DNA from: Minisyncoccia bacterium | GTDB lineage: Bacteria; Patescibacteriota; Minisyncoccia; Phycocordibacterales; GWA1-40-21 | Reading direction: 5' to 3' | Length of the DNA: 64,000 nucleotides | NCBI GenBank assembly: GCA_049287185.1 | Contig: JBAQFI010000012.1 | Coordinates: 166,179 to 230,178 of the forward strand | Shown here: one piece after another, positions 1-64,000 of the stretch | Layout of the letters: every line of letters begins with the position of its first letter | Position numbering within the stretch: position 1 is the stretch's first letter | Made by a program: the position numbers and the translations under genes | Notes under the pieces: model-generated | What the model was told of the DNA's origin: nothing | The model's database searches: none | Seen by the model: only the letters and a program-made list of their open reading frames with translations

Positions 1-35
1 TCCTTAAAATAGACCAGAATAGCTAAAAGTTACTA

Positions 36-58
36 AAACCACCAAAAGGTGGTTTTTT
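36..58 (+). terminator. rho-independent terminator hairpin (aaaaccacc aaaa ggtggtttttt) ending an upstream + strand transcript
   Basis: GC stem plus T-run seen in sequence. Confidence 0.5.
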
Positions 59-328
59 ACGTATTTGCGTATTTAGAAAATATGCAACATATCTAATCGG
101 GGAATACTAATTTGAATTTTTTTATTTACTAATGAAATTTATTTTCAAAATATTATTTTATGATACATATCTCATAAATATAGTGAGTCAGTCAGAAAAT
201 CATAAAAGTATCGGGGGAGGATTAGTTTCGGCTAAACCTAGGCCTATTGCTATACTATACTGTCGCAAAGATATATTGTGCGACATATATATAATAGGAC
301 ACTTGTTTCTTCCCTACAATAAATCGAC

Positions 329-353
329 CCGCGAAGTTTAAACTTCGCGGGTC
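329..353 (+). terminator. strong hairpin gacccgcgaagtt-taaa-cttcgcgggtc followed by T-rich tract
   Basis: perfect 11 bp stem, T-rich 3' flank. Confidence 0.5.
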
Positions 354-668
354 TCGTATCTTTCTATTTTTTTGTTATTTCATTTAGTGACCGGTTAGCC
401 TCTTGCGGCAAATATTATTCCACCTTTCTCTCTGTTTGGGAGTCATGTAAGTTAGCAAGAGTAAAATTCTCCTTAATAACTCTTTTGACTCTTTTGAACT
501 GAACTTGAACTTTTTGTTCTTCTTGTTGCTCTTCTTAGTCATTAGGCTTCCCTCCTTCTTAATGATCATTATAATGCTAATGACTAGCATATAATGAGTT
601 AGCAATTCTGTCAATAACAAAAACAACTAACTATATCGGTTAGTTGTTTTTGTTTTAATAGTTATTAA

Positions 669-843
669 ATTACCCGGTTGTGAGTTTTGGCATCGTTTTT
701 GAAATTGTGCGTATGATTGTTTTGATTAGGTGTTAACAAAACAGACCCTAGTTTAAATACTAGGGTCTGTTTGGGCAAAAACAATTTTAACCCGTCCGAA
801 TAGATTCATCCGGGCGGATGCCAAATTCTACAACGGGGTTATT
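669..843. repeat. MITE-like element family B copy 1 (approx 13 bp TIRs, aaccSSgttgtgag ... ctacaacSgggtt; internal hairpin cagaccctag...ctagggtctg)
   Basis: near-identical copy at 30376-30518 with the same termini. Confidence 0.6.
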
Positions 844-1315
844 TCCAGGCAATACTTGAAGTAACTTTATCATTCCAACATGGACTAGATGATATCCAAG
901 GATATGTACCCTCTTTGTCATATAGCCACTTAGCATAGGCCAAATTACCATCGATAGTTTCAAGATCAAACCCGAGTTTAGTAGCTGTATCTTTATGATA
1001 ACGTTCATTGATTTGCATCACACCGACGTCACCATTGTTGACGATACCTCTCAAAACCTCACCATTTGACATAAAGTGTCTAAAGGTAGATTCACATTTG
1101 GCAATTTCGGCCAAAATAGGTTGATCGGCATAGTATTCTCGAACATATTGTTCAAAAGAAATAGGATTATTAATTTCTACTACATTCTCTACTTTAATCT
1201 GGCTGGGCATATTTGCACTTGAAGTACTTACCGTTTCGGCAATTACCTCTTTTGGCAAAGTGTACACAGACATCGATGAAAGCATCAAAAATAGTGCTGT
1301 ACTTAATTCAATCAT
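839..1315 (-). CDS. secreted lytic-transglycosylase/lysozyme-like domain protein (signal peptide; CESxFRH ... GxMQIN motifs)
   Basis: motif recognition in ORF translation, N-terminal hydrophobic segment. Confidence 0.55.
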   Translation of the reverse strand: MIELSTALFLMLSSMSVYTLPKEVIAETVSTSSANMPSQIKVENVVEINNPISFEQYVREYYADQPILAEIAKCESTFRHFMSNGEVLRGIVNNGDVGVMQINERYHKDTATKLGFDLETIDGNLAYAKWLYDKEGTYPWISSSPCWNDKVTSSIAWK

Positions 1316-1699
1316 AATTTTTTATATATATTAGATGTTTTGATATCGCCTTTTCTATAAAAAGCGAAATCCAGACTTTTACGTCTGGTTTTAATATACT
1401 ATCACCTTTCAGCTTTCTTGTCAAGAGAAGACAATGACTTTAGTACCCTGTCAAACGAGATAAAATGGCTAAGAATAAGGGTTTTTAACTTGACAAAGGG
1501 GGTATTTTATAGGGCAGAATTTTGGGACTTTTTAAAAGTTGTGTTATCGTTTAGTACCTTTCGAGTCTTGAATGGTAAAAATTAGAAGTTTGCGCCATAT
1601 TTCTCATTATTTTATAAACTTTCCAAAGAAAAAAGGGCTCGTCTACATAATATATTTGTAAGACAAGCCCTTTATTAGAAATTTACTCCCCTTTATATT

Positions 1700-2563
1700 T
1701 TAACTGGCTATTTGCATAGCAACATTTGAGGAACTCTGCAGGAGAAATCCAGAGGCCGAACCTCGGATGTCACATGCCGCTCCCACTGGGTACATGGCGT
1801 ATTCAACCCTGCCATTTAAACTTCTGAAGCATGGTGCCTTTGGTAAAACACCAACAACAGTCGAAGCAAGTTCGTCGCCACCGCAATCAATCCAGAGATC
1901 CTCATAGTGATTAAGACGTTCTGGATGATTAAACAACATAATCGCAGTTGTGAACGTATCAAAAGGGTATTCGCTAGAATCCATACCTTTTAGCGTTCGG
2001 TGAACTGGATTACCTCGATAAAGGATGCCAAATTGTCCGGGGATCAGAAGGATGTCATGATCCTTTTGCTCACAACCAATCCTCTGAAAAATATCTTTCG
2101 TCCTATCGAGTTGACGAAAATATTGTTTATCCATTTTGTCTTCACAGCAATTTTTAAATTTGCCGTTCCGACTAATTGCAATCAGATCGAAGACCCTTTT
2201 TACTGCTTCGACATAGTTCGAAGCTATTTTCTTCCTCCGAGGGATGGCAAACCATCCTTCAGCATTCGGTGGAAGTGGCTGTTCGATCAACCTTTCATCA
2301 GCAGACCTAAGTTCTGGGAAGAACTTAACCAAATTAGAAACTTGGTCAGCTACACTTCTTGGCCTTTTATAGCCAGAAAGATAACCGTACTTTGTGTCCG
2401 TAATTCGGTTGTCTACCAACTCAATACTGGTAACAGAGCCTGTTGGCTTTGCTACACCACCTCTTCCGGTGATAGGGTTTTTTGGCATAAAATATCCTCC
2501 ATTTTTCATACCTGCTTGTAAGGCAGATACTACCAGATACACTCCGGTCAATGTCTGCCTCAA
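1700..2563 (-). CDS. hypothetical protein, locally GC-richer than flanks; true start may be an internal Met
   Basis: long ORF with downstream terminator at about 1640-1690; no family recognised. Confidence 0.45.
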   Translation of the reverse strand: MRQTLTGVYLVVSALQAGMKNGGYFMPKNPITGRGGVAKPTGSVTSIELVDNRITDTKYGYLSGYKRPRSVADQVSNLVKFFPELRSADERLIEQPLPPNAEGWFAIPRRKKIASNYVEAVKRVFDLIAISRNGKFKNCCEDKMDKQYFRQLDRTKDIFQRIGCEQKDHDILLIPGQFGILYRGNPVHRTLKGMDSSEYPFDTFTTAIMLFNHPERLNHYEDLWIDCGGDELASTVVGVLPKAPCFRSLNGRVEYAMYPVGAACDIRGSASGFLLQSSSNVAMQIAS

Positions 2564-2739
2564 TATGAAGCGAGAATACTAGATACGAAAGTTCATATCT
2601 AAAATACTCGCTTCATCAAGTTAAAATATATTCTCAAGGAACTTTGTACTTCTTAAACTGTACCATAGAAAATATACTACTTCAAGCACATTAAAAAAGC
2701 CTCGATTCTTACGAATCGAGGCTTTGGGAGATAGATTTC

Positions 2740-4401
2740 CTATTCCCTATTTAAGGCACTAATTACGGCTTTGACTGATGCCAATTGAATACTTGTATCA
2801 ATCCCGGCTCCCCAACGGATTTTCCCGCTAGAAAACTTGAGTTTAATATAAGCGATCGCTTTAGCGTCAGATCCGAGACCAAGTGTATGTTCAGACTGAT
2901 CTAAAACACAAACATCGGTCACGTTTATGTCGTGAAGAGAGTTAATAAAGGCGTCAATCGGTCCATTACCTTTTCCCACCAAAACTGCTTTTGCGTTATC
3001 AATTTTAATAATTGAATTACACTCGCAGCTGTCAATATTATTTGTTGAATAAAAATATTCAATGGAATAGGGATTTGTTCGATCGATATATTCTCCCCAA
3101 AACATGGTTTTTATTTCCTCGGCTTTTACCTCTCGGCCGAGATTATCAACCAATTTACTGGTGATGTCTCCGAATTCTCTTTGCATATCTTTTGGCAAAT
3201 AAATTTTGTACTCATTTTCCAATATATATGCTTTACCACTTTTGCCAGATTGACTGGTGACTCTGATTACTTCTTTATAATCTCGGCCAATATCAATCGG
3301 ATCAATGGTGAGATACGGCACATCCCAAACCAGGAGTCCTGACTGGAGCAATCCTCCCCATCTAGCAATCAATCCTTTTCTTATCGCATCTTGATGTGAT
3401 CCAGAAAAGGCAGTGAGGACCAATTCCCCACTGTATGGTTGTCTTGACGGCACTGTCATCCCCGTGCATTCCTCGTACACTTTCCGGATTTGATTTATAT
3501 TAGAAAAATCTAACTTTGGATCAATTCCTTGAGTATAAAGATTCAAAGCCACAGTGATGATATCAAGGTTACCGGTTCGCTCTCCATTACCGAAGAGTGT
3601 ACCTTCAACTCGATCAGCACCAGCCAATAAACCAAGTTCTGTTGATGCTACTCCAGTTCCTCGATCATTGTGAGTATGAAGACTGACAATAATGGAATCA
3701 CGGCAAGACACATGGCGACAAAACCATTCAACTTGATCAGCGTACACATTTGACATGGCAACTTGAACAGTCTCAGGCAAATTAAAAATTATTTTATTTT
3801 CCTGAGTCGGTTTCCATTCCTTTGCTACGGCTTCACAAACATCCAAAGCAAATTCTACTTCGGTTGCCGAAAAGCTTTCTGGCGAATACTGAAGTCTTAC
3901 TTCTGCTTCACCAAGAAATGATGCGTACTGTTTTACCCATTTTGTCCCTTGCACCGCTAACTCAATAATTTCCGGTTTTTCCAAACCAAAAACAATTCGT
4001 CGTTGAGCGGGTGAAGTAGAATTATACATATGAATTATTACTTTTTTCACACCAATCAATAATTCACAGGTAATCTTAATCAAATCTTCACGCGCCGGCG
4101 TGAGAACTTGAATCGTCACGTCATTAGGAATCTTGTCTTCCTTTATTAGACGCTTAACAAATTCAGCTTCGATTAAAGATGCTGCTGGGAAGCCGACTTC
4201 AATTTCCTTAAAACCACAGGCAATGAGCGTATCGAAAAAAATCATTTTTTGTTCAACACTCATTGGAGTAGCTAAGGCTTGATTACCGTCGCGTAAATCA
4301 ACACTGCACCAGATTGGTGCCTGAGTTATTTTACGATTCGGCCACTCACGATTTTCCAATTTAATAACTGGAAAGGACACATACTTACCTTTTGGATTCA
4401 T
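2740..4401 (-). CDS. leuA: 2-isopropylmalate synthase, long LeuA form (IWCSVDLRDGNQA, HTHNDRG motifs, C-terminal regulatory domain)
   Basis: strong motif match to actinobacterial-type LeuA; terminator hairpin at 2698-2728. Confidence 0.85.
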   Translation of the reverse strand: MNPKGKYVSFPVIKLENREWPNRKITQAPIWCSVDLRDGNQALATPMSVEQKMIFFDTLIACGFKEIEVGFPAASLIEAEFVKRLIKEDKIPNDVTIQVLTPAREDLIKITCELLIGVKKVIIHMYNSTSPAQRRIVFGLEKPEIIELAVQGTKWVKQYASFLGEAEVRLQYSPESFSATEVEFALDVCEAVAKEWKPTQENKIIFNLPETVQVAMSNVYADQVEWFCRHVSCRDSIIVSLHTHNDRGTGVASTELGLLAGADRVEGTLFGNGERTGNLDIITVALNLYTQGIDPKLDFSNINQIRKVYEECTGMTVPSRQPYSGELVLTAFSGSHQDAIRKGLIARWGGLLQSGLLVWDVPYLTIDPIDIGRDYKEVIRVTSQSGKSGKAYILENEYKIYLPKDMQREFGDITSKLVDNLGREVKAEEIKTMFWGEYIDRTNPYSIEYFYSTNNIDSCECNSIIKIDNAKAVLVGKGNGPIDAFINSLHDINVTDVCVLDQSEHTLGLGSDAKAIAYIKLKFSSGKIRWGAGIDTSIQLASVKAVISALNRE

Positions 4402-4648
4402 ATTAACTCTCCTTTCAAAGAACTTATAACCAAAGTTTATTTATAATTTTATTTTGTATTACTGACTGTAAAACAAAACCAGCTCCTTTGGTGAAGAGCT
4501 GGCTTGTATTTATCTAATTTGGAATTTTAGCTAGACACAAGTAAACTCTCCACTTTTTTTAAGTAGGTTGAGCAGACTCAAAAGATTTTTACTTTGTCTC
4601 ATCATATTTTTAGTGTATAGAATGAATAATACAATGTCAATGATATAT

Positions 4649-5242
4649 TTACTTTAAAAGCCAAGGTATTTCGTACTGTTCAAATTCTGGTAGGAGTTTT
4701 TTATTATTCAAGAGACGAGAAAGGGCTTCGGCCGCTACTTTAGCACCATTTAAAGCATTATGAGGATGTGGTTCTTCGGGAATACCGACATACTCCTGAA
4801 TCTTGGTAGAATTCAAATCACTACGTTTATTGGCGACTGGCGGTTCAATGCCACGAAGTTTCATATGAGCATAGCAAACTGAGTGAACATCGATAGAACG
4901 ATGAGCCAAAGGCCAATTTAGTTTTGCTCGCTCCGCCGCAAATCGCAAAAAATCTCTATCGTATGAAGGATTTTGCCCAGCCAAGGTATGTTCTTCCCTA
5001 TCTTTCGTCCAGTTTAAAAAAGCGGAAATTAACACATCCTCCCCTTCTTTAGTTTTATTGGTTATGTCTTCCTTGGTAAAACCGTTTACTTCTAGGGCTT
5101 CATCAATAATTTCGGCCCCATCCCAAACACGACATTCAGAATAAAATTGTATTTCTGGATGCTCGAAATCAATTGCCCCAACTGACAGGACAGAATTTTT
5201 GTGTGGATCTAAACCTGAAGCTTCAACATCAACTATGATCAT
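4649..5242 (-). CDS. DEDDh-family 3'-5' exonuclease (DnaQ-like; IVDVEASG Exo I, H-x4-D Exo III)
   Basis: exonuclease motifs in translation. Confidence 0.7.
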   Translation of the reverse strand: MIIVDVEASGLDPHKNSVLSVGAIDFEHPEIQFYSECRVWDGAEIIDEALEVNGFTKEDITNKTKEGEDVLISAFLNWTKDREEHTLAGQNPSYDRDFLRFAAERAKLNWPLAHRSIDVHSVCYAHMKLRGIEPPVANKRSDLNSTKIQEYVGIPEEPHPHNALNGAKVAAEALSRLLNNKKLLPEFEQYEIPWLLK

Positions 5243-5381
5243 ATAATTAAATTAAATATTAAAAATCAAATTTCAAAAATAAATCTGAAAAGTTAAAAGT
5301 TTAAGTCGCAACACCTTTTCGTTAGAAAAGTAATTTTGAGTTTTGAGATTAACCTTTAAGTTTTGAATTTTGAGATTTGAG

Positions 5382-5861
5382 CTATTTAAGTCCCAGGCAA
5401 CCACTCGCCGCTGTTAAGCCAGCTGCTTGTGCCTCTTCATAACTATTATACCAAACTTTATTAGCTTCAGAAATTCGAGAGACACCAGAGCACCAGGGAA
5501 AATAATAACGTGTACCACTTTTTGAAGCGACTAACATACCTTTTTGATCAGGAGTTTTTGCAACTTCAGTCAGTACTCCATCAGCAGTTTTCAGTGAAAG
5601 TTTATTTTCAAAATTTTGTGGGCAGATCAATTTCTTAATATCTAGTGTTTCATTATTACTTTCGAAACCGGACAATCTACCCAACCCGAAGCCCACTAAA
5701 CCAACTAGAATAATTACCAAGAAAATAAACAAATCACTTTTCCAATTGGAGTCTGAGACTAACATAACCTTGTTTCTAAGGTTATTTTTGAATCCAACTC
5801 CCCTACTTCTAATTTTGACCATTGAGGGCTTGATTTTTTCCTTAATTTCTTCTATACTCAT
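5382..5861 (-). CDS. membrane-anchored protein with C-terminal Cys-containing domain (YxPWCSG ... GC); start trimmed to internal Met to avoid overlap with rpmA
   Basis: TM segment then conserved-looking Cys motif; ORF-track start 5957 overlaps L27 start. Confidence 0.4.
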   Translation of the reverse strand: MSIEEIKEKIKPSMVKIRSRGVGFKNNLRNKVMLVSDSNWKSDLFIFLVIILVGLVGFGLGRLSGFESNNETLDIKKLICPQNFENKLSLKTADGVLTEVAKTPDQKGMLVASKSGTRYYFPWCSGVSRISEANKVWYNSYEEAQAAGLTAASGCLGLK

Positions 5862-5902
5862 GCCGTATCCTATTATAACAGAAATAAGTATAAAAAAAGA
5901 CC

Positions 5903-6178
5903 ATGTCAACAAAAAAAGCCGCCGGTGTGTCCAAAAACGGTAGAGATTCGAATCCAAGATATCTTGGGGTTAAGCTTTTTGATGGTCAAATTGCTCAAAT
6001 CGGTTCTATCATAGTTCGTCAAAAAGGCCGTGAAGTTATGGCTGGTCAAAATGTTGGAGTTGGTAAAGATCATACCCTTTTTGCCCTCAAAGCTGGTAAA
6101 GTGGAATTTGGTTCTAAAAGAAAAACCGGTTTTAACTCTAAAACTGTATTGAAGAAAACTGTCAGTGTTATTGCTTAA
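5903..6178 (+). CDS. rpmA: 50S ribosomal protein L27
   Basis: GRDSNP...LGVK...GQN...GKDHTLFA motif pattern typical of L27. Confidence 0.9.
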
Positions 6179-6185
6179 TATTAAA

Positions 6186-6210
6186 GACCGCCATCTAGGC
6201 GGTTTTTTTG
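6186..6210 (+). terminator. rho-independent terminator after rpmA (accgcc atct aggcggt + T7)
   Basis: hairpin plus T-run. Confidence 0.7.
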
Positions 6211-6314
6211 TGTGTTTACAATAGTAACATTTTATGGTATCTTAGAAAGGAAAAGTTCTTAAAAATTTTAACGTATTGGTCAGACAAATATGATTTGTCA
6301 GGCCAAAAGGAGGC

Positions 6315-6635
6315 ATGATGTCTAACGATAATTCAGTAATGAATTCGATCAAATTTGACGCCAAGTTTTTCCTGGGCTGGTGGAAACTTCTGTTTCTTAC
6401 AGCTGGAGAAAAAATCGAGGAATTCTTGGATTGGTTGTTTATGTTAAGTTTCCTGATCTTCGGCCTGTTTATTGATTTCTTCACTTTCGGTCCCAAAAAA
6501 CCTGAACCAGAAGAAATTCGTAACGTTCCGTTATATACTACCAAAGTTGTCCTGGTTTTGTTTCTACTATGGCTCATCGTCATATTAGGTTCTGGAATTA
6601 TTTGGATGGTATGGTATATATTGGAAAAAACATGA
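6315..6635 (+). CDS. small multi-pass membrane protein, hypothetical
   Basis: AAGGAGG RBS 2 nt upstream of ATG; hydrophobic segments; preferred over antisense ORF 6242-6640. Confidence 0.5.
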   Translation: MMSNDNSVMNSIKFDAKFFLGWWKLLFLTAGEKIEEFLDWLFMLSFLIFGLFIDFFTFGPKKPEPEEIRNVPLYTTKVVLVLFLLWLIVILGSGIIWMVWYILEKT

Positions 6636-6651
6636 AACAATTATGAAACAA

Positions 6652-6680
6652 AACGCGTCTTTTCGAAGGCGCGTTTTTTT
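6652..6680. terminator. bidirectional terminator hairpin (aacgcgtc ttttcgaa ggcgcgtt + T-run) between membrane protein gene and uvrC
   Basis: hairpin with T-runs on both strands. Confidence 0.6.
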
Positions 6681-6689
6681 GGTAAATTT

Positions 6690-7943
6690 TTATAGAAGTG
6701 ACTTCTTTCTTAACTGACGACGGTGGGCACCAATGGCAAAACGATGGGCCTCACCATTTATTTCTAATATTTGTTTAGAGTATTTTTTAGTAATGCTAGT
6801 TGAACCAATAATGGCTTTTGGCTGATGCTTTTCATTTTTAACCACGGAAACTACTGGCATAGTTAAATTTTTATCTGTTAAAATTTGTGTTGCTACTTTT
6901 ATCTGTCTTTTATCTCCATCAACTACAATTAAATCTGGTAAAGTCCATTCTGGGTGGTTCAGCCGACGAATTATAAGTTCTCTCAAGGCAGCCAGATCAT
7001 CGCGCTGACTATCCTTAATATTAAACAAACGATATTTCTGAGGTGTGAGTTCACCATTCTCGCTAACGACCATCACTCCTATTTCCGCAGCTCCAGCATG
7101 GTGTGCCACATCATAGGCTTCAATTCTAAATTTATTATTCGTATGATATTCGTTTGTCGATTCGTTGTATTCGTCCATTCGTATATTCGTTAAGCTGTCA
7201 TTTTTAATCAGTGCCACGTCCTGAATATGTTGTGGTGCAAAAAGAGTTCGTTTAACAACATTGGCTTCCTCAAATTTATGTTCTTTAGCCAAGGTTTTCA
7301 TTTCGCTATTTAACTCCTTTACCAAAGTTTTCTTTCTACCAGATAAAAAGTATTTGAGGTGGCGGATTATTTTATTGTAATCACGTTTCGAAATTAAACC
7401 GGAACAAGTACCAGGACAAAGACCAATCTGATAATTAAAACATGGTCTGTTTAGATTTAATGCACATTCACTGCGAAAAGGAAAAATTTTACGAATTATT
7501 CTTAGAGCTTCCTTAAGTGAATTACTTTGAGTAAAAGGTCCAAACTTTTCAGAAATCGGAAAATCAAAATCTTTCTCCAATTCCCTACCACGAATAGTTA
7601 GAACTCTGGGAAAATCTTCTTTGGTTATCACTACCCAATTAAAACTTTTATCATCTTTTTCTTTGGTGTTGTAATAAGGTGTGTGTTTTTTAATTAATGA
7701 GGCTTCAAGAATTAAGGCTTCTAAAACTGAATCTGTGACTTCAAAATCTATCCTGTCAGTCTTGGTTACCATATCTACTAAAAGTGGTCCGCGAGTAGCA
7801 ATCAAATCATTAGCAAAATAACTACGAACACGGTCGCGTAGTGACGTCGCCTTTCCGATATACAAAATCTCCGAGCCTCTCTTAAAGAAGTAAACTCCAG
7901 GCAAATCAGGTAAATTCAGTTTTTTTATATATTGACTTTTCAT
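6690..7943 (-). CDS. uvrC: excinuclease ABC subunit C, short form (GIY-YIG plus RNase H-like endonuclease domain, no C-terminal HhH); carries an in-frame repeat insertion
   Basis: GIY-YIG N-terminus (GVYFF...LYIGKA), UvrC endonuclease domain (IEAYDVAH, VVDGDKRQ). Confidence 0.85.
   Translation of the reverse strand: MKSQYIKKLNLPDLPGVYFFKRGSEILYIGKATSLRDRVRSYFANDLIATRGPLLVDMVTKTDRIDFEVTDSVLEALILEASLIKKHTPYYNTKEKDDKSFNWVVITKEDFPRVLTIRGRELEKDFDFPISEKFGPFTQSNSLKEALRIIRKIFPFRSECALNLNRPCFNYQIGLCPGTCSGLISKRDYNKIIRHLKYFLSGRKKTLVKELNSEMKTLAKEHKFEEANVVKRTLFAPQHIQDVALIKNDSLTNIRMDEYNESTNEYHTNNKFRIEAYDVAHHAGAAEIGVMVVSENGELTPQKYRLFNIKDSQRDDLAALRELIIRRLNHPEWTLPDLIVVDGDKRQIKVATQILTDKNLTMPVVSVVKNEKHQPKAIIGSTSITKKYSKQILEINGEAHRFAIGAHRRQLRKKSLL
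7136..7196. repeat. CGAAT-rich repeat (family A) half-copy inserted in frame inside uvrC (encodes ...IRMDEYNESTNEYHTNN...)
   Basis: about 90 percent identity to intergenic copies at 47157-47213 and rc of 11219-11290; lies at an extra about 17 aa segment relative to E. coli UvrC between the conserved helix and the RxEAxDxxH motif. Confidence 0.65.
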
Positions 7944-8001
7944 CTTGATTATGACATTATCTTAGCAGAAGTTCTATAAAATTCAACATCTGGAGGATAA
8001 A

Positions 8002-8556
8002 ATGAAATTATGTATAGGAAATTCACGTTTGGTTTTGGTTTTTCCGCTACTTGGCTTCGTTATAAAGTTTCCGAAGATTAATCTCAAACCAATATATGAT
8101 TTGGTAAGAGACGTACTGCTTAACAGATGGAAAAACCAGGAAATGCTTTGGTCACTGCCAATCGACATAGATTTTAGCCCGCGACATAAGTTGTATGGCG
8201 GAATCTACGAAAATTGGTTTGAATGGAAAGCTTGGCGTAAGACTCATTACAAACTCTTGTGTCCAACCTGGTTTTCTTTTTTTGGATTATTTAATATCCA
8301 AAAATATGGTGCGGCACTCAAGTCAGACCAAGTTGATATGAAAAAGGCTATTAATAAAGTGACAAATGGTGATTCATGTCACAGCCATAGTCATGGATTT
8401 GATGGTGCAGAGAATTACTGTGAAAGAAGTGGGCACATCCAAATGATTGATTATGGCACTCGTCGTCTCTGGCCGGTAATAAAAAAATACAATCAAGAAA
8501 TTGTCCGACTGACAGTTCAAGATTGTCAAAAAGAACAAGCCACAACTGATGGCTGA
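8002..8556 (+). CDS. hypothetical protein (His/Cys-rich segment CHSHSHG)
   Basis: GGAGGA RBS upstream; terminator at about 8560-8590. Confidence 0.45.
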   Translation: MKLCIGNSRLVLVFPLLGFVIKFPKINLKPIYDLVRDVLLNRWKNQEMLWSLPIDIDFSPRHKLYGGIYENWFEWKAWRKTHYKLLCPTWFSFFGLFNIQKYGAALKSDQVDMKKAINKVTNGDSCHSHSHGFDGAENYCERSGHIQMIDYGTRRLWPVIKKYNQEIVRLTVQDCQKEQATTDG

Positions 8557-8590
8557 ACCGTTAACTTAAATGTTGACGGTTTTTCTTTTA

Positions 8591-11215
8591 CTACTTATTT
8601 TTAAGATGCTTCTTCAAATACTTTCCGGTATAAGATTTTTCATTTCTGGCTATATCTTCCGGCGTACCCTTCGCAACTATTTCTCCACCTTTATCACCCC
8701 CTTCTGGACCAATATCAATTACATAGTCGGCAGATTTAATTAAATCCATATTGTGTTCAATCACCACCACAGTATTACCTTCATCTACCAGCCTTTGTAA
8801 AATTTCAATTAATTTCTTAACATCCTCATAATGAAGTCCGATGGTCGGTTCATCTAAAACATACAAAGTTTTTTGCATAAATGGTCGGTATAATTCTGAA
8901 GAAATTTTGACACGCTGAGCCTCCCCACCTGACAAGGTGGTAGCAGATTGTCCAAGCTCCAAATAGCTGAGTCCGACGTCATTTAAGCTCTTCAAACGGT
9001 CAGAAATAGCTGGAATATCCTTAAAGAACTCCAAGGCCTCTTCTACGGTCATTTTGAGCACGTCATATATGCTTTTACCCTTATATTTAACCTCTAAAGT
9101 CTCCTTGGTAAAGCGCTTACCATTACAAACATCGCATGGCACATAAACGGTTGGTAAGAAGTGCATTTCTACTTCGATGGTGCCGTTTCCCTCACAAGCC
9201 TCACAACGTCCACCTTTAACGTTAAAAGAAAAACGATTGCTCTTCCAACCGCGAGCTTGCGCTTCAACAGTGTTGGCAAACATATCGCGAATAAAGGTAA
9301 ATGCCCCAGTATAGGTGGATGGGTTAGAACGTGGAGTTCGTCCAATCGGTGACTGATCAATCATGATGCCCCGACCAAGATATTCTGTGCCAGTACAAGA
9401 AGTACAATTAAATATTTCGTTAGAGCGATAGCGACGATCTAATTTGGCTTGCAAGTTTTTAAACAGAATTTCATAAATCAAAGATGATTTTCCAGAACCT
9501 GACACACCGGTAATACAGACTAGTTTACCGAGTGGAATATCCACATTCATATTTTTAATATTGTAAATGTGTCCACCACGAATTTTTATTTCACCTTTAT
9601 TTTCATCACGTCTTTTTTTAGGAGTTTTAATCACTAAATCCTCACGCAAATAATCTAGAGTAATTGATCCTGACTCATTTTTCTTATCAGTTAAAAGTTT
9701 GTCTAGATAGCCAGAAACTACTACGTGTCCACCGTGGACTCCAGCACCTGGTCCAATATCTACCAAGTAATCGGCAGAGTAAATTGTATCTTCATCGTGT
9801 TCCACCACAATAATAGTATTTCCTAAGTCTCTAAGGTGAAGCAGAGTTTTAATCAGACGATCATTATCACGACTATGTAGTCCAATCGTTGGTTCGTCCA
9901 AAACATACAAGGCTCCAACCAATCCAGATCCCAACTGACTAGCCAAACGAATACGTTGGGCTTCCCCACCAGAAAGAGTATAAGCGCGACGACTAAGTTG
10001 TAAATATTCAATACCGACGTTTAACATAAATTGTAAACGATCATCAATCTCTTTTAAAACTACTCGAGAAATTTCTTTTTCACGTTCATCAAGCACAAGT
10101 TCATCCATAAACTTTTTAGCATCAGTAATATTTTTATCAACAAATTGGGAAATGTTAATTCCACCCATCTTAATGTGATAGGCTTCTTCACGCAGGCGTC
10201 CTCCTTTACACTCAGCACACGGTTCATCACCAAAAATATGTTTTGTTCCAAGTCCATTACAATGAGGACAGGCACCATATGGAGAGTTAAAAGAAAACAA
10301 ACGTGGCTCGATTTCTGGATAGGAATAACCGTCATAAGGACACATAAACTTTACCGACATAATTTTTTCTCCAGCCGGAGTTTCAATTTTGAGCATACCT
10401 TGTGACTCATCAATGGCTTTTTCAATCGCTTCACTCAAACGCTCTCTGGTGGCACCAAACTCTTTTTTATTCCCGCCGTTAGGTCGGGCAGGCTTGAATT
10501 CACTGACAAAAAACTCATCAACTAAAATATCAATGTCATGTTTTTTATTTTTATTTAAAATAATTTGTTCACGAAGCTTCATCATTTCGCCGTCAATCTT
10601 TACCCACTCATAACCCTTACCAAGTAGATCATAAAGTAATTGGTAGTATTCACCTTTGCGTCCAACTACCACCGGTGAGAAAATTTTTACCCGAGCCTCA
10701 TTATAAGGTACACCTAAAACCACTTTGTTTTGTTTGGCATAGTCGGCTGTAGTTACAGTTTTTATAACAGTTTCTAGAATTTCTTCATTAGAAAGTTTTT
10801 TAATTTCACGACCACATTCTAAACAGTGTGGATGACCAATGCGGGCATAGAGAATACGAAGATAATCATATATTTCGGTAATAGTAGCCACAGTGGAACG
10901 AGGATTGTTGGAACGAGATTTTTGGTCAATGGAAATAGCCGGACTTAAACCAGAAATCTCATCTACATCTGGTTTTTGCATCTGGCGGAGGAACTGACGA
11001 GCATAAGAAGAAAGAGATTCAATGTAGCGACGTTGGCCTTCAGCAAAAATAGTATCGAATGCCAAAGACGACTTACCTGATCCGGAAAGTCCTGTAAAAG
11101 CAATCATTTTACCTCGAGGCATTTCCAGATCAATATTTTTAAGGTTATTAGTTCTCGCCCCCTTAATAGTAATCTTGTCAGACTCGGTAATTATTTTTGG
11201 TTTTTTATTTTCCAT
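8591..11215 (-). CDS. uvrA: excinuclease ABC subunit A (tandem ABC ATPase with zinc fingers)
   Basis: two Walker [24 protein letters not shown] signatures LSGGE, Cys clusters. Confidence 0.95.
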
Positions 11216-11218
11216 ATT

Positions 11219-11358
11219 TACGAATTTCTATACTAATATACGAATGGACGAATGATGCGAATCGATCAACAAATATTATACGAATTAAGAAAATTTCTTT
11301 GTTTGTGTGTCATTTGTTAATCGATTTGTTGTATTTGTGTTATTTGTTGATTTGTTAA
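11219..11358. repeat. CGAAT-rich palindromic repeat element (family A), two inverted half-copies; right half decayed CG to TG (tttgtt units)
   Basis: matches 47076-47213 and 7136-7196. Confidence 0.6.
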
Positions 11359-11544
11359 GATATAACACATCAATACCCCCTCGGGTTATCCCTAGGGGTT
11401 TATATACGAACTTTGCTATTGTAGCAGATACTATCAATTTGACAAGTAAATAATTGTATTTCAAAAGTTTCTTGACTTTAAGGTACTAAAAGCGTAATTT
11501 AGAAAAAGTAATTGAACCTTAAAATATAAGCAAAAAATACTTTC

Positions 11545-11592
11545 GCTACAGTTTTCAACTGACTTATATAGTCAGTTGAAAACTGTGGCGAA
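11545..11592. promoter_or_regulatory. near-perfect 21 bp-arm palindrome (cgctacagttttcaactgact tatata agtcagttgaaaactgtggcg) in leader of hypothetical gene
   Basis: seen directly; one mismatch in arms. Confidence 0.4.
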
Positions 11593-11635
11593 AACAAATC
11601 GTTTAGTCCAACAGTAGAGACGTGTTTCTAAGGAA

Positions 11636-12373
11636 ATGAGTCTCACAAAAAAAAGGAATAGGTTAGTTATGAAAAAAACTAATGGGTTCTGGAAAGCCGC
11701 CGGTCAGATTCATGAATTTGCAATGAAAGCCAGAGACAGGGGTATAACTGAGGCAGACATAACATTGTTTACTCAAAGTCCTGAAAGAATGGATGACTTA
11801 AAAAAGCTGGCTCGTGGAGGGATAGTGTCGTATCCAACCGATAAAATTTTATCAATGATAGAATGTGATATAAAAATTCCAGCGGTTTGGGAACGTGTTT
11901 CTCTTGATGATTATCTCCGAATTAATATTGGTCAGATGGCAAAAAAACAATGGAGGGAGGGAGATATAAAAATTGTGTCTATCGACGGAGAAATTAGAGA
12001 ATTCTTTGGCGGACAGATGATCGACGGTGATGTTGGTCAATATTTGTCAGCTTACGAAATCGCCGAGAACAAAACTAACGACATAAATTATGATGGTCGA
12101 GTACGATTTGAACTCGGTGACAACCATGAAGTAAAGTTTACAACAATTTTTCACTTATTGCGCCAGCAACCCAAAGGTGAATCTGAAGGTTCACTACGTA
12201 TCGATAAATGTAATAAATTTTATGTTATCGATAATGATGGAGAGGTTCGCTGTGTCTGCATACAATGGTGGGAGGCAATTGGTGGATGGGGTATTAGTAT
12301 CTGCAAAAGTAATCTTGGTCGTCATATTGGTGGCCAAAATATCTTTTTCGCAAGACGTGGTATTTATGCTTAA
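11636..12373 (+). CDS. hypothetical protein (alternative start 11669 MKKTNGFW with AGGAA RBS)
   Basis: long ORF, no recognised family. Confidence 0.45.
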   Translation: MSLTKKRNRLVMKKTNGFWKAAGQIHEFAMKARDRGITEADITLFTQSPERMDDLKKLARGGIVSYPTDKILSMIECDIKIPAVWERVSLDDYLRINIGQMAKKQWREGDIKIVSIDGEIREFFGGQMIDGDVGQYLSAYEIAENKTNDINYDGRVRFELGDNHEVKFTTIFHLLRQQPKGESEGSLRIDKCNKFYVIDNDGEVRCVCIQWWEAIGGWGISICKSNLGRHIGGQNIFFARRGIYA

Positions 12374-12471
12374 GTCTTTGTCTTTTGGCCTTGCAGTGTA
12401 CACTGCAAGGCCATTTATTTTTAAAATATTCGTCTGTTTTGGCAAATAAATCAGTACTATAATTTACATGA

Positions 12472-12510
12472 AATCGTCCCGCAAAAGATATTGCGGGACG
12501 ATTTTAAATT
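12472..12510. terminator. bidirectional terminator hairpin aatcgtcccgcaa-aagatat-ttgcgggacgatt
   Basis: 13 bp stem with T-rich flanks on both strands. Confidence 0.7.
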
Positions 12511-12516
12511 TAATAT

Positions 12517-12966
12517 TTAGACTTCTAACGGCTTAATCGAAACACGCAATTTAGCATTTCCACCAGCCGATTGAATATCAATATCATGATTGCCAACTTC
12601 TTTTATTGGTTTATCGAGAATAATAAACTCCGGTAAAATATCGATATGAGCTTGCTTCTTTAATTCAGAAACCAATTGTTCCTTGTGAATTCCTGCGAAC
12701 AAATGTCCTTTGTCATTGGTTTTACCGTGAATCTCTAGAACTGTTGAATTTATTGAAGCTAAATTCATCTTTAGCAAATCATCATTAACAGTTTGAAACT
12801 TTTCATCTTTTTCCTTAAGGGCTGTAATTTTTTTAATATTTTCTGGATTAGCCACAATTGCTTCTCCGTGTGGAATAAGCATGTTCAAAGCAAAGCCATC
12901 AGCCACTTCCTTGGTTTCATATTTCTTCCCTACTTTTCGAACATCTTTTAGTAAAATTATTTTCAT
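12517..12966 (-). CDS. rplI: 50S ribosomal protein L9
   Basis: MKIILLKDV...GK.G....V.DGFA.N.LIP N-terminal L9 signature. Confidence 0.9.
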   Translation of the reverse strand: MKIILLKDVRKVGKKYETKEVADGFALNMLIPHGEAIVANPENIKKITALKEKDEKFQTVNDDLLKMNLASINSTVLEIHGKTNDKGHLFAGIHKEQLVSELKKQAHIDILPEFIILDKPIKEVGNHDIDIQSAGGNAKLRVSIKPLEV

Positions 12967-12969
12967 ATT

Positions 12970-13034
12970 ATTTACCCGGTAAAGTTTTGACTAGTTAAAA
13001 ATCGTAGATTTTTCAGTCAAAATTTTTGCGGGTT
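12970..13034. repeat. MITE-like module family C (tttacccggtaaagttttgac ... gtcaaaatttttgcgggttg), imperfect inverted termini
   Basis: same module in opposite orientation at 21008-21073; termini reused at 47776-47808 and 52823-52903. Confidence 0.55.
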
Positions 13035-13045
13035 GATTCGTTTAC

Positions 13046-14290
13046 TTATTTGTTAATAACTTCCAACGCTTTGATCATCTGTGGATCTCGTCCTTTGACT
13101 CTATCTTCTTCTGTTATTTTTACCTCAAAATCTGGTTTAAGTCCACTCTCGGAAATTGAATAGCCATTTGGGGTAAGCCAACGAGCAATAGTGACCTTCA
13201 AATTACTGTTTTCACCAATTTTTACCACTTCTTGAACAGAACCCTTACCAAAAGTCTTCGTACCAACTATTTGAGCTAAACCGTGATCCCTAAGAGCACC
13301 AGCTAAAATTTCAGAGGCAGAAGCTGAACCCTCATTGGCCAAAATAACTAATTTTAATTTGTCTGTAAAAATTTGATGTCCATTGGCTCGATGAATTTTT
13401 TCGTCTTGCTCATCACTACCAACTTCTCGAACTATTACTTTACCTAATGGTAAAAACCATGAGGCCATGTCCACTGCTGATTCCAGATATCCACCAGGGT
13501 TACCACGTAAATCCAAAATCATCTTATCACTATCAGAAGCCAGAAATTCCTTTAAAGCCCCGCGGAAAAGATTGGCTGATTGAGCGTAAAAATTGTAAAG
13601 ATGAATAATGAAAACTCCATCCTTTTGTTCAGTGGCGACAGTTGGAATATTTATTACATCACGAGTAACTTTTTTTTCTAGATAATCATTATTACCTTCG
13701 CGAGCAATTTTAAAGGTAACCTCTGTCCCCTTTGGTCCACGGATTAATTTTACAGCAGCATCGACAGATATATCCTGAGTACTACTACCATTAATCGTGA
13801 TGATTTTGTCACCCGGCAAAATTCCCGCTCGTTCCGCTGGGGTGCCTTTGAGTGGCGCAATAACCGTCAAAATTCCATCTTTTTGCCCGACTTCCATTCC
13901 TACCCCCTCAAACCCACCACTGATGTCTTCGTCAAAACTCTTAGCTTCTTCAGGTGGCATGAAAACTGTATATGGATCACCAAAAGCTGAGGTCATACCT
14001 TGAATGGCTCCGTATAATTTCTCTTGATTAGTGGCGGGTTTAGCACTTTTTGTGGCCACGAACTTCTTATCTAAAATTTTCCATGTTTCCCAAAATTGTT
14101 TCATATCAATCGAATCGGTAGTAGAACCAGTAATGGTTAAATCAAAATTATTCTTAATATTTAAACCATCAACAGGATTGGTAACATTATTTTGACCCAA
14201 AACAAAACCGCCAAAAAAAGCGCTGGCAAATAAAAAGACTACAAACAAAGGCACGCCATAAACTTTCAGAAAATCTTTTTGCATATGCAT
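13046..14290 (-). CDS. ctpA: C-terminal processing peptidase S41 with PDZ domain, N-terminal membrane anchor
   Basis: PDZ segment and S41 catalytic region (GNPGG, SASASE-like Ser/Lys motif region). Confidence 0.8.
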   Translation of the reverse strand: MHMQKDFLKVYGVPLFVVFLFASAFFGGFVLGQNNVTNPVDGLNIKNNFDLTITGSTTDSIDMKQFWETWKILDKKFVATKSAKPATNQEKLYGAIQGMTSAFGDPYTVFMPPEEAKSFDEDISGGFEGVGMEVGQKDGILTVIAPLKGTPAERAGILPGDKIITINGSSTQDISVDAAVKLIRGPKGTEVTFKIAREGNNDYLEKKVTRDVINIPTVATEQKDGVFIIHLYNFYAQSANLFRGALKEFLASDSDKMILDLRGNPGGYLESAVDMASWFLPLGKVIVREVGSDEQDEKIHRANGHQIFTDKLKLVILANEGSASASEILAGALRDHGLAQIVGTKTFGKGSVQEVVKIGENSNLKVTIARWLTPNGYSISESGLKPDFEVKITEEDRVKGRDPQMIKALEVINK

Positions 14291-14374
14291 GTTATTATCT
14301 CAAAAAAATTGTTTTGATTCAACTGTTGTATGTGTTTGCCCACTTTAAACAAAAAATGTATAATTCATAAATAT

Positions 14375-15286
14375 ATGATAAAGAGATACACGAACAAAAA
14401 CTTGCTCTGGATTGACGCTGAAAATCTAGACAAAAATGAAATTGCTAGTTTAATGTCTGAGTTTGATCTTGAGCCTGAAGTTGCTCAGGAGTTGAGCTTA
14501 CCAACTTATAAACCAAAAATCTCAATTTATAAGGACTATATTTATTTGGTTCTTCACTTCCCTTCTTTTAGACATAATACTGAAGAACATGGTCAGGAAA
14601 TTGATTTTGTCATTGGTAAAAATTTTTTAATTACCACCCATTATGGCAATATTGATCAACTTGAAAAAGTGGCGAAGGTTTTTGAAGTAAATAGTATTTT
14701 AGATAAATATGATCTCAATGACAATGCTGGTTACCTATTTTATTTTGTTATCAAGGAATTATTTAAATCACTTAATGATGAGATTGACTATATCAATGAC
14801 ACTCTTAGAGGAATTGAAAAGAAAATTTTTGCTGGACAAGAAAAACAAATGGTTACTGCCCTATCAAAGGTTAGCCGTAATCTTTTAGAATTTAAGAATA
14901 TTGTTTGGGGTGAAAACGAAACAATTGCGACATTAGAAAAAAGTAGCCACGCTGTTTTTGATAAAAAATTATCATACAATCTTAGTAGTATCGTTAGTGA
15001 ATACTACAAAATCGAAAAAGCGATTGAAAGAAATATTCACTTCTTGAGTGAGCTTAGAGAAACCAATAACTCTCTTTTGTCTACCAAGCAAAATGAGATT
15101 ATGAAAACACTGACAATTATTACTTTTACTGTTATGCCTTTCACAATTATCAATAGTTTCTTTCAAATAAATACTAACTTTAAGCCGTTGCCAAATATTG
15201 AATACGACTGGTTTATTTTAGTTGGTTTAGAAGTAATATTGGTATTTTTAATGTATTTGTTTGCTCGAAGAAAGAAATGGTTTTAA
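14375..15286 (+). CDS. corA: CorA-family divalent cation transporter with non-canonical pore motif (QIN in place of GMN)
   Basis: C-terminal two TM helices with MPxT...N motif and KKKW tail; start moved to Met at 14375. Confidence 0.7.
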   Translation: MIKRYTNKNLLWIDAENLDKNEIASLMSEFDLEPEVAQELSLPTYKPKISIYKDYIYLVLHFPSFRHNTEEHGQEIDFVIGKNFLITTHYGNIDQLEKVAKVFEVNSILDKYDLNDNAGYLFYFVIKELFKSLNDEIDYINDTLRGIEKKIFAGQEKQMVTALSKVSRNLLEFKNIVWGENETIATLEKSSHAVFDKKLSYNLSSIVSEYYKIEKAIERNIHFLSELRETNNSLLSTKQNEIMKTLTIITFTVMPFTIINSFFQINTNFKPLPNIEYDWFILVGLEVILVFLMYLFARRKKWF

Positions 15287-15310
15287 ACTTTATTCATAAC
15301 TCCTTTAACT

Positions 15311-16759
15311 ATGTGGAATTTCTTGTCCAATTTGGTCGGCGCTAACCCAAACAAAATAAAACTTTGGAATACTTTGTCACGCTCAAAAGAGGACTTTATT
15401 CCAATAAAAAATGGCAAGGTTGGTTTATATACCTGTGGTCCAACTGTTTATGGTTTTCCCCACCTTGGTAATATGCGCACTTATGTTTTTGAAGATGTTT
15501 TAAAGAGGGTTCTAATGTATAACGATTTTAAGGTTAGACATATTATGAACATCACCGATGTTGGACACTTGACTGGCGACCGTGACATGGGCGAAGACAA
15601 GATGGAGAAAGAAGCCAAAAAAGAACATAAAACTGCCTGGGAGATTGCTGAGTTTTATACTAAAGCCTTTAAAGAAGACCTAGAATCACTGAACATAATC
15701 AATCCTGATATTCTCTGTAAAGCCACTGATCATATTGATGCTCAAATTGCTATGATTGAGGAGCTTGAGAAGAAAGGTTTTGTTTATTTAACATCCGATG
15801 GCGTTTATTTTGATACTTCCCTAGTACCCGACTATAATAAGCTTTCTCATCAGGATTTAGAATCATTAAAAGAAGGTGCTCGTGTCGAAAAGAATGAAGA
15901 AAAGAAAAATGCTACTGACTTTGCCCTTTGGAAATTTTCTCCAAAAACCAAGAGTAAATCTGAAAAAAGACAGATGGAATGGAAATCACCATGGGGTGTT
16001 GGTTTTCCTGGCTGGCATATTGAATGTTCCGCTATGAGTATGTTTTATCTGGGTGAACAATTTGACATACACTGCGGTGCTGTAGACGCCATCAGTATTC
16101 ATCATACTAATGAAATTGCTCAATCAGAAGCGGCAACTGGGAAAAAACCTTGGGTTCGATTCTGGCTTCATGCTGAACATCTAAACATGGACGGTGGTAG
16201 AAAAATGTCTAAAAGTGCTGGAGATGCAGTAACTGTAAAAAATACTTTCTTAAATAGGAAAATTGACCCATTAGCTTTTCGTTTTGCTAACTTTGGCACT
16301 CATTATCGTAAAACGATGGTCTGGAATGATGATATTCTAAATTCGGCTCTCAATAGCTATGATAATTTTACTCGTCGGGTTAAAGCTTTGGGTACCAGAG
16401 TTGGAAAAATTAATATGGCCTTTAAAGATGAATTTAAATCTGCTATAAATGACGATTTAAATATTTCAAGAGCTTTAGCGGTAACTAATGAAGTATTTAA
16501 AAGTGATATTTCCGATGAAGATAAACTAGCCACTGTTTTAGATTTTGATAATGTTCTTGGATTAAATTTAGAAAAATTAATTAACAGTAGCCCAAGACCC
16601 ACCAAATTGCCAGAAAAAGTTGGTCAACTAATGATTCTGAGACAAACTGCCAGAATCGGTAAAAACTGGGTAGAATCTGATCGTCTTAGAGACGAAATAC
16701 TAAAATTAGGCTACGAAGTAAAAGATACCCCAAACGGCCAAGAGACCACAAAAATATAG
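15311..16759 (+). CDS. cysS: cysteinyl-tRNA synthetase
   Basis: HLGN (HIGH-class) and KMSKS motifs, CGPTVY start. Confidence 0.95.
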   Translation: MWNFLSNLVGANPNKIKLWNTLSRSKEDFIPIKNGKVGLYTCGPTVYGFPHLGNMRTYVFEDVLKRVLMYNDFKVRHIMNITDVGHLTGDRDMGEDKMEKEAKKEHKTAWEIAEFYTKAFKEDLESLNIINPDILCKATDHIDAQIAMIEELEKKGFVYLTSDGVYFDTSLVPDYNKLSHQDLESLKEGARVEKNEEKKNATDFALWKFSPKTKSKSEKRQMEWKSPWGVGFPGWHIECSAMSMFYLGEQFDIHCGAVDAISIHHTNEIAQSEAATGKKPWVRFWLHAEHLNMDGGRKMSKSAGDAVTVKNTFLNRKIDPLAFRFANFGTHYRKTMVWNDDILNSALNSYDNFTRRVKALGTRVGKINMAFKDEFKSAINDDLNISRALAVTNEVFKSDISDEDKLATVLDFDNVLGLNLEKLINSSPRPTKLPEKVGQLMILRQTARIGKNWVESDRLRDEILKLGYEVKDTPNGQETTKI

Positions 16760-16834
16760 GTATTAGAAAGTATTGAGTATATAGTATATGGTATATAGTA
16801 TAAAACTAATGACTTTGCTATAGCAAAGTCATTA

Positions 16835-16867
16835 TACTGTATACTAAATACTTGATACTATATACCA
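16835..16867. repeat. heptad direct repeats (ATACTNN)x4-5
   Basis: similar arrays at 19841-19877 and 52741-52770. Confidence 0.5.
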
Positions 16868-16978
16868 TTAATTCTGTCCCCAACATAAGCACAGTTTTTA
16901 CACTTTTATTAGTTTGCTAATGTCTTTGTTATTGGTAAAATATGATAGTAATATTTAATTCTAGGTTTATTCCCTTCT

Positions 16979-17066
16979 CCGTCATTGCGAGCGAAGCGAA
17001 GCAATCCAGACTTAATTAATTTTAAAATCCTGGATTGCCGCGGATGAGTACATCCTCGCAATGACA
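16979..17066. repeat. inverted-repeat element family IR-A (arms gtcattgcgagcgaagcgaagcaatccag / ctggattgccgc...ctcgcaatgac), immediately upstream of dnaB
   Basis: arm family recurs at 19239, 27667, 47803, 49757, 51080, 52845, 54418, 56743. Confidence 0.6.
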
Positions 17067-17080
17067 GAAAAAACAAAACA

Positions 17081-18418
17081 ATGTCAGTTAGAATTCCCCC
17101 ACAAAATATTGAATCAGAAAAAGCTTTGCTCGGATCCATCATGCTCCGACCGGATTCTATTAATGATATTTCTGATATTGTAACTGCCGATTCTTTTTAT
17201 TCTGAGAAGCATCGTTTGATTTTTAGAACTATGCAGGAACTTTCTAGTAAAGGTGATCCGATTGATCTTCTAACTGTTTCTACAAAACTTAAAGACAATA
17301 AAGCTTTGGAACAAGCCGGTGGAATGTCATATCTCACTGAACTGACCAATATGGTTCCCTCCTCCGCCAATATTGAATATTACGGCCAGATGGTACAAAA
17401 GAAACATATGATGCGCAAGCTGATTGAAGCGTCAGAACATATTTGTTCTATGGGCTATGATGAAGCCAATGATATGGAAAATATGTTGGAAGGAGCAGAA
17501 AGAAAAATCTATGAAGTTACTCATGCTGCTGGTGGATCAGGTAATGTTGTAGAAATGAAAGATGCCCTTGGTGAGGCTTGGGAAAGATTGGACAAACTTC
17601 ATCGCTCAGATGGAGGGCTCCGGGGTGTGCCTACTGATTTTCGTGATTTAGACAATATTATGGCTGGTCTCCAAAAGTCTGACTTGGTTATTTTAGCGGC
17701 TCGACCATCAATGGGTAAAACTTCCCTAGCGCTGGACATCGCCCGCCAATCCTCTATCAAGCATGGAACTAAGGTAGTTATTTTTTCTTTGGAAATGTCC
17801 AACCAACAACTGGTTGATCGTATGATTGCTGCCGAATCGAGAGTGGATGCCTGGAGACTTCGTACGGGTAAACTTTCTATGGATGATGAATTCTTGAAAA
17901 TTCGTGATGCTTTAGAACCACTTTCCAAAGCTCCAATCTATGTTGACGATCAACCAGGTGCCACTATTCAAAAAATGCGTTCAACAGTTCGCAAATTAAA
18001 AATTGAAAAAGGAGTGGACTTGATTATTGTGGACTACTTACAACTTATTACTCCTACCAGAACCAAGTCGGACAATGTAGTTCAACAAATTACTGAAATT
18101 TCTCGTGATTTAAAGCATATGGCTCGTGAATTTAATGTTCCGGTCCTCGCTCTATCTCAGCTTTCTCGTGCAGTGGAACAACGTGGTGGTCGCCCTCGTC
18201 TGTCTGATCTTCGCGATTCTGGTTCTATTGAACAGGATGCCGACGTAGTTATTTTTATCCATCGTGAACAAAATGATGATGGTGGCGGTAAAAAGCAGAA
18301 TGCCGAGATTTTGATTGAAAAACATCGTAATGGTCCGACTGGTAAAGTGGAACTATTCTTTGATGATAAAAAATCGACTTTCCTAACTGTTGATAAAAAC
18401 AACTTCGGCGCCTTCTAA
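17081..18418 (+). CDS. dnaB: replicative DNA helicase
   Basis: DnaB N-terminal domain, Walker A (ARPSMGKTS), RecA-like C-domain motifs. Confidence 0.95.
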   Translation: MSVRIPPQNIESEKALLGSIMLRPDSINDISDIVTADSFYSEKHRLIFRTMQELSSKGDPIDLLTVSTKLKDNKALEQAGGMSYLTELTNMVPSSANIEYYGQMVQKKHMMRKLIEASEHICSMGYDEANDMENMLEGAERKIYEVTHAAGGSGNVVEMKDALGEAWERLDKLHRSDGGLRGVPTDFRDLDNIMAGLQKSDLVILAARPSMGKTSLALDIARQSSIKHGTKVVIFSLEMSNQQLVDRMIAAESRVDAWRLRTGKLSMDDEFLKIRDALEPLSKAPIYVDDQPGATIQKMRSTVRKLKIEKGVDLIIVDYLQLITPTRTKSDNVVQQITEISRDLKHMAREFNVPVLALSQLSRAVEQRGGRPRLSDLRDSGSIEQDADVVIFIHREQNDDGGGKKQNAEILIEKHRNGPTGKVELFFDDKKSTFLTVDKNNFGAF

Positions 18419-18595
18419 TGAATTTATATAACAAGGCTTTATATAAATAATTTCCAATTCAAAGTTTAAAATTTAAAAATAATTTAAAAACTCTGACATT
18501 TAAAATTTTAAATTAAGTAATTGTTTTTAAATTTGAAATTTGTTATTTTGAATTAAATTCCTCTAATTACTAACAAATAAAATATACTTATTCTC

Positions 18596-19222
18596 ATGGA
18601 TACCATTAATAAATTAACTAAAATCTTCTCTGACTTTCCTGGTATTGGTCCGAGACAAGCCAAGCGATTTGTCTATTATCTTTTAGTTCGTGATCAAACC
18701 TATCTAAAACAATTGGTCAATTTACTTAGCGAGCTTAAAGATGAAATAGTAAACTGTGAAGAATGTCATCGCTTTTTTCCTGCCAACAAAAACAACACTA
18801 TCTCGCTCTGTGATATTTGTCGTGGGGCCAATCGCGATGTTTCCGAAATTATGATTGTTAGTCGGGATATTGATTTAGAGAATATGGAAAAGACTCATTC
18901 CTGGAATGGTCGTTATTTCGTTTTAGGTGGAAATATTCCAATCCTTGAAAAAAATCCCGAACAAAAGGTTCGGATAAATGAGTTATTGAGTATGGTGGAA
19001 AAACTGGCAAAAAACGGATTGGGCGAAATTGTTCTGGGTTTAAGTGCTAATTCAGAGGGTGAATATACTGAACAGATTTTGAAACAAACTCTAGCTCCCC
19101 TAGCCGAGAAATATAAATTATCTATCACCACTCTTGGTCGCGGTCTCTCGACTGGTACTGAAATAGAATATTCTGATGGCGACACCTTAAAGAGCGCTTT
19201 AGAAAATCGTCATAAGATTTAA
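18596..19222 (+). CDS. recR: recombination protein RecR (C4 zinc finger, Toprim)
   Basis: FPGIGPRQAKR HhH and CEEC...CDIC finger. Confidence 0.9.
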   Translation: MDTINKLTKIFSDFPGIGPRQAKRFVYYLLVRDQTYLKQLVNLLSELKDEIVNCEECHRFFPANKNNTISLCDICRGANRDVSEIMIVSRDIDLENMEKTHSWNGRYFVLGGNIPILEKNPEQKVRINELLSMVEKLAKNGLGEIVLGLSANSEGEYTEQILKQTLAPLAEKYKLSITTLGRGLSTGTEIEYSDGDTLKSALENRHKI

Positions 19223-19238
19223 TCTATTTTTTCATATT

Positions 19239-19412
19239 CGTCATTGCGAGCCAGTACTCTGGCGCGGCAATCCATCTTAAAAGATAAAATTAATCCTCAC
19301 CACAAGGGCATTTCCATTTTCTACCACGGAGTACCATGAAGAAAATTAGATCACATCGGGAATCCAGTCAAAATTAATTCTGGATCCCATCGTGAGGTCT
19401 TGCCTCACGATG
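19239..19412. repeat. IR-A family element with long internal segment (caccacaagggcatttccattttcta...), right arm degenerate
   Basis: internal segment also inside copies at 49790-49866 and 56810-56870. Confidence 0.5.
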
Positions 19413-19440
19413 CTTCTGTTTTGCAATTGCAGTCAAATAA

Positions 19441-19470
19441 AAACCCCGCCAAGTGGCGGGTTTTTATTTT
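19441..19470. terminator. bidirectional terminator (ccccgcc aagt ggcgggg) shared by recR and rplU
   Basis: GC hairpin with flanking A/T runs. Confidence 0.7.
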
Positions 19471-19473
19471 AAA

Positions 19474-19791
19474 TTATTTAATTGAGGTTATTTCAACTTT
19501 GAAATAAGGTTGCTGATGGCCAGCTTTCTTAAAATATTTACTTTTTTGTTTGTAGTGAATAACGGTAATTTTAGCAGCACGGTCAATTTCTTTAATAACA
19601 GCGTTAACCAAGGCACCTTTGATATATGGGTTTCCAAGAGTGGTATCATTTCCATCGTCTACTAGTAAAACCTTATCAAAAACAACTTTGTCACCTACTT
19701 TATAGGTTCCAATAATCTTTTCAATATTAAGCACGTCTCCTTTGGAAACGCGATATTGTTTACCTCCTGTTTGTATTACTGCAAATTCCAT
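19474..19791 (-). CDS. rplU: 50S ribosomal protein L21
   Basis: MEFAVIQTGGKQYRV L21 N-terminus. Confidence 0.9.
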   Translation of the reverse strand: MEFAVIQTGGKQYRVSKGDVLNIEKIIGTYKVGDKVVFDKVLLVDDGNDTTLGNPYIKGALVNAVIKEIDRAAKITVIHYKQKSKYFKKAGHQQPYFKVEITSIK

Positions 19792-19840
19792 AAGCGCTAT
19801 AATATACTAAACAGGAACTTTTTGCAAGTCTGTTTTTCTT

Positions 19841-19877
19841 CATACTAAATACTACATACTTGATACTGAATACTAAA
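19841..19877. repeat. heptad direct repeats (ATACTNN)x5 upstream of rplU promoter-like TTGCAA-N17-TATATT
   Basis: 7 bp periodicity of AGTAT on the rplU coding strand. Confidence 0.5.
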
Positions 19878-19878
19878 T

Positions 19879-20955
19879 TTATTCCTCACTTTCTGGCTTT
19901 GTAACTTCCAAAAGTTCAATGTCAGATTCAACACCGGTAATTCTCACCACGTCTTTATCAATTTTCCTAAACTCACGGTTTGAAGCATTAAAGTGGTTTA
20001 CTGTCGTAGTTAGAGCGTTACCTAGCTTACCCTGATATTCTTCAAAGCTCTTTAAGTGCTTCTGAAGCCCCTCTACGTTTTTGCGAATTTCCTTGGCTGA
20101 TTCCTCAATCTGCATAGCCTTTAAACCCTGCAAAACGGTCTGTAGATAGGCCAAGAACGAGGTCGGCGAGACAATGATCACTTTGTATTTATTAGCAGCT
20201 CTCTGAATCAAATTGTCGGTTTCTTCGGTTATGGCTCCAATCTTATTGACCAGTAAATCATAGTAGATAGCTTCATGAGGAATGAACATAAAAGCAAAGT
20301 CCATCGTCCCCTCTTTTGGTCGAATATATTTTGAAGTTTCCTGAATGCGTAATTTTAGGTCATTCACAAAAGCTTTTTCTAGTTTTTCTTTTTCAGCTGG
20401 ATTTTGTTCGACACTTAACTTGTTATAATTTTCCAAGGAAAATTTAGAGTCCACCGGAATGATTTTATCCTTTACAAAAACTGCTGCATCCACAATTTCG
20501 CCGTTTTCGAAAGCATACTGCATTTTGTATTGAGTTGGGGCTAAAACATTTTGAAGTAGAGTTTCCAAATAATATTCACCTAGAATACCGCGATGTTTAG
20601 GATTTTTTAAAATGTCTTGGAGTGATTGTAGTTGATCAGCAAAAGATACCACCTGTCGATTGGTTTCGTCTAGCTTGGTTAAACCTTTGGTCACATCCTG
20701 AATCAGTTTAGCTGATTCAGAAAACTGGTGACGAACTGATTCATTCATCTGACGAGAGGTCTCTCCCATTTTTTCATCAACTGTTCGGGAAATTTCGTTC
20801 AACTGTTGTAGAATGAGCTTAAAGCCAATATCTTCTTTTGGTTGACTATTCTCCTCTTTTCTACTAAACAGTTTAAAAATCAAAAAAATATTAACTCCAA
20901 TGGCAGCGATTAGTAATATAACAGCAATAATTATTATGATGTCTGACATAGGCAC
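19879..20955 (-). CDS. rmuC: DNA recombination protein RmuC (N-terminal TM, coiled coil, RmuC nuclease-like C-domain)
   Basis: family-typical architecture and conserved C-terminal segment. Confidence 0.75.
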   Translation of the reverse strand: MPMSDIIIIIAVILLIAAIGVNIFLIFKLFSRKEENSQPKEDIGFKLILQQLNEISRTVDEKMGETSRQMNESVRHQFSESAKLIQDVTKGLTKLDETNRQVVSFADQLQSLQDILKNPKHRGILGEYYLETLLQNVLAPTQYKMQYAFENGEIVDAAVFVKDKIIPVDSKFSLENYNKLSVEQNPAEKEKLEKAFVNDLKLRIQETSKYIRPKEGTMDFAFMFIPHEAIYYDLLVNKIGAITEETDNLIQRAANKYKVIIVSPTSFLAYLQTVLQGLKAMQIEESAKEIRKNVEGLQKHLKSFEEYQGKLGNALTTTVNHFNASNREFRKIDKDVVRITGVESDIELLEVTKPESEE

Positions 20956-21007
20956 ATTATAGCAAATATGCTAAGATATTTAAACAGCTAATAATTATTA
21001 GATTTAA

Positions 21008-21073
21008 CCCACCCGCAAAAATTTTGACTGAAAAATCTCCGATTTTTAACTAGACAAAACTTTATCGGGCAAG
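21008..21073. repeat. MITE-like module family C, reverse orientation relative to 12970-13034, ends 4 nt before the yqeY-like start codon
   Basis: about 90 percent identical over about 60 bp. Confidence 0.55.
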
Positions 21074-21076
21074 AAC

Positions 21077-21535
21077 ATGATTATATTAAGACAAAAAATA
21101 AAAGATGAGACCAAGGATGCGATGATTAAGAAAGACGCTGTCCGTCTTATGACTCTACGTAACCTGGCTGATGTTGTCACCAAAGAATTTGTTGTTAAAG
21201 GTATAAAAAAAGACGAGGAAGTCACTGAAGATGATGTTTTAACTATTATTCGTAGGTTAGTAAAACAACGTAAAGATTCAATCGAACAATTCACCAAAGG
21301 TGGTCGCCCAGAATTAGCAGAAAATGAAACTGCCGAAATGAAAATCCTGGAGGCTTACCTACCACAGATGATGAGCAAAGATGAAATTAAAAAAATTGCT
21401 GAAGCTAAAAAAATTGAACTTGGCATCACAGATAAAACTAAACTTGGACAATTTGTTGGGACACTTATGAAAGAACTGAAAGGTAAAGCTGACGGTGCTG
21501 ATGTTAAGGCAGTAGCAGAGGAACTATTTAATTAA
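21077..21535 (+). CDS. GatB/YqeY domain protein
   Basis: YqeY-family conserved segments (LRNL...KQRKDSI...GR.ELAE). Confidence 0.75.
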   Translation: MIILRQKIKDETKDAMIKKDAVRLMTLRNLADVVTKEFVVKGIKKDEEVTEDDVLTIIRRLVKQRKDSIEQFTKGGRPELAENETAEMKILEAYLPQMMSKDEIKKIAEAKKIELGITDKTKLGQFVGTLMKELKGKADGADVKAVAEELFN

Positions 21536-21552
21536 TCATTGTTATAAACAAA

Positions 21553-21585
21553 ATACCCCTGATTTGCTATCAGGGGTATTTTTTA
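21553..21585 (+). terminator. rho-independent terminator (atacccctgat ttgcta tcaggggtat + T6)
   Basis: hairpin plus T-run. Confidence 0.7.
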
Positions 21586-21632
21586 GTTCTCATTCGCCAA
21601 AATAGGCGAATGACATACGATTGGTTTTATGT

Positions 21633-21659
21633 TTGACAAACAACAATTTATGTTATAGT
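21633..21659 (+). promoter_or_regulatory. sigma70-like promoter TTGACA-N15-TGTTATAGT upstream of 21740 operon
   Basis: consensus -35 and extended -10-like. Confidence 0.4.
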
Positions 21660-21739
21660 ATGGTGTAAAAGTTCATTAAAATAACAATTAAATATCGACC
21701 TAAAACAAATGGAAATTTGTTTGGTCAAAGGAGGTTAAA

Positions 21740-22162
21740 ATGGCTAAGGAAGTTGCTGATTCAGTAAGGTCTGAAAGGATGACTGCATTCCTGTTGAAAA
21801 ATGGGATTGTTGTTAAAGCTGAGGATCTGAATCGTCACTGGGGTATATTTGATCGTAACGCCATGTATTTTATCTGGCGTAATATGAGAAAAAAGCGCTT
21901 GGCAACAATCGTAAATATTCTCACTCAAAAAAATGTCCCAATTGAGTATATTGGGAAAAAAACTGAGTTGAAATCTCTAGGACCAAAAGTTGAACTCCTG
22001 GAGATTGAGATTGTGGATCACCCAGTAAAACCTGAACGAATGGGTCAAGCTGGTAAAAAATGTCCTCACTGTGGATATGTTGATCCAGCGAGTGGTAGCA
22101 CCAAGTGCCCAAACTGCGATACAGTATATTCACAAACAGAAATGGAGGTTGAAAATGGCTGA
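21740..22162 (+). CDS. hypothetical protein with C-terminal C4 zinc ribbon (CPHCG...CPNC)
   Basis: AAAGGAGG RBS; stop overlaps next start (ATGGCTGA). Confidence 0.5.
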   Translation: MAKEVADSVRSERMTAFLLKNGIVVKAEDLNRHWGIFDRNAMYFIWRNMRKKRLATIVNILTQKNVPIEYIGKKTELKSLGPKVELLEIEIVDHPVKPERMGQAGKKCPHCGYVDPASGSTKCPNCDTVYSQTEMEVENG

Positions 22163-22556
22163 GCAGATTCCTGTTAAACCAAATCTTTTCCCAAGTGCGA
22201 GAAGATTCCACATCGAAAACTACGTCGTACCAATTTTTCACAAACTAAGGATTGCCCTTGAGGTAACCGATCCTGTGATACCTTTGACAGATATCATATC
22301 TGAAACGTATCGCGATCATCTCTTTTGCGAGGAGCAAAAGAGAAAAGTGTGCAAAAAAGCTGGCACGGAATTCAAACCGACTATGTTTCACTATCCAACT
22401 GCGGTTCGGATGTTACTCCGTTTTGCTGGTTTTCCAAGGAATGGTGAGATTTATCACGCTATCCTGAAAGTCTCAAATGAGCGAGCCGTGGCTGCCAACA
22501 AAAAGAAGGCTTCAAGAATTGCCGTCTTGAAAGCAAAAACCAACCTGAAGAAATAA
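22155..22556 (+). CDS. hypothetical protein, translationally coupled to upstream gene (start chosen at MAEQIP with GGAGG RBS)
   Basis: ATG/TGA overlap; ORF-track start 22071 would overlap by 90 nt. Confidence 0.45.
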   Translation: MAEQIPVKPNLFPSARRFHIENYVVPIFHKLRIALEVTDPVIPLTDIISETYRDHLFCEEQKRKVCKKAGTEFKPTMFHYPTAVRMLLRFAGFPRNGEIYHAILKVSNERAVAANKKKASRIAVLKAKTNLKK

Positions 22557-22643
22557 TTTTCTTCAGAACAAATCGAGTTCCAGAAATGGGCTCGATTTTT
22601 ACTTTTAATTATTATAGTGTTATATTTACCCAAGTCACATTTT

Positions 22644-22715
22644 GGCCCTATCGTCTAACGGTTAGGACAGAGCCTTCTCAAGGCTTAAATCGGGGTTCGA
22701 TTCCCCGTAGGGTCA
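22644..22715 (+). tRNA. tRNA-Glu (anticodon CUC)
   Basis: manual cloverleaf: acceptor GGCCCTA/TAGGGTC, D-loop AACGGTTA, anticodon loop TTCTCAA, T-loop TTCGATT. Confidence 0.8.
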
Positions 22716-22863
22716 CAAAAATTTACAGGGTATAATTTTTATGATTTCAAAATGCAAAAGTCTTTGCATTTTGAAAGAATCGAAAGACGGAGGCCGACGG
22801 GCCGAGTCGGGGTCGCAAGATTTTTCAGCAGAAAAATACTAGTGACCGAAAGCGTACTCGCGT

Positions 22864-22879
22864 TTCCCCATAGGGTCAC
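22864..22879 (+). repeat. direct repeat of tRNA-Glu 3' end (ttccccatagggtcac vs ttccccgtagggtcac at 22701-22716): att-like scar
   Basis: 16/17 identity 148 bp downstream of the tRNA. Confidence 0.5.
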
Positions 22880-22959
22880 TTTCATGAGCTAACGCAAGAA
22901 GTAGTTATTTGTATTATTGATGTATACACATAACATAATTATTACGTTATAATAAATAT

Positions 22960-23178
22960 ATGAAAAATGAAGAAAAGAAAACTAATCAAATGAGGATATT
23001 TTTGTTGTTTATATTAATATTGATTATAATAAATTTTATTTTTGAACTTAATTTTTCTTATTACATTTGGGTTATACTTTTCTTTTTAGTCTGTTTTCTA
23101 GCTCTTGTCCAAGTGCTTGATAGAAAATTAAGAGCACTGAGTGATCGTATATCAAAATTAGAAAAAAAAGATATATGA
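22960..23178 (+). CDS. small 2-TM membrane protein with charged coiled-coil tail, very AT-rich
   Basis: ORF and hydrophobicity only. Confidence 0.3.
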   Translation: MKNEEKKTNQMRIFLLFILILIIINFIFELNFSYYIWVILFFLVCFLALVQVLDRKLRALSDRISKLEKKDI

Positions 23179-23384
23179 GTTTTATTTATTTACAGAACAT
23201 AAATCCAAGCAAAATATCAGCGATACTCAGTATTATTGTTGCTATTATTATACTTGTGTCTAATTTTTTCCAATGGTGGAATATAACATACGATGGAACA
23301 ATGATTACTAAAAAATGGGTTAAGATTGTTTTTGTAATTTCTATAGTAGTATTAATAATTTCTGGAATATTAGTATTAATTTAA
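23175..23384 (+). CDS. small 2-TM membrane protein, overlaps upstream stop by 4 nt
   Basis: ORF and hydrophobicity only. Confidence 0.3.
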   Translation: MSFIYLQNINPSKISAILSIIVAIIILVSNFFQWWNITYDGTMITKKWVKIVFVISIVVLIISGILVLI

Positions 23385-23476
23385 CAACATATGAGAATGA
23401 TTATTATATTTCATTTAGAAGTAATAAAATAACTTTACTAATCAACTTTAAAATTCATATCTCCTAGCTCAAAAAT

Positions 23477-24022
23477 TTAACCAGACTTTAATTTCCTTCT
23501 CATCTCCTTATATTCTGGAATTACCATGCTAACTAGTTTCCAAAAATCTTTAGAGTGATTAAACTCCTTTAAATGACATAGCTCATGAACAATCACGTAA
23601 TCTCTGACTTCGGCTGGCAAATACTTTATTTTATAATTGAAATTTAAATTTCCTTTACGAGAACAACTGCCCCACCGGCTTTTCTGATTTCGAATGGTAA
23701 TTTTGTTGTATTTTAATCCATAGGTTTGATTAAAAAAACTCAGCCTTTCTTCAACGAGTTTTTGCACTTCATTTTTATATTTTAAAAAATCTTTTTTTGT
23801 ACTGATATGGACAAATCTCATTGGTGATTTTAGAAACTTTCGTACCTTTTCACTTATCCAGGCTTTTTTTTCGAATAAAAACTTTTGTAGTAAATTATTG
23901 TTAAAATTCCTTGGAACAGTAACTACCACTCGCCCATCACAAAACACCGAGATTTTCATTCGCTTGGCACGCAGGCTTTGTCTAAGTTTATACTGAATTG
24001 AATCCAAATTATTTATTGACAT
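23477..24022 (-). CDS. DUF45/YgjP-like zinc-dependent hydrolase (WGSC...HELCHL..NHS.FW)
   Basis: family-diagnostic motifs. Confidence 0.7.
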   Translation of the reverse strand: MSINNLDSIQYKLRQSLRAKRMKISVFCDGRVVVTVPRNFNNNLLQKFLFEKKAWISEKVRKFLKSPMRFVHISTKKDFLKYKNEVQKLVEERLSFFNQTYGLKYNKITIRNQKSRWGSCSRKGNLNFNYKIKYLPAEVRDYVIVHELCHLKEFNHSKDFWKLVSMVIPEYKEMRRKLKSG

Positions 24023-24062
24023 AATTTAAAAACTCCGATTGTTCGGAGTTTTAATACTTGCG

Positions 24063-24377
24063 TTATTCTTCGCAACTACCATTAACGTCATCCCAGAGCT
24101 TTTTCGTACTTATGATTGATTCAAACATATCACCTAGTCTAACCTCGTCAACTTTATTTAGTGGTGTATTCATGTCAGTTAATTTTTCCATTCTTTCACT
24201 AAATTTTCTGTTCAAAACAAGAAAATAATCCCAGAGGTATTTCTTATTACAAGCATCATGAGCTTCCTCAGTATCAAAAATCATCCATGGTAGTGATAAG
24301 ACTCCAGCACTGGCATATTCCCCACTAATTCTATTTGAGATAGAAACAAATCCTCGTGTTTTTATTTTGTATGACAT
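24063..24377 (-). CDS. hypothetical protein
   Basis: ORF only. Confidence 0.35.
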   Translation of the reverse strand: MSYKIKTRGFVSISNRISGEYASAGVLSLPWMIFDTEEAHDACNKKYLWDYFLVLNRKFSERMEKLTDMNTPLNKVDEVRLGDMFESIISTKKLWDDVNGSCEE

Positions 24378-24410
24378 TTTGTCAAAAGTTAAATTAATAA
24401 TAAATAAAAA

Positions 24411-25160
24411 TTAATATTCCGCTGAAACACTAGTAAAACCATCTTTAGTTACCACAACATGGTCCAGTAAATCTATACCGAGCATTTTCCCGGCTTTCAC
24501 CAACTGGTTAGTTATTTCTATGTCTGCCTGGCTTGGTTTTGAATCACCAGATGGGTGGTTATGAACTAATATCATGGCTACTGCGGAATATTCTAGAGCG
24601 GGTTTAAAAACTTCACGTGGATGAATAAGGTTAGAATCAGCGGTTCCGATAGAGATAGTCTCATCATGGATAACTTTATGATGAGCGTTCAAATAAAGGC
24701 CTCTAAGATTCTCTTTTGGTAATTCACGCATATCTTTAGCGTACTCAAAAACATCCTGGGCATTACGTACCGTGGCTAAACCATTGCCGTTCTTTTCAAA
24801 AAATCGGCGACCGAGTTCACAGCAGGCTACGACTTGGAGAGCTTTACTGATTGGAATATCCAATTCCTTTGCTAGGAGGATTGGATCATTGTGATTGGCC
24901 AGTCCCTTTGCACCATATTCTTTTAGAATTCTGTGACACATTTCCATGACTCCCTCTTTTTTAGAGCCAATACCTAAAATTATAGCTAGCAATTCAGGCG
25001 AGGATAGACTCGTAGAGCCAGATTTCAACATTTTTTCTCGCGGCCGTTCATCATCTGGCAAATCATGAATTTTTAAAACATAAGTTTTGGGTTCTTGGTC
25101 CAAAACTAAGCTGTTATCAATAATCCGATAATTACTCCTAACAAGATCTAGTGTTTTCAT
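24411..25160 (-). CDS. radC: RadC-like JAB/MPN domain protein (HNHPSG motif, N-terminal HhH)
   Basis: JAMM motif and RadC architecture. Confidence 0.85.
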   Translation of the reverse strand: MKTLDLVRSNYRIIDNSLVLDQEPKTYVLKIHDLPDDERPREKMLKSGSTSLSSPELLAIILGIGSKKEGVMEMCHRILKEYGAKGLANHNDPILLAKELDIPISKALQVVACCELGRRFFEKNGNGLATVRNAQDVFEYAKDMRELPKENLRGLYLNAHHKVIHDETISIGTADSNLIHPREVFKPALEYSAVAMILVHNHPSGDSKPSQADIEITNQLVKAGKMLGIDLLDHVVVTKDGFTSVSAEY

Positions 25161-25237
25161 AAATTTATGTCAGTATTATATCAGATGTTATTTAAGTTGA
25201 GAAGAAAAAGAGGTCCTAGTAAAACTAGAACCTCAAG

Positions 25238-25492
25238 TTAATAGTGACTGAGCATGGCAACAGTGTTTTCAATGTCCTTCTCGATAATTGACAACTTTTC
25301 TTTCGATGAATGTTCCTTGGCCATTTCCGCTTTTTTCTCGGCTTCAAGTACCTCGAGTAAACTAATAATGGCTTTTTTTGTTGGTACCATAATGGTATCA
25401 CCTGGTTTCCAACCCGACTTTTCGCAAAGTCGACATCCAATACCTAAATACTTACCATGTTGGCAAATATTTTTTTCATTAATATTATCCAT
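25238..25492 (-). CDS. small hypothetical protein with N-terminal Cys/His cluster
   Basis: ORF only. Confidence 0.35.
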   Translation of the reverse strand: MDNINEKNICQHGKYLGIGCRLCEKSGWKPGDTIMVPTKKAIISLLEVLEAEKKAEMAKEHSSKEKLSIIEKDIENTVAMLSHY

Positions 25493-25623
25493 CTTAATCT
25501 CCTTTTTCTTTTTTGAAATTTTAAATAACTATTTAATTGAATAGTAGCAGTAATCTAAAAATTGTAAAGAAAAAGCCCAACTTACAGTCGTAAGTTGGGG
25601 GTTAAAATCTGAAAAGACAAATA

Positions 25624-26121
25624 TTAAGACTCGGGAATAATGACATAAAGTCCGAAAGCACAGTTCCAAACACTCTTCAGTGAGAAGTTGAATCGGCGGA
25701 GACGCAGGCCAAGACAAGTTTCATCAATCCAAGCAACAGAATAATCTGAATTATTTTTACTCCTCAGTAATACAAGAGTGGCTATACCACCAGGATGTAA
25801 CCAGTGAGAATATTCGGTTACAAACTGTCTGATCTGTTCTGGCTCAAGACACAAGTGATCCAAATTATCGCTAGCCGATAAAAAAATATCACGAAAAATT
25901 CCATCTTTTTTATCAAACCGATAAACCTGAGCCCTGGTCTGTGGTGTATAGGTGCCTGGAATATTCCACAGGTTTTGGCTAAAATCCGAATCTATTCCGC
26001 CGGGAAATACCTTTCTAACCTGAAAAAAAGTTTCTTTGCCCGACGTCGTCTTAAGAATAATTTCACTGCCTTTTGAAATACAACTCAAATTTTCAGTGAC
26101 ATATTCAGCTGTTGATATCAT
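25624..26121 (-). CDS. hypothetical protein (LHPGG segment reminiscent of SAM-methyltransferase post-I motif, no GxGxG)
   Basis: ORF only. Confidence 0.35.
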   Translation of the reverse strand: MISTAEYVTENLSCISKGSEIILKTTSGKETFFQVRKVFPGGIDSDFSQNLWNIPGTYTPQTRAQVYRFDKKDGIFRDIFLSASDNLDHLCLEPEQIRQFVTEYSHWLHPGGIATLVLLRSKNNSDYSVAWIDETCLGLRLRRFNFSLKSVWNCAFGLYVIIPES

Positions 26122-26205
26122 TCTCTTTCCTTTCTTTATCTATGTTTATAGTTAACAAGGTTCTAATTTACATATTAGGCTTTTTTCGACTTTTGGCAAG
26201 TATTT

Positions 26206-26619
26206 CTAATTAAAATTAATTTGAAAATTATACATACCCATACCACACAAACCCTTAAGGGACTCCCCAGCCTTTAGTGTACCTAAATCAATAATTGTCT
26301 CCCCGGTTTGAGGCAAAATCTTTTGGTAGCCAATAGCGTTTATTCGAAGAGCAGCAGAACAATCATAGGTACCATTGGTCTTTACTATTAGTTTACTTGG
26401 GATGCCCGCCTGAGCCGTAGATACTCGTGGTGAATAGCCCCCTTTAGCTAGGATAGTTATATATTGCACACCATCTTTGATTTCCACATTTGAGGCAATC
26501 TGATTACCAGTCTTAATGGTTGGAGTATTAGTAACATTTGTTTTCTTACTACCAAAAAACATAATTCCTAAAACAATAACTAGTCCGACGGTAATAATAA
26601 TTAGAACTCTTTTATTCAT
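26206..26619 (-). CDS. membrane-anchored cupredoxin-like putative copper-binding protein (C...C.MGM C-terminus)
   Basis: operon context with copA and Cys/Met motif. Confidence 0.5.
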   Translation of the reverse strand: MNKRVLIIITVGLVIVLGIMFFGSKKTNVTNTPTIKTGNQIASNVEIKDGVQYITILAKGGYSPRVSTAQAGIPSKLIVKTNGTYDCSAALRINAIGYQKILPQTGETIIDLGTLKAGESLKGLCGMGMYNFQINFN

Positions 26620-26623
26620 AAAT

Positions 26624-27637
26624 TTATATATTAAATAGTGGGTTAATAATACCTAAGCCAGCTAGACCACCGAGTAAAGCGAAAATTCCTAGTCCTAAGA
26701 CAACAACGCCAGCCGACTTGAAGAATAATGGAGCATATTTTGATTTCGAAAATGAAACGGAACTAAATGATATTAGAGCTAAAACTGGTAATGTACCTAG
26801 AGAAAATGCCAACATAATAAGTAATCCAGAAATAAATGAACCGCTGGACAAAGCCGATACTTGCATGGACTGTGTAAAGCCACAAGGCAAGAAGAAAGTT
26901 CCTAGTCCAATTATAATTGGCGCCCAGGTAGCATGTTCAATTTTTCTAAAATAATTAAAGAAATTATTTGGCAAGGTTAATTTGTTTCTCTTAAATATTT
27001 CTAAAAGATTTAGACCGAGTAAGATCATAATTAGTGAAGCTAGAAGCCCAATGATAGCTGAAAAAAGAAAACTGATTCCAAAAGCTTCACCAATGAGACC
27101 AAGTATTCCTCCAAGCAAAGCGAAGCCAACAATTCGTCCAAGATGAAATAGGACAAATGTTTTGGTGGCAGATTTATTATCGTCTTGAGCCACTTTAGCG
27201 GACAATGACAAAACCAGTCCCCCAACCACCGCTAAACAACTCGAGAGCGAGGCAATAATACCAATAATTAACGCAGTTAATGGCGTGGTACCACCGCCAA
27301 TTCCAATATTAAGAATCCCAGATTTTTGTAACCAAAAGAATAAAACAAGAACAATCAAACCAATGGGAATTGCCTGCCAAATAGTATTATCAGAAATTTT
27401 CACACCAACTTTTTTCTCTTTGGAAACACTATATCCATGTGATTTAATTTTCTCTGAAATAATTGACTCAAGCTCATCTAAACTTTTTTCACTTTCTGTT
27501 TCGATATCAATAGTTTCATTTTTAATATTTACGTCTACTTTGTCTATTGAATCTAGACCAAGTAAAATATCCTCTATCAATATCTTACATGAGGCGCAAT
27601 GAGTACCAGAAATATGTAAAGTGTGTTTTTTTGTCAT
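26624..27637 (-). CDS. heavy-metal-associated (GTHCASC) domain fused to CcdA/DsbD-like transmembrane domain
   Basis: HMA CxxC motif plus multi-TM domain with Cys pair. Confidence 0.65.
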   Translation of the reverse strand: MTKKHTLHISGTHCASCKILIEDILLGLDSIDKVDVNIKNETIDIETESEKSLDELESIISEKIKSHGYSVSKEKKVGVKISDNTIWQAIPIGLIVLVLFFWLQKSGILNIGIGGGTTPLTALIIGIIASLSSCLAVVGGLVLSLSAKVAQDDNKSATKTFVLFHLGRIVGFALLGGILGLIGEAFGISFLFSAIIGLLASLIMILLGLNLLEIFKRNKLTLPNNFFNYFRKIEHATWAPIIIGLGTFFLPCGFTQSMQVSALSSGSFISGLLIMLAFSLGTLPVLALISFSSVSFSKSKYAPLFFKSAGVVVLGLGIFALLGGLAGLGIINPLFNI

Positions 27638-27666
27638 TATTTTTTAATATTTAATTTGTTGTATTT

Positions 27667-27738
27667 GTCATTCCCGCGCAGGCGGGAATCCAGGTCTTTC
27701 TTTTAATTTTTCTGGATTCCCGCCTGCGCGGGAATGAC
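27667..27738. repeat. IR-A family element, canonical form: gtcattcccgcgcaggcgggaatccag - 18 bp - ctggattcccgcctgcgcgggaatgac, inside the cop operon
   Basis: perfect inverted arms each containing an 8 bp GC hairpin. Confidence 0.65.
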
Positions 27739-27764
27739 AGAGGATAATTTATAGTTAGTAATTA

Positions 27765-30077
27765 TTATAATTTTTTAGCCTTAATTCTTAAAGAGTTGGT
27801 GACCACTGAAACACTGGACAATGCCATAGCCATTCCAGCAAAAACCGGATTAAGTAACAAACCAAATATTGGATAGAATAAACCAGCCGCTAATGGTATT
27901 CCCACTACATTATAGGCAAAAGCCCAAAATAAATTTTGCTTTATACCGCGCATAGTGATCTTTGATAATTTAATGGCTTTAACTATTTTAGAAATGTCGC
28001 CACCTAATAGCGTAATGCCAGCCGATTCAATGGCTACATCCGTGCCAGTACCCATAGCAATACCTACATTCGCTTGAGCGAGAGCTGGAGCATCATTAAC
28101 TCCATCCCCGGCCATAGCCACAACTTTCCCTTCCAATTGCAAAGCTTTAATTTTAGCTAACTTGTCTTGTGGTAAAACATGAGCAATCACTTCATCAATG
28201 CCAACTAGTGAAGCAATGTGTCTAGCCGCTTTTTCATCATCACCGGTGACCATGACAACTTTAATCCCAAGTTTATGTAGGTCAGAAACCGCTTGTATGG
28301 ATTCCGCTTTTATTTCGTCAGCCACCATCACAAAACCAAGAACCTTTTCTTTGGTGGCTAAAATTACCGGCGTCTTACCTTGAGCTGTAAATTCTACAAT
28401 CTTCTCAGTATTGAATGGTAAACCTAAATTATTTATAAGCTTAACATTACCAGCATAATATTCCTTACCACTAACTAGGCCTTTGATACCTTGTCCTTGA
28501 ATGCTGTCAAAATTTGAAGCCTCCGCAAATTTAATATTTTTCTCTTGAGCATAATTTATAATAGCCTGAGCCACTGGATGTTCAGATTTCTTTTCTAGTG
28601 AAGCTAAAATTGAAATCAAATCATTATCATTGAGATTAGAATTATTTTGAATATTTACTAAAGTTGGTTTACCAATAGTGATTGTTCCAGTCTTATCAAC
28701 AATAACTACATTAACTTTATGCAATTCTTCCAGTGTAGCTGCATCCTTAATCAGGATCCCCTCTTTAGCACCTTTTCCTACTCCGACTATGATAGCAGTT
28801 GGTGTAGCCAAGCCTAGAGCGCAGGGACAGGCAATGACCAGAACACTAACAAATGAGACTAAACCAAATGACAGAGCTTGAGAAAAACCAAGTGGTGTCG
28901 TAGCAAACAATAACCAACCACCGAGAGACAGAAATGCTATCACCAAAACAATCGGTACAAAAATACTAGAAATTTTGTCGGCTAGAGCCTGAATCGGAGC
29001 CTTACTACCTTGAGCCTCCTCCACCATTTGAATAATATGAGCTAATAGAGTTTCCGAACCAACTTTAGTGGCTTTAAAAACAAATGAACCGGTGGTGTTT
29101 ATAGTCCCAGATACAACTGAATCACCAACTTTTTTCCCAGACGGCATCGGTTCACCAGTCACCATAGATTCATCAATGAAAGATTTTCCTTCAGTAATAA
29201 TTCCATCAACCGGAATTTTAGCACCCGGTTTTACAATAATTAAATCACCATGGACAACATCATTTACTGAAACTTCAATTTCCTTTCCATCTCGTGTGAC
29301 TAAAGCAGTCTTGGCCTGTAAATTTAGAAGTTTTTCAATAGCATCACCAGTTTTTACTTTTGAGCGAGCCTCAAGATATTTACCAAGGGCAATAAAAGTA
29401 ATAACCACAATCGTAATATCATAATAAGTTATATCAACATTAATATACGGTTTAAGTACACCGGAAAAAGCCGTAACGACAAAGCTATAAATAAAAGCAG
29501 TGGTGGTACCAATACCAATCAAAGTATCCATATTGGCTTTGCCATGGCGAAGAAAACGGTAAAAACCAACCAAATATGGTTTACCAACGACTAATAATAT
29601 ATAGGTGGCCATTATTGGTAAGAGATGGTGGAAGAAAAGTTTTAATGTTCCATCCATTTCAGAAATAATATTGTATTGGATTAAAACATCCCAAATCATT
29701 AAGAAAATGCTAAACAAGGCTAAAGGGATGGCTGATATAACCTTTATCTTCAAATCTTTTATCTCAGCTATTTTCTCTTTTTTGGATTGATTTAAGCCTA
29801 AGTGTTCAGCATGTTCACTGGCAGACATTCCCATCTCCTTGGCTGTTGGTTCAGATGACACTAAAGAATAGCCTAGAGGTTCAAGTTTCTTTGATAAATG
29901 TTCATGACTAGTTTTTGTTTCATCAAAAGCAATCTTGGCTTTTTCTGTGCCAAAATTGACAGCTACAGAAGAAACGCCATCAGTTTTTTTGAGGGTTTTT
30001 TCTATTACACTAACACAAGAGGCACAGTGCATACCTTTTACCCTGACATTAATTTCCTTATTGTTGTTAGTAGACAT
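27765..30077 (-). CDS. copA: copper-translocating P1B-type ATPase (HMA domain, [16 protein letters not shown])
   Basis: all hallmark P-type ATPase motifs. Confidence 0.95.
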
Positions 30078-30080
30078 AAA

Positions 30081-30344
30081 TTACTTACGCTTAAGCTTAT
30101 AAACTTTTAATATCTCGGCTGTTGCCTTTTCAGTTTTTCCACTCTTAATTTGATCTACCAAGCAAGAACCTAGATGATTCTCTAATAGAATATCCTCCAC
30201 ATTAGAAAGTCCCTGCTTCACAGCCGAAATTTGGTTAATAACATTAATACAATAAATATCTTTTTCAATAAGATTTTGAATACCTCTGACCTGACCTTCA
30301 ATTATTTTTAATCTCTGGATCAATTTTGTCTTGTTTTTTTGCAT
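30081..30344 (-). CDS. csoR: CsoR/RcnR-family copper-sensing repressor (Cys...His...Cys ligand set YC...H..C)
   Basis: DUF156 size and ligand pattern; cognate operator upstream. Confidence 0.8.
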   Translation of the reverse strand: MQKNKTKLIQRLKIIEGQVRGIQNLIEKDIYCINVINQISAVKQGLSNVEDILLENHLGSCLVDQIKSGKTEKATAEILKVYKLKRK

Positions 30345-30350
30345 ATGCTT

Positions 30351-30378
30351 ATTATATACCCCCCTGGGGGTATGTCAA
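30351..30378 (-). promoter_or_regulatory. csoR-cop promoter TTGACA-N15-TATAAT with CsoR operator ATACCCCC-CT-GGGGGTAT (30356-30373) in the spacer; -10 ends 6 nt before the ATG (leaderless-like)
   Basis: perfect 8 bp inverted GC-tract half-sites similar to B. subtilis copZA operator; -35 overlaps first bases of MITE-B. Confidence 0.7.
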
Positions 30379-30518
30379 CCCCGTTGTGAGGTTTGGCATC
30401 GTTTTTGAAATTGTGTTTAGTTATCTGTTTTATTATGTATTTGCAAAACAGACCCTAGTATTAAACTAGAGTATGCTTAGACAAAAACAATTTTAATGCC
30501 AAATTCTACAACCGGGTC
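30376..30518. repeat. MITE-like element family B copy 2
   Basis: shares TIRs and about 80 percent of internal sequence with 669-843. Confidence 0.6.
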
Positions 30519-30608
30519 AAGCATTTATTCAAATTGACAAGCATGGGGTGATTTTGTATAAGTAAAGATAGATAAATAGTTCTACTAAAACAAACAAAAG
30601 GAGACAAT

Positions 30609-31391
30609 ATGAAATGGCCAGAGTTGATGTTACTAATTCGGCACGATACGTCGGCCTACAACGTTCTTAAGAATATGAAAAAGAACTGTCCGGTGTATCA
30701 AAAATTCCTGTATGAATTCGAAAATGATCCGACTTCTGAGGTTACCATTGCCTTGGCAAAAGAGGTTCAAAAAAAATGGACTCTAGGTACTGGTGACGCT
30801 GATACAGCTCTGATTGATAGCGAGGCTAAAAAAGCTGAAGAAGTTGGTCGAGCACTAAGATGTGAATATGACGGTAAAATTCCTCACATCATTTTTGTCT
30901 CACCTTACAGGAGAACAAGACTAACTCTCGAGGGTTTGAAACGGGGTTGGCCAGAGCTCAATGAGGTGAAAACAATTGAGGAAGAACGAATACGAGAGCA
31001 AGGACATGGCTTGTCACTTATTTACAGTGACTGGCGAGTATTTCACACACTACATCCAGACCAAAGAATTCTTTTTGGATTGGAGGGTCCCTACTGGTAC
31101 TGTTACCCGCAGGGAGAAAATGTTCCTCTAGTGCGTGAATGAAACCGCTCTTTCATGACCACGGTTGTTCGTGACTTTCCAGAAAAATTTGTTTTCTGTG
31201 TCAGTCACCACTTAGACATACTAAGTATCAGAGCTAACCTCGAACGCTGGAGTGCCGAACAATTCATCAAAGTTGATAATGAGGATAAGCCTATCAACTG
31301 TGGTGTCACGGCCTATTGTGGAAATCCGAAGAAAGGTAAAGAAGGAAGATTTGAGCTTCAGTACTACAATCGGAAATTCTATAAGGATTAG
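30609..31391 (+). pseudogene. histidine-phosphatase (PGM/SixA branch) gene interrupted by a single in-frame TGA at 31140-31142; N-half has RH(D) motif, C-half has VSHH motif; GC-richer than surroundings
   Basis: ORFs 30609-31142 and 31155-31391 are in the same frame separated by one TGA. Confidence 0.5.
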
Positions 31392-31458
31392 AAACACAAA
31401 ACCAACCGCCAGAATGTGAAAGCTTCTGGCGGTTTTTAATTTTCAATTTAACTGTATA

Positions 31459-31486
31459 TTGACAAAATCAATAATATGTGTATAAT
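31459..31486 (+). promoter_or_regulatory. consensus sigma70 promoter TTGACA-N16-TATAAT upstream of membrane protein gene
   Basis: perfect hexamers. Confidence 0.6.
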
Positions 31487-31532
31487 ATAGCAAGAATTAA
31501 GTAGTTTCAATTAAAAAAAGGAGATTTGTACT

Positions 31533-31946
31533 ATGTACAACAGAGTCAAAACAAACGTCGTGAATGTCTTTGCAATGATAATCGGTCTCACCTTCACCTG
31601 TATCATCCTGTCGTGGATTGCTGGAGGCTTCGAAAGTGATATTGGCTATGTTTCCCTGAGTGCTATCTTTCTCTCGTTCACCTCGATCATGATACAGGGT
31701 ATTGGTGCCACGAGAAGGATATATCTTCAGACCTCAATCCTGACTCAAATGTTCAAGGATTCGACACTGATTACATCGACGGCCTTGATGTTAACGTGGG
31801 TCTGGGGATATACACTGATGCACTGGACAATGCTTTCACTACTGAACGCCATTATTGTTTACCTTATCACCCAAATTCTTTTTGTCTATTTCATAAAAAG
31901 AACTACAGTGACGACTGAGAGAATAATACGACAGAAAGTGAGGTAG
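31533..31946 (+). CDS. hypothetical 4-TM membrane protein
   Basis: AAGGAG RBS; hydrophobic segments. Confidence 0.5.
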   Translation: MYNRVKTNVVNVFAMIIGLTFTCIILSWIAGGFESDIGYVSLSAIFLSFTSIMIQGIGATRRIYLQTSILTQMFKDSTLITSTALMLTWVWGYTLMHWTMLSLLNAIIVYLITQILFVYFIKRTTVTTERIIRQKVR

Positions 31947-31954
31947 AGGAACAA

Positions 31955-32003
31955 CTCCACAAATTTAAAACTCCACAGTTTTAAATTTGTGGAGTTTTAA
32001 TTT
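31955..32003. terminator. bidirectional terminator, 18 bp perfect stem ctccacaaatttaaaact/agttttaaatttgtggag
   Basis: seen directly. Confidence 0.7.
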
Positions 32004-32009
32004 ATAAGA

Positions 32010-33305
32010 CTATCTCTTCTTCCATTCTTCTTCTTGTCGAACCAACAACTCTCCCGCTCTCTCTGGTTCAGCCATAATTTCTTCCACACATCGTTCCATT
32101 CGCATTGACTGTGAGCCTTTTACCAAAATCACATCGTTCTTCTTAATTAAATTTTGTAAATATCGTCCAGCTTCTTCAGATTTTTCAAACTGAAAGATAT
32201 CTTTATCCTCTAGACCGTATGACAAGGCCATTTCTGCTGTTGCTCTAGTCCGCAAACCAACAGTTACCAAAATATCACAAACATCCCCCACCCTTTTTCC
32301 AAGATTTTCGTGTTCCTCTGACGAATGTTTTCCAAGCTCTAACATATCACCCAAAACTGCAATTCGACGTCCGGCTCGTCCTAATTTTATTTTTTTCAAT
32401 GTATCAATAGCAGAAAGTGCCGCCACTGGTGAAGAATTATAGGTATCGTCAATTATTAAGGTATCTTTAATACCTGGGATTAATTTCATCCGTCCCAGTG
32501 GAGAATCATAAACCAATATTCCCTGCGATACTTGAACAAGATTCAAATCACAGGCCACGCCAACAGTCGCAGCAGCCAAAGTGGCATAGATAACTTGGTC
32601 ACCAACAGTATTTTTTATAATTATTGGTACACTGTTACCAAAATAGTCAGCTTTGAATTGCATGCCAATAAGTTTTTTATCCTCATAATATAAATCAGAA
32701 AAAGTACCACGAACCTGAGCTTCAGACTCAATTCCGTAGGTAATTGTCTTATAGTCATTTTTGTTAATGAATGACATGGCGTCAGAATCATCAGCGTTGA
32801 CAATTAATGTTCCATCATGTTTCATCGCCTCAACAAGGTAACCCTTCTCCTTAATTATCTCCTCACGATTTTTAAAAAATTCTATATGAACCGGTGTTTT
32901 AGCAAATTTTGTTAAGACCACTATATCTGGTTTCAACCATTTTGTTACAGATTTAATGTCACCGGGATGATCAGCACCAACTTCCAAAACTAGCCAGTCT
33001 GGATAATTTTCTCGGTGGATAATGTAACTTAAACCATGAAAAATATTTTTAATCCACAAAAACGGGTTGTTCCAGGCATTTTGACATCCCAAGATTGTTA
33101 AAGGAATACCTATTTCACTATTGAAACTTTTTTCACTACGACGAACAATATATTTTTGTGATAAGACAGAATGAATAGCATCCTTAGTAGTAGTTTTGCC
33201 AACACTGCCTGTGACTGCGACAATTTTAGGTTTATATTTTTTTAAAACCAAGGCCGCCTCATATGAAAGTATAGCCGTTATTAACTTTTTAAAGAAAAAT
33301 TTCAT
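32010..33305 (-). CDS. murF: UDP-N-acetylmuramoyl-tripeptide--D-alanyl-D-alanine ligase (Mur ligase, GSVGKTTTK P-loop); start set at MKFFF to avoid overlap
   Basis: Mur ligase central domain motifs; dcw cluster context. Confidence 0.75.
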   Translation of the reverse strand: MKFFFKKLITAILSYEAALVLKKYKPKIVAVTGSVGKTTTKDAIHSVLSQKYIVRRSEKSFNSEIGIPLTILGCQNAWNNPFLWIKNIFHGLSYIIHRENYPDWLVLEVGADHPGDIKSVTKWLKPDIVVLTKFAKTPVHIEFFKNREEIIKEKGYLVEAMKHDGTLIVNADDSDAMSFINKNDYKTITYGIESEAQVRGTFSDLYYEDKKLIGMQFKADYFGNSVPIIIKNTVGDQVIYATLAAATVGVACDLNLVQVSQGILVYDSPLGRMKLIPGIKDTLIIDDTYNSSPVAALSAIDTLKKIKLGRAGRRIAVLGDMLELGKHSSEEHENLGKRVGDVCDILVTVGLRTRATAEMALSYGLEDKDIFQFEKSEEAGRYLQNLIKKNDVILVKGSQSMRMERCVEEIMAEPERAGELLVRQEEEWKKR

Positions 33306-33306
33306 A

Positions 33307-33600
33307 CTATCTATTAATATTAGGGCAAACAAATTGACAATTTGGTCCAGTTCTCTTAACTGATGTACCATCAGAGCATTTAAAAATATCACTATTGCAG
33401 GTCTTTGTTTGGTTAGTGTTTTTTACAGACGGATTCTCATTTAAAATTGGAGAAGGAATGATTTTAATTATCCCATTACTTGGTACCTTTGACTTGTTTG
33501 GATTTAATGAATTAGAGACTATTTCAACTACCGCAATTAGTACAAAATAAACAACAATTATAGCAATGAAGACAACTAATATTTTTTTAAATAATTCCAT
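33307..33600 (-). CDS. small membrane-anchored Cys-containing protein within dcw cluster
   Basis: ORF and TM prediction. Confidence 0.35.
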   Translation of the reverse strand: MELFKKILVVFIAIIVVYFVLIAVVEIVSNSLNPNKSKVPSNGIIKIIPSPILNENPSVKNTNQTKTCNSDIFKCSDGTSVKRTGPNCQFVCPNINR

Positions 33601-33616
33601 AATTTTATTTAGTTAA

Positions 33617-35308
33617 TTAACGATCTGGTGGTATTTGATAATAATTTATTAAAAAGTCCGCTAAATTCATGAATGGCTTAGTAAAAGTCTCAGAAGCATA
33701 ATTTACACCTTTTGGATCTACAGCATACAAAAGAATAAGAAATTGGGGGTCATAGGCCGGAAAATAACCAAAAAATGAGTGCAAATACCTGTCTTTATAA
33801 TAACCGCCACCGTCAGGATTAGCAAGCTGAGCTGTACCGGTTTTAGCAGCAATACTATATCTATCATGACGGTATGTTCCTCCACGGAGAGCCTTATCTA
33901 CTACTGTCACTAGCATTCTAGTTATTTCTTCAGAAGTCTCTTTTTTAATTACCTGTTGACCTGGGGTAACCTCAATTTTCTTTGTCACTCCGATGTCATA
34001 ATTTATTTGTTTAACTAAATGTGGTGTCACGAGGTATCCTCCATTACCAAGAACTGCTAATGCTCGAATAGTTTGAATAGGTGTTAGGGTTATTCCTTGG
34101 CCAAATGATGAGGTTATATATTCAACGTCTCTAGTGGAATTTAGATTTCTAATATCACCTGAAATTTCGTCTGGCAGATCAATACCTGTTTTTTCTCCAA
34201 AACCAAACTTAATTAAATAATCGGCAAAAACTTTGTTTCCAAGTTTATCTACTACAAAAGCCATACCGGTATTTAGTGATTGATTTAAAACTTCCTGCAT
34301 TGGTACAACACCTCTAGCTTTTTTATCGTAGTTATATATTGTGGCGATGCCGGATTTTATAAAACCTTTGTCATTGTAGGTGGTTTTAGCCGTTACGACT
34401 CCAGCATCTAATCCACTAGCCATGGTAATAGCTTTAACAATCGAACCCATTTCAAATCGACTTTTTATAATCGGATTTGGAAAGGTACTCATTTTTTCTT
34501 TACCATAATCATTGGGATTAAAGGTTGGCCAGGCCCCTAAGGCATATATTTCTCCTGTCTTGGGACTCATAATTATTCCACCCATGCTTTGTGGAGAATA
34601 TTCGGCGTACACTTTATCAAATTCATTTTCTAATGTTTTTTCAACTTCTGGCTCAATTGTAGTGACAATGTCACCTTCTAGACTCTCTTCAGGGTTGAAG
34701 GCTTTATTCAGCGTCGAAAATATCTCAGCAAAAAAATTATTATAAGTGTCCTTACTATTACGAGTCAAAACATTGTCATATGATGTTTCCAAACCATAAC
34801 CACGACTTTTACCATCGACACCAACCATACCTAGCGTCTGGGAAGCCAAAGTATTATTAGGATAATAACGCCAACGTTCCTTAATCACGACCACCCCTTT
34901 AATATTTTTTTCTGAAATTTCCATTGCTTTAAACTCCTCTATTTGAGTTGCTATTTCTTCATAGGGATCATCTTTTTTACTAGCTCGTGAAAAAAATTTT
35001 TCTGAATCAATGTCAATAGTTTTGGATAAATTATCGTAGGTTTCTTTTACATCTGATATTTTGTTTGGAGTGATTGCAATAATATAACCAGTTTTCAAAT
35101 TTGCAGCCGACAATAATGTATTATCTTTATTTGAGAAAAAAATAGTACCGCGATCAAATAAACCATTTTGACTAGTATACTGTCTTTCGGCTTTTTCAAT
35201 AAATTTATCATTATTTACAATCTGCAAAAAATATAGTCGCACTATAAATGACAGTGCGACTACAATAATAATTATTGAAATTAATCTGATACGTGAGTGT
35301 AAAATCAT
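33617..35308 (-). CDS. ftsI: penicillin-binding transpeptidase FtsI/PBP3-like (SxxK SIVK, SxN, KTG)
   Basis: transpeptidase motifs, dcw context. Confidence 0.85.
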   Translation of the reverse strand: MILHSRIRLISIIIIVVALSFIVRLYFLQIVNNDKFIEKAERQYTSQNGLFDRGTIFFSNKDNTLLSAANLKTGYIIAITPNKISDVKETYDNLSKTIDIDSEKFFSRASKKDDPYEEIATQIEEFKAMEISEKNIKGVVVIKERWRYYPNNTLASQTLGMVGVDGKSRGYGLETSYDNVLTRNSKDTYNNFFAEIFSTLNKAFNPEESLEGDIVTTIEPEVEKTLENEFDKVYAEYSPQSMGGIIMSPKTGEIYALGAWPTFNPNDYGKEKMSTFPNPIIKSRFEMGSIVKAITMASGLDAGVVTAKTTYNDKGFIKSGIATIYNYDKKARGVVPMQEVLNQSLNTGMAFVVDKLGNKVFADYLIKFGFGEKTGIDLPDEISGDIRNLNSTRDVEYITSSFGQGITLTPIQTIRALAVLGNGGYLVTPHLVKQINYDIGVTKKIEVTPGQQVIKKETSEEITRMLVTVVDKALRGGTYRHDRYSIAAKTGTAQLANPDGGGYYKDRYLHSFFGYFPAYDPQFLILLYAVDPKGVNYASETFTKPFMNLADFLINYYQIPPDR

Positions 35309-35334
35309 ATTGAAAAACTATAAGGCTCTTTGAT

Positions 35335-35670
35335 TTAGCGAGTATTCAAGGTTAAAGCAGTTGATGCTTCTGACAAGGATATATATCTTGTTTTGTTTTC
35401 GGAAGCAGACACAAAACCCTGACTTTTTACATATTCTTCATTAACTGAATTTCTTAAGGCTAAATACTGTGTTTCAAGAGAATGAACAGCATTGTTAGTA
35501 ATTTCAAATTGTCTTGAAATTTCCTGTCTTTCAACCCCTCCTAAAAATGCACTGCCCAGAAAAAACATATAGGTTGAAAAGCAAATAGCAATACAACAGA
35601 TTAGTGTAGCAAAAAAAACGTTGCTATTGGTTTCCAGAATATTTATTTTATTTTCTATTATTTTAGTCAT
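35335..35670 (-). CDS. ftsL: cell division protein FtsL-like (single TM plus coiled coil)
   Basis: position between rsmH and ftsI, architecture. Confidence 0.55.
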   Translation of the reverse strand: MTKIIENKINILETNSNVFFATLICCIAICFSTYMFFLGSAFLGGVERQEISRQFEITNNAVHSLETQYLALRNSVNEEYVKSQGFVSASENKTRYISLSEASTALTLNTR

Positions 35671-35671
35671 A

Positions 35672-36571
35672 TTATTTTGATATTTTCTCTAAAATTCTGA
35701 GTTTAGCGCTACGAGAACGAGGATTTTCTCTTAATTCTTCCTCACTGGGAGTTAATGGTTTCTTGGTAATAATTTTCCCCGTACCCTCTTTCTGCTTATC
35801 CTTATAAAAATTCTTTACAAAACGATCCTCTAAGCTATGAAATGAAATTACTGCTAGTCTTCCCTTATCATTCAGTAATTCAAATCCGTCTTCTAGACCT
35901 TGCTTGAGTGAACCTAGTTCATCATTAACAGCAATACGTAGAGCTTGAAAGGTTTTGGTGGCAAAATGTTTCTTCCCGTGTCGATAAGCAGCTGGAACAG
36001 CTTGAGCAATAATGTTTACCAAATCGGTAGTAGTTTTAATTTTTCTATTTTTTCTTTCTTCAACAATTACCCTAGCAATTCTTTTGGCATATCTCTCATC
36101 AGCAAATCCATAAATAATGTCGGCAATCGTTTCTTCTGACCATTCATTTATTATTATTTCCGCAGTTACACTATTGTTTTCTCCATTCTCAGAAAAGGTC
36201 ATAAGGAGTGGTTCATCTTTTTGAAAAGAAAAGCCTCGATTTGATTCTTCTAATTGGTTTGAACTTAACCCGAGATCAAGTAGCATTGCATCAATTCTAG
36301 AAAGATTTTTTTCCGCTAATACATTTTTAATATCTCGATAATTTGATATAACAGGATTGAAATCACATTTTAAATCCTTAATTCGAGCACCAGTACGAGC
36401 AGCTGCGGCAACATCCCGATCAGTGGCAATAATTTTTATTTCCTGACCAAATCTTTTACAGACTTCTTCACTGTGTCCCCCACCACCGAGCGTACCATCA
36501 AAGAAAACCATTCCTTTTTTTAGATTTAAACCATCAATCGCTTCTTTTAAAAGAACAGTTTTGTGAATCAT
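35672..36571 (-). CDS. rsmH: 16S rRNA (cytosine1402-N4)-methyltransferase RsmH/MraW
   Basis: FDGTLGGGGHS SAM motif. Confidence 0.95.
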   Translation of the reverse strand: MIHKTVLLKEAIDGLNLKKGMVFFDGTLGGGGHSEEVCKRFGQEIKIIATDRDVAAAARTGARIKDLKCDFNPVISNYRDIKNVLAEKNLSRIDAMLLDLGLSSNQLEESNRGFSFQKDEPLLMTFSENGENNSVTAEIIINEWSEETIADIIYGFADERYAKRIARVIVEERKNRKIKTTTDLVNIIAQAVPAAYRHGKKHFATKTFQALRIAVNDELGSLKQGLEDGFELLNDKGRLAVISFHSLEDRFVKNFYKDKQKEGTGKIITKKPLTPSEEELRENPRSRSAKLRILEKISK

Positions 36572-36580
36572 AGGAGTGAA

Positions 36581-37015
36581 TTAGAGGATACCGACTGACC
36601 CTAGTTTTTCTGCCAAACTATCAGCTTGTTTTTCGACGACCTTTTTATATTCTGACCAACTAGTTTCATTCCAAACTTCAATACGATCTTGAACACCGAT
36701 AATAGCTACTTTGTCTTTAAGATTGGCGCGACCAGTTAAAAATTCTGGTAAGAGAATGCGACCAATAGTGTCAACATCAATTTCTACAGCTCCACCAAAC
36801 ATGAAGCGGTTGAAACTACGGTTGTCAGCTTGAAGCATTGAGGAACCAGAAAGTTTTTCAGAAATTTTCTCCCATTGTTTTAAGGTAAAAATAAATAAAC
36901 AACCATCGAGTCCGGGAGTGACGACAATTTTTTTACCTAATTCTTTACGAAATTTCACAGGTAATGAAACTCTTTTTTTGTCATCTATGATGTGTGTATA
37001 TTCGCCAATTAACAT
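36581..37015 (-). CDS. mraZ: transcriptional regulator MraZ
   Basis: tandem DxxxR-like MraZ repeats (DDKKRVSLP / DRIEVW region). Confidence 0.9.
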   Translation of the reverse strand: MLIGEYTHIIDDKKRVSLPVKFRKELGKKIVVTPGLDGCLFIFTLKQWEKISEKLSGSSMLQADNRSFNRFMFGGAVEIDVDTIGRILLPEFLTGRANLKDKVAIIGVQDRIEVWNETSWSEYKKVVEKQADSLAEKLGSVGIL

Positions 37016-37044
37016 ATAAGTATTTTGAGAGGAAAAAGTGATTT

Positions 37045-37090
37045 ACCACTCTGTCCCACTTCATATATATTATATAGCACTTCATCCCAC
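37045..37090 (-). promoter_or_regulatory. mraZ promoter region: TATAAT -10 (rc of 37069-37074) flanked by GTGGG/GTGGT direct repeats (putative MraZ boxes, 10 bp spacing)
   Basis: GTGGG repeats rc of cccac at 37055 and 37086, GTGGT at 37045. Confidence 0.4.
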
Positions 37091-37259
37091 ATTACAAAGA
37101 AGTTATCCACAACTCACCACCTAACCAATGCCAAAATAACCTTATTTTATAAGGATATTTTGCTAAAATAAAAAAGAAAATAAAAAATATATCTTTTCAC
37201 CAAAAAAGTATACTTTTATTACTAAAGCCAGAAAGAGATGGTTTTCAACTTAAAATTAT

Positions 37260-38189
37260 TTACCTAAAAAACATTAGACCGTTTGAGATTTCTAAATCCA
37301 AAATTAAACCGCCTTGACTGGTAAAAGAAAAACCTGAAACATCATTTAACATTTGAACAAATTCAGATTCTTGTGAACCCTCACAGTACATAAGTGTCGA
37401 CATCATCTTAGAAAAAAATATTTTATTCTCATTTACAAGGTAACTTCCACCAATAGTATTACAGTCTGTTCGCGCGGAAAACGTACCATCGTTTTTGAAA
37501 ATGATTGAAAAAGCATTTATTCTTTTTGGTGAAACAATAACATCATCATTAAATTGAGTCTGAATCCAATCCCAAGTTTTCATACCTAAACTCATTTTGC
37601 TAGTATCGGCTTCACCTTCAAAATCCTTTACCCACTCACCTATCTCACCAGTCTTTAAATCAAAGTTAATCCATAAACTTTTTCCAATAGAAGGTCGCGC
37701 ACTAAAATCTTCTCCAATTTTACGCACGGCATAATTATACAGCGCCCGTCCATCATGAATTTCCACCGTCTGCGGAGCTATCCGATCACCGAGGAGTAAA
37801 GAATTGGTCGCTTTATAAATGCCTTTGTTATTAATAGCTAGAACTGCATAATAAAAAGTACCACTGCCACCAGGCTCATTTTGAAGCAAAACTGCAGCGT
37901 CTTTTTGCCCATCATTATTAAGATCTCCGTAAACTGGTTCACCAAAAATTCTCAAGGTTTTTTTTGTAGCACTGCTTGGAGTAATATCGTTCTCTGCTTT
38001 ACCGTTTATTAAAGTAAAATTTTCACCACTAACATTATAGGTCATGTTTAATGGATCATTTATATTTATTGAAATAACAGGATTACCTTTATTAAAAAGT
38101 GAGTCATAAATGCCAGTAATTATACCGGCAAGAATGAGAATTAAAAATATTAGTCCAAGAACAATTAAAATTATTTTAGTTATTTTCAT
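37260..38189 (-). CDS. membrane-anchored protein with C-terminal META/HslJ-like domain (C..GG.Y ... M.C)
   Basis: DUF306-like motif. Confidence 0.55.
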   Translation of the reverse strand: MKITKIILIVLGLIFLILILAGIITGIYDSLFNKGNPVISININDPLNMTYNVSGENFTLINGKAENDITPSSATKKTLRIFGEPVYGDLNNDGQKDAAVLLQNEPGGSGTFYYAVLAINNKGIYKATNSLLLGDRIAPQTVEIHDGRALYNYAVRKIGEDFSARPSIGKSLWINFDLKTGEIGEWVKDFEGEADTSKMSLGMKTWDWIQTQFNDDVIVSPKRINAFSIIFKNDGTFSARTDCNTIGGSYLVNENKIFFSKMMSTLMYCEGSQESEFVQMLNDVSGFSFTSQGGLILDLEISNGLMFFR

Positions 38190-39675
38190 CGTCTTTTTCC
38201 TGTTTTTCCTGTTTACTATTTTTTGGTCTCATCAATGGAAAAATCTGACACTCACGCATTGGCTTATCCATAAGGAAACTAAAAAGGCGTTCAGAAAAAC
38301 CGAAACCACAAGTCGGTGGCATGCCATGTTCCAGGGCTTCCACAAAGTCAGTGTCATTCATTTGAGCTTCTTCGTCTCCTGCTTCACGAAGCATACTTTG
38401 GTCTGCAAAACGTCCTGCCTGGTCAATTGGATCATTGAGTTCACTGAAGCCCTTACCCATTTCTGACCCAGCCAAAATAATTTGGAATCGTTCAACTAAA
38501 TCTGGATTTTCACGAGACCTCTTGGCCAATGGTTCCATAAAAACTGGAACGTTAATAAGAAAGCCGGGTCCACCAATTTGTTTACGGCAAAATTTCCAAA
38601 GATTATCAATGCCTCTGGTCAAGTTGAAACCCTTACTGTCATATTCAACTTTCAATTCACGCAATTTTTCAGCAATCTCTTCATGATCGGTATTAAAAAT
38701 ATCAATGTTAGTTTTCTCTTTAATGATTTTTGCAAAATCATAAGTTGCCCATTCGGTGCCAAGATCAATATCAAAACCCTTAATTTTAAATTGTAGGGTA
38801 CCAAAAGTCTCTTTCGCAATATGACGATAAAAATCTTGGACAAACTTCATCCCTTGATTGTAATCGGCGTAAGCCCAATAAAATTCCATATGCATGTAAT
38901 CCTGTAAATGTTCGGCATCCATACCTTCATTACGAAATACCTTACCAATTTCAAAGACTTTAGGAAAACCAGCTACCATAAGACGCTTTAACCACAATTC
39001 TGGGGAAATACGTAAAAAAACATCCAAATCTAAGGCGTTGTGATGTGTAATAAATGGCTTTGCTTCAGCACCACCAGCCACATTTTCTAGGGTTGGAGTG
39101 TCAACTTCCATAAAACCATTTTTAACCAAAAATTCGCGGGTAGCTGACCAAAATTTTGAACGCTTCTCAATGACATTTCTCACATCAGGATTAGTGAGAA
39201 TATCCAAATATCTATAGCGCAAGCGTAGTTCCTCATCCTGGAGTCCTTCCCATTTATCTGGTAATGGTAAAAGTGATTTGGTTAAAATTCTCCAAGACTC
39301 AACTTTAACAGTTTTTTCTCCTCTTTTAGTAGCAAAAATTGTTCCGTTTACTTCCACAAAGTCTCCAATGTCTATAGTTTCAGCAAACAAATCAAAAGCG
39401 ACACCGTCCATCTCATCTTTTTTAAGTAGTGATTGAAATAAACCTGTGCCATCATTAAAATGAAAAAAAATCAAAACACCTTGACCGCGAAGAGACATTA
39501 TTCGTCCGCCTAAAGTAACCTTTTTAAGAGAAGTGGATAGGTCATCAAAATTAGCTATAGCCTCAACATTAGATAAATCACGTTTAGATTCGGCAGTAAA
39601 AGGGTCAATGCCTTTAGCACGTAAGATATCCATTTTCTTGACTCGGCCGGCACGGATTTCATCAAGTGAAGACAT
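38176..39675 (-). CDS. lysS: lysyl-tRNA synthetase, class II
   Basis: OB-fold N-domain and class II motifs 1-3. Confidence 0.95.
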   Translation of the reverse strand: MSSLDEIRAGRVKKMDILRAKGIDPFTAESKRDLSNVEAIANFDDLSTSLKKVTLGGRIMSLRGQGVLIFFHFNDGTGLFQSLLKKDEMDGVAFDLFAETIDIGDFVEVNGTIFATKRGEKTVKVESWRILTKSLLPLPDKWEGLQDEELRLRYRYLDILTNPDVRNVIEKRSKFWSATREFLVKNGFMEVDTPTLENVAGGAEAKPFITHHNALDLDVFLRISPELWLKRLMVAGFPKVFEIGKVFRNEGMDAEHLQDYMHMEFYWAYADYNQGMKFVQDFYRHIAKETFGTLQFKIKGFDIDLGTEWATYDFAKIIKEKTNIDIFNTDHEEIAEKLRELKVEYDSKGFNLTRGIDNLWKFCRKQIGGPGFLINVPVFMEPLAKRSRENPDLVERFQIILAGSEMGKGFSELNDPIDQAGRFADQSMLREAGDEEAQMNDTDFVEALEHGMPPTCGFGFSERLFSFLMDKPMRECQIFPLMRPKNSKQEKQEKDDENN

Positions 39676-39710
39676 AAAAAATATTTTGATTAATTTATAA
39701 TAGATACAGA

Positions 39711-40181
39711 TTACTTAACGTCAATAATTTTATAGGTGATAGCTCCCTTTGGAGAATTATAGGTAAATGACTCCCCTTTCTTTTTTCCAAGAACAGCCAT
39801 ACCAAATGGAGAGCGATTGGAAACTTTTCCTGTAGCCATATCCGCCTCTTCAGAACCAACAACAGTAAAACTTCTAGGTGTTTTTTCACCCTCCTTCTGA
39901 ACCTCAATCTTTGAACTAATTTCTACTACACCATGACCAGCATGTTCGGTAATAATGACAGCGTTTTTTAAAATAAGCTCAAGTTTTATAATACGATCCT
40001 CCAAGTTTGCTTGGGCTTCGCGAGCTTCCTGATATTCAGCGTTTTCTGATAAGTCACCTAAAGAACGGGCATAGTCTAATTCTTCAGCAATTTGCTTTCT
40101 TTTAGTGGTCTTTAAAAATTGTAATTCATTCTTAAATTCTTCAAACTTTTCCTTAGACAAGTATTCTTTTACCTCTTTCAT
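39711..40181 (-). CDS. greA: transcription elongation factor GreA
   Basis: coiled-coil with DLSENAEY and FKBP-like C-domain. Confidence 0.9.
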   Translation of the reverse strand: MKEVKEYLSKEKFEEFKNELQFLKTTKRKQIAEELDYARSLGDLSENAEYQEAREAQANLEDRIIKLELILKNAVIITEHAGHGVVEISSKIEVQKEGEKTPRSFTVVGSEEADMATGKVSNRSPFGMAVLGKKKGESFTYNSPKGAITYKIIDVK

Positions 40182-40344
40182 CTTAATTAAAGATTATTAT
40201 TAAAAACTGGCTTAGATTATAGCCTTTATTGACTAAAAAGTCAAAAAATGACAATCCATGACTTGAGCATTATTTTAGTGATAATTTACATGATTGAGAT
40301 TTAATATTTATTAGTATCTTCGGCTATTATTCATAGAAAAATTA

Positions 40345-42051
40345 CTATTTCAGATATTCCGGTCGATACAAAATAATCCATTTAATTATTTCACTCATAA
40401 CTGAAGAGGCACCAATAGTGTTACTTCGTGGACCTTTTTCCATCATCATAACAAAGGCATAATGTGGTTTTTCATAGGGAAAATATCCCATTACCCAAGA
40501 GTTAACTTTAATTTTACCTTCATCAATTTCAGCTGTACCAGTTTTAGCGGCAATAGCTACCTCTGGAAAATTTAAAGCTTGAGCAACACCACTAACTGCT
40601 CCTTGTCTCATACCCTCTTTTACCACCTGAAAAGCACTTGGTAAAATATTCCAATTTTGATTCCATTTTGTCTCTTCATCAATTAAAATTTTTGGGTTAA
40701 CGATTTTACCATTGTTAGCAATACCAGCTACTGTTCGCAACATTATGATTGGTGTAACTTGAAAACCATATTGACCAATAGAAGTGTTGTAGGTATCACC
40801 TAGACGCCAGACTCCATCTTTAAAGTTCAAGGCTTTCCAGTCTGGACTTGGTACAATTCCGGCCGCACCGCTAAAAAAACTATCGGCAACGGGCTGATTG
40901 ATACCAAACATCTTCATGTACTCATTTATCCGACCGATACCTAAACCAACCTGTTCGTCAGGCTCATAACCACCACCTAGACGATAAAAATACTCATTCG
41001 ATGATACCGCAATTGCCTCTCGCATATCAACATAACCGTGAGCTTTCCAGTCCTTAAAAATACTTGGTTTGGTTTTATCATAGGGATTTGGCACTACCAA
41101 TTGTCCGGAACTATAAAAGTTTTGCAAAGGATCAATAATTTTTTCATTGAGTCCTGACAAAGCCATTAATGGTTTAACAATAGATCCTGGAGTATACAAA
41201 CCATCAGTCAAACGGTTCAAGAATGGTTTGTTTTTACTTGTTAAATAACTATTGATTAGTTTTGTATTGTCACCATCAGTTAAAACTTGTGACGAATATT
41301 CAGGATAATTAACAGCAGCCAGGACCTCACCATTAGTAATATCCATCATCATCATTGCTCCACCACCAAAACCAACTCGATTAGCCAAATCATCCATCGT
41401 TTCATAGGCCTGAGTTTGTAGTTCAGAATCAATAGTCATTACTAGATTTTTGCCATTCTGAGGTGCCCTAATTGTACTTGAGGATTGAATAGCTCCAACA
41501 GCATCAACTTCAACAATTCTTAGACCATTCTGACCAGATAATTCATCATTGTAATACTTTTCTAATCCCGCTTTACCATCCAAAACTTCATTATAGTAAA
41601 AACCCATTTTATCCTTCTGTGGGTATTTTAGGTAGCCTATTAATGAAGAAACTCCTGGTTTAGAATTGTATCGTCTTAAAGTAAACTCTTCCTCCTGACT
41701 AATAATATTTTCGGCTAATACTTTTTGATTTCTATCAAGAATTAATCCTCGGTCAGCAAAAACCAACGTCTCTCGAAGTCGGTTATTTTCACTTCTTAAA
41801 GCATAGGCACTACCTTTGGTTATTTGTAATTCCCAGATGCGAAATCCAAAAATTAATATAACAATAACAAAAAAAATACCAATGCTAAATAAACTCAAAA
41901 AAGAAATAGGCTTTTCAATTTGCCCTTCAAACTGGTCGAGATTATGTTTTGGCAAGTTACTCGAGTCTAGAAAAATCTCATCCGGATCAATATCCCGATT
42001 ATACTTTTTTACTGAATGCCTACGCCATTTTATGAACCATCTTCGCCACAT
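40345..42051 (-). CDS. mrdA: penicillin-binding protein 2 (elongasome transpeptidase; SIVKP, SSN, KTGTA)
   Basis: motifs plus adjacency to mreBCD. Confidence 0.85.
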   Translation of the reverse strand: MWRRWFIKWRRHSVKKYNRDIDPDEIFLDSSNLPKHNLDQFEGQIEKPISFLSLFSIGIFFVIVILIFGFRIWELQITKGSAYALRSENNRLRETLVFADRGLILDRNQKVLAENIISQEEEFTLRRYNSKPGVSSLIGYLKYPQKDKMGFYYNEVLDGKAGLEKYYNDELSGQNGLRIVEVDAVGAIQSSSTIRAPQNGKNLVMTIDSELQTQAYETMDDLANRVGFGGGAMMMMDITNGEVLAAVNYPEYSSQVLTDGDNTKLINSYLTSKNKPFLNRLTDGLYTPGSIVKPLMALSGLNEKIIDPLQNFYSSGQLVVPNPYDKTKPSIFKDWKAHGYVDMREAIAVSSNEYFYRLGGGYEPDEQVGLGIGRINEYMKMFGINQPVADSFFSGAAGIVPSPDWKALNFKDGVWRLGDTYNTSIGQYGFQVTPIIMLRTVAGIANNGKIVNPKILIDEETKWNQNWNILPSAFQVVKEGMRQGAVSGVAQALNFPEVAIAAKTGTAEIDEGKIKVNSWVMGYFPYEKPHYAFVMMMEKGPRSNTIGASSVMSEIIKWIILYRPEYLK

Positions 42052-42052
42052 A

Positions 42053-42316
42053 TTAATTATCGAAAGAGTAAAATTTGAGCCGACTCTTAAGCGGTTTAAT
42101 TAGAATAAAAAGCAATAAAAATAGTAATGAAAATTTCCAGGCAGAAAAACTAAGAGCTGGATAAGTGTTATATAAAACGTCTAGAAAAATTACAGCAATC
42201 ACAGCCTCCAAATAATTATCAAATAAAAATAAACCAATAATAGCCAAAATAACTGTCAGCCACCACGGGGCAAGAAAGACTGATAAAAATAAAAATGTTC
42301 CGGCAATAACTCTCAT
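42053..42316 (-). CDS. mreD: probable rod-shape protein MreD (small polytopic membrane protein)
   Basis: position after mreC, hydrophobicity. Confidence 0.4.
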   Translation of the reverse strand: MRVIAGTFLFLSVFLAPWWLTVILAIIGLFLFDNYLEAVIAVIFLDVLYNTYPALSFSAWKFSLLFLLLFILIKPLKSRLKFYSFDN

Positions 42317-42319
42317 ATA

Positions 42320-43123
42320 TTATTTTTTAATAATTTCCACAAACTTCAGCTCTAGGAGATTGACAGGGTTTTTAAAATATACATTTTGAAAAGTATCAGA
42401 AGCCTCTGACACAATTTTTTCCACCACACCAAAAACATTTAAGGAAATTGACGGTACGACCACACTATCCCCCTCTTTTAATTCTGTTTCTTTTGGTAAA
42501 CGAACAATAAAATTTCCGGAGCCAATGCCTTTAGCCTCAGCTTGAATAGAATTTGGGCCTAATAAAACATTCGTTACGGCGTTTGGCGTAGAAAATAATG
42601 ATACTTTTGAGGTTTTACTAAAAACTTCCGTCACTTCTCCCAAAACAATAGTGCCGTCAACGGAAACCAGATCCCCAACCTTAATATCAAAATTGTTTCC
42701 AGCGTCAACAATGATTTCATCATAAAAACTAATGCCTGGTTTTGACAAAACATAGGCCAATACAGACTGTTGTTTTTCATCCTTACGTCCCAAAGCTTCT
42801 TGAAGAGAAAGATTTTCTTGACGAAGAAAATCATTTACCAAAACATAATAATCAGTTTTATTTTTTGCTTCACGTAGAGCCCTATTTTCTTCAACTAATG
42901 AGCGTTTCGAAGAAAAAAGATTGGCACTATCGATTAACAAAACTTCTATAACATTTTCAAGTTTCCATAGTGGTCTACCAACCATGAAGACCAGATTACG
43001 GAAGGATGAAGAGATAAAAATAAGAATTAGAAAAATAATTACCACAGAAAAAAATATGGTTCTTTTTTTTCTCCCTCTTTTGGGCGAACTAAATGTATAA
43101 TTATTTTTTTGGTGGTAGTTCAT
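42320..43123 (-). CDS. mreC: rod shape-determining protein MreC
   Basis: TM, coiled coil, beta-rich C-domain; operon position. Confidence 0.7.
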   Translation of the reverse strand: MNYHQKNNYTFSSPKRGRKKRTIFFSVVIIFLILIFISSSFRNLVFMVGRPLWKLENVIEVLLIDSANLFSSKRSLVEENRALREAKNKTDYYVLVNDFLRQENLSLQEALGRKDEKQQSVLAYVLSKPGISFYDEIIVDAGNNFDIKVGDLVSVDGTIVLGEVTEVFSKTSKVSLFSTPNAVTNVLLGPNSIQAEAKGIGSGNFIVRLPKETELKEGDSVVVPSISLNVFGVVEKIVSEASDTFQNVYFKNPVNLLELKFVEIIKK

Positions 43124-44174
43124 CTTCGTTTTGGATCAAAACTTCATCAAAATCCGAAAGATTCTCCAGAATTATACCAGTGCCACGGGCAATGGCGGTC
43201 AACGGATCATCAGAAATAAAAACCGGAATTTTAAAGGTCTCCTTAAGTAAGGTATCTAAACCTCTAATCAATGCTCCTCCTCCAACCAAGTGAATACCTC
43301 TCTGCATAATATCAGACACAATTTCTGGCGGAGTTGTTTCCAAAACTTCTTTTACTGCTTCGACCAAGGAATCGATAGATTGCGCCATAGCCTCACGAAT
43401 ATCGGCATCTGTAATAATCACTTCTCGTGGCAGACCAGTAATTAAGTCACGTCCTTTAATAGAAGTTTCCATGGCCTCCATAGGCACAACTGACCCAATT
43501 TTAATTTTAATTTCTTCAGCCGTTTTTTCACCAATAAGAATTTTAAATTCACTACGAATGTATGCAATAACATCGTTATTAAGTTTAACGCCAGCAATAC
43601 GAAGATTTTTTGAACGAACAATTCCGCTTAAGGAAATCACAGCGATGTCTGTGGTACCACCACCGATATCTATCACCATACTGGCCACGGCTTCTTTAAC
43701 GGGTAATTTAATACCAATAGCTCCAGCCATTGGCTCCTCAACAATGTAAACCTCACGAGCGCCAGCATTTCTAGTCGCATCACGAACAGCGCGAATCTCG
43801 ACGTTTGTTACTCCAGAAGGCACACCAACGACTACTCGTGGTCCAAGTAACTTTTTAGAACCTTTTTCCGCAGTACGTAGTAAATGAGCAATCATTTCTT
43901 CGGTCACTTCGAAATCAGAAATAACACCATCAACAAGAGGACAAATAGCAGTAATATGTGGAGGTGTACGACCAAGCATTTCTTTAGCTTGGCAACCAAC
44001 AGCGACTACTCGCCCGGTCTTTTGGTTCACTGCTACAACTGATGGCTCGTTAACTACAATTCCCCTTCCCGCCATGTAAACCAAAGAATTGGCAGTACCA
44101 AGATCAATCCCAATATCATTTGAGAATCTTCTGTTTATTTTCTTTCTGATTTGATTTCTGATTTTCTTGATCAT
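43101..44174 (-). CDS. mreB: rod shape-determining protein MreB (actin-like ATPase)
   Basis: GIDLGTANSL phosphate-1, DIGGGTTD phosphate-2. Confidence 0.95.
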   Translation of the reverse strand: MIKKIRNQIRKKINRRFSNDIGIDLGTANSLVYMAGRGIVVNEPSVVAVNQKTGRVVAVGCQAKEMLGRTPPHITAICPLVDGVISDFEVTEEMIAHLLRTAEKGSKKLLGPRVVVGVPSGVTNVEIRAVRDATRNAGAREVYIVEEPMAGAIGIKLPVKEAVASMVIDIGGGTTDIAVISLSGIVRSKNLRIAGVKLNNDVIAYIRSEFKILIGEKTAEEIKIKIGSVVPMEAMETSIKGRDLITGLPREVIITDADIREAMAQSIDSLVEAVKEVLETTPPEIVSDIMQRGIHLVGGGALIRGLDTLLKETFKIPVFISDDPLTAIARGTGIILENLSDFDEVLIQNEDELPPKK

Positions 44175-44204
44175 GACAGTTAATGATTATACCTGACTTA
44201 AAAT

Positions 44205-45464
44205 CTATTTATTAAAATCTTTCACCCAGTCAACTAGTTTAGCTTCTGCTACCATTCTTACTTCTCCAGTTTGGCGATTCTTCATTTCGTATTCTCCACC
44301 AGCCACCAGTTTTTCACTTATAACTAAACGCAAAGGTATACCGATAAGATCAGCATCGGCAAATTTTTCCCCTGGACGGAGAGCTCGATCATCCCATAAA
44401 ACTTCAAGACCAGCCTCTATTAAGGAATTATATATTTCTTCTGTCTTTTGTCTAACTGTTTCATTGTCAGCCCCAATTTCAATCAAATGAACGAGGAAAG
44501 GTGCAATATTCTTTGGCCAAATAATTCCTTTGTCATCACTTAGGTTTTCCACTATTGTTCCCATCACGCGTCCTGGGCCGATACCATAACTACCCATAAA
44601 AACCAGTTTCTTCTCTCCTTTTTCATCAGCGTAACTCAAATCGATAGCCTCAGAGAATTTTTCACCAAGAGTAAAAATATTACCTACTTCAATGGCTTTC
44701 TTTTCCACCAAATCTTTATTTTTACATTCTGGACAGATTGATTGTTCCGCTATTAATTCCTTGTTTACAGCTACGTGACATTTTTCACAAACGTAAATCA
44801 AATCCTCACCGGCTTCACTTACGGTCTGAAACTCATGAGAATATTTACTAAAGGTTCCACCAGTCGCAATCGTGACATAGGTTTTTTCACCAATACCCAA
44901 ACGATTAAATATTTTTGTATAAGCCTGTTTAGCTTTCTCGTAAAAAACCTCGTGTTGTTCTTTGTTCAAACAAAAAGAATACAAATCCTTCATTAAAAAT
45001 TCTCGGCCACGCATAATACCGCTTTTGGCTCGAGCTTCATTACGAAATTTAGTTTGAAATTGATAAACAGAAAAAGGTAAATCACGGAAAGAACGAACAT
45101 GATTTTTAAGCATGGCCGTAATCGGTTCCTCGTGCGTAAAACCTAATCCAACTTTTGTACCATTTTTTAATTCGGTTTTAAACCAAATTTCAACTGCCTT
45201 ATCATCCCAACGTCCGGACTTTTCCCATGGAGCCTTGTCCTGGAGAGCTGTCATCTCAAGTTCCTGTCCACCAAGAGCATTCATTTCTTCACGAATAACG
45301 TTAACAATTTTATTTAATGTTCTAAGCCCTAAAGGTAAATAAGCATAAACACCGGCTAATTCCTTGTTGATAAAACCAGCTCGAATCAGATACTGGGCAT
45401 TTTTTGATACCTCATCTTTTGGAGCTTCTTTTCTGGTCTTGGTGAAAAGTTTTGATTGTTGCAT
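44205..45464 (-). CDS. proS: prolyl-tRNA synthetase, compact bacterial form lacking the INS editing domain
   Basis: class II motifs, ProRS N-terminus, C-terminal anticodon-binding domain; 419 aa. Confidence 0.9.
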   Translation of the reverse strand: MQQSKLFTKTRKEAPKDEVSKNAQYLIRAGFINKELAGVYAYLPLGLRTLNKIVNVIREEMNALGGQELEMTALQDKAPWEKSGRWDDKAVEIWFKTELKNGTKVGLGFTHEEPITAMLKNHVRSFRDLPFSVYQFQTKFRNEARAKSGIMRGREFLMKDLYSFCLNKEQHEVFYEKAKQAYTKIFNRLGIGEKTYVTIATGGTFSKYSHEFQTVSEAGEDLIYVCEKCHVAVNKELIAEQSICPECKNKDLVEKKAIEVGNIFTLGEKFSEAIDLSYADEKGEKKLVFMGSYGIGPGRVMGTIVENLSDDKGIIWPKNIAPFLVHLIEIGADNETVRQKTEEIYNSLIEAGLEVLWDDRALRPGEKFADADLIGIPLRLVISEKLVAGGEYEMKNRQTGEVRMVAEAKLVDWVKDFNK

Positions 45465-45659
45465 TTGTCCTTATTCTAAGCAAAAAAATGGGATTTTGCA
45501 ACCTAGATATAATTATGTATAGGCCACAATAAAACAGCGACCGCGTCCTTATTGTGCCTAGAATTATTGTATGTAAAAAATGAAACTATTATTGCTATTA
45601 AAAATAGAATGTTGTAATCTTGAAATCAGAAACGAACCTAACTAATAGTAAGGAGAAAA

Positions 45660-45908
45660 ATGAATAATCGAACAGATCCAAAAGCTTTTGGTCTGGCTAT
45701 GGCTAACGTTGCTATGAGTGCAGCACATATGACCTACAACGCCAGGAGGGGCAAAAAAATTGTTGAACATAGTATAGAAAGTCTTGAGGCTTGCATAAAA
45801 AGTCTTGAAATTTGCATAAAAAATCTCCGAGAAAGACTACCTGAGATTCAACCGAAAAAAGCCACTCCAGCCTACAAAAAAGCTAGGTATGGAAAAAAGA
45901 ACAGGTAG
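45660..45908 (+). CDS. small hypothetical basic protein
   Basis: ORF followed by strong terminator. Confidence 0.35.
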   Translation: MNNRTDPKAFGLAMANVAMSAAHMTYNARRGKKIVEHSIESLEACIKSLEICIKNLRERLPEIQPKKATPAYKKARYGKKNR

Positions 45909-45925
45909 ATATTACCTAGTAAAGT

Positions 45926-45960
45926 AAAAACCGCCAAAATTTATTTTGGCGGTTTTCTTC
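45926..45960. terminator. bidirectional terminator aaaaccgccaaaat-ttat-tttggcggtttt
   Basis: seen directly. Confidence 0.7.
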
Positions 45961-45970
45961 TTTAAAAAAA

Positions 45971-47059
45971 TTAAATTAATTTAAGAATATCTTTAACTGA
46001 AATAACAATCATCAGAAGTATCAGCAACATGAAGCCGACGGCATTAACTCTATTCGCCCATTTTGGATTGAGTGGACGACGGATAATCGCTTCAATACCA
46101 ATAAAAAGTAATCGTCCGCCATCAAGCGCTGGAAACGGAACGAGATTAAGTACTGCCAAGTTTATAGAAATCATAGCGGCAAAGCTGATAACGTAGGACC
46201 AACCAGCGGCTTTGGCTGAACCAACCATGCCAACAATACCGACTGGTCCAGAAATCTGAGAATAATCTGCCTGACCAATAAAAGCCTGACCGATAAACGA
46301 ATAGAGACTGACAAAAATGGCCTTGGTAGCTAAAATCGTATATTTCAGACCCTCCCAGGCAGCTAAATGAAATGGTAAACGCAGGTTGAGGGCTTCACTC
46401 ATCATAATTCCGACCGCTTTTTTGCCTTCAACCACACCGCTGACTGGAGTCACAAAAATGGTAACTGGTTCATTACTTCTGATTACACTGATAGCCAATT
46501 CGCCGTCAGCTTCTTTTATAAAATTTTGAACTGAATCAACAGTTGGTGCTTCCAAAATACGATCAGCGGTTTTTATTGAAACAATTTCATCGCCTCTCTC
46601 AAAACCTGCTTTCTCAGCTGGAGAATTCTTTTCCACTGAAACAATCATAACCAAATTACCACTGGAATATTGTTCATAATTTTGCGCTGCTGGAGCGGCT
46701 ACACCAGTCATAAATGAGGCGGTAAAAAGAGGCCAGGCAATAAGAAAATTACATAAAACTCCAGAGGAGATTATAAGTGCTTGCTTCCATTTTTTAGCCT
46801 TAGTAAAACTTCTTTCATTATCGACTCCACATTCAGTATCGTCATCAGGAGTTTCCCCATGAATTTTTACGTAACCACCGAATGGAATAGCATTCAGTTT
46901 ATAGGTAGTTTCTCCAACTTTCTTTCTATATAAGGTTGGAGGAAAACCAACAGCAAATTCATCAACGCGAACACCAGATTTCTTGGCCACAACAAAATGA
47001 CCTAACTCGTGAACAAAAACTAGGACTGCTAGTATTACTAAGAAAATTATTATAGTCAT
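45971..47059 (-). CDS. rseP: site-2 zinc metalloprotease RseP (HELGH, PDZ, LDGG)
   Basis: M50 motifs. Confidence 0.85.
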   Translation of the reverse strand: MTIIIFLVILAVLVFVHELGHFVVAKKSGVRVDEFAVGFPPTLYRKKVGETTYKLNAIPFGGYVKIHGETPDDDTECGVDNERSFTKAKKWKQALIISSGVLCNFLIAWPLFTASFMTGVAAPAAQNYEQYSSGNLVMIVSVEKNSPAEKAGFERGDEIVSIKTADRILEAPTVDSVQNFIKEADGELAISVIRSNEPVTIFVTPVSGVVEGKKAVGIMMSEALNLRLPFHLAAWEGLKYTILATKAIFVSLYSFIGQAFIGQADYSQISGPVGIVGMVGSAKAAGWSYVISFAAMISINLAVLNLVPFPALDGGRLLFIGIEAIIRRPLNPKWANRVNAVGFMLLILLMIVISVKDILKLI

Positions 47060-47075
47060 TATTTTAAATATTATG

Positions 47076-47213
47076 GAATTAACGAATCAACAAATGGACA
47101 AATGATACGAATCGAATTGACGAATTTCAACGAATAAAAATATCTCCAGTATTCATTCGTATGATATTTGTTAATCGATTCGTTGTATTCGTGTCATTCG
47201 TATATTCGTTAAA
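47076..47213. repeat. CGAAT-rich palindromic repeat element (family A), two inverted half-copies
   Basis: matches 11219-11358 and 7136-7196. Confidence 0.6.
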
Positions 47214-47215
47214 TG

Positions 47216-47767
47216 TTACAAAGAGATTTCTTTTTCTTTTCTTGCAAAAACTTCTTCCAGTTTCAAATTTGAATCATCAACATATTTTTGTAATTCAACT
47301 TTGTTGCGCTTGTGATCATCTTCACCAATTAAACCATCATCTTTTTTCTTATCAAGGTCAGTAAGAGTGTCGGTTCTGGCTGAGCGCAAAGAAATACGAG
47401 CATCTTCCAATTTTGATTTTGCCAATTTAAGTAAAGTGGTTCTAGTTTCGGAGGTTAATTCAGGAAAATTGACTCGGATACCCTTATCATCCGACATAAC
47501 GGACACACCAAGGTTAGCCACTTGAATCGCTTTTTCTAGAGCCTTTAGAACACTGTTGTCCCACGGGACTACACGTAAAGAACGTGCCCCTTCAGTAGTA
47601 ATACCTGCCACTTGATTGACTGGGCTCATTTGACCATAAGCCTCAACACGAACGCCATCGAGAATCATTGGTGAAGCCTGACCAGTACGAATTCCCTGAT
47701 ATTCTTTATGTAGCCAATCCTCTACTTCTTTAACCTTATTCTTAAAAATATTAAAATCGTAAGCCAT
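47216..47767 (-). CDS. frr: ribosome recycling factor
   Basis: full-length RRF similarity. Confidence 0.95.
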   Translation of the reverse strand: MAYDFNIFKNKVKEVEDWLHKEYQGIRTGQASPMILDGVRVEAYGQMSPVNQVAGITTEGARSLRVVPWDNSVLKALEKAIQVANLGVSVMSDDKGIRVNFPELTSETRTTLLKLAKSKLEDARISLRSARTDTLTDLDKKKDDGLIGEDDHKRNKVELQKYVDDSNLKLEEVFARKEKEISL

Positions 47768-47802
47768 ATGTTTGATTTACCCGGTAAAGTCGACAATTCT
47801 GA

Positions 47803-47835
47803 TTGTCGTCCCCGCGCAGGCGGGGATCCAGTCAG
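47803..47835. repeat. solo IR-A-variant arm (gattgtcgtccccgcgcaggcggggatccagtc) preceded by gacaattctgattgtc palindrome and TTTACCCGGTAAA palindrome just upstream of the frr start
   Basis: same composite upstream of murA at 52823-52903. Confidence 0.5.
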
Positions 47836-47952
47836 ATTATCTTTCTTTCGGGTTAAATTATTACTTGTAATTATACCCGTATTCTAACATAAAACAACAA
47901 ACAAAAGAAAACTGCACCATTTCTGATGCAGTTATGTTTCTGTTTTTTACTT

Positions 47953-48096
47953 TAGTTAGGAACGTACATCCGGCGGAGGGCCATCACCCAATGTGGATCT
48001 ACCCTCTTGGTGTAATGATGAACTGAGGTGGTTGTATTTTCGTCAGCCACCAATCCTTTCATTACTTTGCCTTTTAAGGCCTTCTTTCTAATCATT
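47953..48096 (-). CDS. candidate 47-aa basic/His-containing peptide, GGAGG RBS, GC-rich
   Basis: manual ORF; RBS; coupled to upstream peptide; terminator downstream at about 47912-47950. Confidence 0.3.
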
Positions 48097-48111
48097 TCTA
48101 CCTCCATCAAT

Positions 48112-48237
48112 TAAATTTTTGTTTTTGTTGTTTTCGATATTATGTACTTTTTCCAGTATTTTTGAGCTTAATTTCAAAATTACCGTGCCAACAAGAAATT
48201 CGCTAATCGATATAGCAGCAAAAAGAAATGTCTTCAC
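48112..48237 (-). CDS. candidate 41-aa single-TM peptide with GTG start and AGGAGG RBS
   Basis: manual ORF. Confidence 0.3.
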
Positions 48238-48316
48238 AACAACCTCCTATTCAATTGTTTACTACTCTACAACTATTATACAACCTTTTTAGTAGAATAG
48301 CAAGATGTAAAATTAA

Positions 48317-48346
48317 AAACGGGAGAACTTTTACATTCTCCCGTTT
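48317..48346 (-). terminator. terminator aacgggagaa-loop-ttctcccgtt + T-run for 48363-48872 gene
   Basis: seen directly. Confidence 0.65.
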
Positions 48347-48362
48347 AGGTTTGAGGATCAGA

Positions 48363-48872
48363 TTATATTGACTTTCCATATTCTAATTCATCTTCAGCAT
48401 CTCCGTAGCCCATTATCGCCGCTTCATGTACGAAACCTGCTTTAAAAGCAATCTCTGCTGCTGTCTTGAAATTCTCTTCAGCTTTTTCAGCATCATTGCT
48501 CAGTTTTTCAAACTGAATAGTTTTTTCTAGGATTGCAACAGGGGTCAGACTCTTATATCCTTCTGATTCTTTTATTTTATCAATCTCTTCATTAATCAAC
48601 TCCAATTCCTCATTAGTGTTGATCACCTTGTTTTTTAGAGCAAAAAGCTTGCCCACTATCAGTTTTTGAAGATATGTTTTTTCTTCATCCAACCTTCCGG
48701 AAATACATTCTCCAAAATATTTTGTCTCCATTTTTTTTCTTTCAGAATTGGCTGTCAAGAGAAACCATAAATAGAAACAAAAAATAGGTAGACTACCAAT
48801 GACACAAACACTTAATCCAGGATGGTGTGAAGTGAAATTGCTAACACTCATTAGAAATTCGTACATAATCAA
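48363..48872 (-). CDS. hypothetical protein with N-terminal TM and coiled coil
   Basis: ORF. Confidence 0.4.
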   Translation of the reverse strand: MIMYEFLMSVSNFTSHHPGLSVCVIGSLPIFCFYLWFLLTANSERKKMETKYFGECISGRLDEEKTYLQKLIVGKLFALKNKVINTNEELELINEEIDKIKESEGYKSLTPVAILEKTIQFEKLSNDAEKAEENFKTAAEIAFKAGFVHEAAIMGYGDAEDELEYGKSI

Positions 48873-48953
48873 CCTCTCTTTCTTTTTTTGATTTAAATAA
48901 CTTTATACTACATCTGTTTTCTATAGTACACTTAAATATTAGCTCTGTCAATA

Positions 48954-49760
48954 TTACGCCAATCTAGGTAAAATAATCGCAATATACTCCAAAATAATCT
49001 TAAATGATGACGAGGGATCCTCTGAATAGCGGCAATTTTTTTCTAACTCTGTTAGCCATGACAGATTTTCTTTGGTCTGTTTTTTGTCTTTAACTTTTTG
49101 GAAACAAAGTTTAAGTAATTGTCGTAAAAATTCAGAAATATCCCCCCTCGAAATTTCCTCGTCAGTTCTAGCAGATAGAATTTCACCAACTATTTTTAAG
49201 CGGTCAGCGATACTGCCAGCTAAAAATTCAGATTCATTAAACAAACTGGCACCCTCTTTAAAGGCTGGAATTTCTTCATTCACATCAATAATGACTAAAC
49301 GCGATGAAACTGTCGGTAACAAACGACTTGCGGTCGGTAAAATCAAAAAAATTTTGGTATCTGCTGTCGGTTCTTCAAAAAATTTTAACAAGGAATTTTG
49401 GGCATTAATGTGAATGTCATCAGCCATAATGACTATCACTTTGTTTTTGGCTTGTACTGGAAAACTCTGAGCCGGTAAAATTATCTCTTCTAAAATAGTA
49501 TTGTAATTTGGTTTACCTTCGGGATGAAGTTTTAGTAAGTCATATTCTCGTAAAGAAAAATCCGGATGACCAGTGGTATCAAAATCTAGTTTTTCCAATA
49601 GTTCGCTCTTTAATTCAGTTAAAATAGTTTGTTTGTCCCCCACTAAACAATAAGCGTGATGAGAAAAATCACAGTTTAGTTTTGTAATATTTTTTTTCTG
49701 AGATTTTGCAGACATGGAGAGATTATAACATGAACAAATTATGTTTCTCCAGTCTGTCAT
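48954..49760 (-). CDS. holB: DNA polymerase III delta-prime-like clamp-loader subunit (degenerate P-loop, LPTVSSR sensor region); likely starts at internal Met about 49715
   Basis: AAA+ clamp loader box motifs (FEEP, T.FIL). Confidence 0.65.
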   Translation of the reverse strand: MTDWRNIICSCYNLSMSAKSQKKNITKLNCDFSHHAYCLVGDKQTILTELKSELLEKLDFDTTGHPDFSLREYDLLKLHPEGKPNYNTILEEIILPAQSFPVQAKNKVIVIMADDIHINAQNSLLKFFEEPTADTKIFLILPTASRLLPTVSSRLVIIDVNEEIPAFKEGASLFNESEFLAGSIADRLKIVGEILSARTDEEISRGDISEFLRQLLKLCFQKVKDKKQTKENLSWLTELEKNCRYSEDPSSSFKIILEYIAIILPRLA

Positions 49761-49892
49761 TCCCGCGCAGGCGGGAATCCAGAAATAATAATCAATATTA
49801 ATAAAAACTGACTTTCCGTTGTGACCTAATTTTCTTGAGCGTAGCGATTAGAAAATGGAAATGCCCTTGTGGTACGCGGGAATGACAGAGGA
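49757..49892. repeat. IR-A family element with long internal segment
   Basis: left arm perfect, right arm partial. Confidence 0.55.
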
Positions 49893-49978
49893 ACAGAAAG
49901 CCGGAACCTATAAGGTTCCGGCTTTAACTAAATTAAAATTGTCTTAATTCCGCAATTTTGATTTTTGAATTTTGATTT

Positions 49979-50992
49979 TTACTTTTTACTTATAATACTT
50001 CTCTTATAGACATCTAAGTGTTCCAGTGCAATACCGGTCCCCTTAGCTACACAATACAAGGCCTCTTCGGCCAGAATAGCCTTAACACCTGTACGACGAA
50101 ATACCAGTTCCGGTAAATTACGCAATTGGGATGAACCACCGGTCATAATAATTCCACGATCAATAATATCAGAAGCCAATTCTGGAGGAGTTTCCTGTAA
50201 AACATCTTTGATAGCTTTAATCATGTCCTTAAGCTCACGGCTAATAGCTTTGACAATTTCATTGGTTTTAATTTCGGCAGAACGAGGCAAACCAGAAATA
50301 AAATCTCGGCCTTTGATAGTCATTTGTAATTCTTCTTCGAGTGGTACAGCCGAACCAATTTTAATTTTAATTTCCTCTGAAGTTTGGTCACCAATTGCTA
50401 GATTAAAAGTTTTCTTAATATAATCAGCGATAGCATAGTCAATCTTGTTCCCAGCACATTTAACAGAAGTGGAGGAGACAATACCACCGAGAGAAATCAC
50501 TGCTACGTCAGTTGTTCCACCACCGATGTCCACCACCATATGTCCGGCTGGTTCATAAATTGGAATACCGGCACCAATTGCAGCGAGAATCGGTTCCTTC
50601 ACGACGTAAGCATTTTTAGCTCCGGCCTTAATAGCGGCCTCAATGACTGCCCGACGTTCAGTAGAAGAAACTCCCGCTGGTACAGAAATCATGACATCTG
50701 GTTTAAACAAACTCCACTTACCTAGAGCTTTATTTATAAAATAGCGAAGCATCGCTTCGGTCACGCGATAGTCGGCGATTACACCATCTTTCATCGGACG
50801 ATAAGCAATAATATTGTCAGGGGTTCTACCAATCATTAATTTGGCTTCATTACCAACAGCCAAAATTTTATTATCTTGTTCGGAAACTGCCACTACAGAA
50901 GGTTCAAACAAAACTACACCCTTGCCAGGTAAAAAAACTAGGGTATTAGCTGTTCCTAAGTCAATTCCAATTCGTTTAGTAAAAATGGACAT
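49979..50992 (-). CDS. second MreB/Mbl-like actin homolog
   Basis: GIDLGTANTL and DIGGGTTD motifs. Confidence 0.9.
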   Translation of the reverse strand: MSIFTKRIGIDLGTANTLVFLPGKGVVLFEPSVVAVSEQDNKILAVGNEAKLMIGRTPDNIIAYRPMKDGVIADYRVTEAMLRYFINKALGKWSLFKPDVMISVPAGVSSTERRAVIEAAIKAGAKNAYVVKEPILAAIGAGIPIYEPAGHMVVDIGGGTTDVAVISLGGIVSSTSVKCAGNKIDYAIADYIKKTFNLAIGDQTSEEIKIKIGSAVPLEEELQMTIKGRDFISGLPRSAEIKTNEIVKAISRELKDMIKAIKDVLQETPPELASDIIDRGIIMTGGSSQLRNLPELVFRRTGVKAILAEEALYCVAKGTGIALEHLDVYKRSIISKK

Positions 50993-51079
50993 AATTTTTT
51001 AGCAATATTTGATAATCAGAGTATAGAGGTTTTTAAATAAATTTACAAGTTTGAATACATGAATGACTTTTATCTTTTA

Positions 51080-51160
51080 TCTGTCATTCCCGCGCAGGCG
51101 GGAATCCAGGATTAGATCAAAATAAAATTTCTGGATTCCCGCCTGCGCGGGAATGACAAG
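51080..51160. repeat. IR-A family element, canonical two-arm form
   Basis: near-identical to 27667-27738. Confidence 0.65.
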
Positions 51161-51302
51161 AAAGAATAGCAGAAATGCAGTCATCGTCTTATTATTCCTC
51201 ATAATGATGATATTTGGTAAAAAACATTATCATTGACATAGTTCAGGGTTTCTAGTTAACTGTATCTAGAAACAAGAACACTAAAAAAAGGATACTTAAT
51301 AT

Positions 51303-51434
51303 ATGAGTAAGAAAAGGAAAAAATTCAGACAGGAAAAAACACTGACTGAATGTCCAAAATGCTTAGTAAAATGGACTTCTGAATTAGAGAAAATAATCAA
51401 ATGGAAAAGTATTTGCTGTAACTGTAGAAAATGA
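51303..51434 (+). CDS. candidate 43-aa lysine-rich zinc-ribbon protein (CPKC ... CCNC)
   Basis: manual ORF below track threshold; AAGGAT upstream. Confidence 0.3.
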   Translation: MSKKRKKFRQEKTLTECPKCLVKWTSELEKIIKWKSICCNCRK

Positions 51435-51473
51435 CACAAATAAAAAATTTGATAACTAAAAAAAGGAGGATTT

Positions 51474-51773
51474 ATGAGTATCAGAATCTCTGAAGTAAAG
51501 CCGTCCGAAAAACTTGTAACAGAAGAAATTGGGAGAAGTAAGGATAACAAGGCTGTCGTTTTGAAAATAAACGGCGAAATAATTGTCCTCAAAAGTTCCC
51601 GGTTCAAGTTCAGTGCTCCTGAAGAAGGACCGCCGAATATTCTCTCAAAGAAAGAAATCCAGGAATACAAGAAAAAAAGCGATGCGAGTAAAAGTCCTGC
51701 TTGCCTTGCCCAAGAAAGAAAAGACGACAGAAAAAGATGCAAACTCTGGAAAGAGGGCGAAAAATATCAGTGA
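51474..51773 (+). CDS. hypothetical 99-aa protein with strong AAGGAGG RBS
   Basis: RBS and terminator at 51791-51820. Confidence 0.5.
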   Translation: MSIRISEVKPSEKLVTEEIGRSKDNKAVVLKINGEIIVLKSSRFKFSAPEEGPPNILSKKEIQEYKKKSDASKSPACLAQERKDDRKRCKLWKEGEKYQ

Positions 51774-51790
51774 TAATCATTATCACAAAC

Positions 51791-51820
51791 AAGACGCACT
51801 GAAAAGTGCGTCTTTTATTA
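51791..51820 (+). terminator. terminator aagacgcact-gaaa-agtgcgtctt + T-run
   Basis: seen directly. Confidence 0.7.
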
Positions 51821-51917
51821 TATGAGTATAAAAAAAGACGTACCCGGAGGTAACGTCTTATGAAGCATCAGTCCAAAGATAATTCGGACTGAAAAAGAAA
51901 GAACTAATCTAAAGAGT

Positions 51918-52078
51918 GGAGCTCCTTACTTATTAGGTCGACACACAGTTCAACGCCGGAATGTAATTGGTTGCAGTACAGTCTCACCCGGCTTGGTGGG
52001 ATTTCTTGTTCTCGGGACATTTTCCCCGCAAGAAATTTATCTTGACTTGCCAATACATTATTCCTAGTAAGGAGCTCC
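51918..52078. ncRNA. candidate structured RNA/TIR-bounded unit 1 (closing helix GGAGCUCCUUACU / AGUAAGGAGCUCC, 161 nt)
   Basis: 13 bp perfect terminal complementarity; no credible ORF; flanked by hairpin terminators. Confidence 0.3.
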
Positions 52079-52167
52079 GGGGCTATCATATCATCTAATA
52101 AAAAATTCGCAAATTAAAAACATACCACGTGGTATGTTTAAAAAAAGAAAGAACTAATCTGAAGAAT

Positions 52168-52373
52168 GGAGCTCTTTGTTAAAATGATCGCCGAGCCACA
52201 GGCTAATCATAAATGCATTTGGAGTTTGTATCGCCTATCCCTCTATTGGTGGGATTCTGTGGCATTGTCCCTATTGGGTAGCCATTCGCACACGAGAAAG
52301 GAATAATTCCATCCCGCGAAATAAATACGCGATTATCGGCTAGCCAAATACATTTTTCCTAACAAAGAGCTCC
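52168..52373. ncRNA. candidate structured RNA/TIR-bounded unit 2 (closing helix GGAGCUCUUUGUU / AACAAAGAGCUCC, 206 nt); 5' flank about 30 nt identical to unit 1
   Basis: compensatory change in terminal helix relative to unit 1. Confidence 0.3.
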
Positions 52374-52415
52374 AAAAAGAATACTACACCCGTAAATAAT
52401 TTTGTCAAAAATTAA

Positions 52416-52657
52416 GTAGAACTCTTCGTCGGGCACACAAACCAGATGGTTGTGATTGTGAAATCAAAATTGTGCTGGTGACATCGAGCAAATCCTCTCA
52501 TTGCCCCTAAGGAGATGCTGGATTAACAAAAGATTAACTTTCGAACCACTTCCTCCCGCGCGTCAATTGCCTTGGTGGGCCATTATCTCACCAACTAGCT
52601 GATACGACTAATGCCCGACACAACCCAAAATTTTCACTTAACCCAACGAAGAGCTAC
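52416..52657. ncRNA. candidate structured RNA/TIR-bounded unit 3 (closing helix GUAGAACUCUUCGU / ACGAAGAGCUAC, 242 nt)
   Basis: third variant of terminal helix; followed by strong terminator. Confidence 0.25.
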
Positions 52658-52687
52658 AAAGAATATTATCATCACAGGTTATTTTGT

Positions 52688-52731
52688 AAAGACATCGAGA
52701 CAGAGTGTCTCGATGTCTTTATTTTTCTTTG
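52688..52731 (+). terminator. strong terminator aaagacatcgagaca-gag-tgtctcgatgtcttt + T-run
   Basis: 15 bp stem. Confidence 0.75.
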
Positions 52732-52740
52732 TTTAATACT

Positions 52741-52770
52741 AAATACTGTATACTAGATACTATATACTTT
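52741..52770. repeat. heptad direct repeats (ATACTNN)x4
   Basis: same motif as 16835 and 19841. Confidence 0.5.
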
Positions 52771-52792
52771 TCTGGCTTCTTCATAGCATATG

Positions 52793-52801
52793 TGCTATAA
52801 T
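52793..52801 (+). promoter_or_regulatory. extended -10 TGCTATAAT upstream of HTH-murA
   Basis: TGn-TATAAT. Confidence 0.4.
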
Positions 52802-52822
52802 AAAAAATATATAAATTTAATC

Positions 52823-52903
52823 AACCCACAAAAATTGACAATTCAGATTGTCATCCCCGTGAAGACGGGGATCCAGTCTTAATCAAAACTTTACCGGGTA
52901 AAA
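52823..52903. repeat. family C module termini (caacccacaaaaattgac ... tcaaaactttaccgggtaaa) with an IR-A-variant arm (52845-52878) in the middle; ends 2 nt before the murA start
   Basis: aligned against 12970-13034 and 47776-47835. Confidence 0.5.
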
Positions 52904-52905
52904 AT

Positions 52906-54411
52906 ATGGATAATTTAAATCAAATCGGAAAACTAATTTCTACCTTAAGGCAACAAAAAGGCCTAACTCAGGAACAATTTGCTCAAAAATTAAATACCAC
53001 TCAAAGCGCTATTGCTCGCATTGAAAATGGTGAACAAAATCTAACTACTGAAATGATTTCCAAAATCAGCGAAACTCTAGAAAATAGTTTAGTTTGTGTC
53101 GCTGATGGAGCTATAAATATTGAAATTCACGGTGGTAAAAAACTGGCCGGAGAAATAATTACTAGAACATCCAAAAACGGAGCGGTGGGTCTCCTCTGTG
53201 CTTCCCTACTCAACAAAGGCAAAACTACTTTAAAAAATGTACCAAAGATTGAAGAGGTATATCGTATTATTGAAGTTCTAATTAGTATTGGTGTCAGCAT
53301 CAAATGGGTAAATAATGATTTGGAAATAAAAGTCCCAGCCAAATTATCTTTGAGTAAAATCAATCGGGACTCGGCTATTAAAACTCGCAGTATCATAATG
53401 TTTTTTGGCCCACTAATTCACGAATTTAAAAAATTTCGTTTACCTCGTAGTGGTGGCTGTAAACTTGGTGCTCGATCTATTCAGCCTCACATCTACGCAC
53501 TAGAGGAACTCGGGGTAAAAATTGAAACTAAAGAAAAATATTATGAAATCACTCATAGCGGTTTAAACAAAAATAGAGAAATAATTCTTTATGAGGCTGG
53601 TGACACCGTGACGGAAAACGCTATTATGGCCGCCGCTCGCTTACCCGGCACAACTACTATCAAATACGCCTCCGCCAATTATATGGGTCAGGACCTGTGC
53701 TTCTTTTTGGAAAAGCTAGGTGTAAAAATTCAGGGTATTGGCACCACTACTATCATTGTGGAGGGTAAGGAAAAAATTAACGAAGACATCATTTATTATC
53801 TTGGGGAAGATCCGATTGATAGTATGTTTTTTATTTCTGTCGCAGCCACCACCAATTCTAAAATGAAAATCACTCGTTGTCCGATTAACTTCCTAGAAAT
53901 GGAGTTACTCAAACTAGAAAAAATGGGTTTAAAATTTAAGAAATCAAAAACTTATAAATCTTTAAATGAAAGACTGGACTTAGTTGATATTCAAATTTTT
54001 CCGTCAAAACTCGTTGCCTTGGAAGATAAAATTGAAGCCCATCCTTATCCAGCCATTAATATTGATAACCTACCTTTCTTTGCCGTGATTGCCACCCAAG
54101 CTCAAGGCCAAACTTTTATCCACGACTGGGTTTATGAAAAACGCGCCATCTATTACACTGAGCTAAATAAGCTCGGTGCAGATACCCTTCTAGCTGACCC
54201 TCACAGATTTTATGTGAATGGTAAGACCACTCTAAAACCTGCGGAAATAATCTGCCCGCCAGCTCTCCGTCCAGCGGCCATAATTTTAATTGGTATGCTC
54301 GCCGCCAAAGGACGCTCAGTTTTGCGAAATATCTATAGTATAAATCGCGGTTATGAAGATATTACTAAAAGATTGAATGACATTGGCGCCGATATTCGTA
54401 TTTTAAGATAG
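52906..54411 (+). CDS. murA: UDP-N-acetylglucosamine 1-carboxyvinyltransferase with an N-terminal XRE-family HTH domain (fusion)
   Basis: HTH LRQQKGLTQEQFA...SAIARIENG; MurA GGKKLAGEI, catalytic Cys loop RSGGCKLGARS, C-terminal RGYEDI. Confidence 0.85.
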   Translation: MDNLNQIGKLISTLRQQKGLTQEQFAQKLNTTQSAIARIENGEQNLTTEMISKISETLENSLVCVADGAINIEIHGGKKLAGEIITRTSKNGAVGLLCASLLNKGKTTLKNVPKIEEVYRIIEVLISIGVSIKWVNNDLEIKVPAKLSLSKINRDSAIKTRSIIMFFGPLIHEFKKFRLPRSGGCKLGARSIQPHIYALEELGVKIETKEKYYEITHSGLNKNREIILYEAGDTVTENAIMAAARLPGTTTIKYASANYMGQDLCFFLEKLGVKIQGIGTTTIIVEGKEKINEDIIYYLGEDPIDSMFFISVAATTNSKMKITRCPINFLEMELLKLEKMGLKFKKSKTYKSLNERLDLVDIQIFPSKLVALEDKIEAHPYPAINIDNLPFFAVIATQAQGQTFIHDWVYEKRAIYYTELNKLGADTLLADPHRFYVNGKTTLKPAEIICPPALRPAAIILIGMLAAKGRSVLRNIYSINRGYEDITKRLNDIGADIRILR

Positions 54412-54417
54412 TTTTTT

Positions 54418-54606
54418 CTGTCATTCCCGCGCAGGTTGAAATTTGGGATGGGACCCAAATGAAAGACCTTGAGCGTTTTGTCTTCAAAATGTGAAAGGTG
54501 TACTGCTCCTGTAAGGAGAGAAATTCCAGTCCTTCTATGTTAAAACAATTTACGATTCCTAGATTCCCGCCTGCGCGGGAATGACAACACGAATAACAGG
54601 TTGAAA
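54418..54606. repeat. IR-A family element with left arm interrupted after gcgcag by about 115 bp and duplicated caggttgaaattt / tttttctgtcatt flanks (nested or rearranged copy)
   Basis: right arm intact at 54552-54580. Confidence 0.45.
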
Positions 54607-54640
54607 TTTAGTCATTTTTCTGTCATTATAATAAGAGCGT

Positions 54641-54818
54641 GTTTACAATCTAACCGCCATTAAACATAACAATCGGCTTGCTCGTTCAAATCTTCAAATT
54701 TAGGCTACAAAATAAGTGTTTTCTCCTCAGCGTATCTCGATATGCTTCGAAGAAAACCCATATTTTTCGCTCAAAATTTGAAAATTTGTTCCGAACATTA
54801 GATTGTAAGCACGCTCTA
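54641..54818. repeat. 19 bp inverted repeat pair (agagcgtgtttacaatcta / tagattgtaagcacgctct) bracketing about 140 bp, ending 2 nt before the priA start
   Basis: seen directly. Confidence 0.4.
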
Positions 54819-54820
54819 CA

Positions 54821-56737
54821 ATGAAACTCATCGGCATTATCCCCATTTCAAGAGGCATTGCCAAGGAAAAACTGTCGTATTTTTCGACCGAGGACTTTCC
54901 TATTGGTTCTATTGTCTATGTCTCTCTGCGCAGTAAAAACATTCCTGGTTTAGTTGTTTCCAGCCAGGATGCTCTAGAAGAAAAATCCAGTATCAAGAAA
55001 CTATCATTTACTATTAAAAAAGTCAGTAAGAAACCACCAGTAGAATTGTTTCTACCAAATTTTATTAAAACCTGTCAGGAAGAGGCTCGCTATCTAGCCA
55101 CCACGACTGGTGCTGTACTTTATTCGGTTATGCCGAGTGGTATTTTAGAAAATTTAGATAAAATTGAAAAAACAGAATTAACTGTAAAAAGAAAAAATGA
55201 AGTCGGTGAAAAATTTGTAGTGCAAAGCGATGACGAGGAAAGATATTCTAATTACAAAAGTATCATTCGTGAAGAATTTGCCAAAGGCTATTCAGTTTTC
55301 TTTTGTCTCCCAACAATTCAAGAAACCAAAAAAGCTGTTAGTTTACTTTCCAAAGGTATAGAAACTTACACTTTTGTCTTACATAGTGGCCTGACAAAAA
55401 AGGAAATTCTGAAGACCTGGAACAAAATCATGGCGGAAAAGCACTCCGTCCTAGTAGTTATGACTGGCTCATTCCTTTCTCTACCTCGTCCTGATATTGG
55501 AACCATTATTATTGACCGTGAAAGTTCCCGCTCCTACAAAAGCCAACATCGACCATTTCTAGACATTCGTTGTTTCGCTGAGAAACTAGCCTTAAACTAT
55601 AACGTTCGTCTGGTTCTCGGTGATATTTTATTACGAACTGAGACCATCTGGCGCTATAAGAATAATGAGTTTTTTGAATTATTTCCGCTCAAGTTTCGCT
55701 CTCTTTCCCTCTCTAGTCAAGAAATTATTGATATGTGTCCAAAGCCAGTTGAACAGGACTTTGTTGAAGAAAAAGATAAGAAAAAAATTGAGTTCAAAAT
55801 AATTTCTGATGACTTAGTAAATTTAATAAAAAATAATCAAGACGACAGTGAACATCTGTTTATTTTCTCAGCACGTCGTGGTCTTCATCCAACTACTCTT
55901 TGTGCTGATTGTGGCACGATTGTCACCTGTCATAATTGTAAATCACCAATAGTTCTTCACACAGCTAGTAAAGGTAATTTTTTCCTTTGTCATCGTTGCG
56001 GTGAACGGAGAAGCGCCTCAGAGAAATGTTTTAAATGTGATAGCTGGCGTTTAGCGACACTAGGCATTGGTTCAGAACTTATAGAAAAAGAAATTCAAAA
56101 AATTTTTCCCGATATGAAAATTTTCAGATTAGATGCCGACAATGCTGACTCCCACAAGAAAGCCCTGCAGATTGCCGAGAAATTTTATTCTTCTCCGGGT
56201 TCAATTTTAATTGGTACAGAAATGTCCCTACCATACATTTACGAAAAGATTCAAAACTCAGCCGTTATATCTATGGATGCTTTCTTTTCCCTACCAGACT
56301 TTCGCATTAATGAAAGAATAATTAACATCATATTAAAGATAAAATCCTTTACCAGCAAGAGATTTATTCTTCAGACTAGAAAAGCACAGGCTAAAATCTG
56401 GGATTATGCTGTCCGTGGTAACCTGGCAGATTTTTATCGTGATGAAATTGGCGATCGCCAGATGTTAAGCTACCCCCCATATTCAACTTTGATCAAAATT
56501 AGTTTATTAGGAAATAAAGATGTCGTAGTTGGAGAAATGGAAAAACTACAAAAAGAAATTGAGCCACATATTATTGATATTTTTCCGGCCTTTATTCCAA
56601 GCAAAGCTGGAAAATATCAGATTCATGGACTCATAAAAGTTAAAGGTGATGACTGGGTGGATGAAGCCTTGCTAGAAAAAATTCAGAATTTACCACCAAT
56701 ATTTAACGTAAATGTTAACCCAGAAAGTCTGCTCTAG
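54821..56737 (+). CDS. priA: primosomal protein N' (PriA) homolog with degenerate Walker A and Walker B (DRES) but intact 3'BD and Cys-rich region
   Basis: aligns to PriA around VLHSGL and IIIDRESSRSYKSQ; CxxC x4 region; helicase C-domain. Confidence 0.75.
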   Translation: MKLIGIIPISRGIAKEKLSYFSTEDFPIGSIVYVSLRSKNIPGLVVSSQDALEEKSSIKKLSFTIKKVSKKPPVELFLPNFIKTCQEEARYLATTTGAVLYSVMPSGILENLDKIEKTELTVKRKNEVGEKFVVQSDDEERYSNYKSIIREEFAKGYSVFFCLPTIQETKKAVSLLSKGIETYTFVLHSGLTKKEILKTWNKIMAEKHSVLVVMTGSFLSLPRPDIGTIIIDRESSRSYKSQHRPFLDIRCFAEKLALNYNVRLVLGDILLRTETIWRYKNNEFFELFPLKFRSLSLSSQEIIDMCPKPVEQDFVEEKDKKKIEFKIISDDLVNLIKNNQDDSEHLFIFSARRGLHPTTLCADCGTIVTCHNCKSPIVLHTASKGNFFLCHRCGERRSASEKCFKCDSWRLATLGIGSELIEKEIQKIFPDMKIFRLDADNADSHKKALQIAEKFYSSPGSILIGTEMSLPYIYEKIQNSAVISMDAFFSLPDFRINERIINIILKIKSFTSKRFILQTRKAQAKIWDYAVRGNLADFYRDEIGDRQMLSYPPYSTLIKISLLGNKDVVVGEMEKLQKEIEPHIIDIFPAFIPSKAGKYQIHGLIKVKGDDWVDEALLEKIQNLPPIFNVNVNPESLL

Positions 56738-56742
56738 ATAAC

Positions 56743-56916
56743 CACTCACACTCCGTCATTGCGAGCTGGTATTCCAGCGTGGCAATCCAGGATAATTCAT
56801 AAAAATTAAATACGGAGTCTCACCACAAGGGCATTTCCATTTTCTAATCGCTTCGCTCAAGAAAATTAGGTCTGGATTGCCACGCTTCGCTCGCAATGAC
56901 CGAAGAAGAGTGTGAG
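56743..56916. repeat. IR-A family element (gtcattgcgagctgg...caatccag / ctggattgccacgcttcgctcgcaatgac) with extended outer inverted repeat cactcacactc/gagtgtgag and the shared internal segment
   Basis: seen directly. Confidence 0.55.
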
Positions 56917-56966
56917 GGGTTACTGCTCTAGAATTTTGAGACAAAATAAGCTATATTTATTGAAAT

Positions 56967-57551
56967 ATGACCGACAAAATCATAAATAAGAAGAAAATAG
57001 CGGAAATCCCGATTGTTCAAAGGCACGATCCAGTTTTGCGTGGTAAAGCAAAACCAGTTGATCTAAAGGAAATTACCTCATCCAAAATTAACAAAATCCT
57101 TTCTGATATGAAGAAGGCTCTCGCTCAGGAACAAGACGGTGTGGCTATCGCTGCTCCACAAATTGGCGTTGATCTGAGTATTTTTGTCGTCTCTAAAAAG
57201 GTTTTTCAACTTATGGATGGAAAAAATATTGAAGAAAAATCTAGTTATCAGGATTTGGTTTTTATAAATCCGAAAATATTAAAATTATCTAAAACAAAAA
57301 AACTAATGGAAGAAGGTTGTTTGTCCGTTAGATATGCCTATGGCAAAGTTCCACGAGCGGAACGAGCTACTATTGAAGCCTATGATGACGAGGGTCAGAA
57401 ATTTACTCGAGGAGCGGGCGGACTCTTGGCTCAAATCTTTCAACATGAAACAGACCATTTAAATGGCGTTTTGTTCATCGACAAAGCTACTGAAGTTGAA
57501 GAAATGTCAGAAGCAGAATACCTTAAGCTTTATCAAGATGATAATAAATAA
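56967..57551 (+). CDS. def: peptide deformylase
   Basis: GxGxAAxQ, EGCLS, QHExDHLxG motifs. Confidence 0.95.
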   Translation: MTDKIINKKKIAEIPIVQRHDPVLRGKAKPVDLKEITSSKINKILSDMKKALAQEQDGVAIAAPQIGVDLSIFVVSKKVFQLMDGKNIEEKSSYQDLVFINPKILKLSKTKKLMEEGCLSVRYAYGKVPRAERATIEAYDDEGQKFTRGAGGLLAQIFQHETDHLNGVLFIDKATEVEEMSEAEYLKLYQDDNK

Positions 57552-58401
57552 TCAAAACATAAAAACTGCCTTTATGGGTAGTTCTGAATTTTCCGTTATT
57601 GTTTTAGACAATCTTAAAAAGGCTGGACTAATTCCCGATTTGATTGTGTCAGCTCCTGACAAACCACGTGGTCGCAAAATGGTCATCACTCCAAATGAAG
57701 TGAAAACCTGGGCCATTAAAAATAATATCCCAGTTGTGACTCCTGACAAATTAAAAAATCCTGATTTTCTGGAAGTAATTAAAAATCACGATTTACACAT
57801 TGTTGCTTCCTACGGCAAAATAATTCCGGCTGGAGTTTTATCCAGTGCCAAATATGGCAGTGTAAATATTCATCCTTCCCTACTACCAAAATATCGTGGC
57901 CCATCACCACTCCAAACAGCTATTTTAAATAATGACAAAAATACTGGCATTTCCATTATGCTTTTAGATGCCGAAGTGGATCACGGACCAATTTTAGCTC
58001 AAGAAAATATTTCTCCTGAAAACTGGCCTGTTTCTTTTAATGAACTGGAAAAAATTACGGCTGAGGCTGGAACAAAATTGCTTATCAAAGTTTTACCTGA
58101 CTGGATAAATAATTCGATAAAAGCCCGCGAGCAAGATCACAGCCAAGCAACTTTTACCAAAAAAGTTGAGAAAACTCACGGTCTGATTAGTCTTACCGAT
58201 AAACCTATGACTAATTTACTGAAAACTAAGGCTTATAGCGAATGGCCCAATACTTATTTTATTGTTAAACACAAAGATCGAGATATCCGAGTCATTGTCA
58301 AAGATGCTAAACTTGAGGCTGGTCAGTTTGTCCCAACGAGAGTTATTCCAGAAGGAAAAAAAGAAATGGACTATAAATCATTTCTTCAGGGACTTAAATA
58401 G
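57538..58401 (+). CDS. fmt: methionyl-tRNA formyltransferase (start at MIINN, 14 nt overlap with def)
   Basis: formyltransferase N-domain SLLPKYRG motif and C-domain. Confidence 0.9.
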   Translation: MIINNQNIKTAFMGSSEFSVIVLDNLKKAGLIPDLIVSAPDKPRGRKMVITPNEVKTWAIKNNIPVVTPDKLKNPDFLEVIKNHDLHIVASYGKIIPAGVLSSAKYGSVNIHPSLLPKYRGPSPLQTAILNNDKNTGISIMLLDAEVDHGPILAQENISPENWPVSFNELEKITAEAGTKLLIKVLPDWINNSIKAREQDHSQATFTKKVEKTHGLISLTDKPMTNLLKTKAYSEWPNTYFIVKHKDRDIRVIVKDAKLEAGQFVPTRVIPEGKKEMDYKSFLQGLK

Positions 58402-58405
58402 CACA

Positions 58406-58441
58406 AAAAAACTACTAACCATAATGGTTAGTAGTTTTTTT
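58406..58441. terminator. bidirectional terminator aaaaactactaacc-ataa-tggttagtagttttt
   Basis: seen directly. Confidence 0.75.
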
Positions 58442-58444
58442 GTG

Positions 58445-59029
58445 CTATTTAAGTGTGACACTCTTTATAACCACGGGAGTGATCAACCCTCCTCTATTAT
58501 TTTTCGGGGCCTTGGCCATAGCAGACAAAATATCTAGACCATTAGTTACCCTAGCGAATACTGCGTGTTCACCCTCTAGCCACGGTGCAGCATAGCCAGT
58601 AACAATAAAGAAACCACCACTCTTCTCACCAGTAACTGTTCCCAGTGAACCAAAGGTCATATGTTCATTATTTACTTCATTCCATGACACCTCCATTGTT
58701 GAGGTCGGAGCAGAAAACTGAATGAAATCATTTACCATATCGGACATTCTAACCCCATTATATAAACCAGCTTTAGTTAATTTAATAAATGAATTAACTG
58801 ACAGAGGTGCCGCTTCCTTCAAAAAAGAGATTTCTAAAATACCAAAATTGGTTTCAATGATTGCCCCTTTGGCTGAAGAGTTTAAATTACCAGCATTATC
58901 AATATTGTTATTCGCAAAATAAAGGGAAAGAGATACTGTTATCATCAATAGGAAAATAACAATACTGGAAATTAAAATTGAACGATGTTTTACAAGGTTT
59001 TGTATCATACTACTCTTCCTTACTACCAC
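58445..59029 (-). CDS. ppiB: membrane-anchored cyclophilin-type peptidyl-prolyl isomerase
   Basis: cyclophilin core motifs (FIKL...G.Y.G, FFI). Confidence 0.85.
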   Translation of the reverse strand: MVVRKSSMIQNLVKHRSILISSIVIFLLMITVSLSLYFANNNIDNAGNLNSSAKGAIIETNFGILEISFLKEAAPLSVNSFIKLTKAGLYNGVRMSDMVNDFIQFSAPTSTMEVSWNEVNNEHMTFGSLGTVTGEKSGGFFIVTGYAAPWLEGEHAVFARVTNGLDILSAMAKAPKNNRGGLITPVVIKSVTLK

Positions 59030-59399
59030 CAGATAGACCTCTGAGCATACTCTTCAATTTAGCACCACCGCGACGAATGAGACTGGTTCTTCGTTCTTTA
59101 TTGTGTTCAACAACACGGACTATTTCATCTTTAACCTCATCGATTGCCTGATAGAGGTCTTCTTTTTGGGATTTTACGGTGTAACTGCGACCTCGGATTA
59201 AAGCCTTAACTTCAGCTAGAAATATGGCTCCTTCTTTGTGGTGATTGGTAGTTTTTTCAATATCAATATTAAATTCAGCCGCCTCAACAACATCTGGGTT
59301 ATGACCTAAAAACTTTTCAACATGGGAGATGCGCTTATTAATATAATCATTTATGGCTGGAGTAATTTCTAGATTCTTTGAATGAATAGTTATTTTCAT
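59010..59399 (-). CDS. hpf: ribosome hibernation promoting factor / RaiA, short form
   Basis: MKI.I...NLE.TPAI..Y pattern. Confidence 0.85.
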   Translation of the reverse strand: MKITIHSKNLEITPAINDYINKRISHVEKFLGHNPDVVEAAEFNIDIEKTTNHHKEGAIFLAEVKALIRGRSYTVKSQKEDLYQAIDEVKDEIVRVVEHNKERRTSLIRRGGAKLKSMLRGLSGGSKEE

Positions 59400-59425
59400 A
59401 TTTTTGATAATTTATTAATAATTTT

Positions 59426-59647
59426 TTAACGGCCAGCGCTCAAGATTTTACTTGGCGAATGATGGCCACTAATAATCCTTATATCTCCATTATACTCCGG
59501 AAACTTTTCTTTGACCAACTCTAAAATACGTTTATTGGCTAAATTTCTTTCAGCCGGCTCTTTAACCCAGATTCGTAAAAAATTTGGTTCAATTTCTTCA
59601 ATCTTCTCCTTCTTAGCATTCGTGACTGCTCTAATCTTTATGTACAT
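59426..59647 (-). CDS. DUF167/YggU-family protein
   Basis: family-typical 70-aa fold signature (V.A.....G.I.G). Confidence 0.6.
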   Translation of the reverse strand: MYIKIRAVTNAKKEKIEEIEPNFLRIWVKEPAERNLANKRILELVKEKFPEYNGDIRIISGHHSPSKILSAGR

Positions 59648-59764
59648 AGTACAATTATAGCGCTAGACATAGTTAAAAACAAAAGCCTTAGGTATTGCCT
59701 TTATCCTTATTTTTGCTAAGATGATAGACGTATTCTAGCCACAAAATAGGAATACAAAATATAT

Positions 59765-59836
59765 TCCGTGGTAGCTCAGTGGTAGAGCGATCGCCTGTTA
59801 AGCGATTGGTCGTAGGTTCGATCCCTACCCACGGAG
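59765..59836 (+). tRNA. tRNA-Asn (anticodon GUU)
   Basis: manual cloverleaf: acceptor TCCGTGG/CCACGGA, anticodon loop CTGTTAA, T-loop TTCGATC. Confidence 0.9.
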
Positions 59837-61378
59837 CAATGTAGGATGAGAGAGCACGAAAGTGCTCTTTTGTCTTTTATTAGCAACGTTTTTCTCTGGT
59901 TCGAAAGTATCATTAAGTACTGGTACCCAATTAGTCAAAAACTGGAAGGCTAAAGTGTAATCTGCACTTATTTCATCTGTGTTTAATGACATGTTCGAAA
60001 ATATTTTGCTGAGAAGTAATCTCTTGTCTTCTATACTGCATCTTGGACTCTTATATATCTCTTCTGCTTTTGACGCTAGTTCATGAATTGCAAAACCAAT
60101 TTCATAATACTTTGTATTTCCTTCATTTAATTTCTTGAGTAATTCAATACCATCTTCCTTATCCTTTGTGTATTCTGCAAATTTTTTATTATAGAATTCC
60201 GGTGTAATCTTTGAATCAATCTTATCTTCATAAATAGCTTCGAGACGCTTTTGTGCTAATTCAACTTGTTGATTGGCTTCCTTTTGCATTGTGACCTGAT
60301 ATTTTATTTCCCCATCATGATTACTTTTAAGTGCTTCTTCAAGAATTTTTAAAACATTTCTTGATTTTGGAGCGACTTTATCAAACAGAGGAAATATCAT
60401 TTCTTCAACTTTCTCCTGACGAAACCACTTCTTTTGACTGCATTTTCGGTAATGATTACAATGTCCATACCAATGTTCTCTTTGAATTTCCCAAGTAACT
60501 GTTCCTTTGCATTCACCACATTCTATCTTTGCTTTAAATACAGGTAGATGTTTTCGATATTGAGGAACCTTAAATTTACGCATCAATTTTTCTTTAACTT
60601 GATCGAAAAGACTTTTGGCTATTATAGGTTCATGCTTGGCTGGATAGAGATTTCCATTCCAACTCATCATGCCGTAATAGAAAGGGTCTGAAAGAAGATC
60701 ATACATTCTTGATTTCCCCACTTTTTTTCCTTCTCTATTTCTTAAACCTTTCTTATACATAAGGTCTGAAAGAGCAGGAGTTGAATAGTTACCAGTTGAA
60801 TATAACCGAAACATTTCAATTATTATTGGTTTTCTCTCCTCATCTATAACATGTATCTTATGCCCTTTATCTCCAATGGTTTTATAACCTAATGGTGGCT
60901 TGGTTGGTAACCAACCCTGAGCTATCTTCTCTTTTTGCCCCTTTTTTACTTCTTCAGATAGATTAGCTATATACTTCTTTGCAAGGACAATTTCGATGTC
61001 CCATCTAAACTTCTCGTCTGATTTTGAGTATTTATGTATTACAAGATTTTGTTTTACAAAATGAATTTGTCTTTCGCAATTTTCTTCAACCCAGTTATTT
61101 ACGTCTAAAGCTTCTTTCAAATTCCTAGTTAGTCTATCAACTTTCTCGCATAATAATACTGATATACCATTTCTTAACATATAGCTCATCATTTCTCCGA
61201 ATATCTTTCTTTGTTTAGCACCACTTGCTGATTCTGCCACTGAAAAGGTCTTATCAACTTCAAATCCCCTCCTTTCTGCGTAATCAATCAAAAGTTTTTC
61301 CTGGGCTGGTAATGAATAACCTGTTTCTTCTTGTTCTTTAGATGATACCCTACAATATGCTACTGATTTAATTTTCAT
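59825..61378 (-). CDS. large serine recombinase/integrase (resolvase catalytic domain YCRVSSKEQ, recombinase domain, Zn ribbon), 3' end abuts tRNA-Asn
   Basis: catalytic Ser motif and domain order. Confidence 0.85.
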   Translation of the reverse strand: MKIKSVAYCRVSSKEQEETGYSLPAQEKLLIDYAERRGFEVDKTFSVAESASGAKQRKIFGEMMSYMLRNGISVLLCEKVDRLTRNLKEALDVNNWVEENCERQIHFVKQNLVIHKYSKSDEKFRWDIEIVLAKKYIANLSEEVKKGQKEKIAQGWLPTKPPLGYKTIGDKGHKIHVIDEERKPIIIEMFRLYSTGNYSTPALSDLMYKKGLRNREGKKVGKSRMYDLLSDPFYYGMMSWNGNLYPAKHEPIIAKSLFDQVKEKLMRKFKVPQYRKHLPVFKAKIECGECKGTVTWEIQREHWYGHCNHYRKCSQKKWFRQEKVEEMIFPLFDKVAPKSRNVLKILEEALKSNHDGEIKYQVTMQKEANQQVELAQKRLEAIYEDKIDSKITPEFYNKKFAEYTKDKEDGIELLKKLNEGNTKYYEIGFAIHELASKAEEIYKSPRCSIEDKRLLLSKIFSNMSLNTDEISADYTLAFQFLTNWVPVLNDTFEPEKNVANKRQKSTFVLSHPTLLRG

Positions 61379-61745
61379 AGTTTTTGTTATTATGATTATT
61401 TTCTAATAAGATTTTATAATTTACTTCTGCGAGTTTATCAAAGTAATCAACAAGATCTGAAAGTATCATGTTAGCATCATCGAAACTCATATTTTTGCAA
61501 TAATCGTCTTTGATAGCTTTTTGAAATCTTTCAATAATCTTTCTGCCAAATTTTCCATAAATAATGACAAGGATTAATTCAATGTCTAACAATCCACAAA
61601 TAGTAACTTCTTCGAAACAAAAGATTTCTAGTATTCCTTCATCTAATTTCTTCTTTTGTCTTAAATTAATACATTTTTCTAGTTTTTTCATAATTCTAGT
61701 TTTATATCTCTTCATTGACCACTTTATACTCACACTGCGCTTCAT
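61368..61745 (-). CDS. hypothetical protein in island
   Basis: ORF only. Confidence 0.35.
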   Translation of the reverse strand: MKRSVSIKWSMKRYKTRIMKKLEKCINLRQKKKLDEGILEIFCFEEVTICGLLDIELILVIIYGKFGRKIIERFQKAIKDDYCKNMSFDDANMILSDLVDYFDKLAEVNYKILLENNHNNKNYEN

Positions 61746-61825
61746 ACGACTCTGCTAGGCGAATGAAAGTTCAAAATGTGAGTAAATGATCATTTAGCGA
61801 TATATTTAATTAATAAAGGTCTCCT

Positions 61826-61853
61826 ATAACTAATTTGTTAACAAATTAGTTAT
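61826..61853. promoter_or_regulatory. 28 bp perfect palindrome ataactaatttgtt|aacaaattagttat, about 80 bp upstream of hypothetical gene 61745
   Basis: seen directly. Confidence 0.35.
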
Positions 61854-62026
61854 TTTTGACATGAACTGTAACGTTCTAAGTATTCTGTTACTGCTTCACC
61901 TAATACAGTTGAGAGGGTTTCATATCTTCGCTTGGCGTATCCTAAAGCGTCATCTTTTAAACCTCTATCTAAACGGACTAGTACAGTAGCACGTGTTTTT
62001 CGTCTTTTTCTTGTTTGTGTTTCCAT
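61850..62026 (-). CDS. candidate 58-aa ribbon-helix-helix DNA-binding protein (TRATVLVRLD strand, two helices)
   Basis: manual ORF; RHH-like pattern; 28 bp perfect palindrome overlapping its 3' end. Confidence 0.35.
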   Translation of the reverse strand: METQTRKRRKTRATVLVRLDRGLKDDALGYAKRRYETLSTVLGEAVTEYLERYSSCQK

Positions 62027-62799
62027 ATATTTTAGATTAATAATAAAACTGCCTACTTCTACTTAAATAGATTTAAGATTAAAACTTCATAATATTTGAA
62101 TACGAAAAAAGCCCTATTTACCTCATAGTAGGAATCTTCACAGACCTACCATGAGCTAAACAGGGTTCTTTATGTGAAGATTTTGTTATATACACAAGAC
62201 TTTGAAATAGACGTAATTCAATAGAATTCGACCTTAGAAAGCTTTAAAACTTAAATGAGCAACCGAAATATACATATTCATATTAATAAAGTAATTCTAA
62301 CATAGTCCCAAAAAGTCATCTTAATATCTGAAAGATATTAAATAAAAAATGAAAATAACCTTATAATATAGGGGTTTTCTTATAAAATGTCTGATGTAAC
62401 ACTAATTTAGTTTTGATAGTGGGGGGGGGCGTAGTTAAGTTTAACTTCCCTAGATATCCAAGAGACCCTAGGGTAACCAAACTATTTATGCTTCGGAAAA
62501 TTATTCTCAATTTCAAAATCGAGCGGTCAAAAAAATTTCTAAAATTTTCACAGAAAATAGGGTTGGCAAGGTTAAATAGAAAGGGTAGAATATAAGGGTC
62601 GGTAAAACTAAATATGTGACCTAACCTCCACAGAGTAATTTATGGAGCACGGTCTTAAATCGTAAGCCACAAACAACCTATCATTAGGGCGTGGCTTACG
62701 TTATACCGGGAAACTGGTATATGGCCGCAAGGCCTCCTAGTGGTAGGCTTTTTGTTGCTTATTTTTTAGGATTACTAATTAAAAACAAAAGAAAATTAA

Positions 62800-63867
62800 A
62801 TGAAAAATATCGGTAGTCTAATTTTGTTTTTAGTATTTTTATTCTTACCTATTACTTTTACATATGCCTACGGTGGATCATTAGGTACTTTTGGTAACCC
62901 ATTGCAGGTTGAGGTAGTACAAACACCATCACAAATACTAGACCAACAAAGAAGAGATATGGAATTGAGGTCTCAACAACAAAGCCAACAAAATTCTCTA
63001 AATTCTGCATTACACCTGCAACAAGAACTGAAATTTTTGGAATTAAAACAACAAGTAAATGATCGCTTTAAGCCATTCCCTGGTCACCTACCTACACCTA
63101 ACTGTCAAAATGGCTATGTTTTAATGAATGGAAGCTGTATTACTTATAATCAATCATGTAATCTTCAATATCCCAATACTGTTTTTGTAAATTATAATGG
63201 CAATGGTGAAAGAGTCTGTAATTGTGCGAGTGGTTATCTCTGGAATAAACAAAAAACAGGCTGTATTCTAGATTACAATTTAATCTGTTCCGATAAATTT
63301 GGAGCAGGATTTACCTGGGATGGCACAATTAATAGTGCTGGTGGCCCAAATTGTTCATCAGCGGTAGAAAATAATAAGATCTGCGCTAAAGATTATGGAG
63401 AAAGAAGTATTTGGAATGGCAAAACAAATGAAAAAGGTGGATTAATTTGTGATTGTATGACTGGCTATCAATGGAATTCTAATCAAACATCTTGTATTAC
63501 TATTTCCAAACCTAAAACAATTTCTACCACCACAGTGATAAATGGTGGTAGGAGTTTAGGGATCTGCACAAACAATGCGACTAACTATCCGACTTGTGAT
63601 AGTAATGTAAAAATATCCTGTGATAAAATAGTTTTTGGAAAAATGACAAGTTTTGGTGTTATAACTAAGGATGAATGTAGTTTGGCCTGGAAGAAAGCAG
63701 TTGAAGCAAAGCAACAGGAAACAAAAATAGAAGAAAATATTCAAAAAGCAACAACTACTGATGCGCAGATTATAAGTAATTCAAGTAGTACTGTTTTAGT
63801 AACTAGTAGTTTAGTTCAAAAAAACGGTGGCATTTGGAAAGTCATTACAGGCTGGTTTGGTTTTTAA
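62800..63867 (+). CDS. secreted Cys-rich repeat protein (4 copies of C.C..GY.WN....C, Gln-rich linker, C-terminal hydrophobic tail)
   Basis: signal peptide and repeat pattern. Confidence 0.5.
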   Translation: MKNIGSLILFLVFLFLPITFTYAYGGSLGTFGNPLQVEVVQTPSQILDQQRRDMELRSQQQSQQNSLNSALHLQQELKFLELKQQVNDRFKPFPGHLPTPNCQNGYVLMNGSCITYNQSCNLQYPNTVFVNYNGNGERVCNCASGYLWNKQKTGCILDYNLICSDKFGAGFTWDGTINSAGGPNCSSAVENNKICAKDYGERSIWNGKTNEKGGLICDCMTGYQWNSNQTSCITISKPKTISTTTVINGGRSLGICTNNATNYPTCDSNVKISCDKIVFGKMTSFGVITKDECSLAWKKAVEAKQQETKIEENIQKATTTDAQIISNSSSTVLVTSSLVQKNGGIWKVITGWFGF

Positions 63868-63887
63868 TACAAATCATATGAGTGATA

Positions 63888-64000
63888 ATAATATTGTAAA
63901 AATAAGAGTTCCACATACCCACTTTTGGGTATTAGGAGTTAAAAAAGACAATAATTTATGGGAACTATATCTAATTAATCCAAAAACTAATTACAAAGAA
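63888..64000 (+). CDS. 5' part of hypothetical gene running off window
   Basis: open frame from ATG to window end. Confidence 0.25.

Follow-up and report, generated by a model that had tools for sequence, protein, structure and literature searches.

The window analysed here, a 64,000-nt stretch of DNA from a candidate-phyla (Paceibacteria) bacterium, carries three ORF-free units, which we call U1, U2 and U3, in the gap between mreB and murA (Table 1). All three are predicted to be transcribed from the minus strand, divergently from murA. An earlier note on this DNA had pointed to about 840 bp without a credible ORF and to three units of 161, 206 and 242 nt with complementary termini. We obtained the same unit lengths, and the longest stop-to-stop frame within 51893-52735 spans 69 codons. 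The ends of each unit pair in a helix, P1, formed by GGAGCUCCUUACU/AGUAAGGAGCUCC in U1, GGAGCUCUUUGUU(A)/(U)AACAAAGAGCUCC in U2 and GUAGCUCUUCGUUGGG/CCCGACGAAGAGUUCUAC in U3, the last being extended by GUAG/CUAC with a 2-nt bulge between. With up to three mismatches allowed, a terminal-repeat 16-mer occurs five times in the window, four of them at unit ends; the expectation from shuffled sequence is 0.44, and none of 100 shuffles reached five.

The units are also set apart by composition and folding. Their G+C content of 44-46% exceeds that of the whole window (36%) and of the spacers (23-27%), in line with the GC-richer interiors seen earlier, and their folds are more stable than those of shuffled sequences (z = -3.7 to -5.3 across the three, with -4.1 for U1 and -5.3 for U2). 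In U1, P1 is followed by a second helix (P2), inner hairpins and a 3' hairpin (P5). The flank of about 30 nt said to be common to U1 and U2 proved to be a 36-nt direct repeat at 92% identity.

Table 1 Features of the mreB-murA gap, in window coordinates; promoters, tails and terminators are predicted.
Feature	Position	Strand	Details
U1 RNA body	51918..52078	-	161 nt; inverted repeat 13 bp at 100%
U1 P1 arms	51918-51930/52066-52078	-	13 bp, 100% complementary
U1 promoter (sigma-70-type)	52085..52112	-	TTGCGA-16-TATGAT, TG extension; ends 6 nt ahead of P1
U1 CCCACCAA motif	51993..52000	-	within AAAUCCCACCAAGCC; direct repeat
U1 3' tail, single-stranded	51892..51917	-	C/U-rich, ..UCUUUAGAUUAGUUCUUUCUUUUU; near-identical to U2 tail; direct repeat 36 nt, 92%
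U1 downstream hairpins	51829..51892	-	hairpin 51892-51868, then terminator-like hairpin 51859-51837 and U-run
U2 RNA body	52168..52373	-	206 nt; inverted repeat 15 bp at 100%
U2 P1 arms	52167-52181/52360-52374	-	15 bp, 100% complementary
U2 promoter (sigma-70-type)	52381..52408	-	TTGACA-16-TAGTAT; ends 7 nt ahead of P1
U2 CCCACCAA motif	52246..52253	-	loop of AUCCC/GGGAU hairpin; inside the best-conserved U2 stretch
U2 3' tail and intrinsic terminator	52108..52167	-	tail 52167-52142; stem 52139-52118 and U-run
U3 RNA body	52416..52657	-	242 nt; inverted repeat; orthologue in L001 187-423
U3 P1 arms	52422-52433/52642-52653	-	12 nt, 92% complementary
U3 P1 extension (GUAG/CUAC)	52416-52419/52654-52657	-	2-nt bulge between extension and P1
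U3 promoter (sigma-70-type)	52663..52690	-	TTTACA-16-TAATAT, TG extension; ends 6 nt ahead of P1
U3 16S rRNA helix-11-like domain	52559..52618 (core 52569-52603)	-	~60 nt; most conserved part of U3
U3 CCCACCAA motif	52572..52579	-	3' strand of helix-11-like hairpin
Intrinsic terminator outside the RNAs	52686..52722	+	overlaps U3 -35 box; absent in L001

Strand and transcription signals

The RNAs belong to the minus strand, and the sequences first written out are their reverse complements: the G·U pairs work on the minus strand alone, the consensus fold is better there and all three promoters lie on it. G·U pairs number 16 in U3 of the window and 8 in its orthologue from a close relative; read on the plus strand, these become A·C mismatches, and canonical pairing is kept at 57 of 73 and 65 of 73 pairs, respectively. 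The consensus fold of U3 is more stable on the minus strand (-68.6 kcal/mol) than on the plus strand (-48.9 kcal/mol). For U1, folding energy by itself is ambiguous, with the plus strand slightly better. Since the G·U pairs fit the minus strand only, single-stranded DNA hairpins, which the earlier note had offered alongside RNA, are disfavoured, and the RNA half of that proposal stands. Integron attC sites were rejected as well: RYYYAAC/GTTRRRY-like ends occur in U3 and not in U1 or U2, no integrase was found, and the G·U pairs, which fit one strand only, argue for RNA.

Each unit has its own predicted minus-strand promoter with at least 9 of 12 consensus matches and a 16-nt spacer, ending 6-7 nt before P1. 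These promoters lie outside the terminal repeats and in register with them. Shuffled sequences contain about 4 such sites per 2500 strand positions, a density from which we estimate the chance of three promoters in register with the units at about 1e-7. What had been taken for an array thus consists of three structured RNA units that are separate genes. A promoter-like site of the same type precedes the LOOT small RNA (sRNA), which Rfam recognizes elsewhere in the window, and murA has its own promoter and an operator-like repeat downstream of the three units.

The 3' ends differ between units. U1 and U2 have a C/U-rich tail, followed in U2 by an intrinsic terminator that adjoins the U1 -35 box and in U1 by a terminator-like hairpin that we read from the sequence by eye, an internal mismatch in its stem having caused the terminator scan to miss it. 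U3 has no such tail; its P1 leads directly into UUAAUUUUU on the minus strand, and the helix with this U-run may itself act as a terminator. Of the terminators previously proposed to bracket the array, the scan recovered the plus-strand one (52686-52722) and the minus-strand one (52139-52118, first placed at 52128-52149), and the hairpin with a T-run at 51835-51862 is present in the sequence, but they do not enclose a single array. The hairpin without a T-run reported near 51871-51893 is also there, at 51868-51892. The plus-strand terminator appears to sit, relative to the murA promoter, roughly where the terminator of an unrelated sRNA (family B, below) sits in other genomes.

The tails raise the question of whether U1 and U2 are base-pairing regulatory sRNAs, in which AGAUUAGUUCUUUCUUUUU would pair with purine-rich mRNA sites such as ribosome-binding sites and the body would serve as a stabilizer. 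Between U1 and U2, conservation is highest in the 26-nt tail, within the 36-nt repeat, and the interiors are far less alike; tandemly duplicated base-pairing sRNAs are common among bacteria; and a similar GUUCUUUC stretch, by our reading of the sequences, precedes the terminators of family B sRNAs. Against this, U3 lacks the tail, and complementary sites in the 64-kb window number 9 against 7.1 expected, with no enrichment for targets of the tail or for the complement of the CCCACCAA motif discussed below. A body of 160-240 nt under strong structural selection also exceeds the needs of a stabilizer, and in the orthologue comparison, which extends to U3 and the U2 interior and not to the U1 and U2 tails, the best-conserved stretches lie inside the bodies. 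We regard pairing through the tail as a minority possibility.

Conservation of the fold and distribution among relatives

A single orthologue of U3 was found, in a relative whose MurA is 95% identical (L001, 187-423), and the two copies of U3 share 85% identity. In the structure that RNAalifold predicts from these same two sequences, all 73 pairs are kept, with 7 double compensatory changes, 8 one-sided changes and no broken pair, even though 21 of the 35 differing columns fall inside pairs. When partners were slid by 1-3 columns, the fraction of pairing cells that were paired dropped from 100% to 39-44% and double changes from 7 to 0-2. The 5' part of the U2 interior behaves in the same way against its orthologue (28 pairs, 3 compensatory, none broken). 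Among the paralogues, P1 and P2 covary, P1 retaining its pairing through sequence changes at positions 8, 10, 11, 12 and 13, as the earlier note had described. A covariance model based on U3 matches the full length of U2 on the minus strand (E about 1e-3); it has no match to U1 or to a unit found in a further lineage (L004).

By comparison, the two genomes agree at 44% of the four-fold synonymous sites in murA and a priA-like gene, so the 85% identity of U3 indicates strong purifying selection, highest in the helix-11-like domain (93%, against 83% for the rest of U3). These figures bear out the idea that selection acts on structure rather than sequence. The transcription signals are retained as well. 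The 43-nt spacer between U3 and U2, which holds the U2 promoter, differs by 2 substitutions and 1 indel, and the U3 promoter of L001 has an identical -35 box and a -10 box of TAGTAT, with differences at about 6 of 16 spacer positions.

Coding potential does not account for this conservation. The minus-strand ORFs near the 5' ends span just 24, 6 and 9 codons, their peptides are not conserved and 1-nt indels between orthologues break the frame, so that no conserved protein-coding frame, which the earlier note had listed as a possible refutation, is present. The same observations bear on whether the units are toxin-antitoxin repeats or mRNAs of type I toxins. Loci of this kind often have 5' and 3' ends that pair over a long distance, occur as tandem duplicates and differ between strains, and the units resemble them in their closed ends, in their tandem copies at a variable intergenic spot and in sizes typical of such mRNAs. 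However, no hydrophobic peptide is encoded, and the U3 orthologue has AUA in place of the start codon. This highly improbable reading is already largely refuted.

Together, the units define what we term family A: minus-strand RNAs with a P1 whose 5' strand is pyrimidine-rich (..CUCUUYGU..), an adjoining P2 starting ..AAUG/AGUG.. and one or more 3' hairpins before the 3' strand of P1. U1, U2, U3, the U3 orthologue and the L004 unit all have this architecture, and the L001 copy of U2 fits the 5' profile in its 5' part, its 3' half lying beyond the contig end. Searches by MurA, MreB and the protein P0006 yielded no loci with units beyond L001/L002, which have U3 and part of U2, and the L004 lineage, with a single unit. 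In the closest relative, contigs end inside U2 and before reaching U1, and no orthologue of U1 was found. MurA-based scans of genome and metagenome collections detected no unit at about 160 other Paceibacteria murA loci.

Among close relatives the mreB-murA gap may be empty or hold one unit, three units or a different sRNA, indicating very fast turnover of sRNA genes at this site. The different sRNA is family B, a plus-strand RNA of L003, L170, L171 and L181; it shares no sequence similarity with family A, and the covariance model was negative on its loci. A link to the adjacent 99-aa protein was also discounted, the sole homologue (P0242) being in a locus without any unit. As for a phage or plasmid origin, database matches were confined to the 16S-like part, and the viral contigs searched lacked the two sequence patterns used as queries.

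Such variability, together with terminal inverted repeats of 12-15 bp that share sequence and element sizes of 160-240 bp, could suggest non-autonomous mobile elements (MITE-like or palindromic) in which the repeats are transposase sites and the RNA features incidental; genuine MITE-like elements do occur in related genomes. Yet the dispersal over many unrelated loci that the earlier note had named as evidence for this reading is absent from the window, from about 1.3 Mb of related loci and, for the two sequence patterns, from viral contigs. In addition, the three copies are strongly diverged inside, unlike MITE copies, no target-site duplication is seen in the flanks, conservation is far above neutral, compensatory substitutions with G·U pairs fall on one strand and the promoters sit outside the repeats in register with them. 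A mobile-element origin is therefore very unlikely. U1-U3 are instead very probably expressed, selected and structured sRNA genes of a new family.

Likeness to 16S rRNA helix 11

Part of U3 resembles ribosomal RNA. The core of its helix-11-like domain is identical to E. coli 16S rRNA positions 243-277 at 29 of 35 positions, scoring 35 against 20.1 +/- 2.1 for shuffles. When the array was searched against public records, this part was the only one with matches, which are largely to 16S rRNA genes or fragments (83-92% over 37-59 nt). One short motif, CCCACCAA, is common to U1, U2 and U3, and in the form CCCACCAA(G), conserved in all the paralogues, it corresponds to the 3' strand of helix 11. 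The complete domain is found in U3 only, U1 and U2 having 8-9 nt of it and no match to 16S or 23S rRNA, and CCCACCA is absent from the RNA strand of the L004 unit. The fold that RNAalifold gives the helix-11-like stretch is not that of helix 11; covariation does not distinguish the two folds because U3 and its orthologue hardly differ there. The helix-11-like stretch of about 60 nt in U3 thus has two alternative predicted folds, and it may bind uS17, the ribosomal protein whose binding site is helix 11 of 16S rRNA.

This likeness could also mark a degraded 16S pseudogene or other non-functional relic, and the position upstream of murA, with a plus-strand terminator ahead of the murA promoter, could mark a cis leader or antisense element of that gene. 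Both ideas have very little probability. Similarity is limited to helix 11, colinear 16S similarity in the rest of U3 being non-significant (z = 0.6), which also rejects a miniature or degraded 16S gene, and the conservation of U3 relative to synonymous sites is not that of a relic. The units lie on the strand opposite to murA, which has its own control elements, and close relatives have an intact murA without the array upstream. A cis-acting leader of a ribosomal-protein gene was likewise rejected, as the units are free-standing and adjoin no such gene; no uS17 gene or RNA-binding partner was found among the neighbouring ORFs.

We propose that the three paralogous genes give rise to stable, highly structured small RNAs, each separately transcribed from the minus strand. 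Each RNA would start at or beside the first base of P1, which would pair its 5' and 3' ends and stack on the long helix P2; P2 would enclose variable hairpins, and the 3' hairpin P5 would branch between P2 and P1. Beyond P1, U1 and U2 would continue into the single-stranded C/U-rich tail and the intrinsic terminator, and U3 into a U-run. Closing the ends in this manner could shield the RNAs against exonucleases. We infer that the RNAs act in trans as protein-binding or decoy RNAs, and a new lineage-specific family of structured sRNAs with most likely this role is, overall, the interpretation we consider probable.

The partner could be a factor that recognizes helix 11, which the RNAs would bind or titrate, or the complementary strand of nascent 16S rRNA, with which they would pair, since CCCACCAA(G) matches the 3' strand of helix 11, U3 has the whole domain and helix 11 binds uS17. 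Mimicry of helix 11 as a mechanism is nonetheless doubtful at present. More speculative still is the full version, in which trans-encoded mimics (the whole helix in U3, its 3' strand in a loop in U1 and U2) would act through uS17, an assembly factor or nascent 16S rRNA as a brake or buffer on small-subunit assembly. With so narrow a distribution, the family seems unlikely to serve the ribosome in an essential role.

Relation to known RNAs

No Rfam family (Rfam 15) matched the region at the gathering threshold, and searches at E values of up to 10 returned just snoRNA, miRNA and sRNA noise far below threshold. These results uphold the earlier claims of a candidate novel structured RNA and of no match to RNase P, SRP, tmRNA, 6S, T-box or riboswitches. 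ARAGORN found no tRNA or tmRNA, and RNase P, SRP and 6S RNA were dismissed for want of an Rfam match; GGAGGAAG resembles helix P4 of RNase P, but nothing else fits. Family A is new and very narrowly distributed, with one member containing a copy of a 16S helix. Our literature searches turned up no work on regulatory RNAs in bacteria of the candidate phyla radiation (CPR). In genomes as small and tightly packed as theirs, it is notable that three non-coding RNA genes under selection take up about 0.8 kb, and the locus offers a clean, testable case with predicted starts, a strand, a compensatory fold and a conserved motif. If the helix 11 mechanism holds, it would provide a multi-copy RNA-based brake or buffer on small-subunit assembly in a CPR bacterium with a reduced genome.

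Bacterial Y RNAs (YrlA/YrlB, Yrn1/2), bound by Ro60/Rsr, come to mind because their 5' and 3' termini pair in a long stem and their paralogues are often found next to each other (PMC4201824). These units likewise have such a stem and a modular body, lie side by side and share the size range of 100-250 nt. In both, the body resembles another stable RNA, a tRNA in Y RNAs and a 16S helix in U3. However, the units differ in having no Rfam match at E up to 10 and no conserved T-arm or D-arm: the orthologue does not retain the one T-loop-like stretch (GGUUCGAAA of U3). For Ro binding, Y RNAs carry a GNCGAA(N)G motif in their stem; among the units U3 alone has it, on the wrong (3') strand, and the L001 orthologue does not keep it. 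YrlA-like RNAs lie no more than about 4 kb from a Ro60/Rsr gene; here, Pfam searches that covered every ORF of 90 aa or more, save one, in the roughly 9 kb flanking the units on each side gave housekeeping domains or none (including MurA, MreB, RRF, deformylase and formyltransferase) and no TROVE/Ro60 domain. We consider membership among the Y RNAs most unlikely.

Other known RNAs share individual properties with the units. Like 6S RNA, they close a stem from both ends and fall in the same size range, but 6S RNA is a rod with a large central bubble, and the units fold into branched structures, with U2 lacking the 5' bubble strand, so a 6S identity was rejected. Like OmrA/OmrB, PrrF1/PrrF2, AbcR1/2 and the Sib repeats, they are adjacent paralogues with their own promoters at a variable intergenic spot; sRNAs of the OmrA/OmrB type are 80-150 nt, loosely structured and seed-based, in contrast to the multi-helix fold of 160-240 nt under structural selection seen here. 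LOOT RNA (RF03000), encoded in the same window and one of the lineage-specific structured ncRNAs that comparative genomics has brought to light in bacteria, is also a free-standing gene that is G+C-rich for its genome, with an apparent sigma-70-type promoter, a covariation-supported fold, no known partner and a CPR host. The units depart from it in matching no Rfam sequence or structure, in being three diverged tandem paralogues with closed 5'/3' ends and in occurring in few near relatives.

The ribosomal-protein leaders that mimic rRNA (S15, S8, L1 and S6:S18, among others) contain a copy of a protein-binding site of rRNA, which the helix-11-like stretch of U3 may also be, and we know of no description of a helix 11/uS17 mimic. 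Those leaders are cis-acting 5' leaders of the gene for their own protein, whereas the units are free-standing and, within the window, far from ribosomal-protein genes. If the helix 11 likeness is functional, U3 would represent a free-standing rRNA mimic and extend such mimicry beyond cis-acting leaders.

Three minus-strand units between mreB and murA

The novel structured-RNA array that the earlier note proposed at 51893-52735, without a strand, was described as three units (U1, U2 and U3; 161, 206 and 242 nt) closed by complementary termini, and the inverted repeats in the sequence bear out this architecture (table). The terminal repeat sequence has five matches in the 64-kb window against 0.44 expected, one at chance level and the others all at the units. 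G+C content is 44-46% in the units, 36% in the genome and 23-27% in the spacers, and each unit folds better than shuffled sequences. The region also proved to lack a credible ORF, as had been noted: the longest stop-to-stop frame is 69 codons, and the tiny ORFs (6-24 codons) are not kept in orthologues, which differ by 1-nt indels, leaving no conserved protein frame.

Each unit is preceded on the minus strand by a sigma-70-type promoter ending 6-7 nt ahead of the first base of its terminal helix (P1). Judged from the background density of such matches, it is very unlikely that all three would fall in register with the units by chance. The U2 terminator directly adjoins the -35 box of U1; downstream of U1 come a hairpin and then a terminator-like hairpin with a U-run; and P1 of U3 is directly followed by UUAAUUUUU (minus strand). 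U1 and U2 also have in common a C/U-rich 26-nt tail between helix and terminator. As each unit has its own promoter, the array, as read from these predicted elements, is three separate genes directed away from murA. The units are not a murA leader: murA is encoded on the other strand and is served by a promoter of its own.

Features of the array, its neighbourhood and related loci (window positions unless a locus, L, is named)
Feature	Position	Strand	Detail
U1 terminal inverted repeat	51918-51930/52066-52078		13 bp, perfect
U2 terminal inverted repeat	52167-52181/52360-52374		15 bp, perfect
U3 terminal inverted repeat	52416-52433/52642-52657		broken by 2-nt bulge
U1 promoter	52112-52085	minus	TTGCGA-16-TATGAT
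U2 promoter	52408-52381	minus	TTGACA-16-TAGTAT
U3 promoter	52690-52663	minus	TTTACA-16-TAATAT
U2 terminator	52139-52118	minus	stem, plus U-run
Hairpins downstream of U1	51892-51829	minus	
LOOT RNA	62618-62735	plus	RF03000, 73 bits
LOOT promoter-like site	62563-62591	plus	TTGGCA-17-TAGAAT
Small ORF, 43 aa	51303-51434	plus	CxxC...CxxC; Shine-Dalgarno-like sequence
Small ORF, 99 aa	51474-51773	plus	lysine-rich; Shine-Dalgarno-like sequence
Small-ORF terminator	51791-51814		
Second MreB paralogue	43101-44174	minus	357 aa; about 6 kb from array-adjacent mreB
Large serine recombinase gene	59825-61378	minus	overlaps end of tRNA gene 59765-59836
REP-like palindromes	51078-51157, 49753-49889, 54419-54586, 27665-27740, 52849-52876		GTCATTCCCGCG..GGCGGGAATCC
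MITE-like elements	L102 3382-3502, L102 598-715, L092 3654-3844, L093 5840-5969, L108 3139-3255, L131 3683-3835		105-190 bp
Family B sRNA	L003 2431-2661	plus	
Family B sRNA	L181 about 1605-1806	plus	
Family B sRNA	L170 1796-1997	minus	
Family B sRNA	L171 4704-4901	minus	
Helix-11-like match	L178 1201-1245		Shewanella phage vB_SbaS_Y11; roughly 40 nt, about 90% identical
Helix-11-like match	L180 501-537		Yersinia phage vB_YenM_30.14; roughly 40 nt, about 90% identical

Conservation of sequence and fold

The window belongs to a MAG of the Minisyncoccia/Paceibacteria (CPR). The closest relative (L001/L002; MurA 95% identical) retains all of U3, and its contig breaks off within U2, of which it covers the 5' 140-180 nt. 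At four-fold synonymous sites, murA and the next gene are only 44% identical between the two genomes, which is close to saturation, whereas U3 is 85% identical to its orthologue. The U3-U2 spacer that carries a promoter differs by two substitutions and one indel in 43 nt, and the U3 promoter keeps its hexamers with a changed spacer. This excess over neutral sites, together with the nearly unchanged promoter spacer, points to units and promoters that are functional sequences, not relics.

RNAalifold predicted 73 pairs from the two U3 sequences, resting on this one orthologue; both sides had changed in seven, one side in eight and none was broken, with 21 of 35 differing columns in pairs. When partners were slid by 1-3 columns as a control, 39-44% of cells paired, with 0-2 double changes. 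The U2 interior gave 28 pairs (3 compensatory, 0 broken), and P1 and the adjoining second long helix, P2, covary among the paralogues; the orthologue comparison covers U3 and part of U2, with U1 lacking orthologue support. A covariance model made from both U3 sequences recovered the full length of U2 on the minus strand (E about 1e-3), with no further match in the window.

The proposal that structure is under selection is thus upheld, and its two forms, RNA or single-stranded DNA hairpin, can be told apart. The window copy of U3 has 16 G·U pairs and its orthologue 8; in a plus-strand reading, the number of canonical pairs falls from 73 to 57 and 65, respectively, and the consensus fold has an energy of -68.6 kcal/mol on the minus strand versus -48.9 on the plus. 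This asymmetry and the lower minus-strand energy argue that U3 acts as an RNA transcribed from the minus strand and against the DNA hairpin. Together, these comparisons show three minus-strand units with predicted promoters and terminators, folds kept by compensatory change and strongly constrained sequence.

Distribution and neighbourhood of the array

We surveyed 160 loci from MurA-based scans of genome and metagenome collections, with a few more from look-ups via MurA, MreB and the small neighbouring protein. Beyond L001/L002, only one lineage (L004/5/6/8; MurA 84% identical) had a related unit, a single one that is likewise closed by a terminal helix of this type and has a minus-strand G·U pair and a minus-strand terminator. 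Run over about 1.3 Mb of related DNA, profiles (nhmmer) and the covariance model found no further members, and viral contigs had no match to two sequence patterns of the units. The family is rare, being limited to a few closely related CPR lineages; dispersed MITE copies, which the earlier note had raised as a counter-explanation, were found neither in the window nor in that related DNA.

In four other relatives (L003, L170, L171 and L181), the mreB-murA gap is filled by an unrelated plus-strand sRNA (family B); L175 has only the gene for the small neighbouring protein and L088 nothing. Family B is unannotated, lies on the same strand as murA and has an intrinsic terminator and a promoter (perfect TTGACA-16-TATAAT, or CTTGAC..TATAAT in L170); it matches nothing in Rfam and does not resemble U1-U3 in sequence.

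The window itself has two small ORFs between mreB and the array, ended by a terminator; among 5.8 billion proteins, the 99-aa protein has one homologue (P0242, 68% identical), at a locus without RNA units. MurA, both here and in relatives, has an HTH_3/XRE domain at its N terminus. An inverted repeat, ATAGCA-N4-TGCTAT (52783-52801), overlaps the -10 box of murA (TATAAT, 52796-52801) and is kept upstream of murA in every relative seen (L001, L003, L004, L088, L170, L171, L175 and L181); it resembles an operator through which the fused domain would regulate its own gene. REP-like palindromes are scattered between genes, often as inverted pairs, and are a source of spurious 'RGND' ORFs. Other Paceibacteria loci contain repeated copies of a MITE-like element whose terminal inverted repeats read (A)TCCCGT(T/A)(A/C)GA..; from its flanks, one L102 copy appears to lie directly after the murA ATG. 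The recombinase-tRNA overlap, about 7 kb from the array, may mark one border of an integrated element. The promoter-like site ahead of the LOOT RNA is of the same kind as those of the units.

A helix-11-like domain and possible modes of action

U3 contains AUCAGCUAGUUGGUGAGAUAAUGGCCCACCAAGGC (52603-52569, minus strand), identical at 29 of 35 positions to E. coli 16S 243-277, helix 11 (score 35; shuffles 20.1 ± 2.1), which is a contact site of ribosomal protein S17 (PMC4604426). This is the most conserved part of U3 (93% versus 83% elsewhere in U3 against the orthologue); the remainder is not colinear with 16S (z = 0.6), and U1 and U2 have no rRNA match. Each of the three units contains CCCACCAA, which is the 3' strand of helix 11; in U2 this motif forms the loop of a conserved hairpin inside the most conserved stretch.

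In phage and plasmid records, only this segment of the array had matches: 16S rRNA genes or fragments (four records checked; 83-92% over 37-59 nt) and two phage stretches in or beside ORFs. Both phage stretches read as an open frame (YQLVGEVMAHQ...), the Yersinia phage copy inside an annotated CDS. Several Lactococcus plasmids match, and the one examined contains roughly 630 nt from the 5' region of 16S (L177 about 970-1600).

U1-U3 would act as stable trans-acting RNAs, and a protein-binding or decoy role would fit their closed ends and large selected fold better than simple seed pairing. Given the motif shared by the paralogues and the full helix-11 copy in U3, their target could be a helix-11-recognising molecule such as uS17, or the complementary rRNA strand, a mechanism that we put forward as possible but rather unlikely. 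Its main rival, in which U1 and U2 would seed-pair through their C/U-rich tails, ranks roughly level in likelihood with any other single mechanism, but it accounts for neither U3 nor the selected body.

Among known RNA classes, no tRNA or tmRNA was found in the units, their predicted shapes are not 6S-like, and a Y RNA was rejected, since Pfam scans of all but one of the ORFs of at least 90 aa within about 9 kb gave no Ro60 domain and neither a Ro-binding motif nor a T-arm is conserved. The earlier impression that the units resemble no known family agrees with Rfam, in which 51893-52735 has no match, whether the gathering thresholds are applied or hits are admitted up to E = 10. From this, the compensatory changes and the constraint, U1-U3 are, at the level of sequence, a new family of bacterial structured sRNAs in tandem triplicate.

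Follow-up and report, generated by a model that had tools for sequence, protein, structure and literature searches.

The window analysed here, a 64-kb stretch of DNA, carries on its plus strand a gene at positions 52906..54411 that starts with ATG and encodes 501 residues plus a stop codon. The protein consists of an XRE/Cro-C1-type helix-turn-helix (HTH) domain (residues 4-62; 52915..53091), a short and variable linker of eight residues (63-70; 53092..53115) and a complete MurA (UDP-GlcNAc 1-carboxyvinyltransferase) domain (71-501; 53116..54408). The preliminary description of this DNA had read the region as a single 501-residue open reading frame, with which the list of open reading frames and the sequence agree exactly, and an exact match to the fusion protein is present in an NCBI MAG (Minisyncoccia). 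The gene is followed downstream by priA and preceded by non-coding DNA and a strong intrinsic terminator (52686..52722, plus strand) with a 17-bp stem, a 3-nt loop and a T-run. This is the sole terminator-like site within 52400-54900 and is predicted to insulate the murA promoter from the DNA upstream. Beyond it, at 1.8 kb from murA, lies mreB; the gap between the two genes yielded no conserved ORF or RNA, and repeat elements only. A 16S-like string at ~52560-52600 was considered as an upstream rRNA fragment and rejected: searches of Rfam at gathering thresholds or at E ≤ 1 returned no rRNA or convincing family.

The C-terminal domain matches the Pfam family EPSP_synthase (PF00275) over residues 75-490 with an E value of 3e-45, covering profile positions 2-417 of 417. 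It scores 315 bits against the MurA subfamily model NF006873 of NCBIfam, above the cutoff of 297, and only 71 bits against the AroA model TIGR01356 (cutoff 287). The score against the stricter equivalog TIGR01072 (306 bits) lies under the 393-bit cutoff, and the protein is, therefore, a divergent MurA. Divergent MurA proteins are typical of Patescibacteria. The closest solved relatives by sequence are MurA structures (PDB code 5u4h, E 1.4e-50), and in a Foldseek search of the PDB over 40 MurA chains matched with TM values of 0.87-0.93. The structure prediction proposed in the preliminary description returned a MurA fold together with the helices of the HTH, with an AF2 pLDDT of 90.5 for the MurA domain.

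The E. coli residues K22/N23, R91, C115, R120, D305 and R397 align with K90/N91, R161, C185, R190, D387 and R455 of the window protein, the codon of the catalytic Cys185 being located at 53458-53460 of the plus strand. All of these residues are kept in the 74 fused orthologues compared (74/74), and the omega values of the MurA part range from 0.02 to 0.05. The MurA part is thus predicted to be catalytically competent and an active enzyme. MurA is the target of fosfomycin, and a Cys instead of an Asp at the C115 position predicts sensitivity to this compound.

The N-terminal domain is recognized by the Pfam model HTH_3 over residues 13-61 (E 6.5e-15), with 55.3 bits against a gathering cutoff of 23. 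An HTH_3 domain followed by a complete MurA had been proposed from the sequence, and this holds for both domains in Pfam and for the catalytic residues, all of which are aligned; the strings cited in its favour (LRQQKGLTQEQFAQKLNTTQSAIARIENGEQ, RSGGCKLGARS and RGYEDI) are all found in the protein. AF2 places helices at residues 2-17, 22-28, 33-40 and 48-58 of the HTH with pLDDT values of ~80-94, and the sequence matches in the PDB include HipB, C-proteins and the 434 repressor. A further match, to the family PRK08154 (BzdR type), has an E value of 1.3e-5. The recognition helix, TTQSAIARIENG, spans residues 31-42 (52996-53031, plus strand). Across 74 species the HTH displays omega values of 0.02-0.07, a purifying selection like that on MurA, and residues R15, Q22, Q33, S34, R38, E40, G42, Q44 and N45 are invariant. 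Purifying selection and the invariant residues of the recognition helix indicate that the HTH is functional. The linker, by contrast, has a mean pairwise identity of 0.34 versus 0.64 for the HTH and 0.69 for MurA, and the linker block has a pLDDT of ~64.

The same architecture is found well beyond the window. Among the best 120 database matches, down to 66% identity, all proteins have 500-515 residues and both domains are present in 120 of 120. The junction lies in one uninterrupted frame in all 80 species-representative loci, barring cuts at contig ends, and the same uninterrupted fusion occurs in at least 478 species-representative genomes of Patescibacteria, a lower bound that counts confirmed species representatives. 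The genomes carry Minisyncoccota, Parcubacteria-group and Doudnaibacteriota labels. The fusion of HTH and MurA is real and ancient. The preliminary description had suggested a survey of related genomes and had regarded a frameshift or stop between the two parts, or an HTH encoded by a separate upstream gene in relatives, as fatal to the fusion. The survey revealed the fusion to be widespread (80/80 loci and the best 120 matches); no frameshift or stop was found in the relatives, nor is the HTH a separate upstream gene in those examined, and the fusion stands. A frameshift or assembly artefact is ruled out by the presence of the same junction across hundreds of independent assemblies.

Searches of the literature on MurA joined to an HTH or XRE domain, on MurA as a trigger enzyme or in the CPR, and on the operator string found no description of such a protein. 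A table in PMC9394408 gives HTH_3 as a 'promiscuous' domain that co-occurs with PF00275 in 218 proteins, an entry that stands there uninterpreted. Because HTH-MurA proteins are currently named plain MurA, the fusion also presents an annotation problem.

The promoter region contains a 16-bp palindrome, ATAGCATATGTGCTAT, at 52783..52798, which represents the candidate operator and is, with one mismatch, the closest match in the window to the consensus ATAGCATATATGCTAT. The palindrome fills the -35/-10 spacer, and its right half shares bases with an extended -10 promoter element, TGcTATAAT (52793..52801, plus strand). The distance from the candidate operator to the ATG is 107 nt in this window, and the leader holds inserted repeat elements. 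With up to two mismatches allowed, the palindrome was found upstream of the fusion gene in 61 of 79 loci and at two other places in 612 kb, the scan covering ~8 kb from each relative and, for this genome, the 64-kb window. A relaxed definition places it upstream of the fusion gene in 71 of 79 relatives versus 2 of 1991 background windows, leaving eight of the 79 loci in which a recognisable site was not found by this definition. A second operator-like site in the window, ATAGCAAATATGCTAA (20959-20974, between rmuC and yqeY), was rejected, as it has two mismatches and imperfect symmetry; at least two operator-like matches were obtained in 4% of shuffles, and the site is possibly due to chance.

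The conservation of the palindrome also bears on the view that the HTH is an evolutionary relic of gene fusion, now functionless, or an artefact of assembly or annotation. Decay of the domain does occur in a few lineages: in one relative, P0201, the HTH is degenerate and lacks QS..R, and a non-fused close relative, P0244, has no HTH at all. An omega of ~0.04 across at least 74 species, the recurrence of the junction in independent assemblies and the maintenance of a cognate palindrome nevertheless make a relic or an artefact very improbable.

A different palindrome had been put forward in the preliminary description as the likely binding site, located just before the ATG and quoted as TTTACCCGGTAAA. 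The actual letters at this position are TTTACCGGGTAAA (52890-52902), and they form part of a recurrent leader cassette, AAACTTTACCGGGTAAA (52886..52902, plus strand), that repeats before unrelated genes. The cassette AAACTTTAYCGGGYAA precedes, at a distance of ~8 nt, at least four genes of the window that are unrelated to one another: murA, yqeY, rplI and frr. Exact copies precede the ATG of yqeY (21057-21069) and, on the minus strand, that of rplI (12975-12987) by 8-9 nt, and a near copy is found before frr (47780-47792, minus strand). The cassette was sought in the murA leaders of relatives and is absent from them. This palindrome is not conserved upstream in relatives and is, as an operator, discarded; the idea of autoregulation itself gains strong comparative support from the conserved palindrome on the gene's own promoter, the predicted target of the HTH.

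An unbiased reverse search for the exact 18-mer in metagenomes, which returned 120 loci, revealed a wider use of the site. An HTH that matches the profile of the fused domain lies within 1.5 kb of the 18-mer in 78 of the 120 loci, against a background of one such match in 867 kb, a total to which the parts of metagenome contigs lying over 2.5 kb away from the motif also contribute. The fusion gene adjoins only ~8 of the 120 exact matches. The palindrome, TATAGCATATATGCTATA, heads toxin-antitoxin operons of the Gp49/HigB-XRE type as well as orphan XRE genes that encode the same recognition helix, and is not unique to murA; the site is, therefore, assigned to a wider XRE clade. Pairs of a Gp49 toxin and an XRE antitoxin are found among the metagenome loci, in which the segment TTQS.IARIENGEQN is identical to that of the fused HTH, and a comparison of the fused HTH with a Gp49-associated XRE antitoxin gives 48% identity and 78% similarity. 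The fused HTH is a relative, and most likely a descendant, of a Gp49(HigB)-XRE antitoxin or repressor. A toxin-antitoxin reading of the murA locus itself was dropped, with no toxin gene beside murA, no Gp49-like ORF near the fusion gene and no further HTH of the fused type in the window. The absence of an adjacent toxin gene implies that the fusion is not itself a toxin-antitoxin antitoxin; what it has in common with one is the type of HTH and of operator.

The use of the palindrome by other XRE proteins raises the alternative that another factor binds it, in principle a separate paralogue encoded at some other place in the genome. The palindrome might also be just a strong promoter of unusual symmetry. 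In either case the fused HTH would have a non-DNA role such as protein-protein docking, or would tether the enzyme to DNA for reasons unrelated to murA transcription. The right half-site, TGnTATAAT, doubles as the extended -10 element, and promoter function (recognition by RNA polymerase) alone therefore explains part of the conservation. The last three nucleotides of the palindrome and the next three read TATNNT in 60 of 68 relatives (TATAAT in 27, TATACT in 21); the final T is conserved on the murA side only, and a weak TTG -35 element sits 17 bp upstream. The left half-site, however, has no promoter function and is conserved equally (1.2-2.0 bits per position), and in P0244, the single non-fused relative examined, the promoter half of the site is kept while the left half is decayed. 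Moreover, neither the 64-kb window nor 612 kb of flanking sequence from relatives contained a stand-alone HTH of the fused type.

The protein side of the presumed interface argues in the same direction. All 74 species have the same residues at the positions of the fused HTH that contact bases, and residue 32 tracks the operator variant. Position 4/13 of the operator is G.C in 35 and T.A in none of the loci that encode T32/I39 proteins, and T.A in 12 and G.C in none of those encoding S32/M39 proteins, a correspondence that is confounded by phylogeny because most of the S32/M39 proteins come from a single Doudnabacteria-like clade. T.A operators likewise accompany four S32 pseudo-enzyme paralogues; the exceptions are L016 and L018, in which S32 is paired with a G.C site, and L014, which has a hybrid site. 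Taken together, binding by another factor, or a purely promoter-related palindrome, is considered unlikely.

The probable explanation, which we favor, is that the protein is both an enzyme and a repressor of its own gene, its HTH being an antitoxin domain that was domesticated. The C-terminal 430 residues would act as an active MurA and catalyse the first committed step towards peptidoglycan precursors, and the HTH in the N-terminal 62 residues would, as two copies, bind ATAGCATATGTGCTAT. The operator occupies the promoter spacer and reaches into the extended -10, and a protein bound there should therefore exclude RNA polymerase. The enzyme would in this manner repress its own transcription and hold the concentration of MurA at a set point, a case of negative autoregulation. 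DNA binding, dimerisation, the regulatory sign and a modulation by MurA ligands (UDP-GlcNAc, PEP, UDP-MurNAc) are what we infer from the comparison of sequences. MurA is usually monomeric and a palindrome needs two HTHs, which counts against an autorepressor.

Catalytically dead paralogues of the fusion (P0135, P0151, P0171 and P0180) suggest a further level of control. They lack K22, the Cys115 loop, R120, D305 and R397, and retain the HTH and its operator together with the MurA fold; three of these paralogues are found in peptidoglycan-precursor gene clusters. At locus L202 the paralogue is divergent from a gene block with a genuine murA and murB, and at L205 from one with a genuine murA, a Mur ligase and a small ORF, followed at these two loci by ddl and/or a Mur ligase. 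The dead paralogue at L201 is located downstream of murB, and no peptidoglycan gene was identified at L206. This pattern is expected if the MurA fold has a regulatory role, in ligand binding or as a scaffold, apart from catalysis, and a sensor role of the fold is plausible from the presence of dead paralogues in peptidoglycan clusters.

Such a role would extend the autorepressor explanation into a trigger enzyme gated by metabolites, with the same operator bound. UDP-GlcNAc, PEP or the feedback ligand UDP-MurNAc would set the open or closed state of the enzyme and with it HTH dimerisation or DNA affinity, and transcription of murA, and possibly of an adjacent mreB, would track precursor flux and not protein level alone. 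The eight-residue linker is very short and has to keep the HTH near the body of the enzyme; solved MurA structures with tightly bound UDP-MurNAc (3su9, 3swd and 6q03) are among the fold matches; and mreB is the divergent neighbour in 60 of the 80 loci, often only 100-250 nt away. On the other hand, the pseudo-enzymes lost most substrate-contacting residues and may, therefore, not bind the same ligands, and they may serve only as a dimerisation scaffold. The asymmetry of the -10 element also indicates that the promoter embedded in the palindrome faces murA, not mreB, and in this window mreB is remote and past the terminator. Gating by metabolites is accordingly retained as a possibility of rather low probability. 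With the same reserve, one may tentatively picture a one-protein feedback loop over peptidoglycan precursor supply in many Patescibacteria, in which a ligand-gated HTH-MurA on ATAGCATATATGCTAT would tune murA (and an adjacent mreB) to flux and duplicates would have become a pure enzyme and a dead MurA-fold sensor or repressor of the murA-murB/ddl/mur-ligase cluster.

Hundreds of species in a major uncultivated radiation thus appear to have an essential enzyme of central metabolism with a built-in repressor. Patescibacteria, or the candidate phyla radiation, have very few transcription factors, and to our knowledge the setting of MurA levels is understood in only a few model organisms, via proteolysis or partner proteins. 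The outcome of the comparison is a concrete cis-trans pair, namely a domain of 62 residues with a candidate site of 16 bp, together with an evolutionary route by which a toxin-antitoxin repressor and its operator would have been recruited to housekeeping regulation. Transitions from enzyme to pseudo-enzyme regulator are seen within peptidoglycan gene clusters. If the ligand-gated loop proves true, it would give these uncultivated bacteria, which are poor in regulators, their first defined pair of transcription factor and operator for cell-wall synthesis, and also their first such circuit that senses metabolites.

Several systems resemble HTH-MurA in part. Bifunctional enzyme-repressors include BirA (biotin ligase and bio repressor), NadR (HTH and NMN adenylyltransferase) and PutA (RHH and proline dehydrogenase). 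As in these proteins, a metabolic enzyme and an N-terminal DNA-binding domain share one polypeptide, and the operator is predicted at the promoter of a gene from the enzyme's pathway, so that the concentration or state of the enzyme would feed back. A predicted competent enzyme, a DNA-binding domain and a candidate operator at a promoter of the same pathway are the features of a trigger enzyme. Unlike in BirA, NadR and PutA, the enzyme is MurA, of peptidoglycan synthesis, the DNA-binding domain is of the antitoxin XRE/Cro-C1 type and the role of the fusion is predicted from sequence; our literature search found no report of MurA among the enzyme-repressor trigger enzymes.

Autoregulation is classical for the HigA-like XRE antitoxin family. 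With the antitoxins of Gp49/HigB (PF05973) modules and the ~97-residue orphans the fusion shares the recognition segment and the palindrome at the head of the operon. It has neither a toxin partner nor the ~40-residue N-terminal extension of the antitoxins and, whereas these end after the HTH, its C-terminus runs into an enzyme. BzdR/PRK08154-type regulators, in which an XRE HTH is fused to a shikimate-kinase-like sensor domain, likewise place the HTH N-terminal to an enzyme fold and constitute the best analogue for P0135, P0151, P0171 and P0180. The enzyme-like domain of BzdR is purely a sensor, whereas the window protein keeps every catalytic residue and is, therefore, an enzyme first. Finally, MurA is known to be controlled by ClpCP/ReoM-ReoY-dependent proteolysis in Firmicutes, by the MurA-LpxC interaction in Pseudomonas and by UDP-MurNAc feedback inhibition. 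These controls share with the proposed one the point at which they act, the first committed step of peptidoglycan synthesis; they are post-translational and act via separate partners or metabolites, whereas the control proposed for HTH-MurA would be transcriptional and built into the enzyme itself.

The ORF at 52906-54411 (+) encodes a 501-aa protein in which Pfam places an HTH_3 domain at residues 13-61 (E 6.5e-15) and an EPSP_synthase domain at residues 75-490, with the entire profile covered. NCBIfam assigns the enzyme part to the MurA subfamily NF006873 (315 bits, cutoff 297); it falls below the cutoff of the strict equivalog TIGR01072 (306 bits, cutoff 393), and the MurA assignment scores far above AroA. 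An alignment with E. coli MurA reveals that all catalytic and substrate residues are kept, with K22/N23, R91, C115, R120, D305 and R397 corresponding to K90/N91, R161, C185, R190, D387 and R455 of the fusion. The HTH extends to about residue 62 and the MurA part opens with its first strand at about residue 71; the linker thus comprises only about 8 residues. Structure prediction with AlphaFold2 (118 homologues), as proposed in the preliminary description, gave a confident model (pLDDT 90.5, pTM 0.84) with helices at residues 2-17, 22-28, 33-40 and 48-58, a linker of lower confidence and a disordered Cys loop (184-189). The best solved relatives of the protein are MurA structures. The model body superimposes on solved MurAs with TM values of 0.87-0.93; none of these matching structures contains an HTH. 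The protein is a member of both the MurA and the XRE HTH families. Because domain, residue and structure evidence agree, the preliminary description of an HTH_3 domain and a complete MurA in one ORF is correct except for the letters of its palindrome.

The same protein occurs on a 256-kb contig of an NCBI MAG that carries the label Minisyncoccia. In a search of 5.8 billion proteins, each of the 120 best matches (identity as low as 66%) is 500-515 aa long and contains both domains; the source databases call them plain MurA. A scan of one genome per GTDB species with an N-terminal alignment spanning the junction found more than 599 stretches, at least 478 of which were confirmed as fusions, and in the best 80 of these residues ~1-137 are matched in one frame. 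No frameshift or stop, a possibility raised earlier, splits the HTH from MurA in these 80 loci, each with a single tblastn HSP across both domains, contig-end cuts excepted. The identical MAG protein, the two-domain matches and the uninterrupted frame led us to reject an artefact. Record labels include Paceibacterota, Parcubacteria, Taylorbacteria, Nomurabacteria, Doudnabacteria and one Saccharimonadales, and labels of the fusion span Minisyncoccota, the Parcubacteria group and Ca. Doudnaibacteriota. A profile-free search with residues 1-135 against 1.84 billion 50%-identity representatives returned 27 matches below 1e-30 and 276 below 1e-10, those spanning the junction reaching down to 39% identity. 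Among 8 million full texts, no description of the HTH-MurA fusion or of its operator was found, apart from a table of domain counts in which HTH_3 is named as a promiscuous partner of PF00275 (PMC9394408).

Among 74 full-length orthologues, the HTH and MurA reach mean pairwise identities of 0.64 and 0.69, against 0.34 in the linker, and omega in close pairs is 0.02-0.07 and 0.02-0.05 for the HTH and MurA, respectively. R15, Q22, Q33, S34, R38, E40, G42, Q44 and N45 of the HTH are invariant in these orthologues, as are all seven catalytic positions. Both halves are under selection, and a relic or artefact is a hardly credible explanation of the HTH. Decay does occur in one fused relative, P0201, which keeps the N-terminal extension and has lost the QS..R recognition residues.

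The palindrome directly before the murA ATG, previously proposed as the operator, had been misread; the site reads TTTACCGGGTAAA (52890-52902) and lacks conservation in the aligned upstream DNA of relatives. The site is part of a leader cassette, AAACTTTAYCGGGYAA, that recurs ahead of the four unrelated genes murA, yqeY, rplI and frr, with its end 4-9 nt from their ATGs (copies at 52886-52902; 21057-21069, +; 12975-12987, -; 47780-47792, -). It could act as a promoter/leader peculiar to this genome or stand in for a ribosome-binding site. About 60 nt, with a promoter-like TTGACT...TTAACT, are common to the copies before yqeY and rplI. The murA leader also holds a TTGACAATTCAGATTGTCA palindrome (52835-52853) and a hairpin (52853-52872) related to an ~80-nt palindromic GC-hairpin repeat (REP/MITE-like). 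This repeat is dispersed in intergenic regions of the window (51075-51160, 27660-27741, 49753-49786, 47803-47831, 54412-54464 and 54555-54615), on both sides of murA, and in other Patescibacteria (loci L007, L008, L017, L025 and L033); a spurious ORF at 51077-51202 ('...IPAQAGIQ...RLRGNDR') stems from it.

What the alignment of relatives' upstream DNA revealed instead is ATAGCATATATGCTAT, a palindrome of 16 bp that is nearly perfect, ahead of the fusion gene. Its copy in the window, the candidate operator ATAGCATATGTGCTAT, lies at 52783-52798. Of the 79 usable loci, 61 have the palindrome with up to 2 mismatches no more than 250 nt ahead of the fusion gene, and the 612,400 bp of relatives' DNA contain just two further matches; one of them, 276 nt upstream of the L025 fusion gene, is probably its own operator. 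A relaxed definition (CATATATG core, symmetric flanks) finds it in 71/79 loci versus 2/1991 background windows. The 64-kb window contains two matches at up to 3 mismatches versus 0.32 expected. An operator-like site with 2 mismatches, ATAGCAAATATGCTAA, is located at 20959-20974 between the divergent rmuC and yqeY genes, with 4 nt separating it from the start of rmuC; two or more matches arise in 4% of shuffles, and the site could be a chance occurrence or a second target.

The last three bases of the palindrome and the next three form TATNNT in 60/68 loci (TATAAT in 27, TATACT in 21), its TG falls at the extended -10 position, and a weak TTG lies 17 bp upstream of the -10. With this geometry, the palindrome fills the -35/-10 spacer and overlaps the -10, whose last T is kept on the murA side only. 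To judge from the sequence, this is the classical position of a repressor in the putative promoter. The earlier proposal of autoregulation thus gains a conserved own-promoter palindrome at a repressor position, at another site than the one it named.

The order mreB (divergent), HTH-murA, priA, def is kept across most Paceibacteria-like loci, with mreB as upstream neighbour in 60/80, often only 100-250 nt off, and priA and def downstream in 49/80 and 24/80. The operator therefore often lies within a common mreB/murA control region. The mreB-murA gap is usually 100-700 nt in relatives; in the window, mreB (49979-50992, -) is 1.8 kb from the operator, and the gap at 50993-52782 has no convincing ORF, Rfam match (E<=1) or conservation in relatives, only repeat elements. 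The gap ends in a strong terminator (52686-52722, +), a hint of an unannotated + strand transcript or of a decayed insertion. This terminator insulates the murA promoter. Elsewhere in the window, a LOOT RNA (RF03000, 73 bits versus a gathering score of 46) is found at 62618-62735 (+), just upstream of the ORF at 62800-63867.

A palindrome so placed might be a promoter only or be bound by another factor, a reading that we consider improbable. In P0244, a close MurA relative without HTH, the upstream DNA (L204 1-360) retains only ATGCTATACT, the promoter half, and the left half-site is gone. An exact search with TATAGCATATATGCTATA against 241 million metagenome records returned at least 120 loci; only about 8 of the 120 listed adjoin a fusion gene, so murA is not the only gene with this palindrome. 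An HTH ORF homologous to the fused domain lies within 1.5 kb in 78 of the 120 listed, against a background of 1 match in 867 kb for the fused-HTH profile. One class comprises orphan XRE genes of ~97 aa (at least 24 loci among L081-L200, e.g. L098 362-666, L101, L152, L167 and L198). The ATG of these genes always stands at the same point, sharing the final base of TATAGCATATATGCTATA, which leaves no space for a leader or Shine-Dalgarno sequence; these transcripts may be leaderless and autoregulated. In the second class, the gene of a 115-129-aa toxin of the Gp49/HigB family (PF05973, E 4e-22 and 1e-24) precedes that of an XRE antitoxin in one operon. The recognition helices, T[KT]QS[VA]I[SA]R[LI]E.G, match the fused TTQSAIARIE.G, and the fused HTH shares 48% identity and 78% similarity with one antitoxin, the segment TTQS.IARIENGEQN being identical. 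Given this linkage and the matching helices, the palindrome follows the HTH clade across three architectures, which is the strongest computational evidence for the predicted recognition of this DNA by this type of HTH. It suggests that the fusion arose from an autoregulated antitoxin-type repressor recruited along with its operator. Strong matches to the fused HTH also include P0124 (1002 aa), P0157 (703 aa) and P0190 (2059 aa), with 8-11 tandem XRE HTH repeats.

Residues 32 and 39, in the recognition-helix region, co-vary with operator position 4/13. T32/I39 proteins have G.C-type sites (ATAGC...GCTAT) in 35 loci and T.A in 0; S32/M39 proteins have T.A-type sites (ATATC...GATAT) in 12 loci and G.C in 0, a co-variation confounded by phylogeny since the latter set is mostly one Doudnabacteria-like clade. 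Intermediates are few, and there are exceptions (L014, L016 and L018). Four further S32 proteins of other lineages, P0180 (L201 6001-7467), P0151 (L202 8001-9503), P0135 (L205 3498-5003) and P0171 (L206 1474-2952), also have T.A sites.

These four paralogues have a good HTH and are catalytically dead: the Cys loop is absent, and K22, R120, D305 and R397 are replaced or deleted. The T.A-type palindrome lies directly upstream in 4/4, so the regulatory half can outlast catalysis. The pseudo-enzymes sit beside genes that they would be expected to control in 3/4 cases (P0180, P0151 and P0135), where peptidoglycan genes surround them; none was identified next to P0171 in L206. In L202/L203, TTGACA-N2-ATATCATATATGATAT lies inside a 60-bp divergent gap that separates a catalytically intact murA-murB pair from a row of pseudo-enzyme, ddl and Mur ligase. 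L205 has a small ORF, a Mur ligase and a genuine murA on the divergent side and the pseudo-enzyme with a Mur ligase on the other, and the order in L201 is murB, a RelA/SpoT-like gene and P0180. Regulation is probably the sole role of the four, with the MurA fold as sensor or scaffold.

We consider it fairly probable that an active MurA carries an antitoxin-derived HTH that would bind the palindrome at its own promoter and repress it, resulting in negative autoregulation of the committed step in wall synthesis. The computation shows the fusion with selection on its two halves, the intact catalytic residues, the gene-specific palindrome placed as for a repressor, its linkage to the HTH clade and the helix-operator co-variation; that the HTH binds the site, that it dimerises, which way it regulates and which genes make up the regulon are inferred. 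As an extension, the ligand state of MurA might gate DNA binding, which we regard as doubtful. The fused HTH lacks a toxin partner, which defines a TA antitoxin, and is therefore not one. HTH-MurA would functionally resemble enzyme-repressors of the BirA, NadR and PutA type, and its pseudo-enzyme paralogues may be likened to BzdR-type XRE regulators with an enzyme-fold sensor, a type (PRK08154) that the HTH also matches.

Follow-up and report, generated by a model that had tools for sequence, protein, structure and literature searches.

A conserved PriA homologue with a dismantled ATP site in Parcubacteria/Paceibacteria is probably an ATP-independent fork sensor

The gene at positions 54821–56737 (+ strand) of the 64-kb window, the whole stretch of DNA analysed here, encodes a PriA of 638 amino acids (plus stop codon) whose ATP site is dismantled and whose winged-helix (WH) domain is missing. 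The genome belongs to Parcubacteria/Paceibacteria (NCBI class Minisyncoccia, phylum Patescibacteria), and the gene, which is orthologous to priA by position, is under strong purifying selection. The protein is probably a natural pseudohelicase, needing no ATP to sense forks and to recruit DnaB. The initial annotation had proposed a helicase-dead PriA that keeps fork recognition and primosome assembly; this fits all of the evidence given below, with the loss of activity and the binding of forks read from the sequence. Because the protein is strictly conserved across this large group of very small, uncultured bacteria despite the loss of motifs and of a domain, it probably recognises broken forks without acting as a motor.

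The claimed homology to PriA is borne out at the levels of profile, chain, and fold. The TIGR00595 profile matches the 638-aa protein with 244.6 bits (curated cutoff 230.35, E = 1.8e-72), and it also matches PDB PriA chains (Klebsiella pneumoniae PriA, E = 3.6e-37), aligned through aa 560. As it passes the cutoff of TIGR00595, named "replication restart helicase PriA", annotation pipelines will label the protein a helicase. The LHS, ET, QT, and PP signature residues of PriA are kept, and the strings quoted in the initial annotation are all present: VVQSDDEERYS (aa 133–143), VLHSGL (aa 186–191), DRES (aa 232–235), and CADCG, CHNC, CHRCG, and CFKC (aa 361–406). The protein is 100% identical to an independent NCBI record ("MAG: primosomal protein N'" [Minisyncoccia bacterium]). 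Its identity to canonical PriA is 22–27%, and its family forms a separate clade. A search for a second PriA-like ORF in the window found none besides 54821–56737.

The AF2 model of the protein is confident (pLDDT 89.5, pTM 0.89). Its best Foldseek match is E. coli PriA in the fork-bound state in which the cysteine-rich region (CRR) is up (CRR-UP; 8fak_H, TM 0.78, E = 1.7e-42). The top nine matches are all PriA (TM 0.61–0.78), and the next ones (Mfd and others) score 0.40 or less. Crystal structures of PriA reach TM 0.61–0.70, comprising the apo/ADP-bound (4nl4, 0.69), dsDNA-bound (6dgd, 0.67–0.70), SSB-peptide-bound (4nl8, 0.61–0.67), and ΔWH (6dcr, 0.66–0.70) forms; the TM lead of the CRR-UP state is small and could stem from a bias of AF2 or from chains modelled to unequal extents. 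Residues of the CRR-DOWN interface (E. coli H437, H599, H600, Q397, and K395) were considered as a sign that the helicase-mode conformation is barred and were dropped: since they vary even among canonical PriAs, sequence cannot reveal a locked conformation.

All motifs expected to build the ATP site are replaced. A MAFFT alignment with E. coli PriA and with a canonical panel of 10 PriAs from seven phyla or classes (Bacteroidota, Clostridia, Bacilli, Cyanobacteria, Fusobacteriota, and Alpha-, Beta-, and Gammaproteobacteria) confirms the placement on which the earlier claim of Walker A and Walker B loss depended. Motifs I, Ia, II, III, and VI, which are invariant in all 10 canonical PriAs, read GxTxSGKTE, PEIxLT, DE[EC]H, SATP, and GRAGR there and QSDDEERYS, PTIQET, DRES, GDILL, and K-SFTSK in the same columns of the protein. 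The loss is thus wider than first described, with Ia, III, and VI gone besides I and II. The former Walker A (motif I; 55220–55249, +; aa 134–143) is VQSDDEERYS instead of canonical G[VI]T[GS]SGKTE, and R141, an invariant Arg across the family, stands in the column of the E. coli Walker A lysine K230. In the former Walker B (motif II; 55514–55525, +; aa 232–235), D232-R233-E234-S235 align to E. coli D320-E321-E322-H323, so that DRES replaces DE[EC]H. The family pattern here is [DE][RKH]E[SNHQG], and the column of the catalytic Glu holds R, K, or H in 14/14 diverse family members. Former motif III (55616–55636, +; aa 266–272) is LGDILLR instead of GSATP, with the family consensus GDxxLR, and former motif VI (56330–56362, +; aa 504–514) is ILKIKSFTSKR instead of Q[VC]xGRAGR and carries a 5-aa deletion; position 508 in it is a conserved Arg/Lys. 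Motif V reads GTEM versus canonical GTQM.

An intact P-loop elsewhere would have contradicted this picture, and a search of the whole protein for [AG]xxxxGK[ST], for the tripeptide GK[ST], or for a Gly-rich loop found none of them. No P-loop occurs at the motif I position in any of the 366 relatives or 80 GTDB species loci. The P-loop pattern matches five of the 366 family proteins at unrelated positions (aa 68, 162, 356, 516, and 586), and we regard these matches as chance because the same proteins are degenerate at the true motif sites. In the AF2 model, strand 131–135 runs almost straight into helix 138–154 (pLDDT ~95) and therefore leaves no P-loop.

The protein otherwise keeps the PriA layout: a 3'-DNA-binding domain (3'BD) is followed by two RecA-like lobes, the second of which holds the zinc-binding CRR as an insertion, and by a C-terminal domain (CTD). 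This is the domain order of canonical PriA (3'BD, HD1, HD2 with inserted CRR, CTD; PDB 4NL4, 6DGD, and 8FAK), from which the protein differs in being ~100–190 residues shorter and in having neither the WH domain nor the segment upstream of motif I. The 3'BD (54821–55135, +; aa 1–105) is a beta-rich fold in the AF2 model and matches PF17764 at aa 25–105 (E = 2.7e-4); the score is marginal for this protein (21.1 versus 22.7 bits), and most relatives have a precomputed PF17764 match. A short linker (55136–55210, +; aa 106–130), modelled as coil only (pLDDT 72–84), replaces the WH domain and the pre-motif-I segment. Spacing from the 3'BD to motif I is 36 residues in the protein and 34–41 in the family, compared with 122–211 in the 10 canonical PriAs, so that ~90–170 residues are gone. 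E. coli PriA residues ~109–220, of which ~109–181 are the WH part, have no counterpart. Lobe 1 (55211–55720, +; aa ~131–300) keeps its fold with a degenerate ATP-binding face; lobe 2 continues after the CRR (56057–56470, +; aa 413–550, from the alignment with PDB PriA). The CTD (56471–56734, +; aa 551–638) has a weak PF18074 match at aa 553–622 and is covered by the full-length structural match.

Residues that contact the fork or shape the single-strand pore in E. coli PriA are kept. In the 3'-end pocket, E. coli Y18 and K61 correspond to Y20 and K66, and Y20 and K/R66 are conserved in the family and in canonical PriAs; the pocket columns of E. coli D17 and G37 vary even among canonical PriAs. 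The equivalent of the aromatic-rich loop (55526–55570, +; aa 236–250, SRSYKSQHRPFLDIR) aligns to canonical YKQ..PRYHAR, and its Y239, K240, P245, D248, and R250 vary little or not at all in the family; E. coli PriA inserts this loop as a wedge at the fork junction (PMC10175261). Motif IV retains R352-R353-G354 (55874–55882, +), of which R352 and G354 are invariant in the family, aligned to E. coli R427/R428, the arginines through which the pore of PriA binds ssDNA of the lagging strand (PMC13594977). The CRR (55892–56056, +; aa 358–412) has the eight zinc-ligand cysteines of two zinc sites (C361, C364, C370, C373, C390, C393, C403, and C406) that align to E. coli and are invariant or nearly so, and the CRR-UP interface is kept as H380, E419, and D440 (E. 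coli H455, E492, and D513). Judged by alignment, the kept pocket, motif IV, CRR-UP, and zinc residues are those that matter for the ATP-independent function of E. coli PriA. The family also has invariant residues without canonical counterpart (W409, R520, R37, and R150). Of these, W409 lies in the CRR at the column of E. coli T482, a PriB-docking residue (PMC10175261).

The initial annotation asked whether relatives share the degeneration, and they do: the degenerate motif state is common to all 366 related proteins and 80 GTDB species loci of Parcubacteria/Paceibacteria (NCBI Minisyncoccia). Family breadth was judged from record titles and source names, and the generic TPA label "uncultured Candidatus Saccharibacteria" was not relied on. 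The ORF is full length in the 366 relatives (437–702 aa, median 636). Conservation extends to the replacement residues (Q135, R141, Y145, E234, and D268), and identity of lobe 1 within the family (0.42) is similar to that among canonical PriAs (0.47). Compared with an 89%-identical homologue, the whole gene has a pN of 0.073 and a pS of 0.747, which is saturated; in lobe 1, pN is 0.063 and pS is saturated too. The pN/pS is ~0.1 or lower. We looked for family members nearer to canonical PriA and found none; as all 274 of 274 score alike against the canonical profile (177–295 bits), there is no gradient toward canonical PriA. Scanning contigs with patterns from the single protein returned 272 pattern stretches, none coding for a relative. 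An alignment of 61 sequences was too diverse to yield search patterns, and patterns drawn from a closer alignment worked.

The gene also keeps its ancestral position. Downstream lie def, encoding peptide deformylase (56967–57551, +; PF01327, E = 7.9e-44), and fmt, encoding methionyl-tRNA formyltransferase (57463–58401, +; PF00551, E = 1.3e-29), in which the match starts at aa 36 of the ORF, so that translation probably begins at a later ATG. The order priA-def-fmt in the window is also that of Bacillus velezensis and Monoglobus, matching Firmicutes, and def adjoins priA downstream in 47 of 73 related loci. A replicative helicase DnaB is encoded at 17081–18418 (+; DnaB_C 331 bits, DnaB N-terminal domain 123 bits); this presumed client of PriA-directed loading has an intact Walker A (ARPSMGKTS). 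No candidate partner linking PriA to DnaB was found beside priA, and the 409-bp gap upstream of the gene has no ORF of note, no Rfam match, and promoter-like sites only at background level.

There is a published precedent for such a protein. PriA of Deinococcus radiodurans has no ATPase or helicase activity, yet it binds ssDNA, forks, and DnaB (Lopper et al. 2015; PMC4504706). It likewise matches Walker A and B poorly and has Arg in place of the Walker A Lys (PMC4504706). Compared by its published description, D. radiodurans PriA is degenerate in motifs I and II and belongs to a different phylum, whereas the protein described here also has no motif Ia, III, or VI and no WH domain; given this precedent, the Patescibacteria protein is a more extreme, lineage-wide version. 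The precedent, the lineage-wide spread, and the absence of the WH domain had been missed by the initial annotation. A 2017 review states that the helicase activity of PriA is conserved "except in Deinococcus" (PMC5778457), and because Deinococcus alone is excepted there, a pseudohelicase PriA of Patescibacteria appears to be unreported. Our literature search found no paper linking PriA with Patescibacteria, and the sole co-occurrence of the two terms concerns another phylum.

Laboratory variants of E. coli PriA reproduce parts of this state. The K230R protein, in which Arg likewise replaces the Walker A lysine, is without ATPase and helicase activity and still supports restart (PMC5778457, PMC4504706). 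Both priA300 (K230R) and K230A/D act in restart in vivo via the PriA-PriB pathway and load DnaB in vitro (PMC5778457, PMC10175261, PMC13594977). These are single-residue changes in proteins whose other motifs and WH domain are intact, and ATPase-dead E. coli PriA depends on PriB and DnaT, both of which are reported to show little conservation among bacteria (PMC10175261) and outside PriB-bearing lineages (PMC10175261, PMC5778457). E. coli PriA ΔWH (PDB 6DCR), the second-best structural match (TM 0.70), similarly runs from its 3'BD into the helicase core with no WH domain between them; it differs in that it was engineered and in that its ATPase core is still active.

Three other explanations have to be weighed against a pseudohelicase that still serves restart. 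Although Patescibacteria genomes are reduced, with frequent gene loss, and some NCBI records name family members "hypothetical protein", the idea that this gene is decaying, or that it is an artefact of assembly or of a frameshift, is refuted in practice by intact full-length ORFs in 366 relatives, the same motif state in 80 species-level genomes, an identical protein in an independent record, the low pN/pS, and the confident AF2 model. We consider it very improbable that the protein is still an active ATPase or helicase that binds nucleotide at a non-canonical or relocated site. Such a site has some basis in proposals of a second, weaker nucleotide site in E. coli PriA, one that no structure has shown (PMC5778457), and the strong conservation of lobe 1 would suit it. 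Against it stand the joint loss of motifs I, II, III, and VI, a sequence without any GK[ST] or Gly-rich loop, a former P-loop that has merged into a helix where the model is confident, and the finding that exchanging Lys for Arg is by itself enough to inactivate the E. coli protein (PMC4504706).

Neofunctionalisation is less improbable than these, and we still regard it as unlikely. In that case the PriA fold would have left restart for structure-specific DNA binding in recombination, repair, or chromosome maintenance, and DnaB would be reloaded otherwise. The low identity to canonical PriA, the separate clade, and the four family-specific invariant residues are in keeping with such a shift, as is the loss of the WH domain, which contacts the parental duplex in E. 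coli (PMC10175261). What speaks for a role in restart is that the fork-recognition and ssDNA-pore residues and the ancestral priA-def-fmt position are kept, that ATPase-dead PriA is known to be restart-competent (PMC5778457), and that the D. radiodurans pseudohelicase still binds forks and DnaB (PMC4504706).

For a pseudohelicase PriA acting in restart, the following mechanism can be proposed. The P-loop has given way to the acidic QS-DDEE-R segment that folds into the next helix, the nucleotide pocket has disappeared, Arg or Lys stands in place of the catalytic Glu, and motif III and the arginine-finger motif VI are lost; we infer a lack of ATPase activity from these changes. To bind an abandoned fork or D-loop, the protein may use the 3'-end pocket in its 3'BD together with the kept wedge of the aromatic loop. 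Lagging-strand ssDNA would then be enclosed between the CRR, lobe 2, and the CTD by means of the motif IV arginines and the CRR-UP interface, and the complex could serve as an ATP-independent platform that recruits DnaB, either directly or through a partner. E. coli PriA K230R/K230A works in this manner in the PriA-PriB pathway, and the same has been proposed for D. radiodurans PriA. More tentatively, and with the odds somewhat against it, PriA may be a minimal ATP-independent fork sensor throughout Parcubacteria/Paceibacteria, with neither motor nor WH domain, biased to the CRR-UP state, and using the W409 surface to recruit a partner other than PriB, such as DnaB, DciA, or SSB. If so, it would be the simplest natural primosome initiator, and helicase activity would be dispensable for the core function of PriA across a major bacterial radiation.

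Beside Deinococcus, these bacteria represent a second and much larger lineage, with a more dismantled ATP site, no WH domain, and strong purifying selection. That a dismantled ATP site is held under such selection supports the view that fork recognition and partner recruitment, not unwinding, are the indispensable functions of PriA. In these episymbiotic CPR bacteria with tiny genomes, restart substrates with duplex lagging strands would be handled otherwise or tolerated. The protein also offers a naturally reduced scaffold for structural and biochemical work on how helicases are reloaded without ATP in organisms that have no PriB, DnaT, or DnaC.

Reviews on mycobacteria call PriA a "helicase loader" and leave its motifs undiscussed. 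Actinobacterial PriA (NCBIfam PRK14873 group, "primosome assembly protein PriA") is reportedly flagged in UniProt/HAMAP notes as having no detectable helicase domains and would be another natural non-helicase PriA. The PRK14873 models match the protein weakly (64 bits or less), as opposed to ~240 bits for TIGR00595 and PRK05580, which places it outside this actinobacterial subgroup.

We found that the open reading frame (ORF) at 54821..56737 (+) is intact and encodes 638 amino acids (the query) within a window of ~36% G+C. The protein is 100% identical to the NCBI record "MAG: primosomal protein N' [Minisyncoccia bacterium]"; the class Minisyncoccia belongs to the phylum Minisyncoccota, i.e., Patescibacteria/CPR. 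The initial annotation called it a PriA homolog that had lost Walker A and B, and all the strings it quoted (VVQSDDEERYS, DRES, VLHSGL, and four Cys pairs) were found in the query. Its identity as PriA is borne out by NCBIfam TIGR00595 ('replication restart helicase PriA'), which scores 244.6 bits, slightly over the curated cutoff of 230.35 bits, and by a phmmer search of the PDB, which matched PriA alone (K. pneumoniae PriA, E = 3.6e-37). PRK05580 models reach at most 240 bits and the actinobacterial PRK14873 models at most 64 bits. Actinobacterial PriA is reportedly flagged in UniProt as having no detectable helicase domains. Pfam gave only marginal matches, to the 3'-DNA-binding domain (3'BD; 21.1 bits vs 22.7), PriA_C, and the zinc ribbon of the cysteine-rich region (CRR). 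The K. pneumoniae alignment starts at query residue 144, directly past the Walker A position, and nearly all tblastn alignments to multi-phylum chromosomes wrongly labelled plasmids (22-27% identity) start at residue 145. An AlphaFold2 model from 61 family sequences (mean pLDDT 89.5, pTM 0.89) had PriA chains as its best nine Foldseek matches in the PDB. Fork-bound E. coli PriA came first (8fak_H, E = 1.7e-42, TM 0.78) and an engineered winged-helix deletion PriA next (6dcr, TM 0.70); non-PriA matches had TM <=0.40.

The gene order is murA (HTH-fused), priA, def, fmt. Among 73 related loci with sufficient flank, 47 have def directly 3' of priA, and the orders priA-def-fmt and priA-def also occur in Bacillus velezensis and Monoglobus, respectively. 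A canonical-PriA HMM run against the six-frame translation of the window matched the query ORF only; as far as can be seen in these 64 kb, the gene is the ortholog of priA and not an extra copy. The upstream gene (52906..54411, +) encodes a MurA-like enolpyruvyl transferase (EPSP_synthase fold, E = 3.2e-45) with a fused N-terminal XRE-type HTH_3 domain (E = 6.5e-15), a fusion conserved in the lineage, since 55 of 80 related loci carry it in the neighbourhood of priA. As listed, the ORFs of def and fmt (56967..58401) share 89 nt; because the Formyl_trans_N match begins only at residue 36 of the fmt ORF, translation of fmt probably starts at a later ATG close to the def stop. The 409-bp gap upstream of priA (54412..54820) and an ORF-poor stretch of ~1.1 kb upstream of murA (51743..52905) contain no Rfam match and no notable ORF, and promoter-like sites occur there at background frequency.

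We aligned the helicase motifs of 14 diverse relatives of the query with those of ten canonical PriAs, comprising E. coli (RefSeq; its residues are prefixed Ec) and nine others from Bacteroidota, Clostridia (two), Bacilli (two), Cyanobacteria, Fusobacteriota, and Alpha- and Betaproteobacteria. Motifs I, Ia, II, III, and VI do not vary across this panel. At the Walker A columns (motif I, canonical G[VI]T[GS]SGKTE) the query reads Q-SDDEERYS and the family Q-x4-R, and at Walker B (motif II, canonical DE[EC]H) they read DRES and [DE][RKH]E[SNHQG], confirming the loss proposed initially. The loss extends beyond these two motifs to motif Ia (PEIxLT; PTIQET in the query, PTxxx in the family), motif III ([GAV]SATP; GDILL, GDxxLR), and motif VI (Q[VC]xGRAGR; K-SFTSK, R-xxxx with a 5-residue deletion). 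Motif IV (RRG) is retained, and motif V reads GTEM in the query instead of GTQM. R141, an Arg invariant in the family, aligns with the Walker A lysine (Ec K230), and the column of the catalytic Glu (Ec E321) holds Arg, Lys, or His. No intact P-loop lies elsewhere, as pattern searches of the entire query for [AG]x4GK[ST], GK[ST], GxxGxG, DExH/D, and SAT returned nothing. The model has no phosphate-binding loop, because strand 131-135 passes almost straight into helix 138-154 (pLDDT ~95). Judged from the residues, the acidic DDEE in place of the P-loop and the Arg/Lys at the former catalytic Glu suggest an internal salt-bridge network that would fill the old nucleotide cleft.

The query also has no counterpart to Ec residues ~109-220, which comprise the winged-helix (WH) domain and the stretch ahead of motif I. 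The family has 34-41 residues from the end of the 3'BD to the motif I column, versus 122-211 in the ten canonical PriAs, and the query model shows only coil in this region. In E. coli PriA, the WH docks 10-20 bp away from the junction, into the parental duplex (PMC10175261).

The degenerate motifs are conserved throughout the family and do not reflect decay. All 120 closest database relatives (53-89% identity, ~636 aa) have QSDDEERY-like and DKEN-like sequences. An HMMER scan of 1.84 billion cluster representatives had no P-loop at the motif I position among its best 150 clusters, which reach down to 37% identity and are all ~630 aa. A second, word-indexed search seeded with a basal family member added further members, and the five regex P-loop matches among the 366 collected proteins are all at unrelated positions. 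Among GTDB species genomes, a scan located 369 loci, of which 80 were retained and judged for motif state; the motifs are absent in all 80. The replacement residues Q135, R141, Y145, R150, E234, D268, and L271 are invariant or almost so, and identity in helicase lobe 1 is 0.42 within the family, roughly equal to the 0.47 among canonical PriAs. Comparison of the query with an 89%-identical homolog gave pN = 0.073 (0.063 in lobe 1) and pS = 0.747 (saturated). The family forms one clade apart from the canonical panel in a neighbour-joining tree, and no member scored on a canonical PriA profile is noticeably nearer to canonical. Informative organism labels are Parcubacteria, Paceibacterota, Minisyncoccia, Taylorbacteria, Vogelbacteria, Zambryskibacteria, and Campbellbacteria. 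Two GTDB loci with a Parcubacteria-type priA (L030 and L079) come from records titled 'Victivallales bacterium' and 'Nitrospira sp.', probably through bin contamination or mislabelling.

Mapping E. coli PriA residues of known role onto the alignment of query, family, and canonical PriAs revealed what is kept. In the 3'-end pocket, whose residue roles are described for E. coli (PMC5778457), Ec Y18 corresponds to the invariant Y20 and Ec K61 to K/R66; the columns of Ec D17 and G37 vary even among canonical PriAs. [quoted passage not shown] Ec H455, E492, and D513, which form the interface of the fork-bound CRR-UP state (PMC13594977), are query H380, E419, and D440, and all eight zinc cysteines are retained. 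In PriA, the aromatic-rich loop past motif II acts as a wedge at the fork junction (PMC5175346, PMC10175261); here the loop is of unchanged length and has a conserved YK...RP[FY]xDxR pattern. Family-specific invariant residues include R520, in the column of Ec H599, and W409 on the CRR, which aligns with Ec T482, a residue that takes part in PriB docking (PMC10175261).

E. coli PriA with K230R or K230A lacks ATPase and helicase activity. It nevertheless supports restart in vivo via PriA-PriB, and in vitro it allows DnaB to be loaded (PMC5778457, PMC10175261, PMC13594977). D. radiodurans PriA, whose Walker A lysine is likewise an Arg, is inactive as ATPase and helicase and keeps ssDNA, fork, and DnaB binding (PMC4504706). 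We read the query as a natural pseudohelicase PriA, helicase-dead by prediction, because of these precedents and because, on sequence grounds, features for the ATP-independent role of E. coli PriA (fork recognition, ssDNA pore formation, and CRR partner docking) appear present and those needed for translocation absent. Such a protein would flag abandoned forks or D-loops and bring in DnaB, whose gene lies at 17081..18418 and codes for an intact Walker A. The model matches the CRR-UP fork-bound state at TM 0.78 and crystal-structure states at 0.61-0.70. This is compatible with a bias to the scaffold conformation, but the difference is modest and may come from the modelling itself. For Deinococcus-Thermus, a natural PriA pseudohelicase is already published (PMC4504706), and a 2017 review considered PriA helicase activity conserved 'except in Deinococcus' (PMC5778457). 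Unlike Deinococcus PriA, the query comes from a different lineage, its motif loss is more complete, and its WH domain is also deleted. Among the papers we searched, none links PriA with Patescibacteria, and databases name the family proteins 'primosomal protein N'', 'superfamily II helicase', or 'hypothetical protein'.

Genome-maintenance genes cluster at 6690..25160: UvrC-like (6690..7943), UvrA (8591..11215), DnaB (17081..18418), RecR (18596..19222), RmuC (19879..20955), and RadC (24411..25160). Beside the predicted dead-motor PriA, this reduced genome has retained excision repair and components of the RecFOR type. The 3' end of a tRNA-Asn(GTT) gene (59765..59837, +) is overlapped by a gene for a large serine recombinase of 517 aa (59825..61378, -) with Resolvase and Recombinase domains (PHROG 95 integrase, E = 1.3e-68), and G+C falls to 0.32 beyond 60 kb. 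Probably, a mobile element or prophage has integrated at tRNA-Asn and extends past the window end (64000); no attachment-site repeat for it was found inside the window. A LOOT RNA (Rfam RF03000; 62618..62735, +; 73.2 bits vs a gathering score of 46.4) sits within this low-GC putative element, just 5' of an unannotated 355-aa ORF (62800..63867). The window also encodes two MreB paralogs and two PBP2-type transpeptidases (33617..35308, 40345..42051, 43101..44174, 49979..50992). With MraW and a Mur ligase also present, the gene set for cell-wall elongation is fairly complete for a CPR genome.
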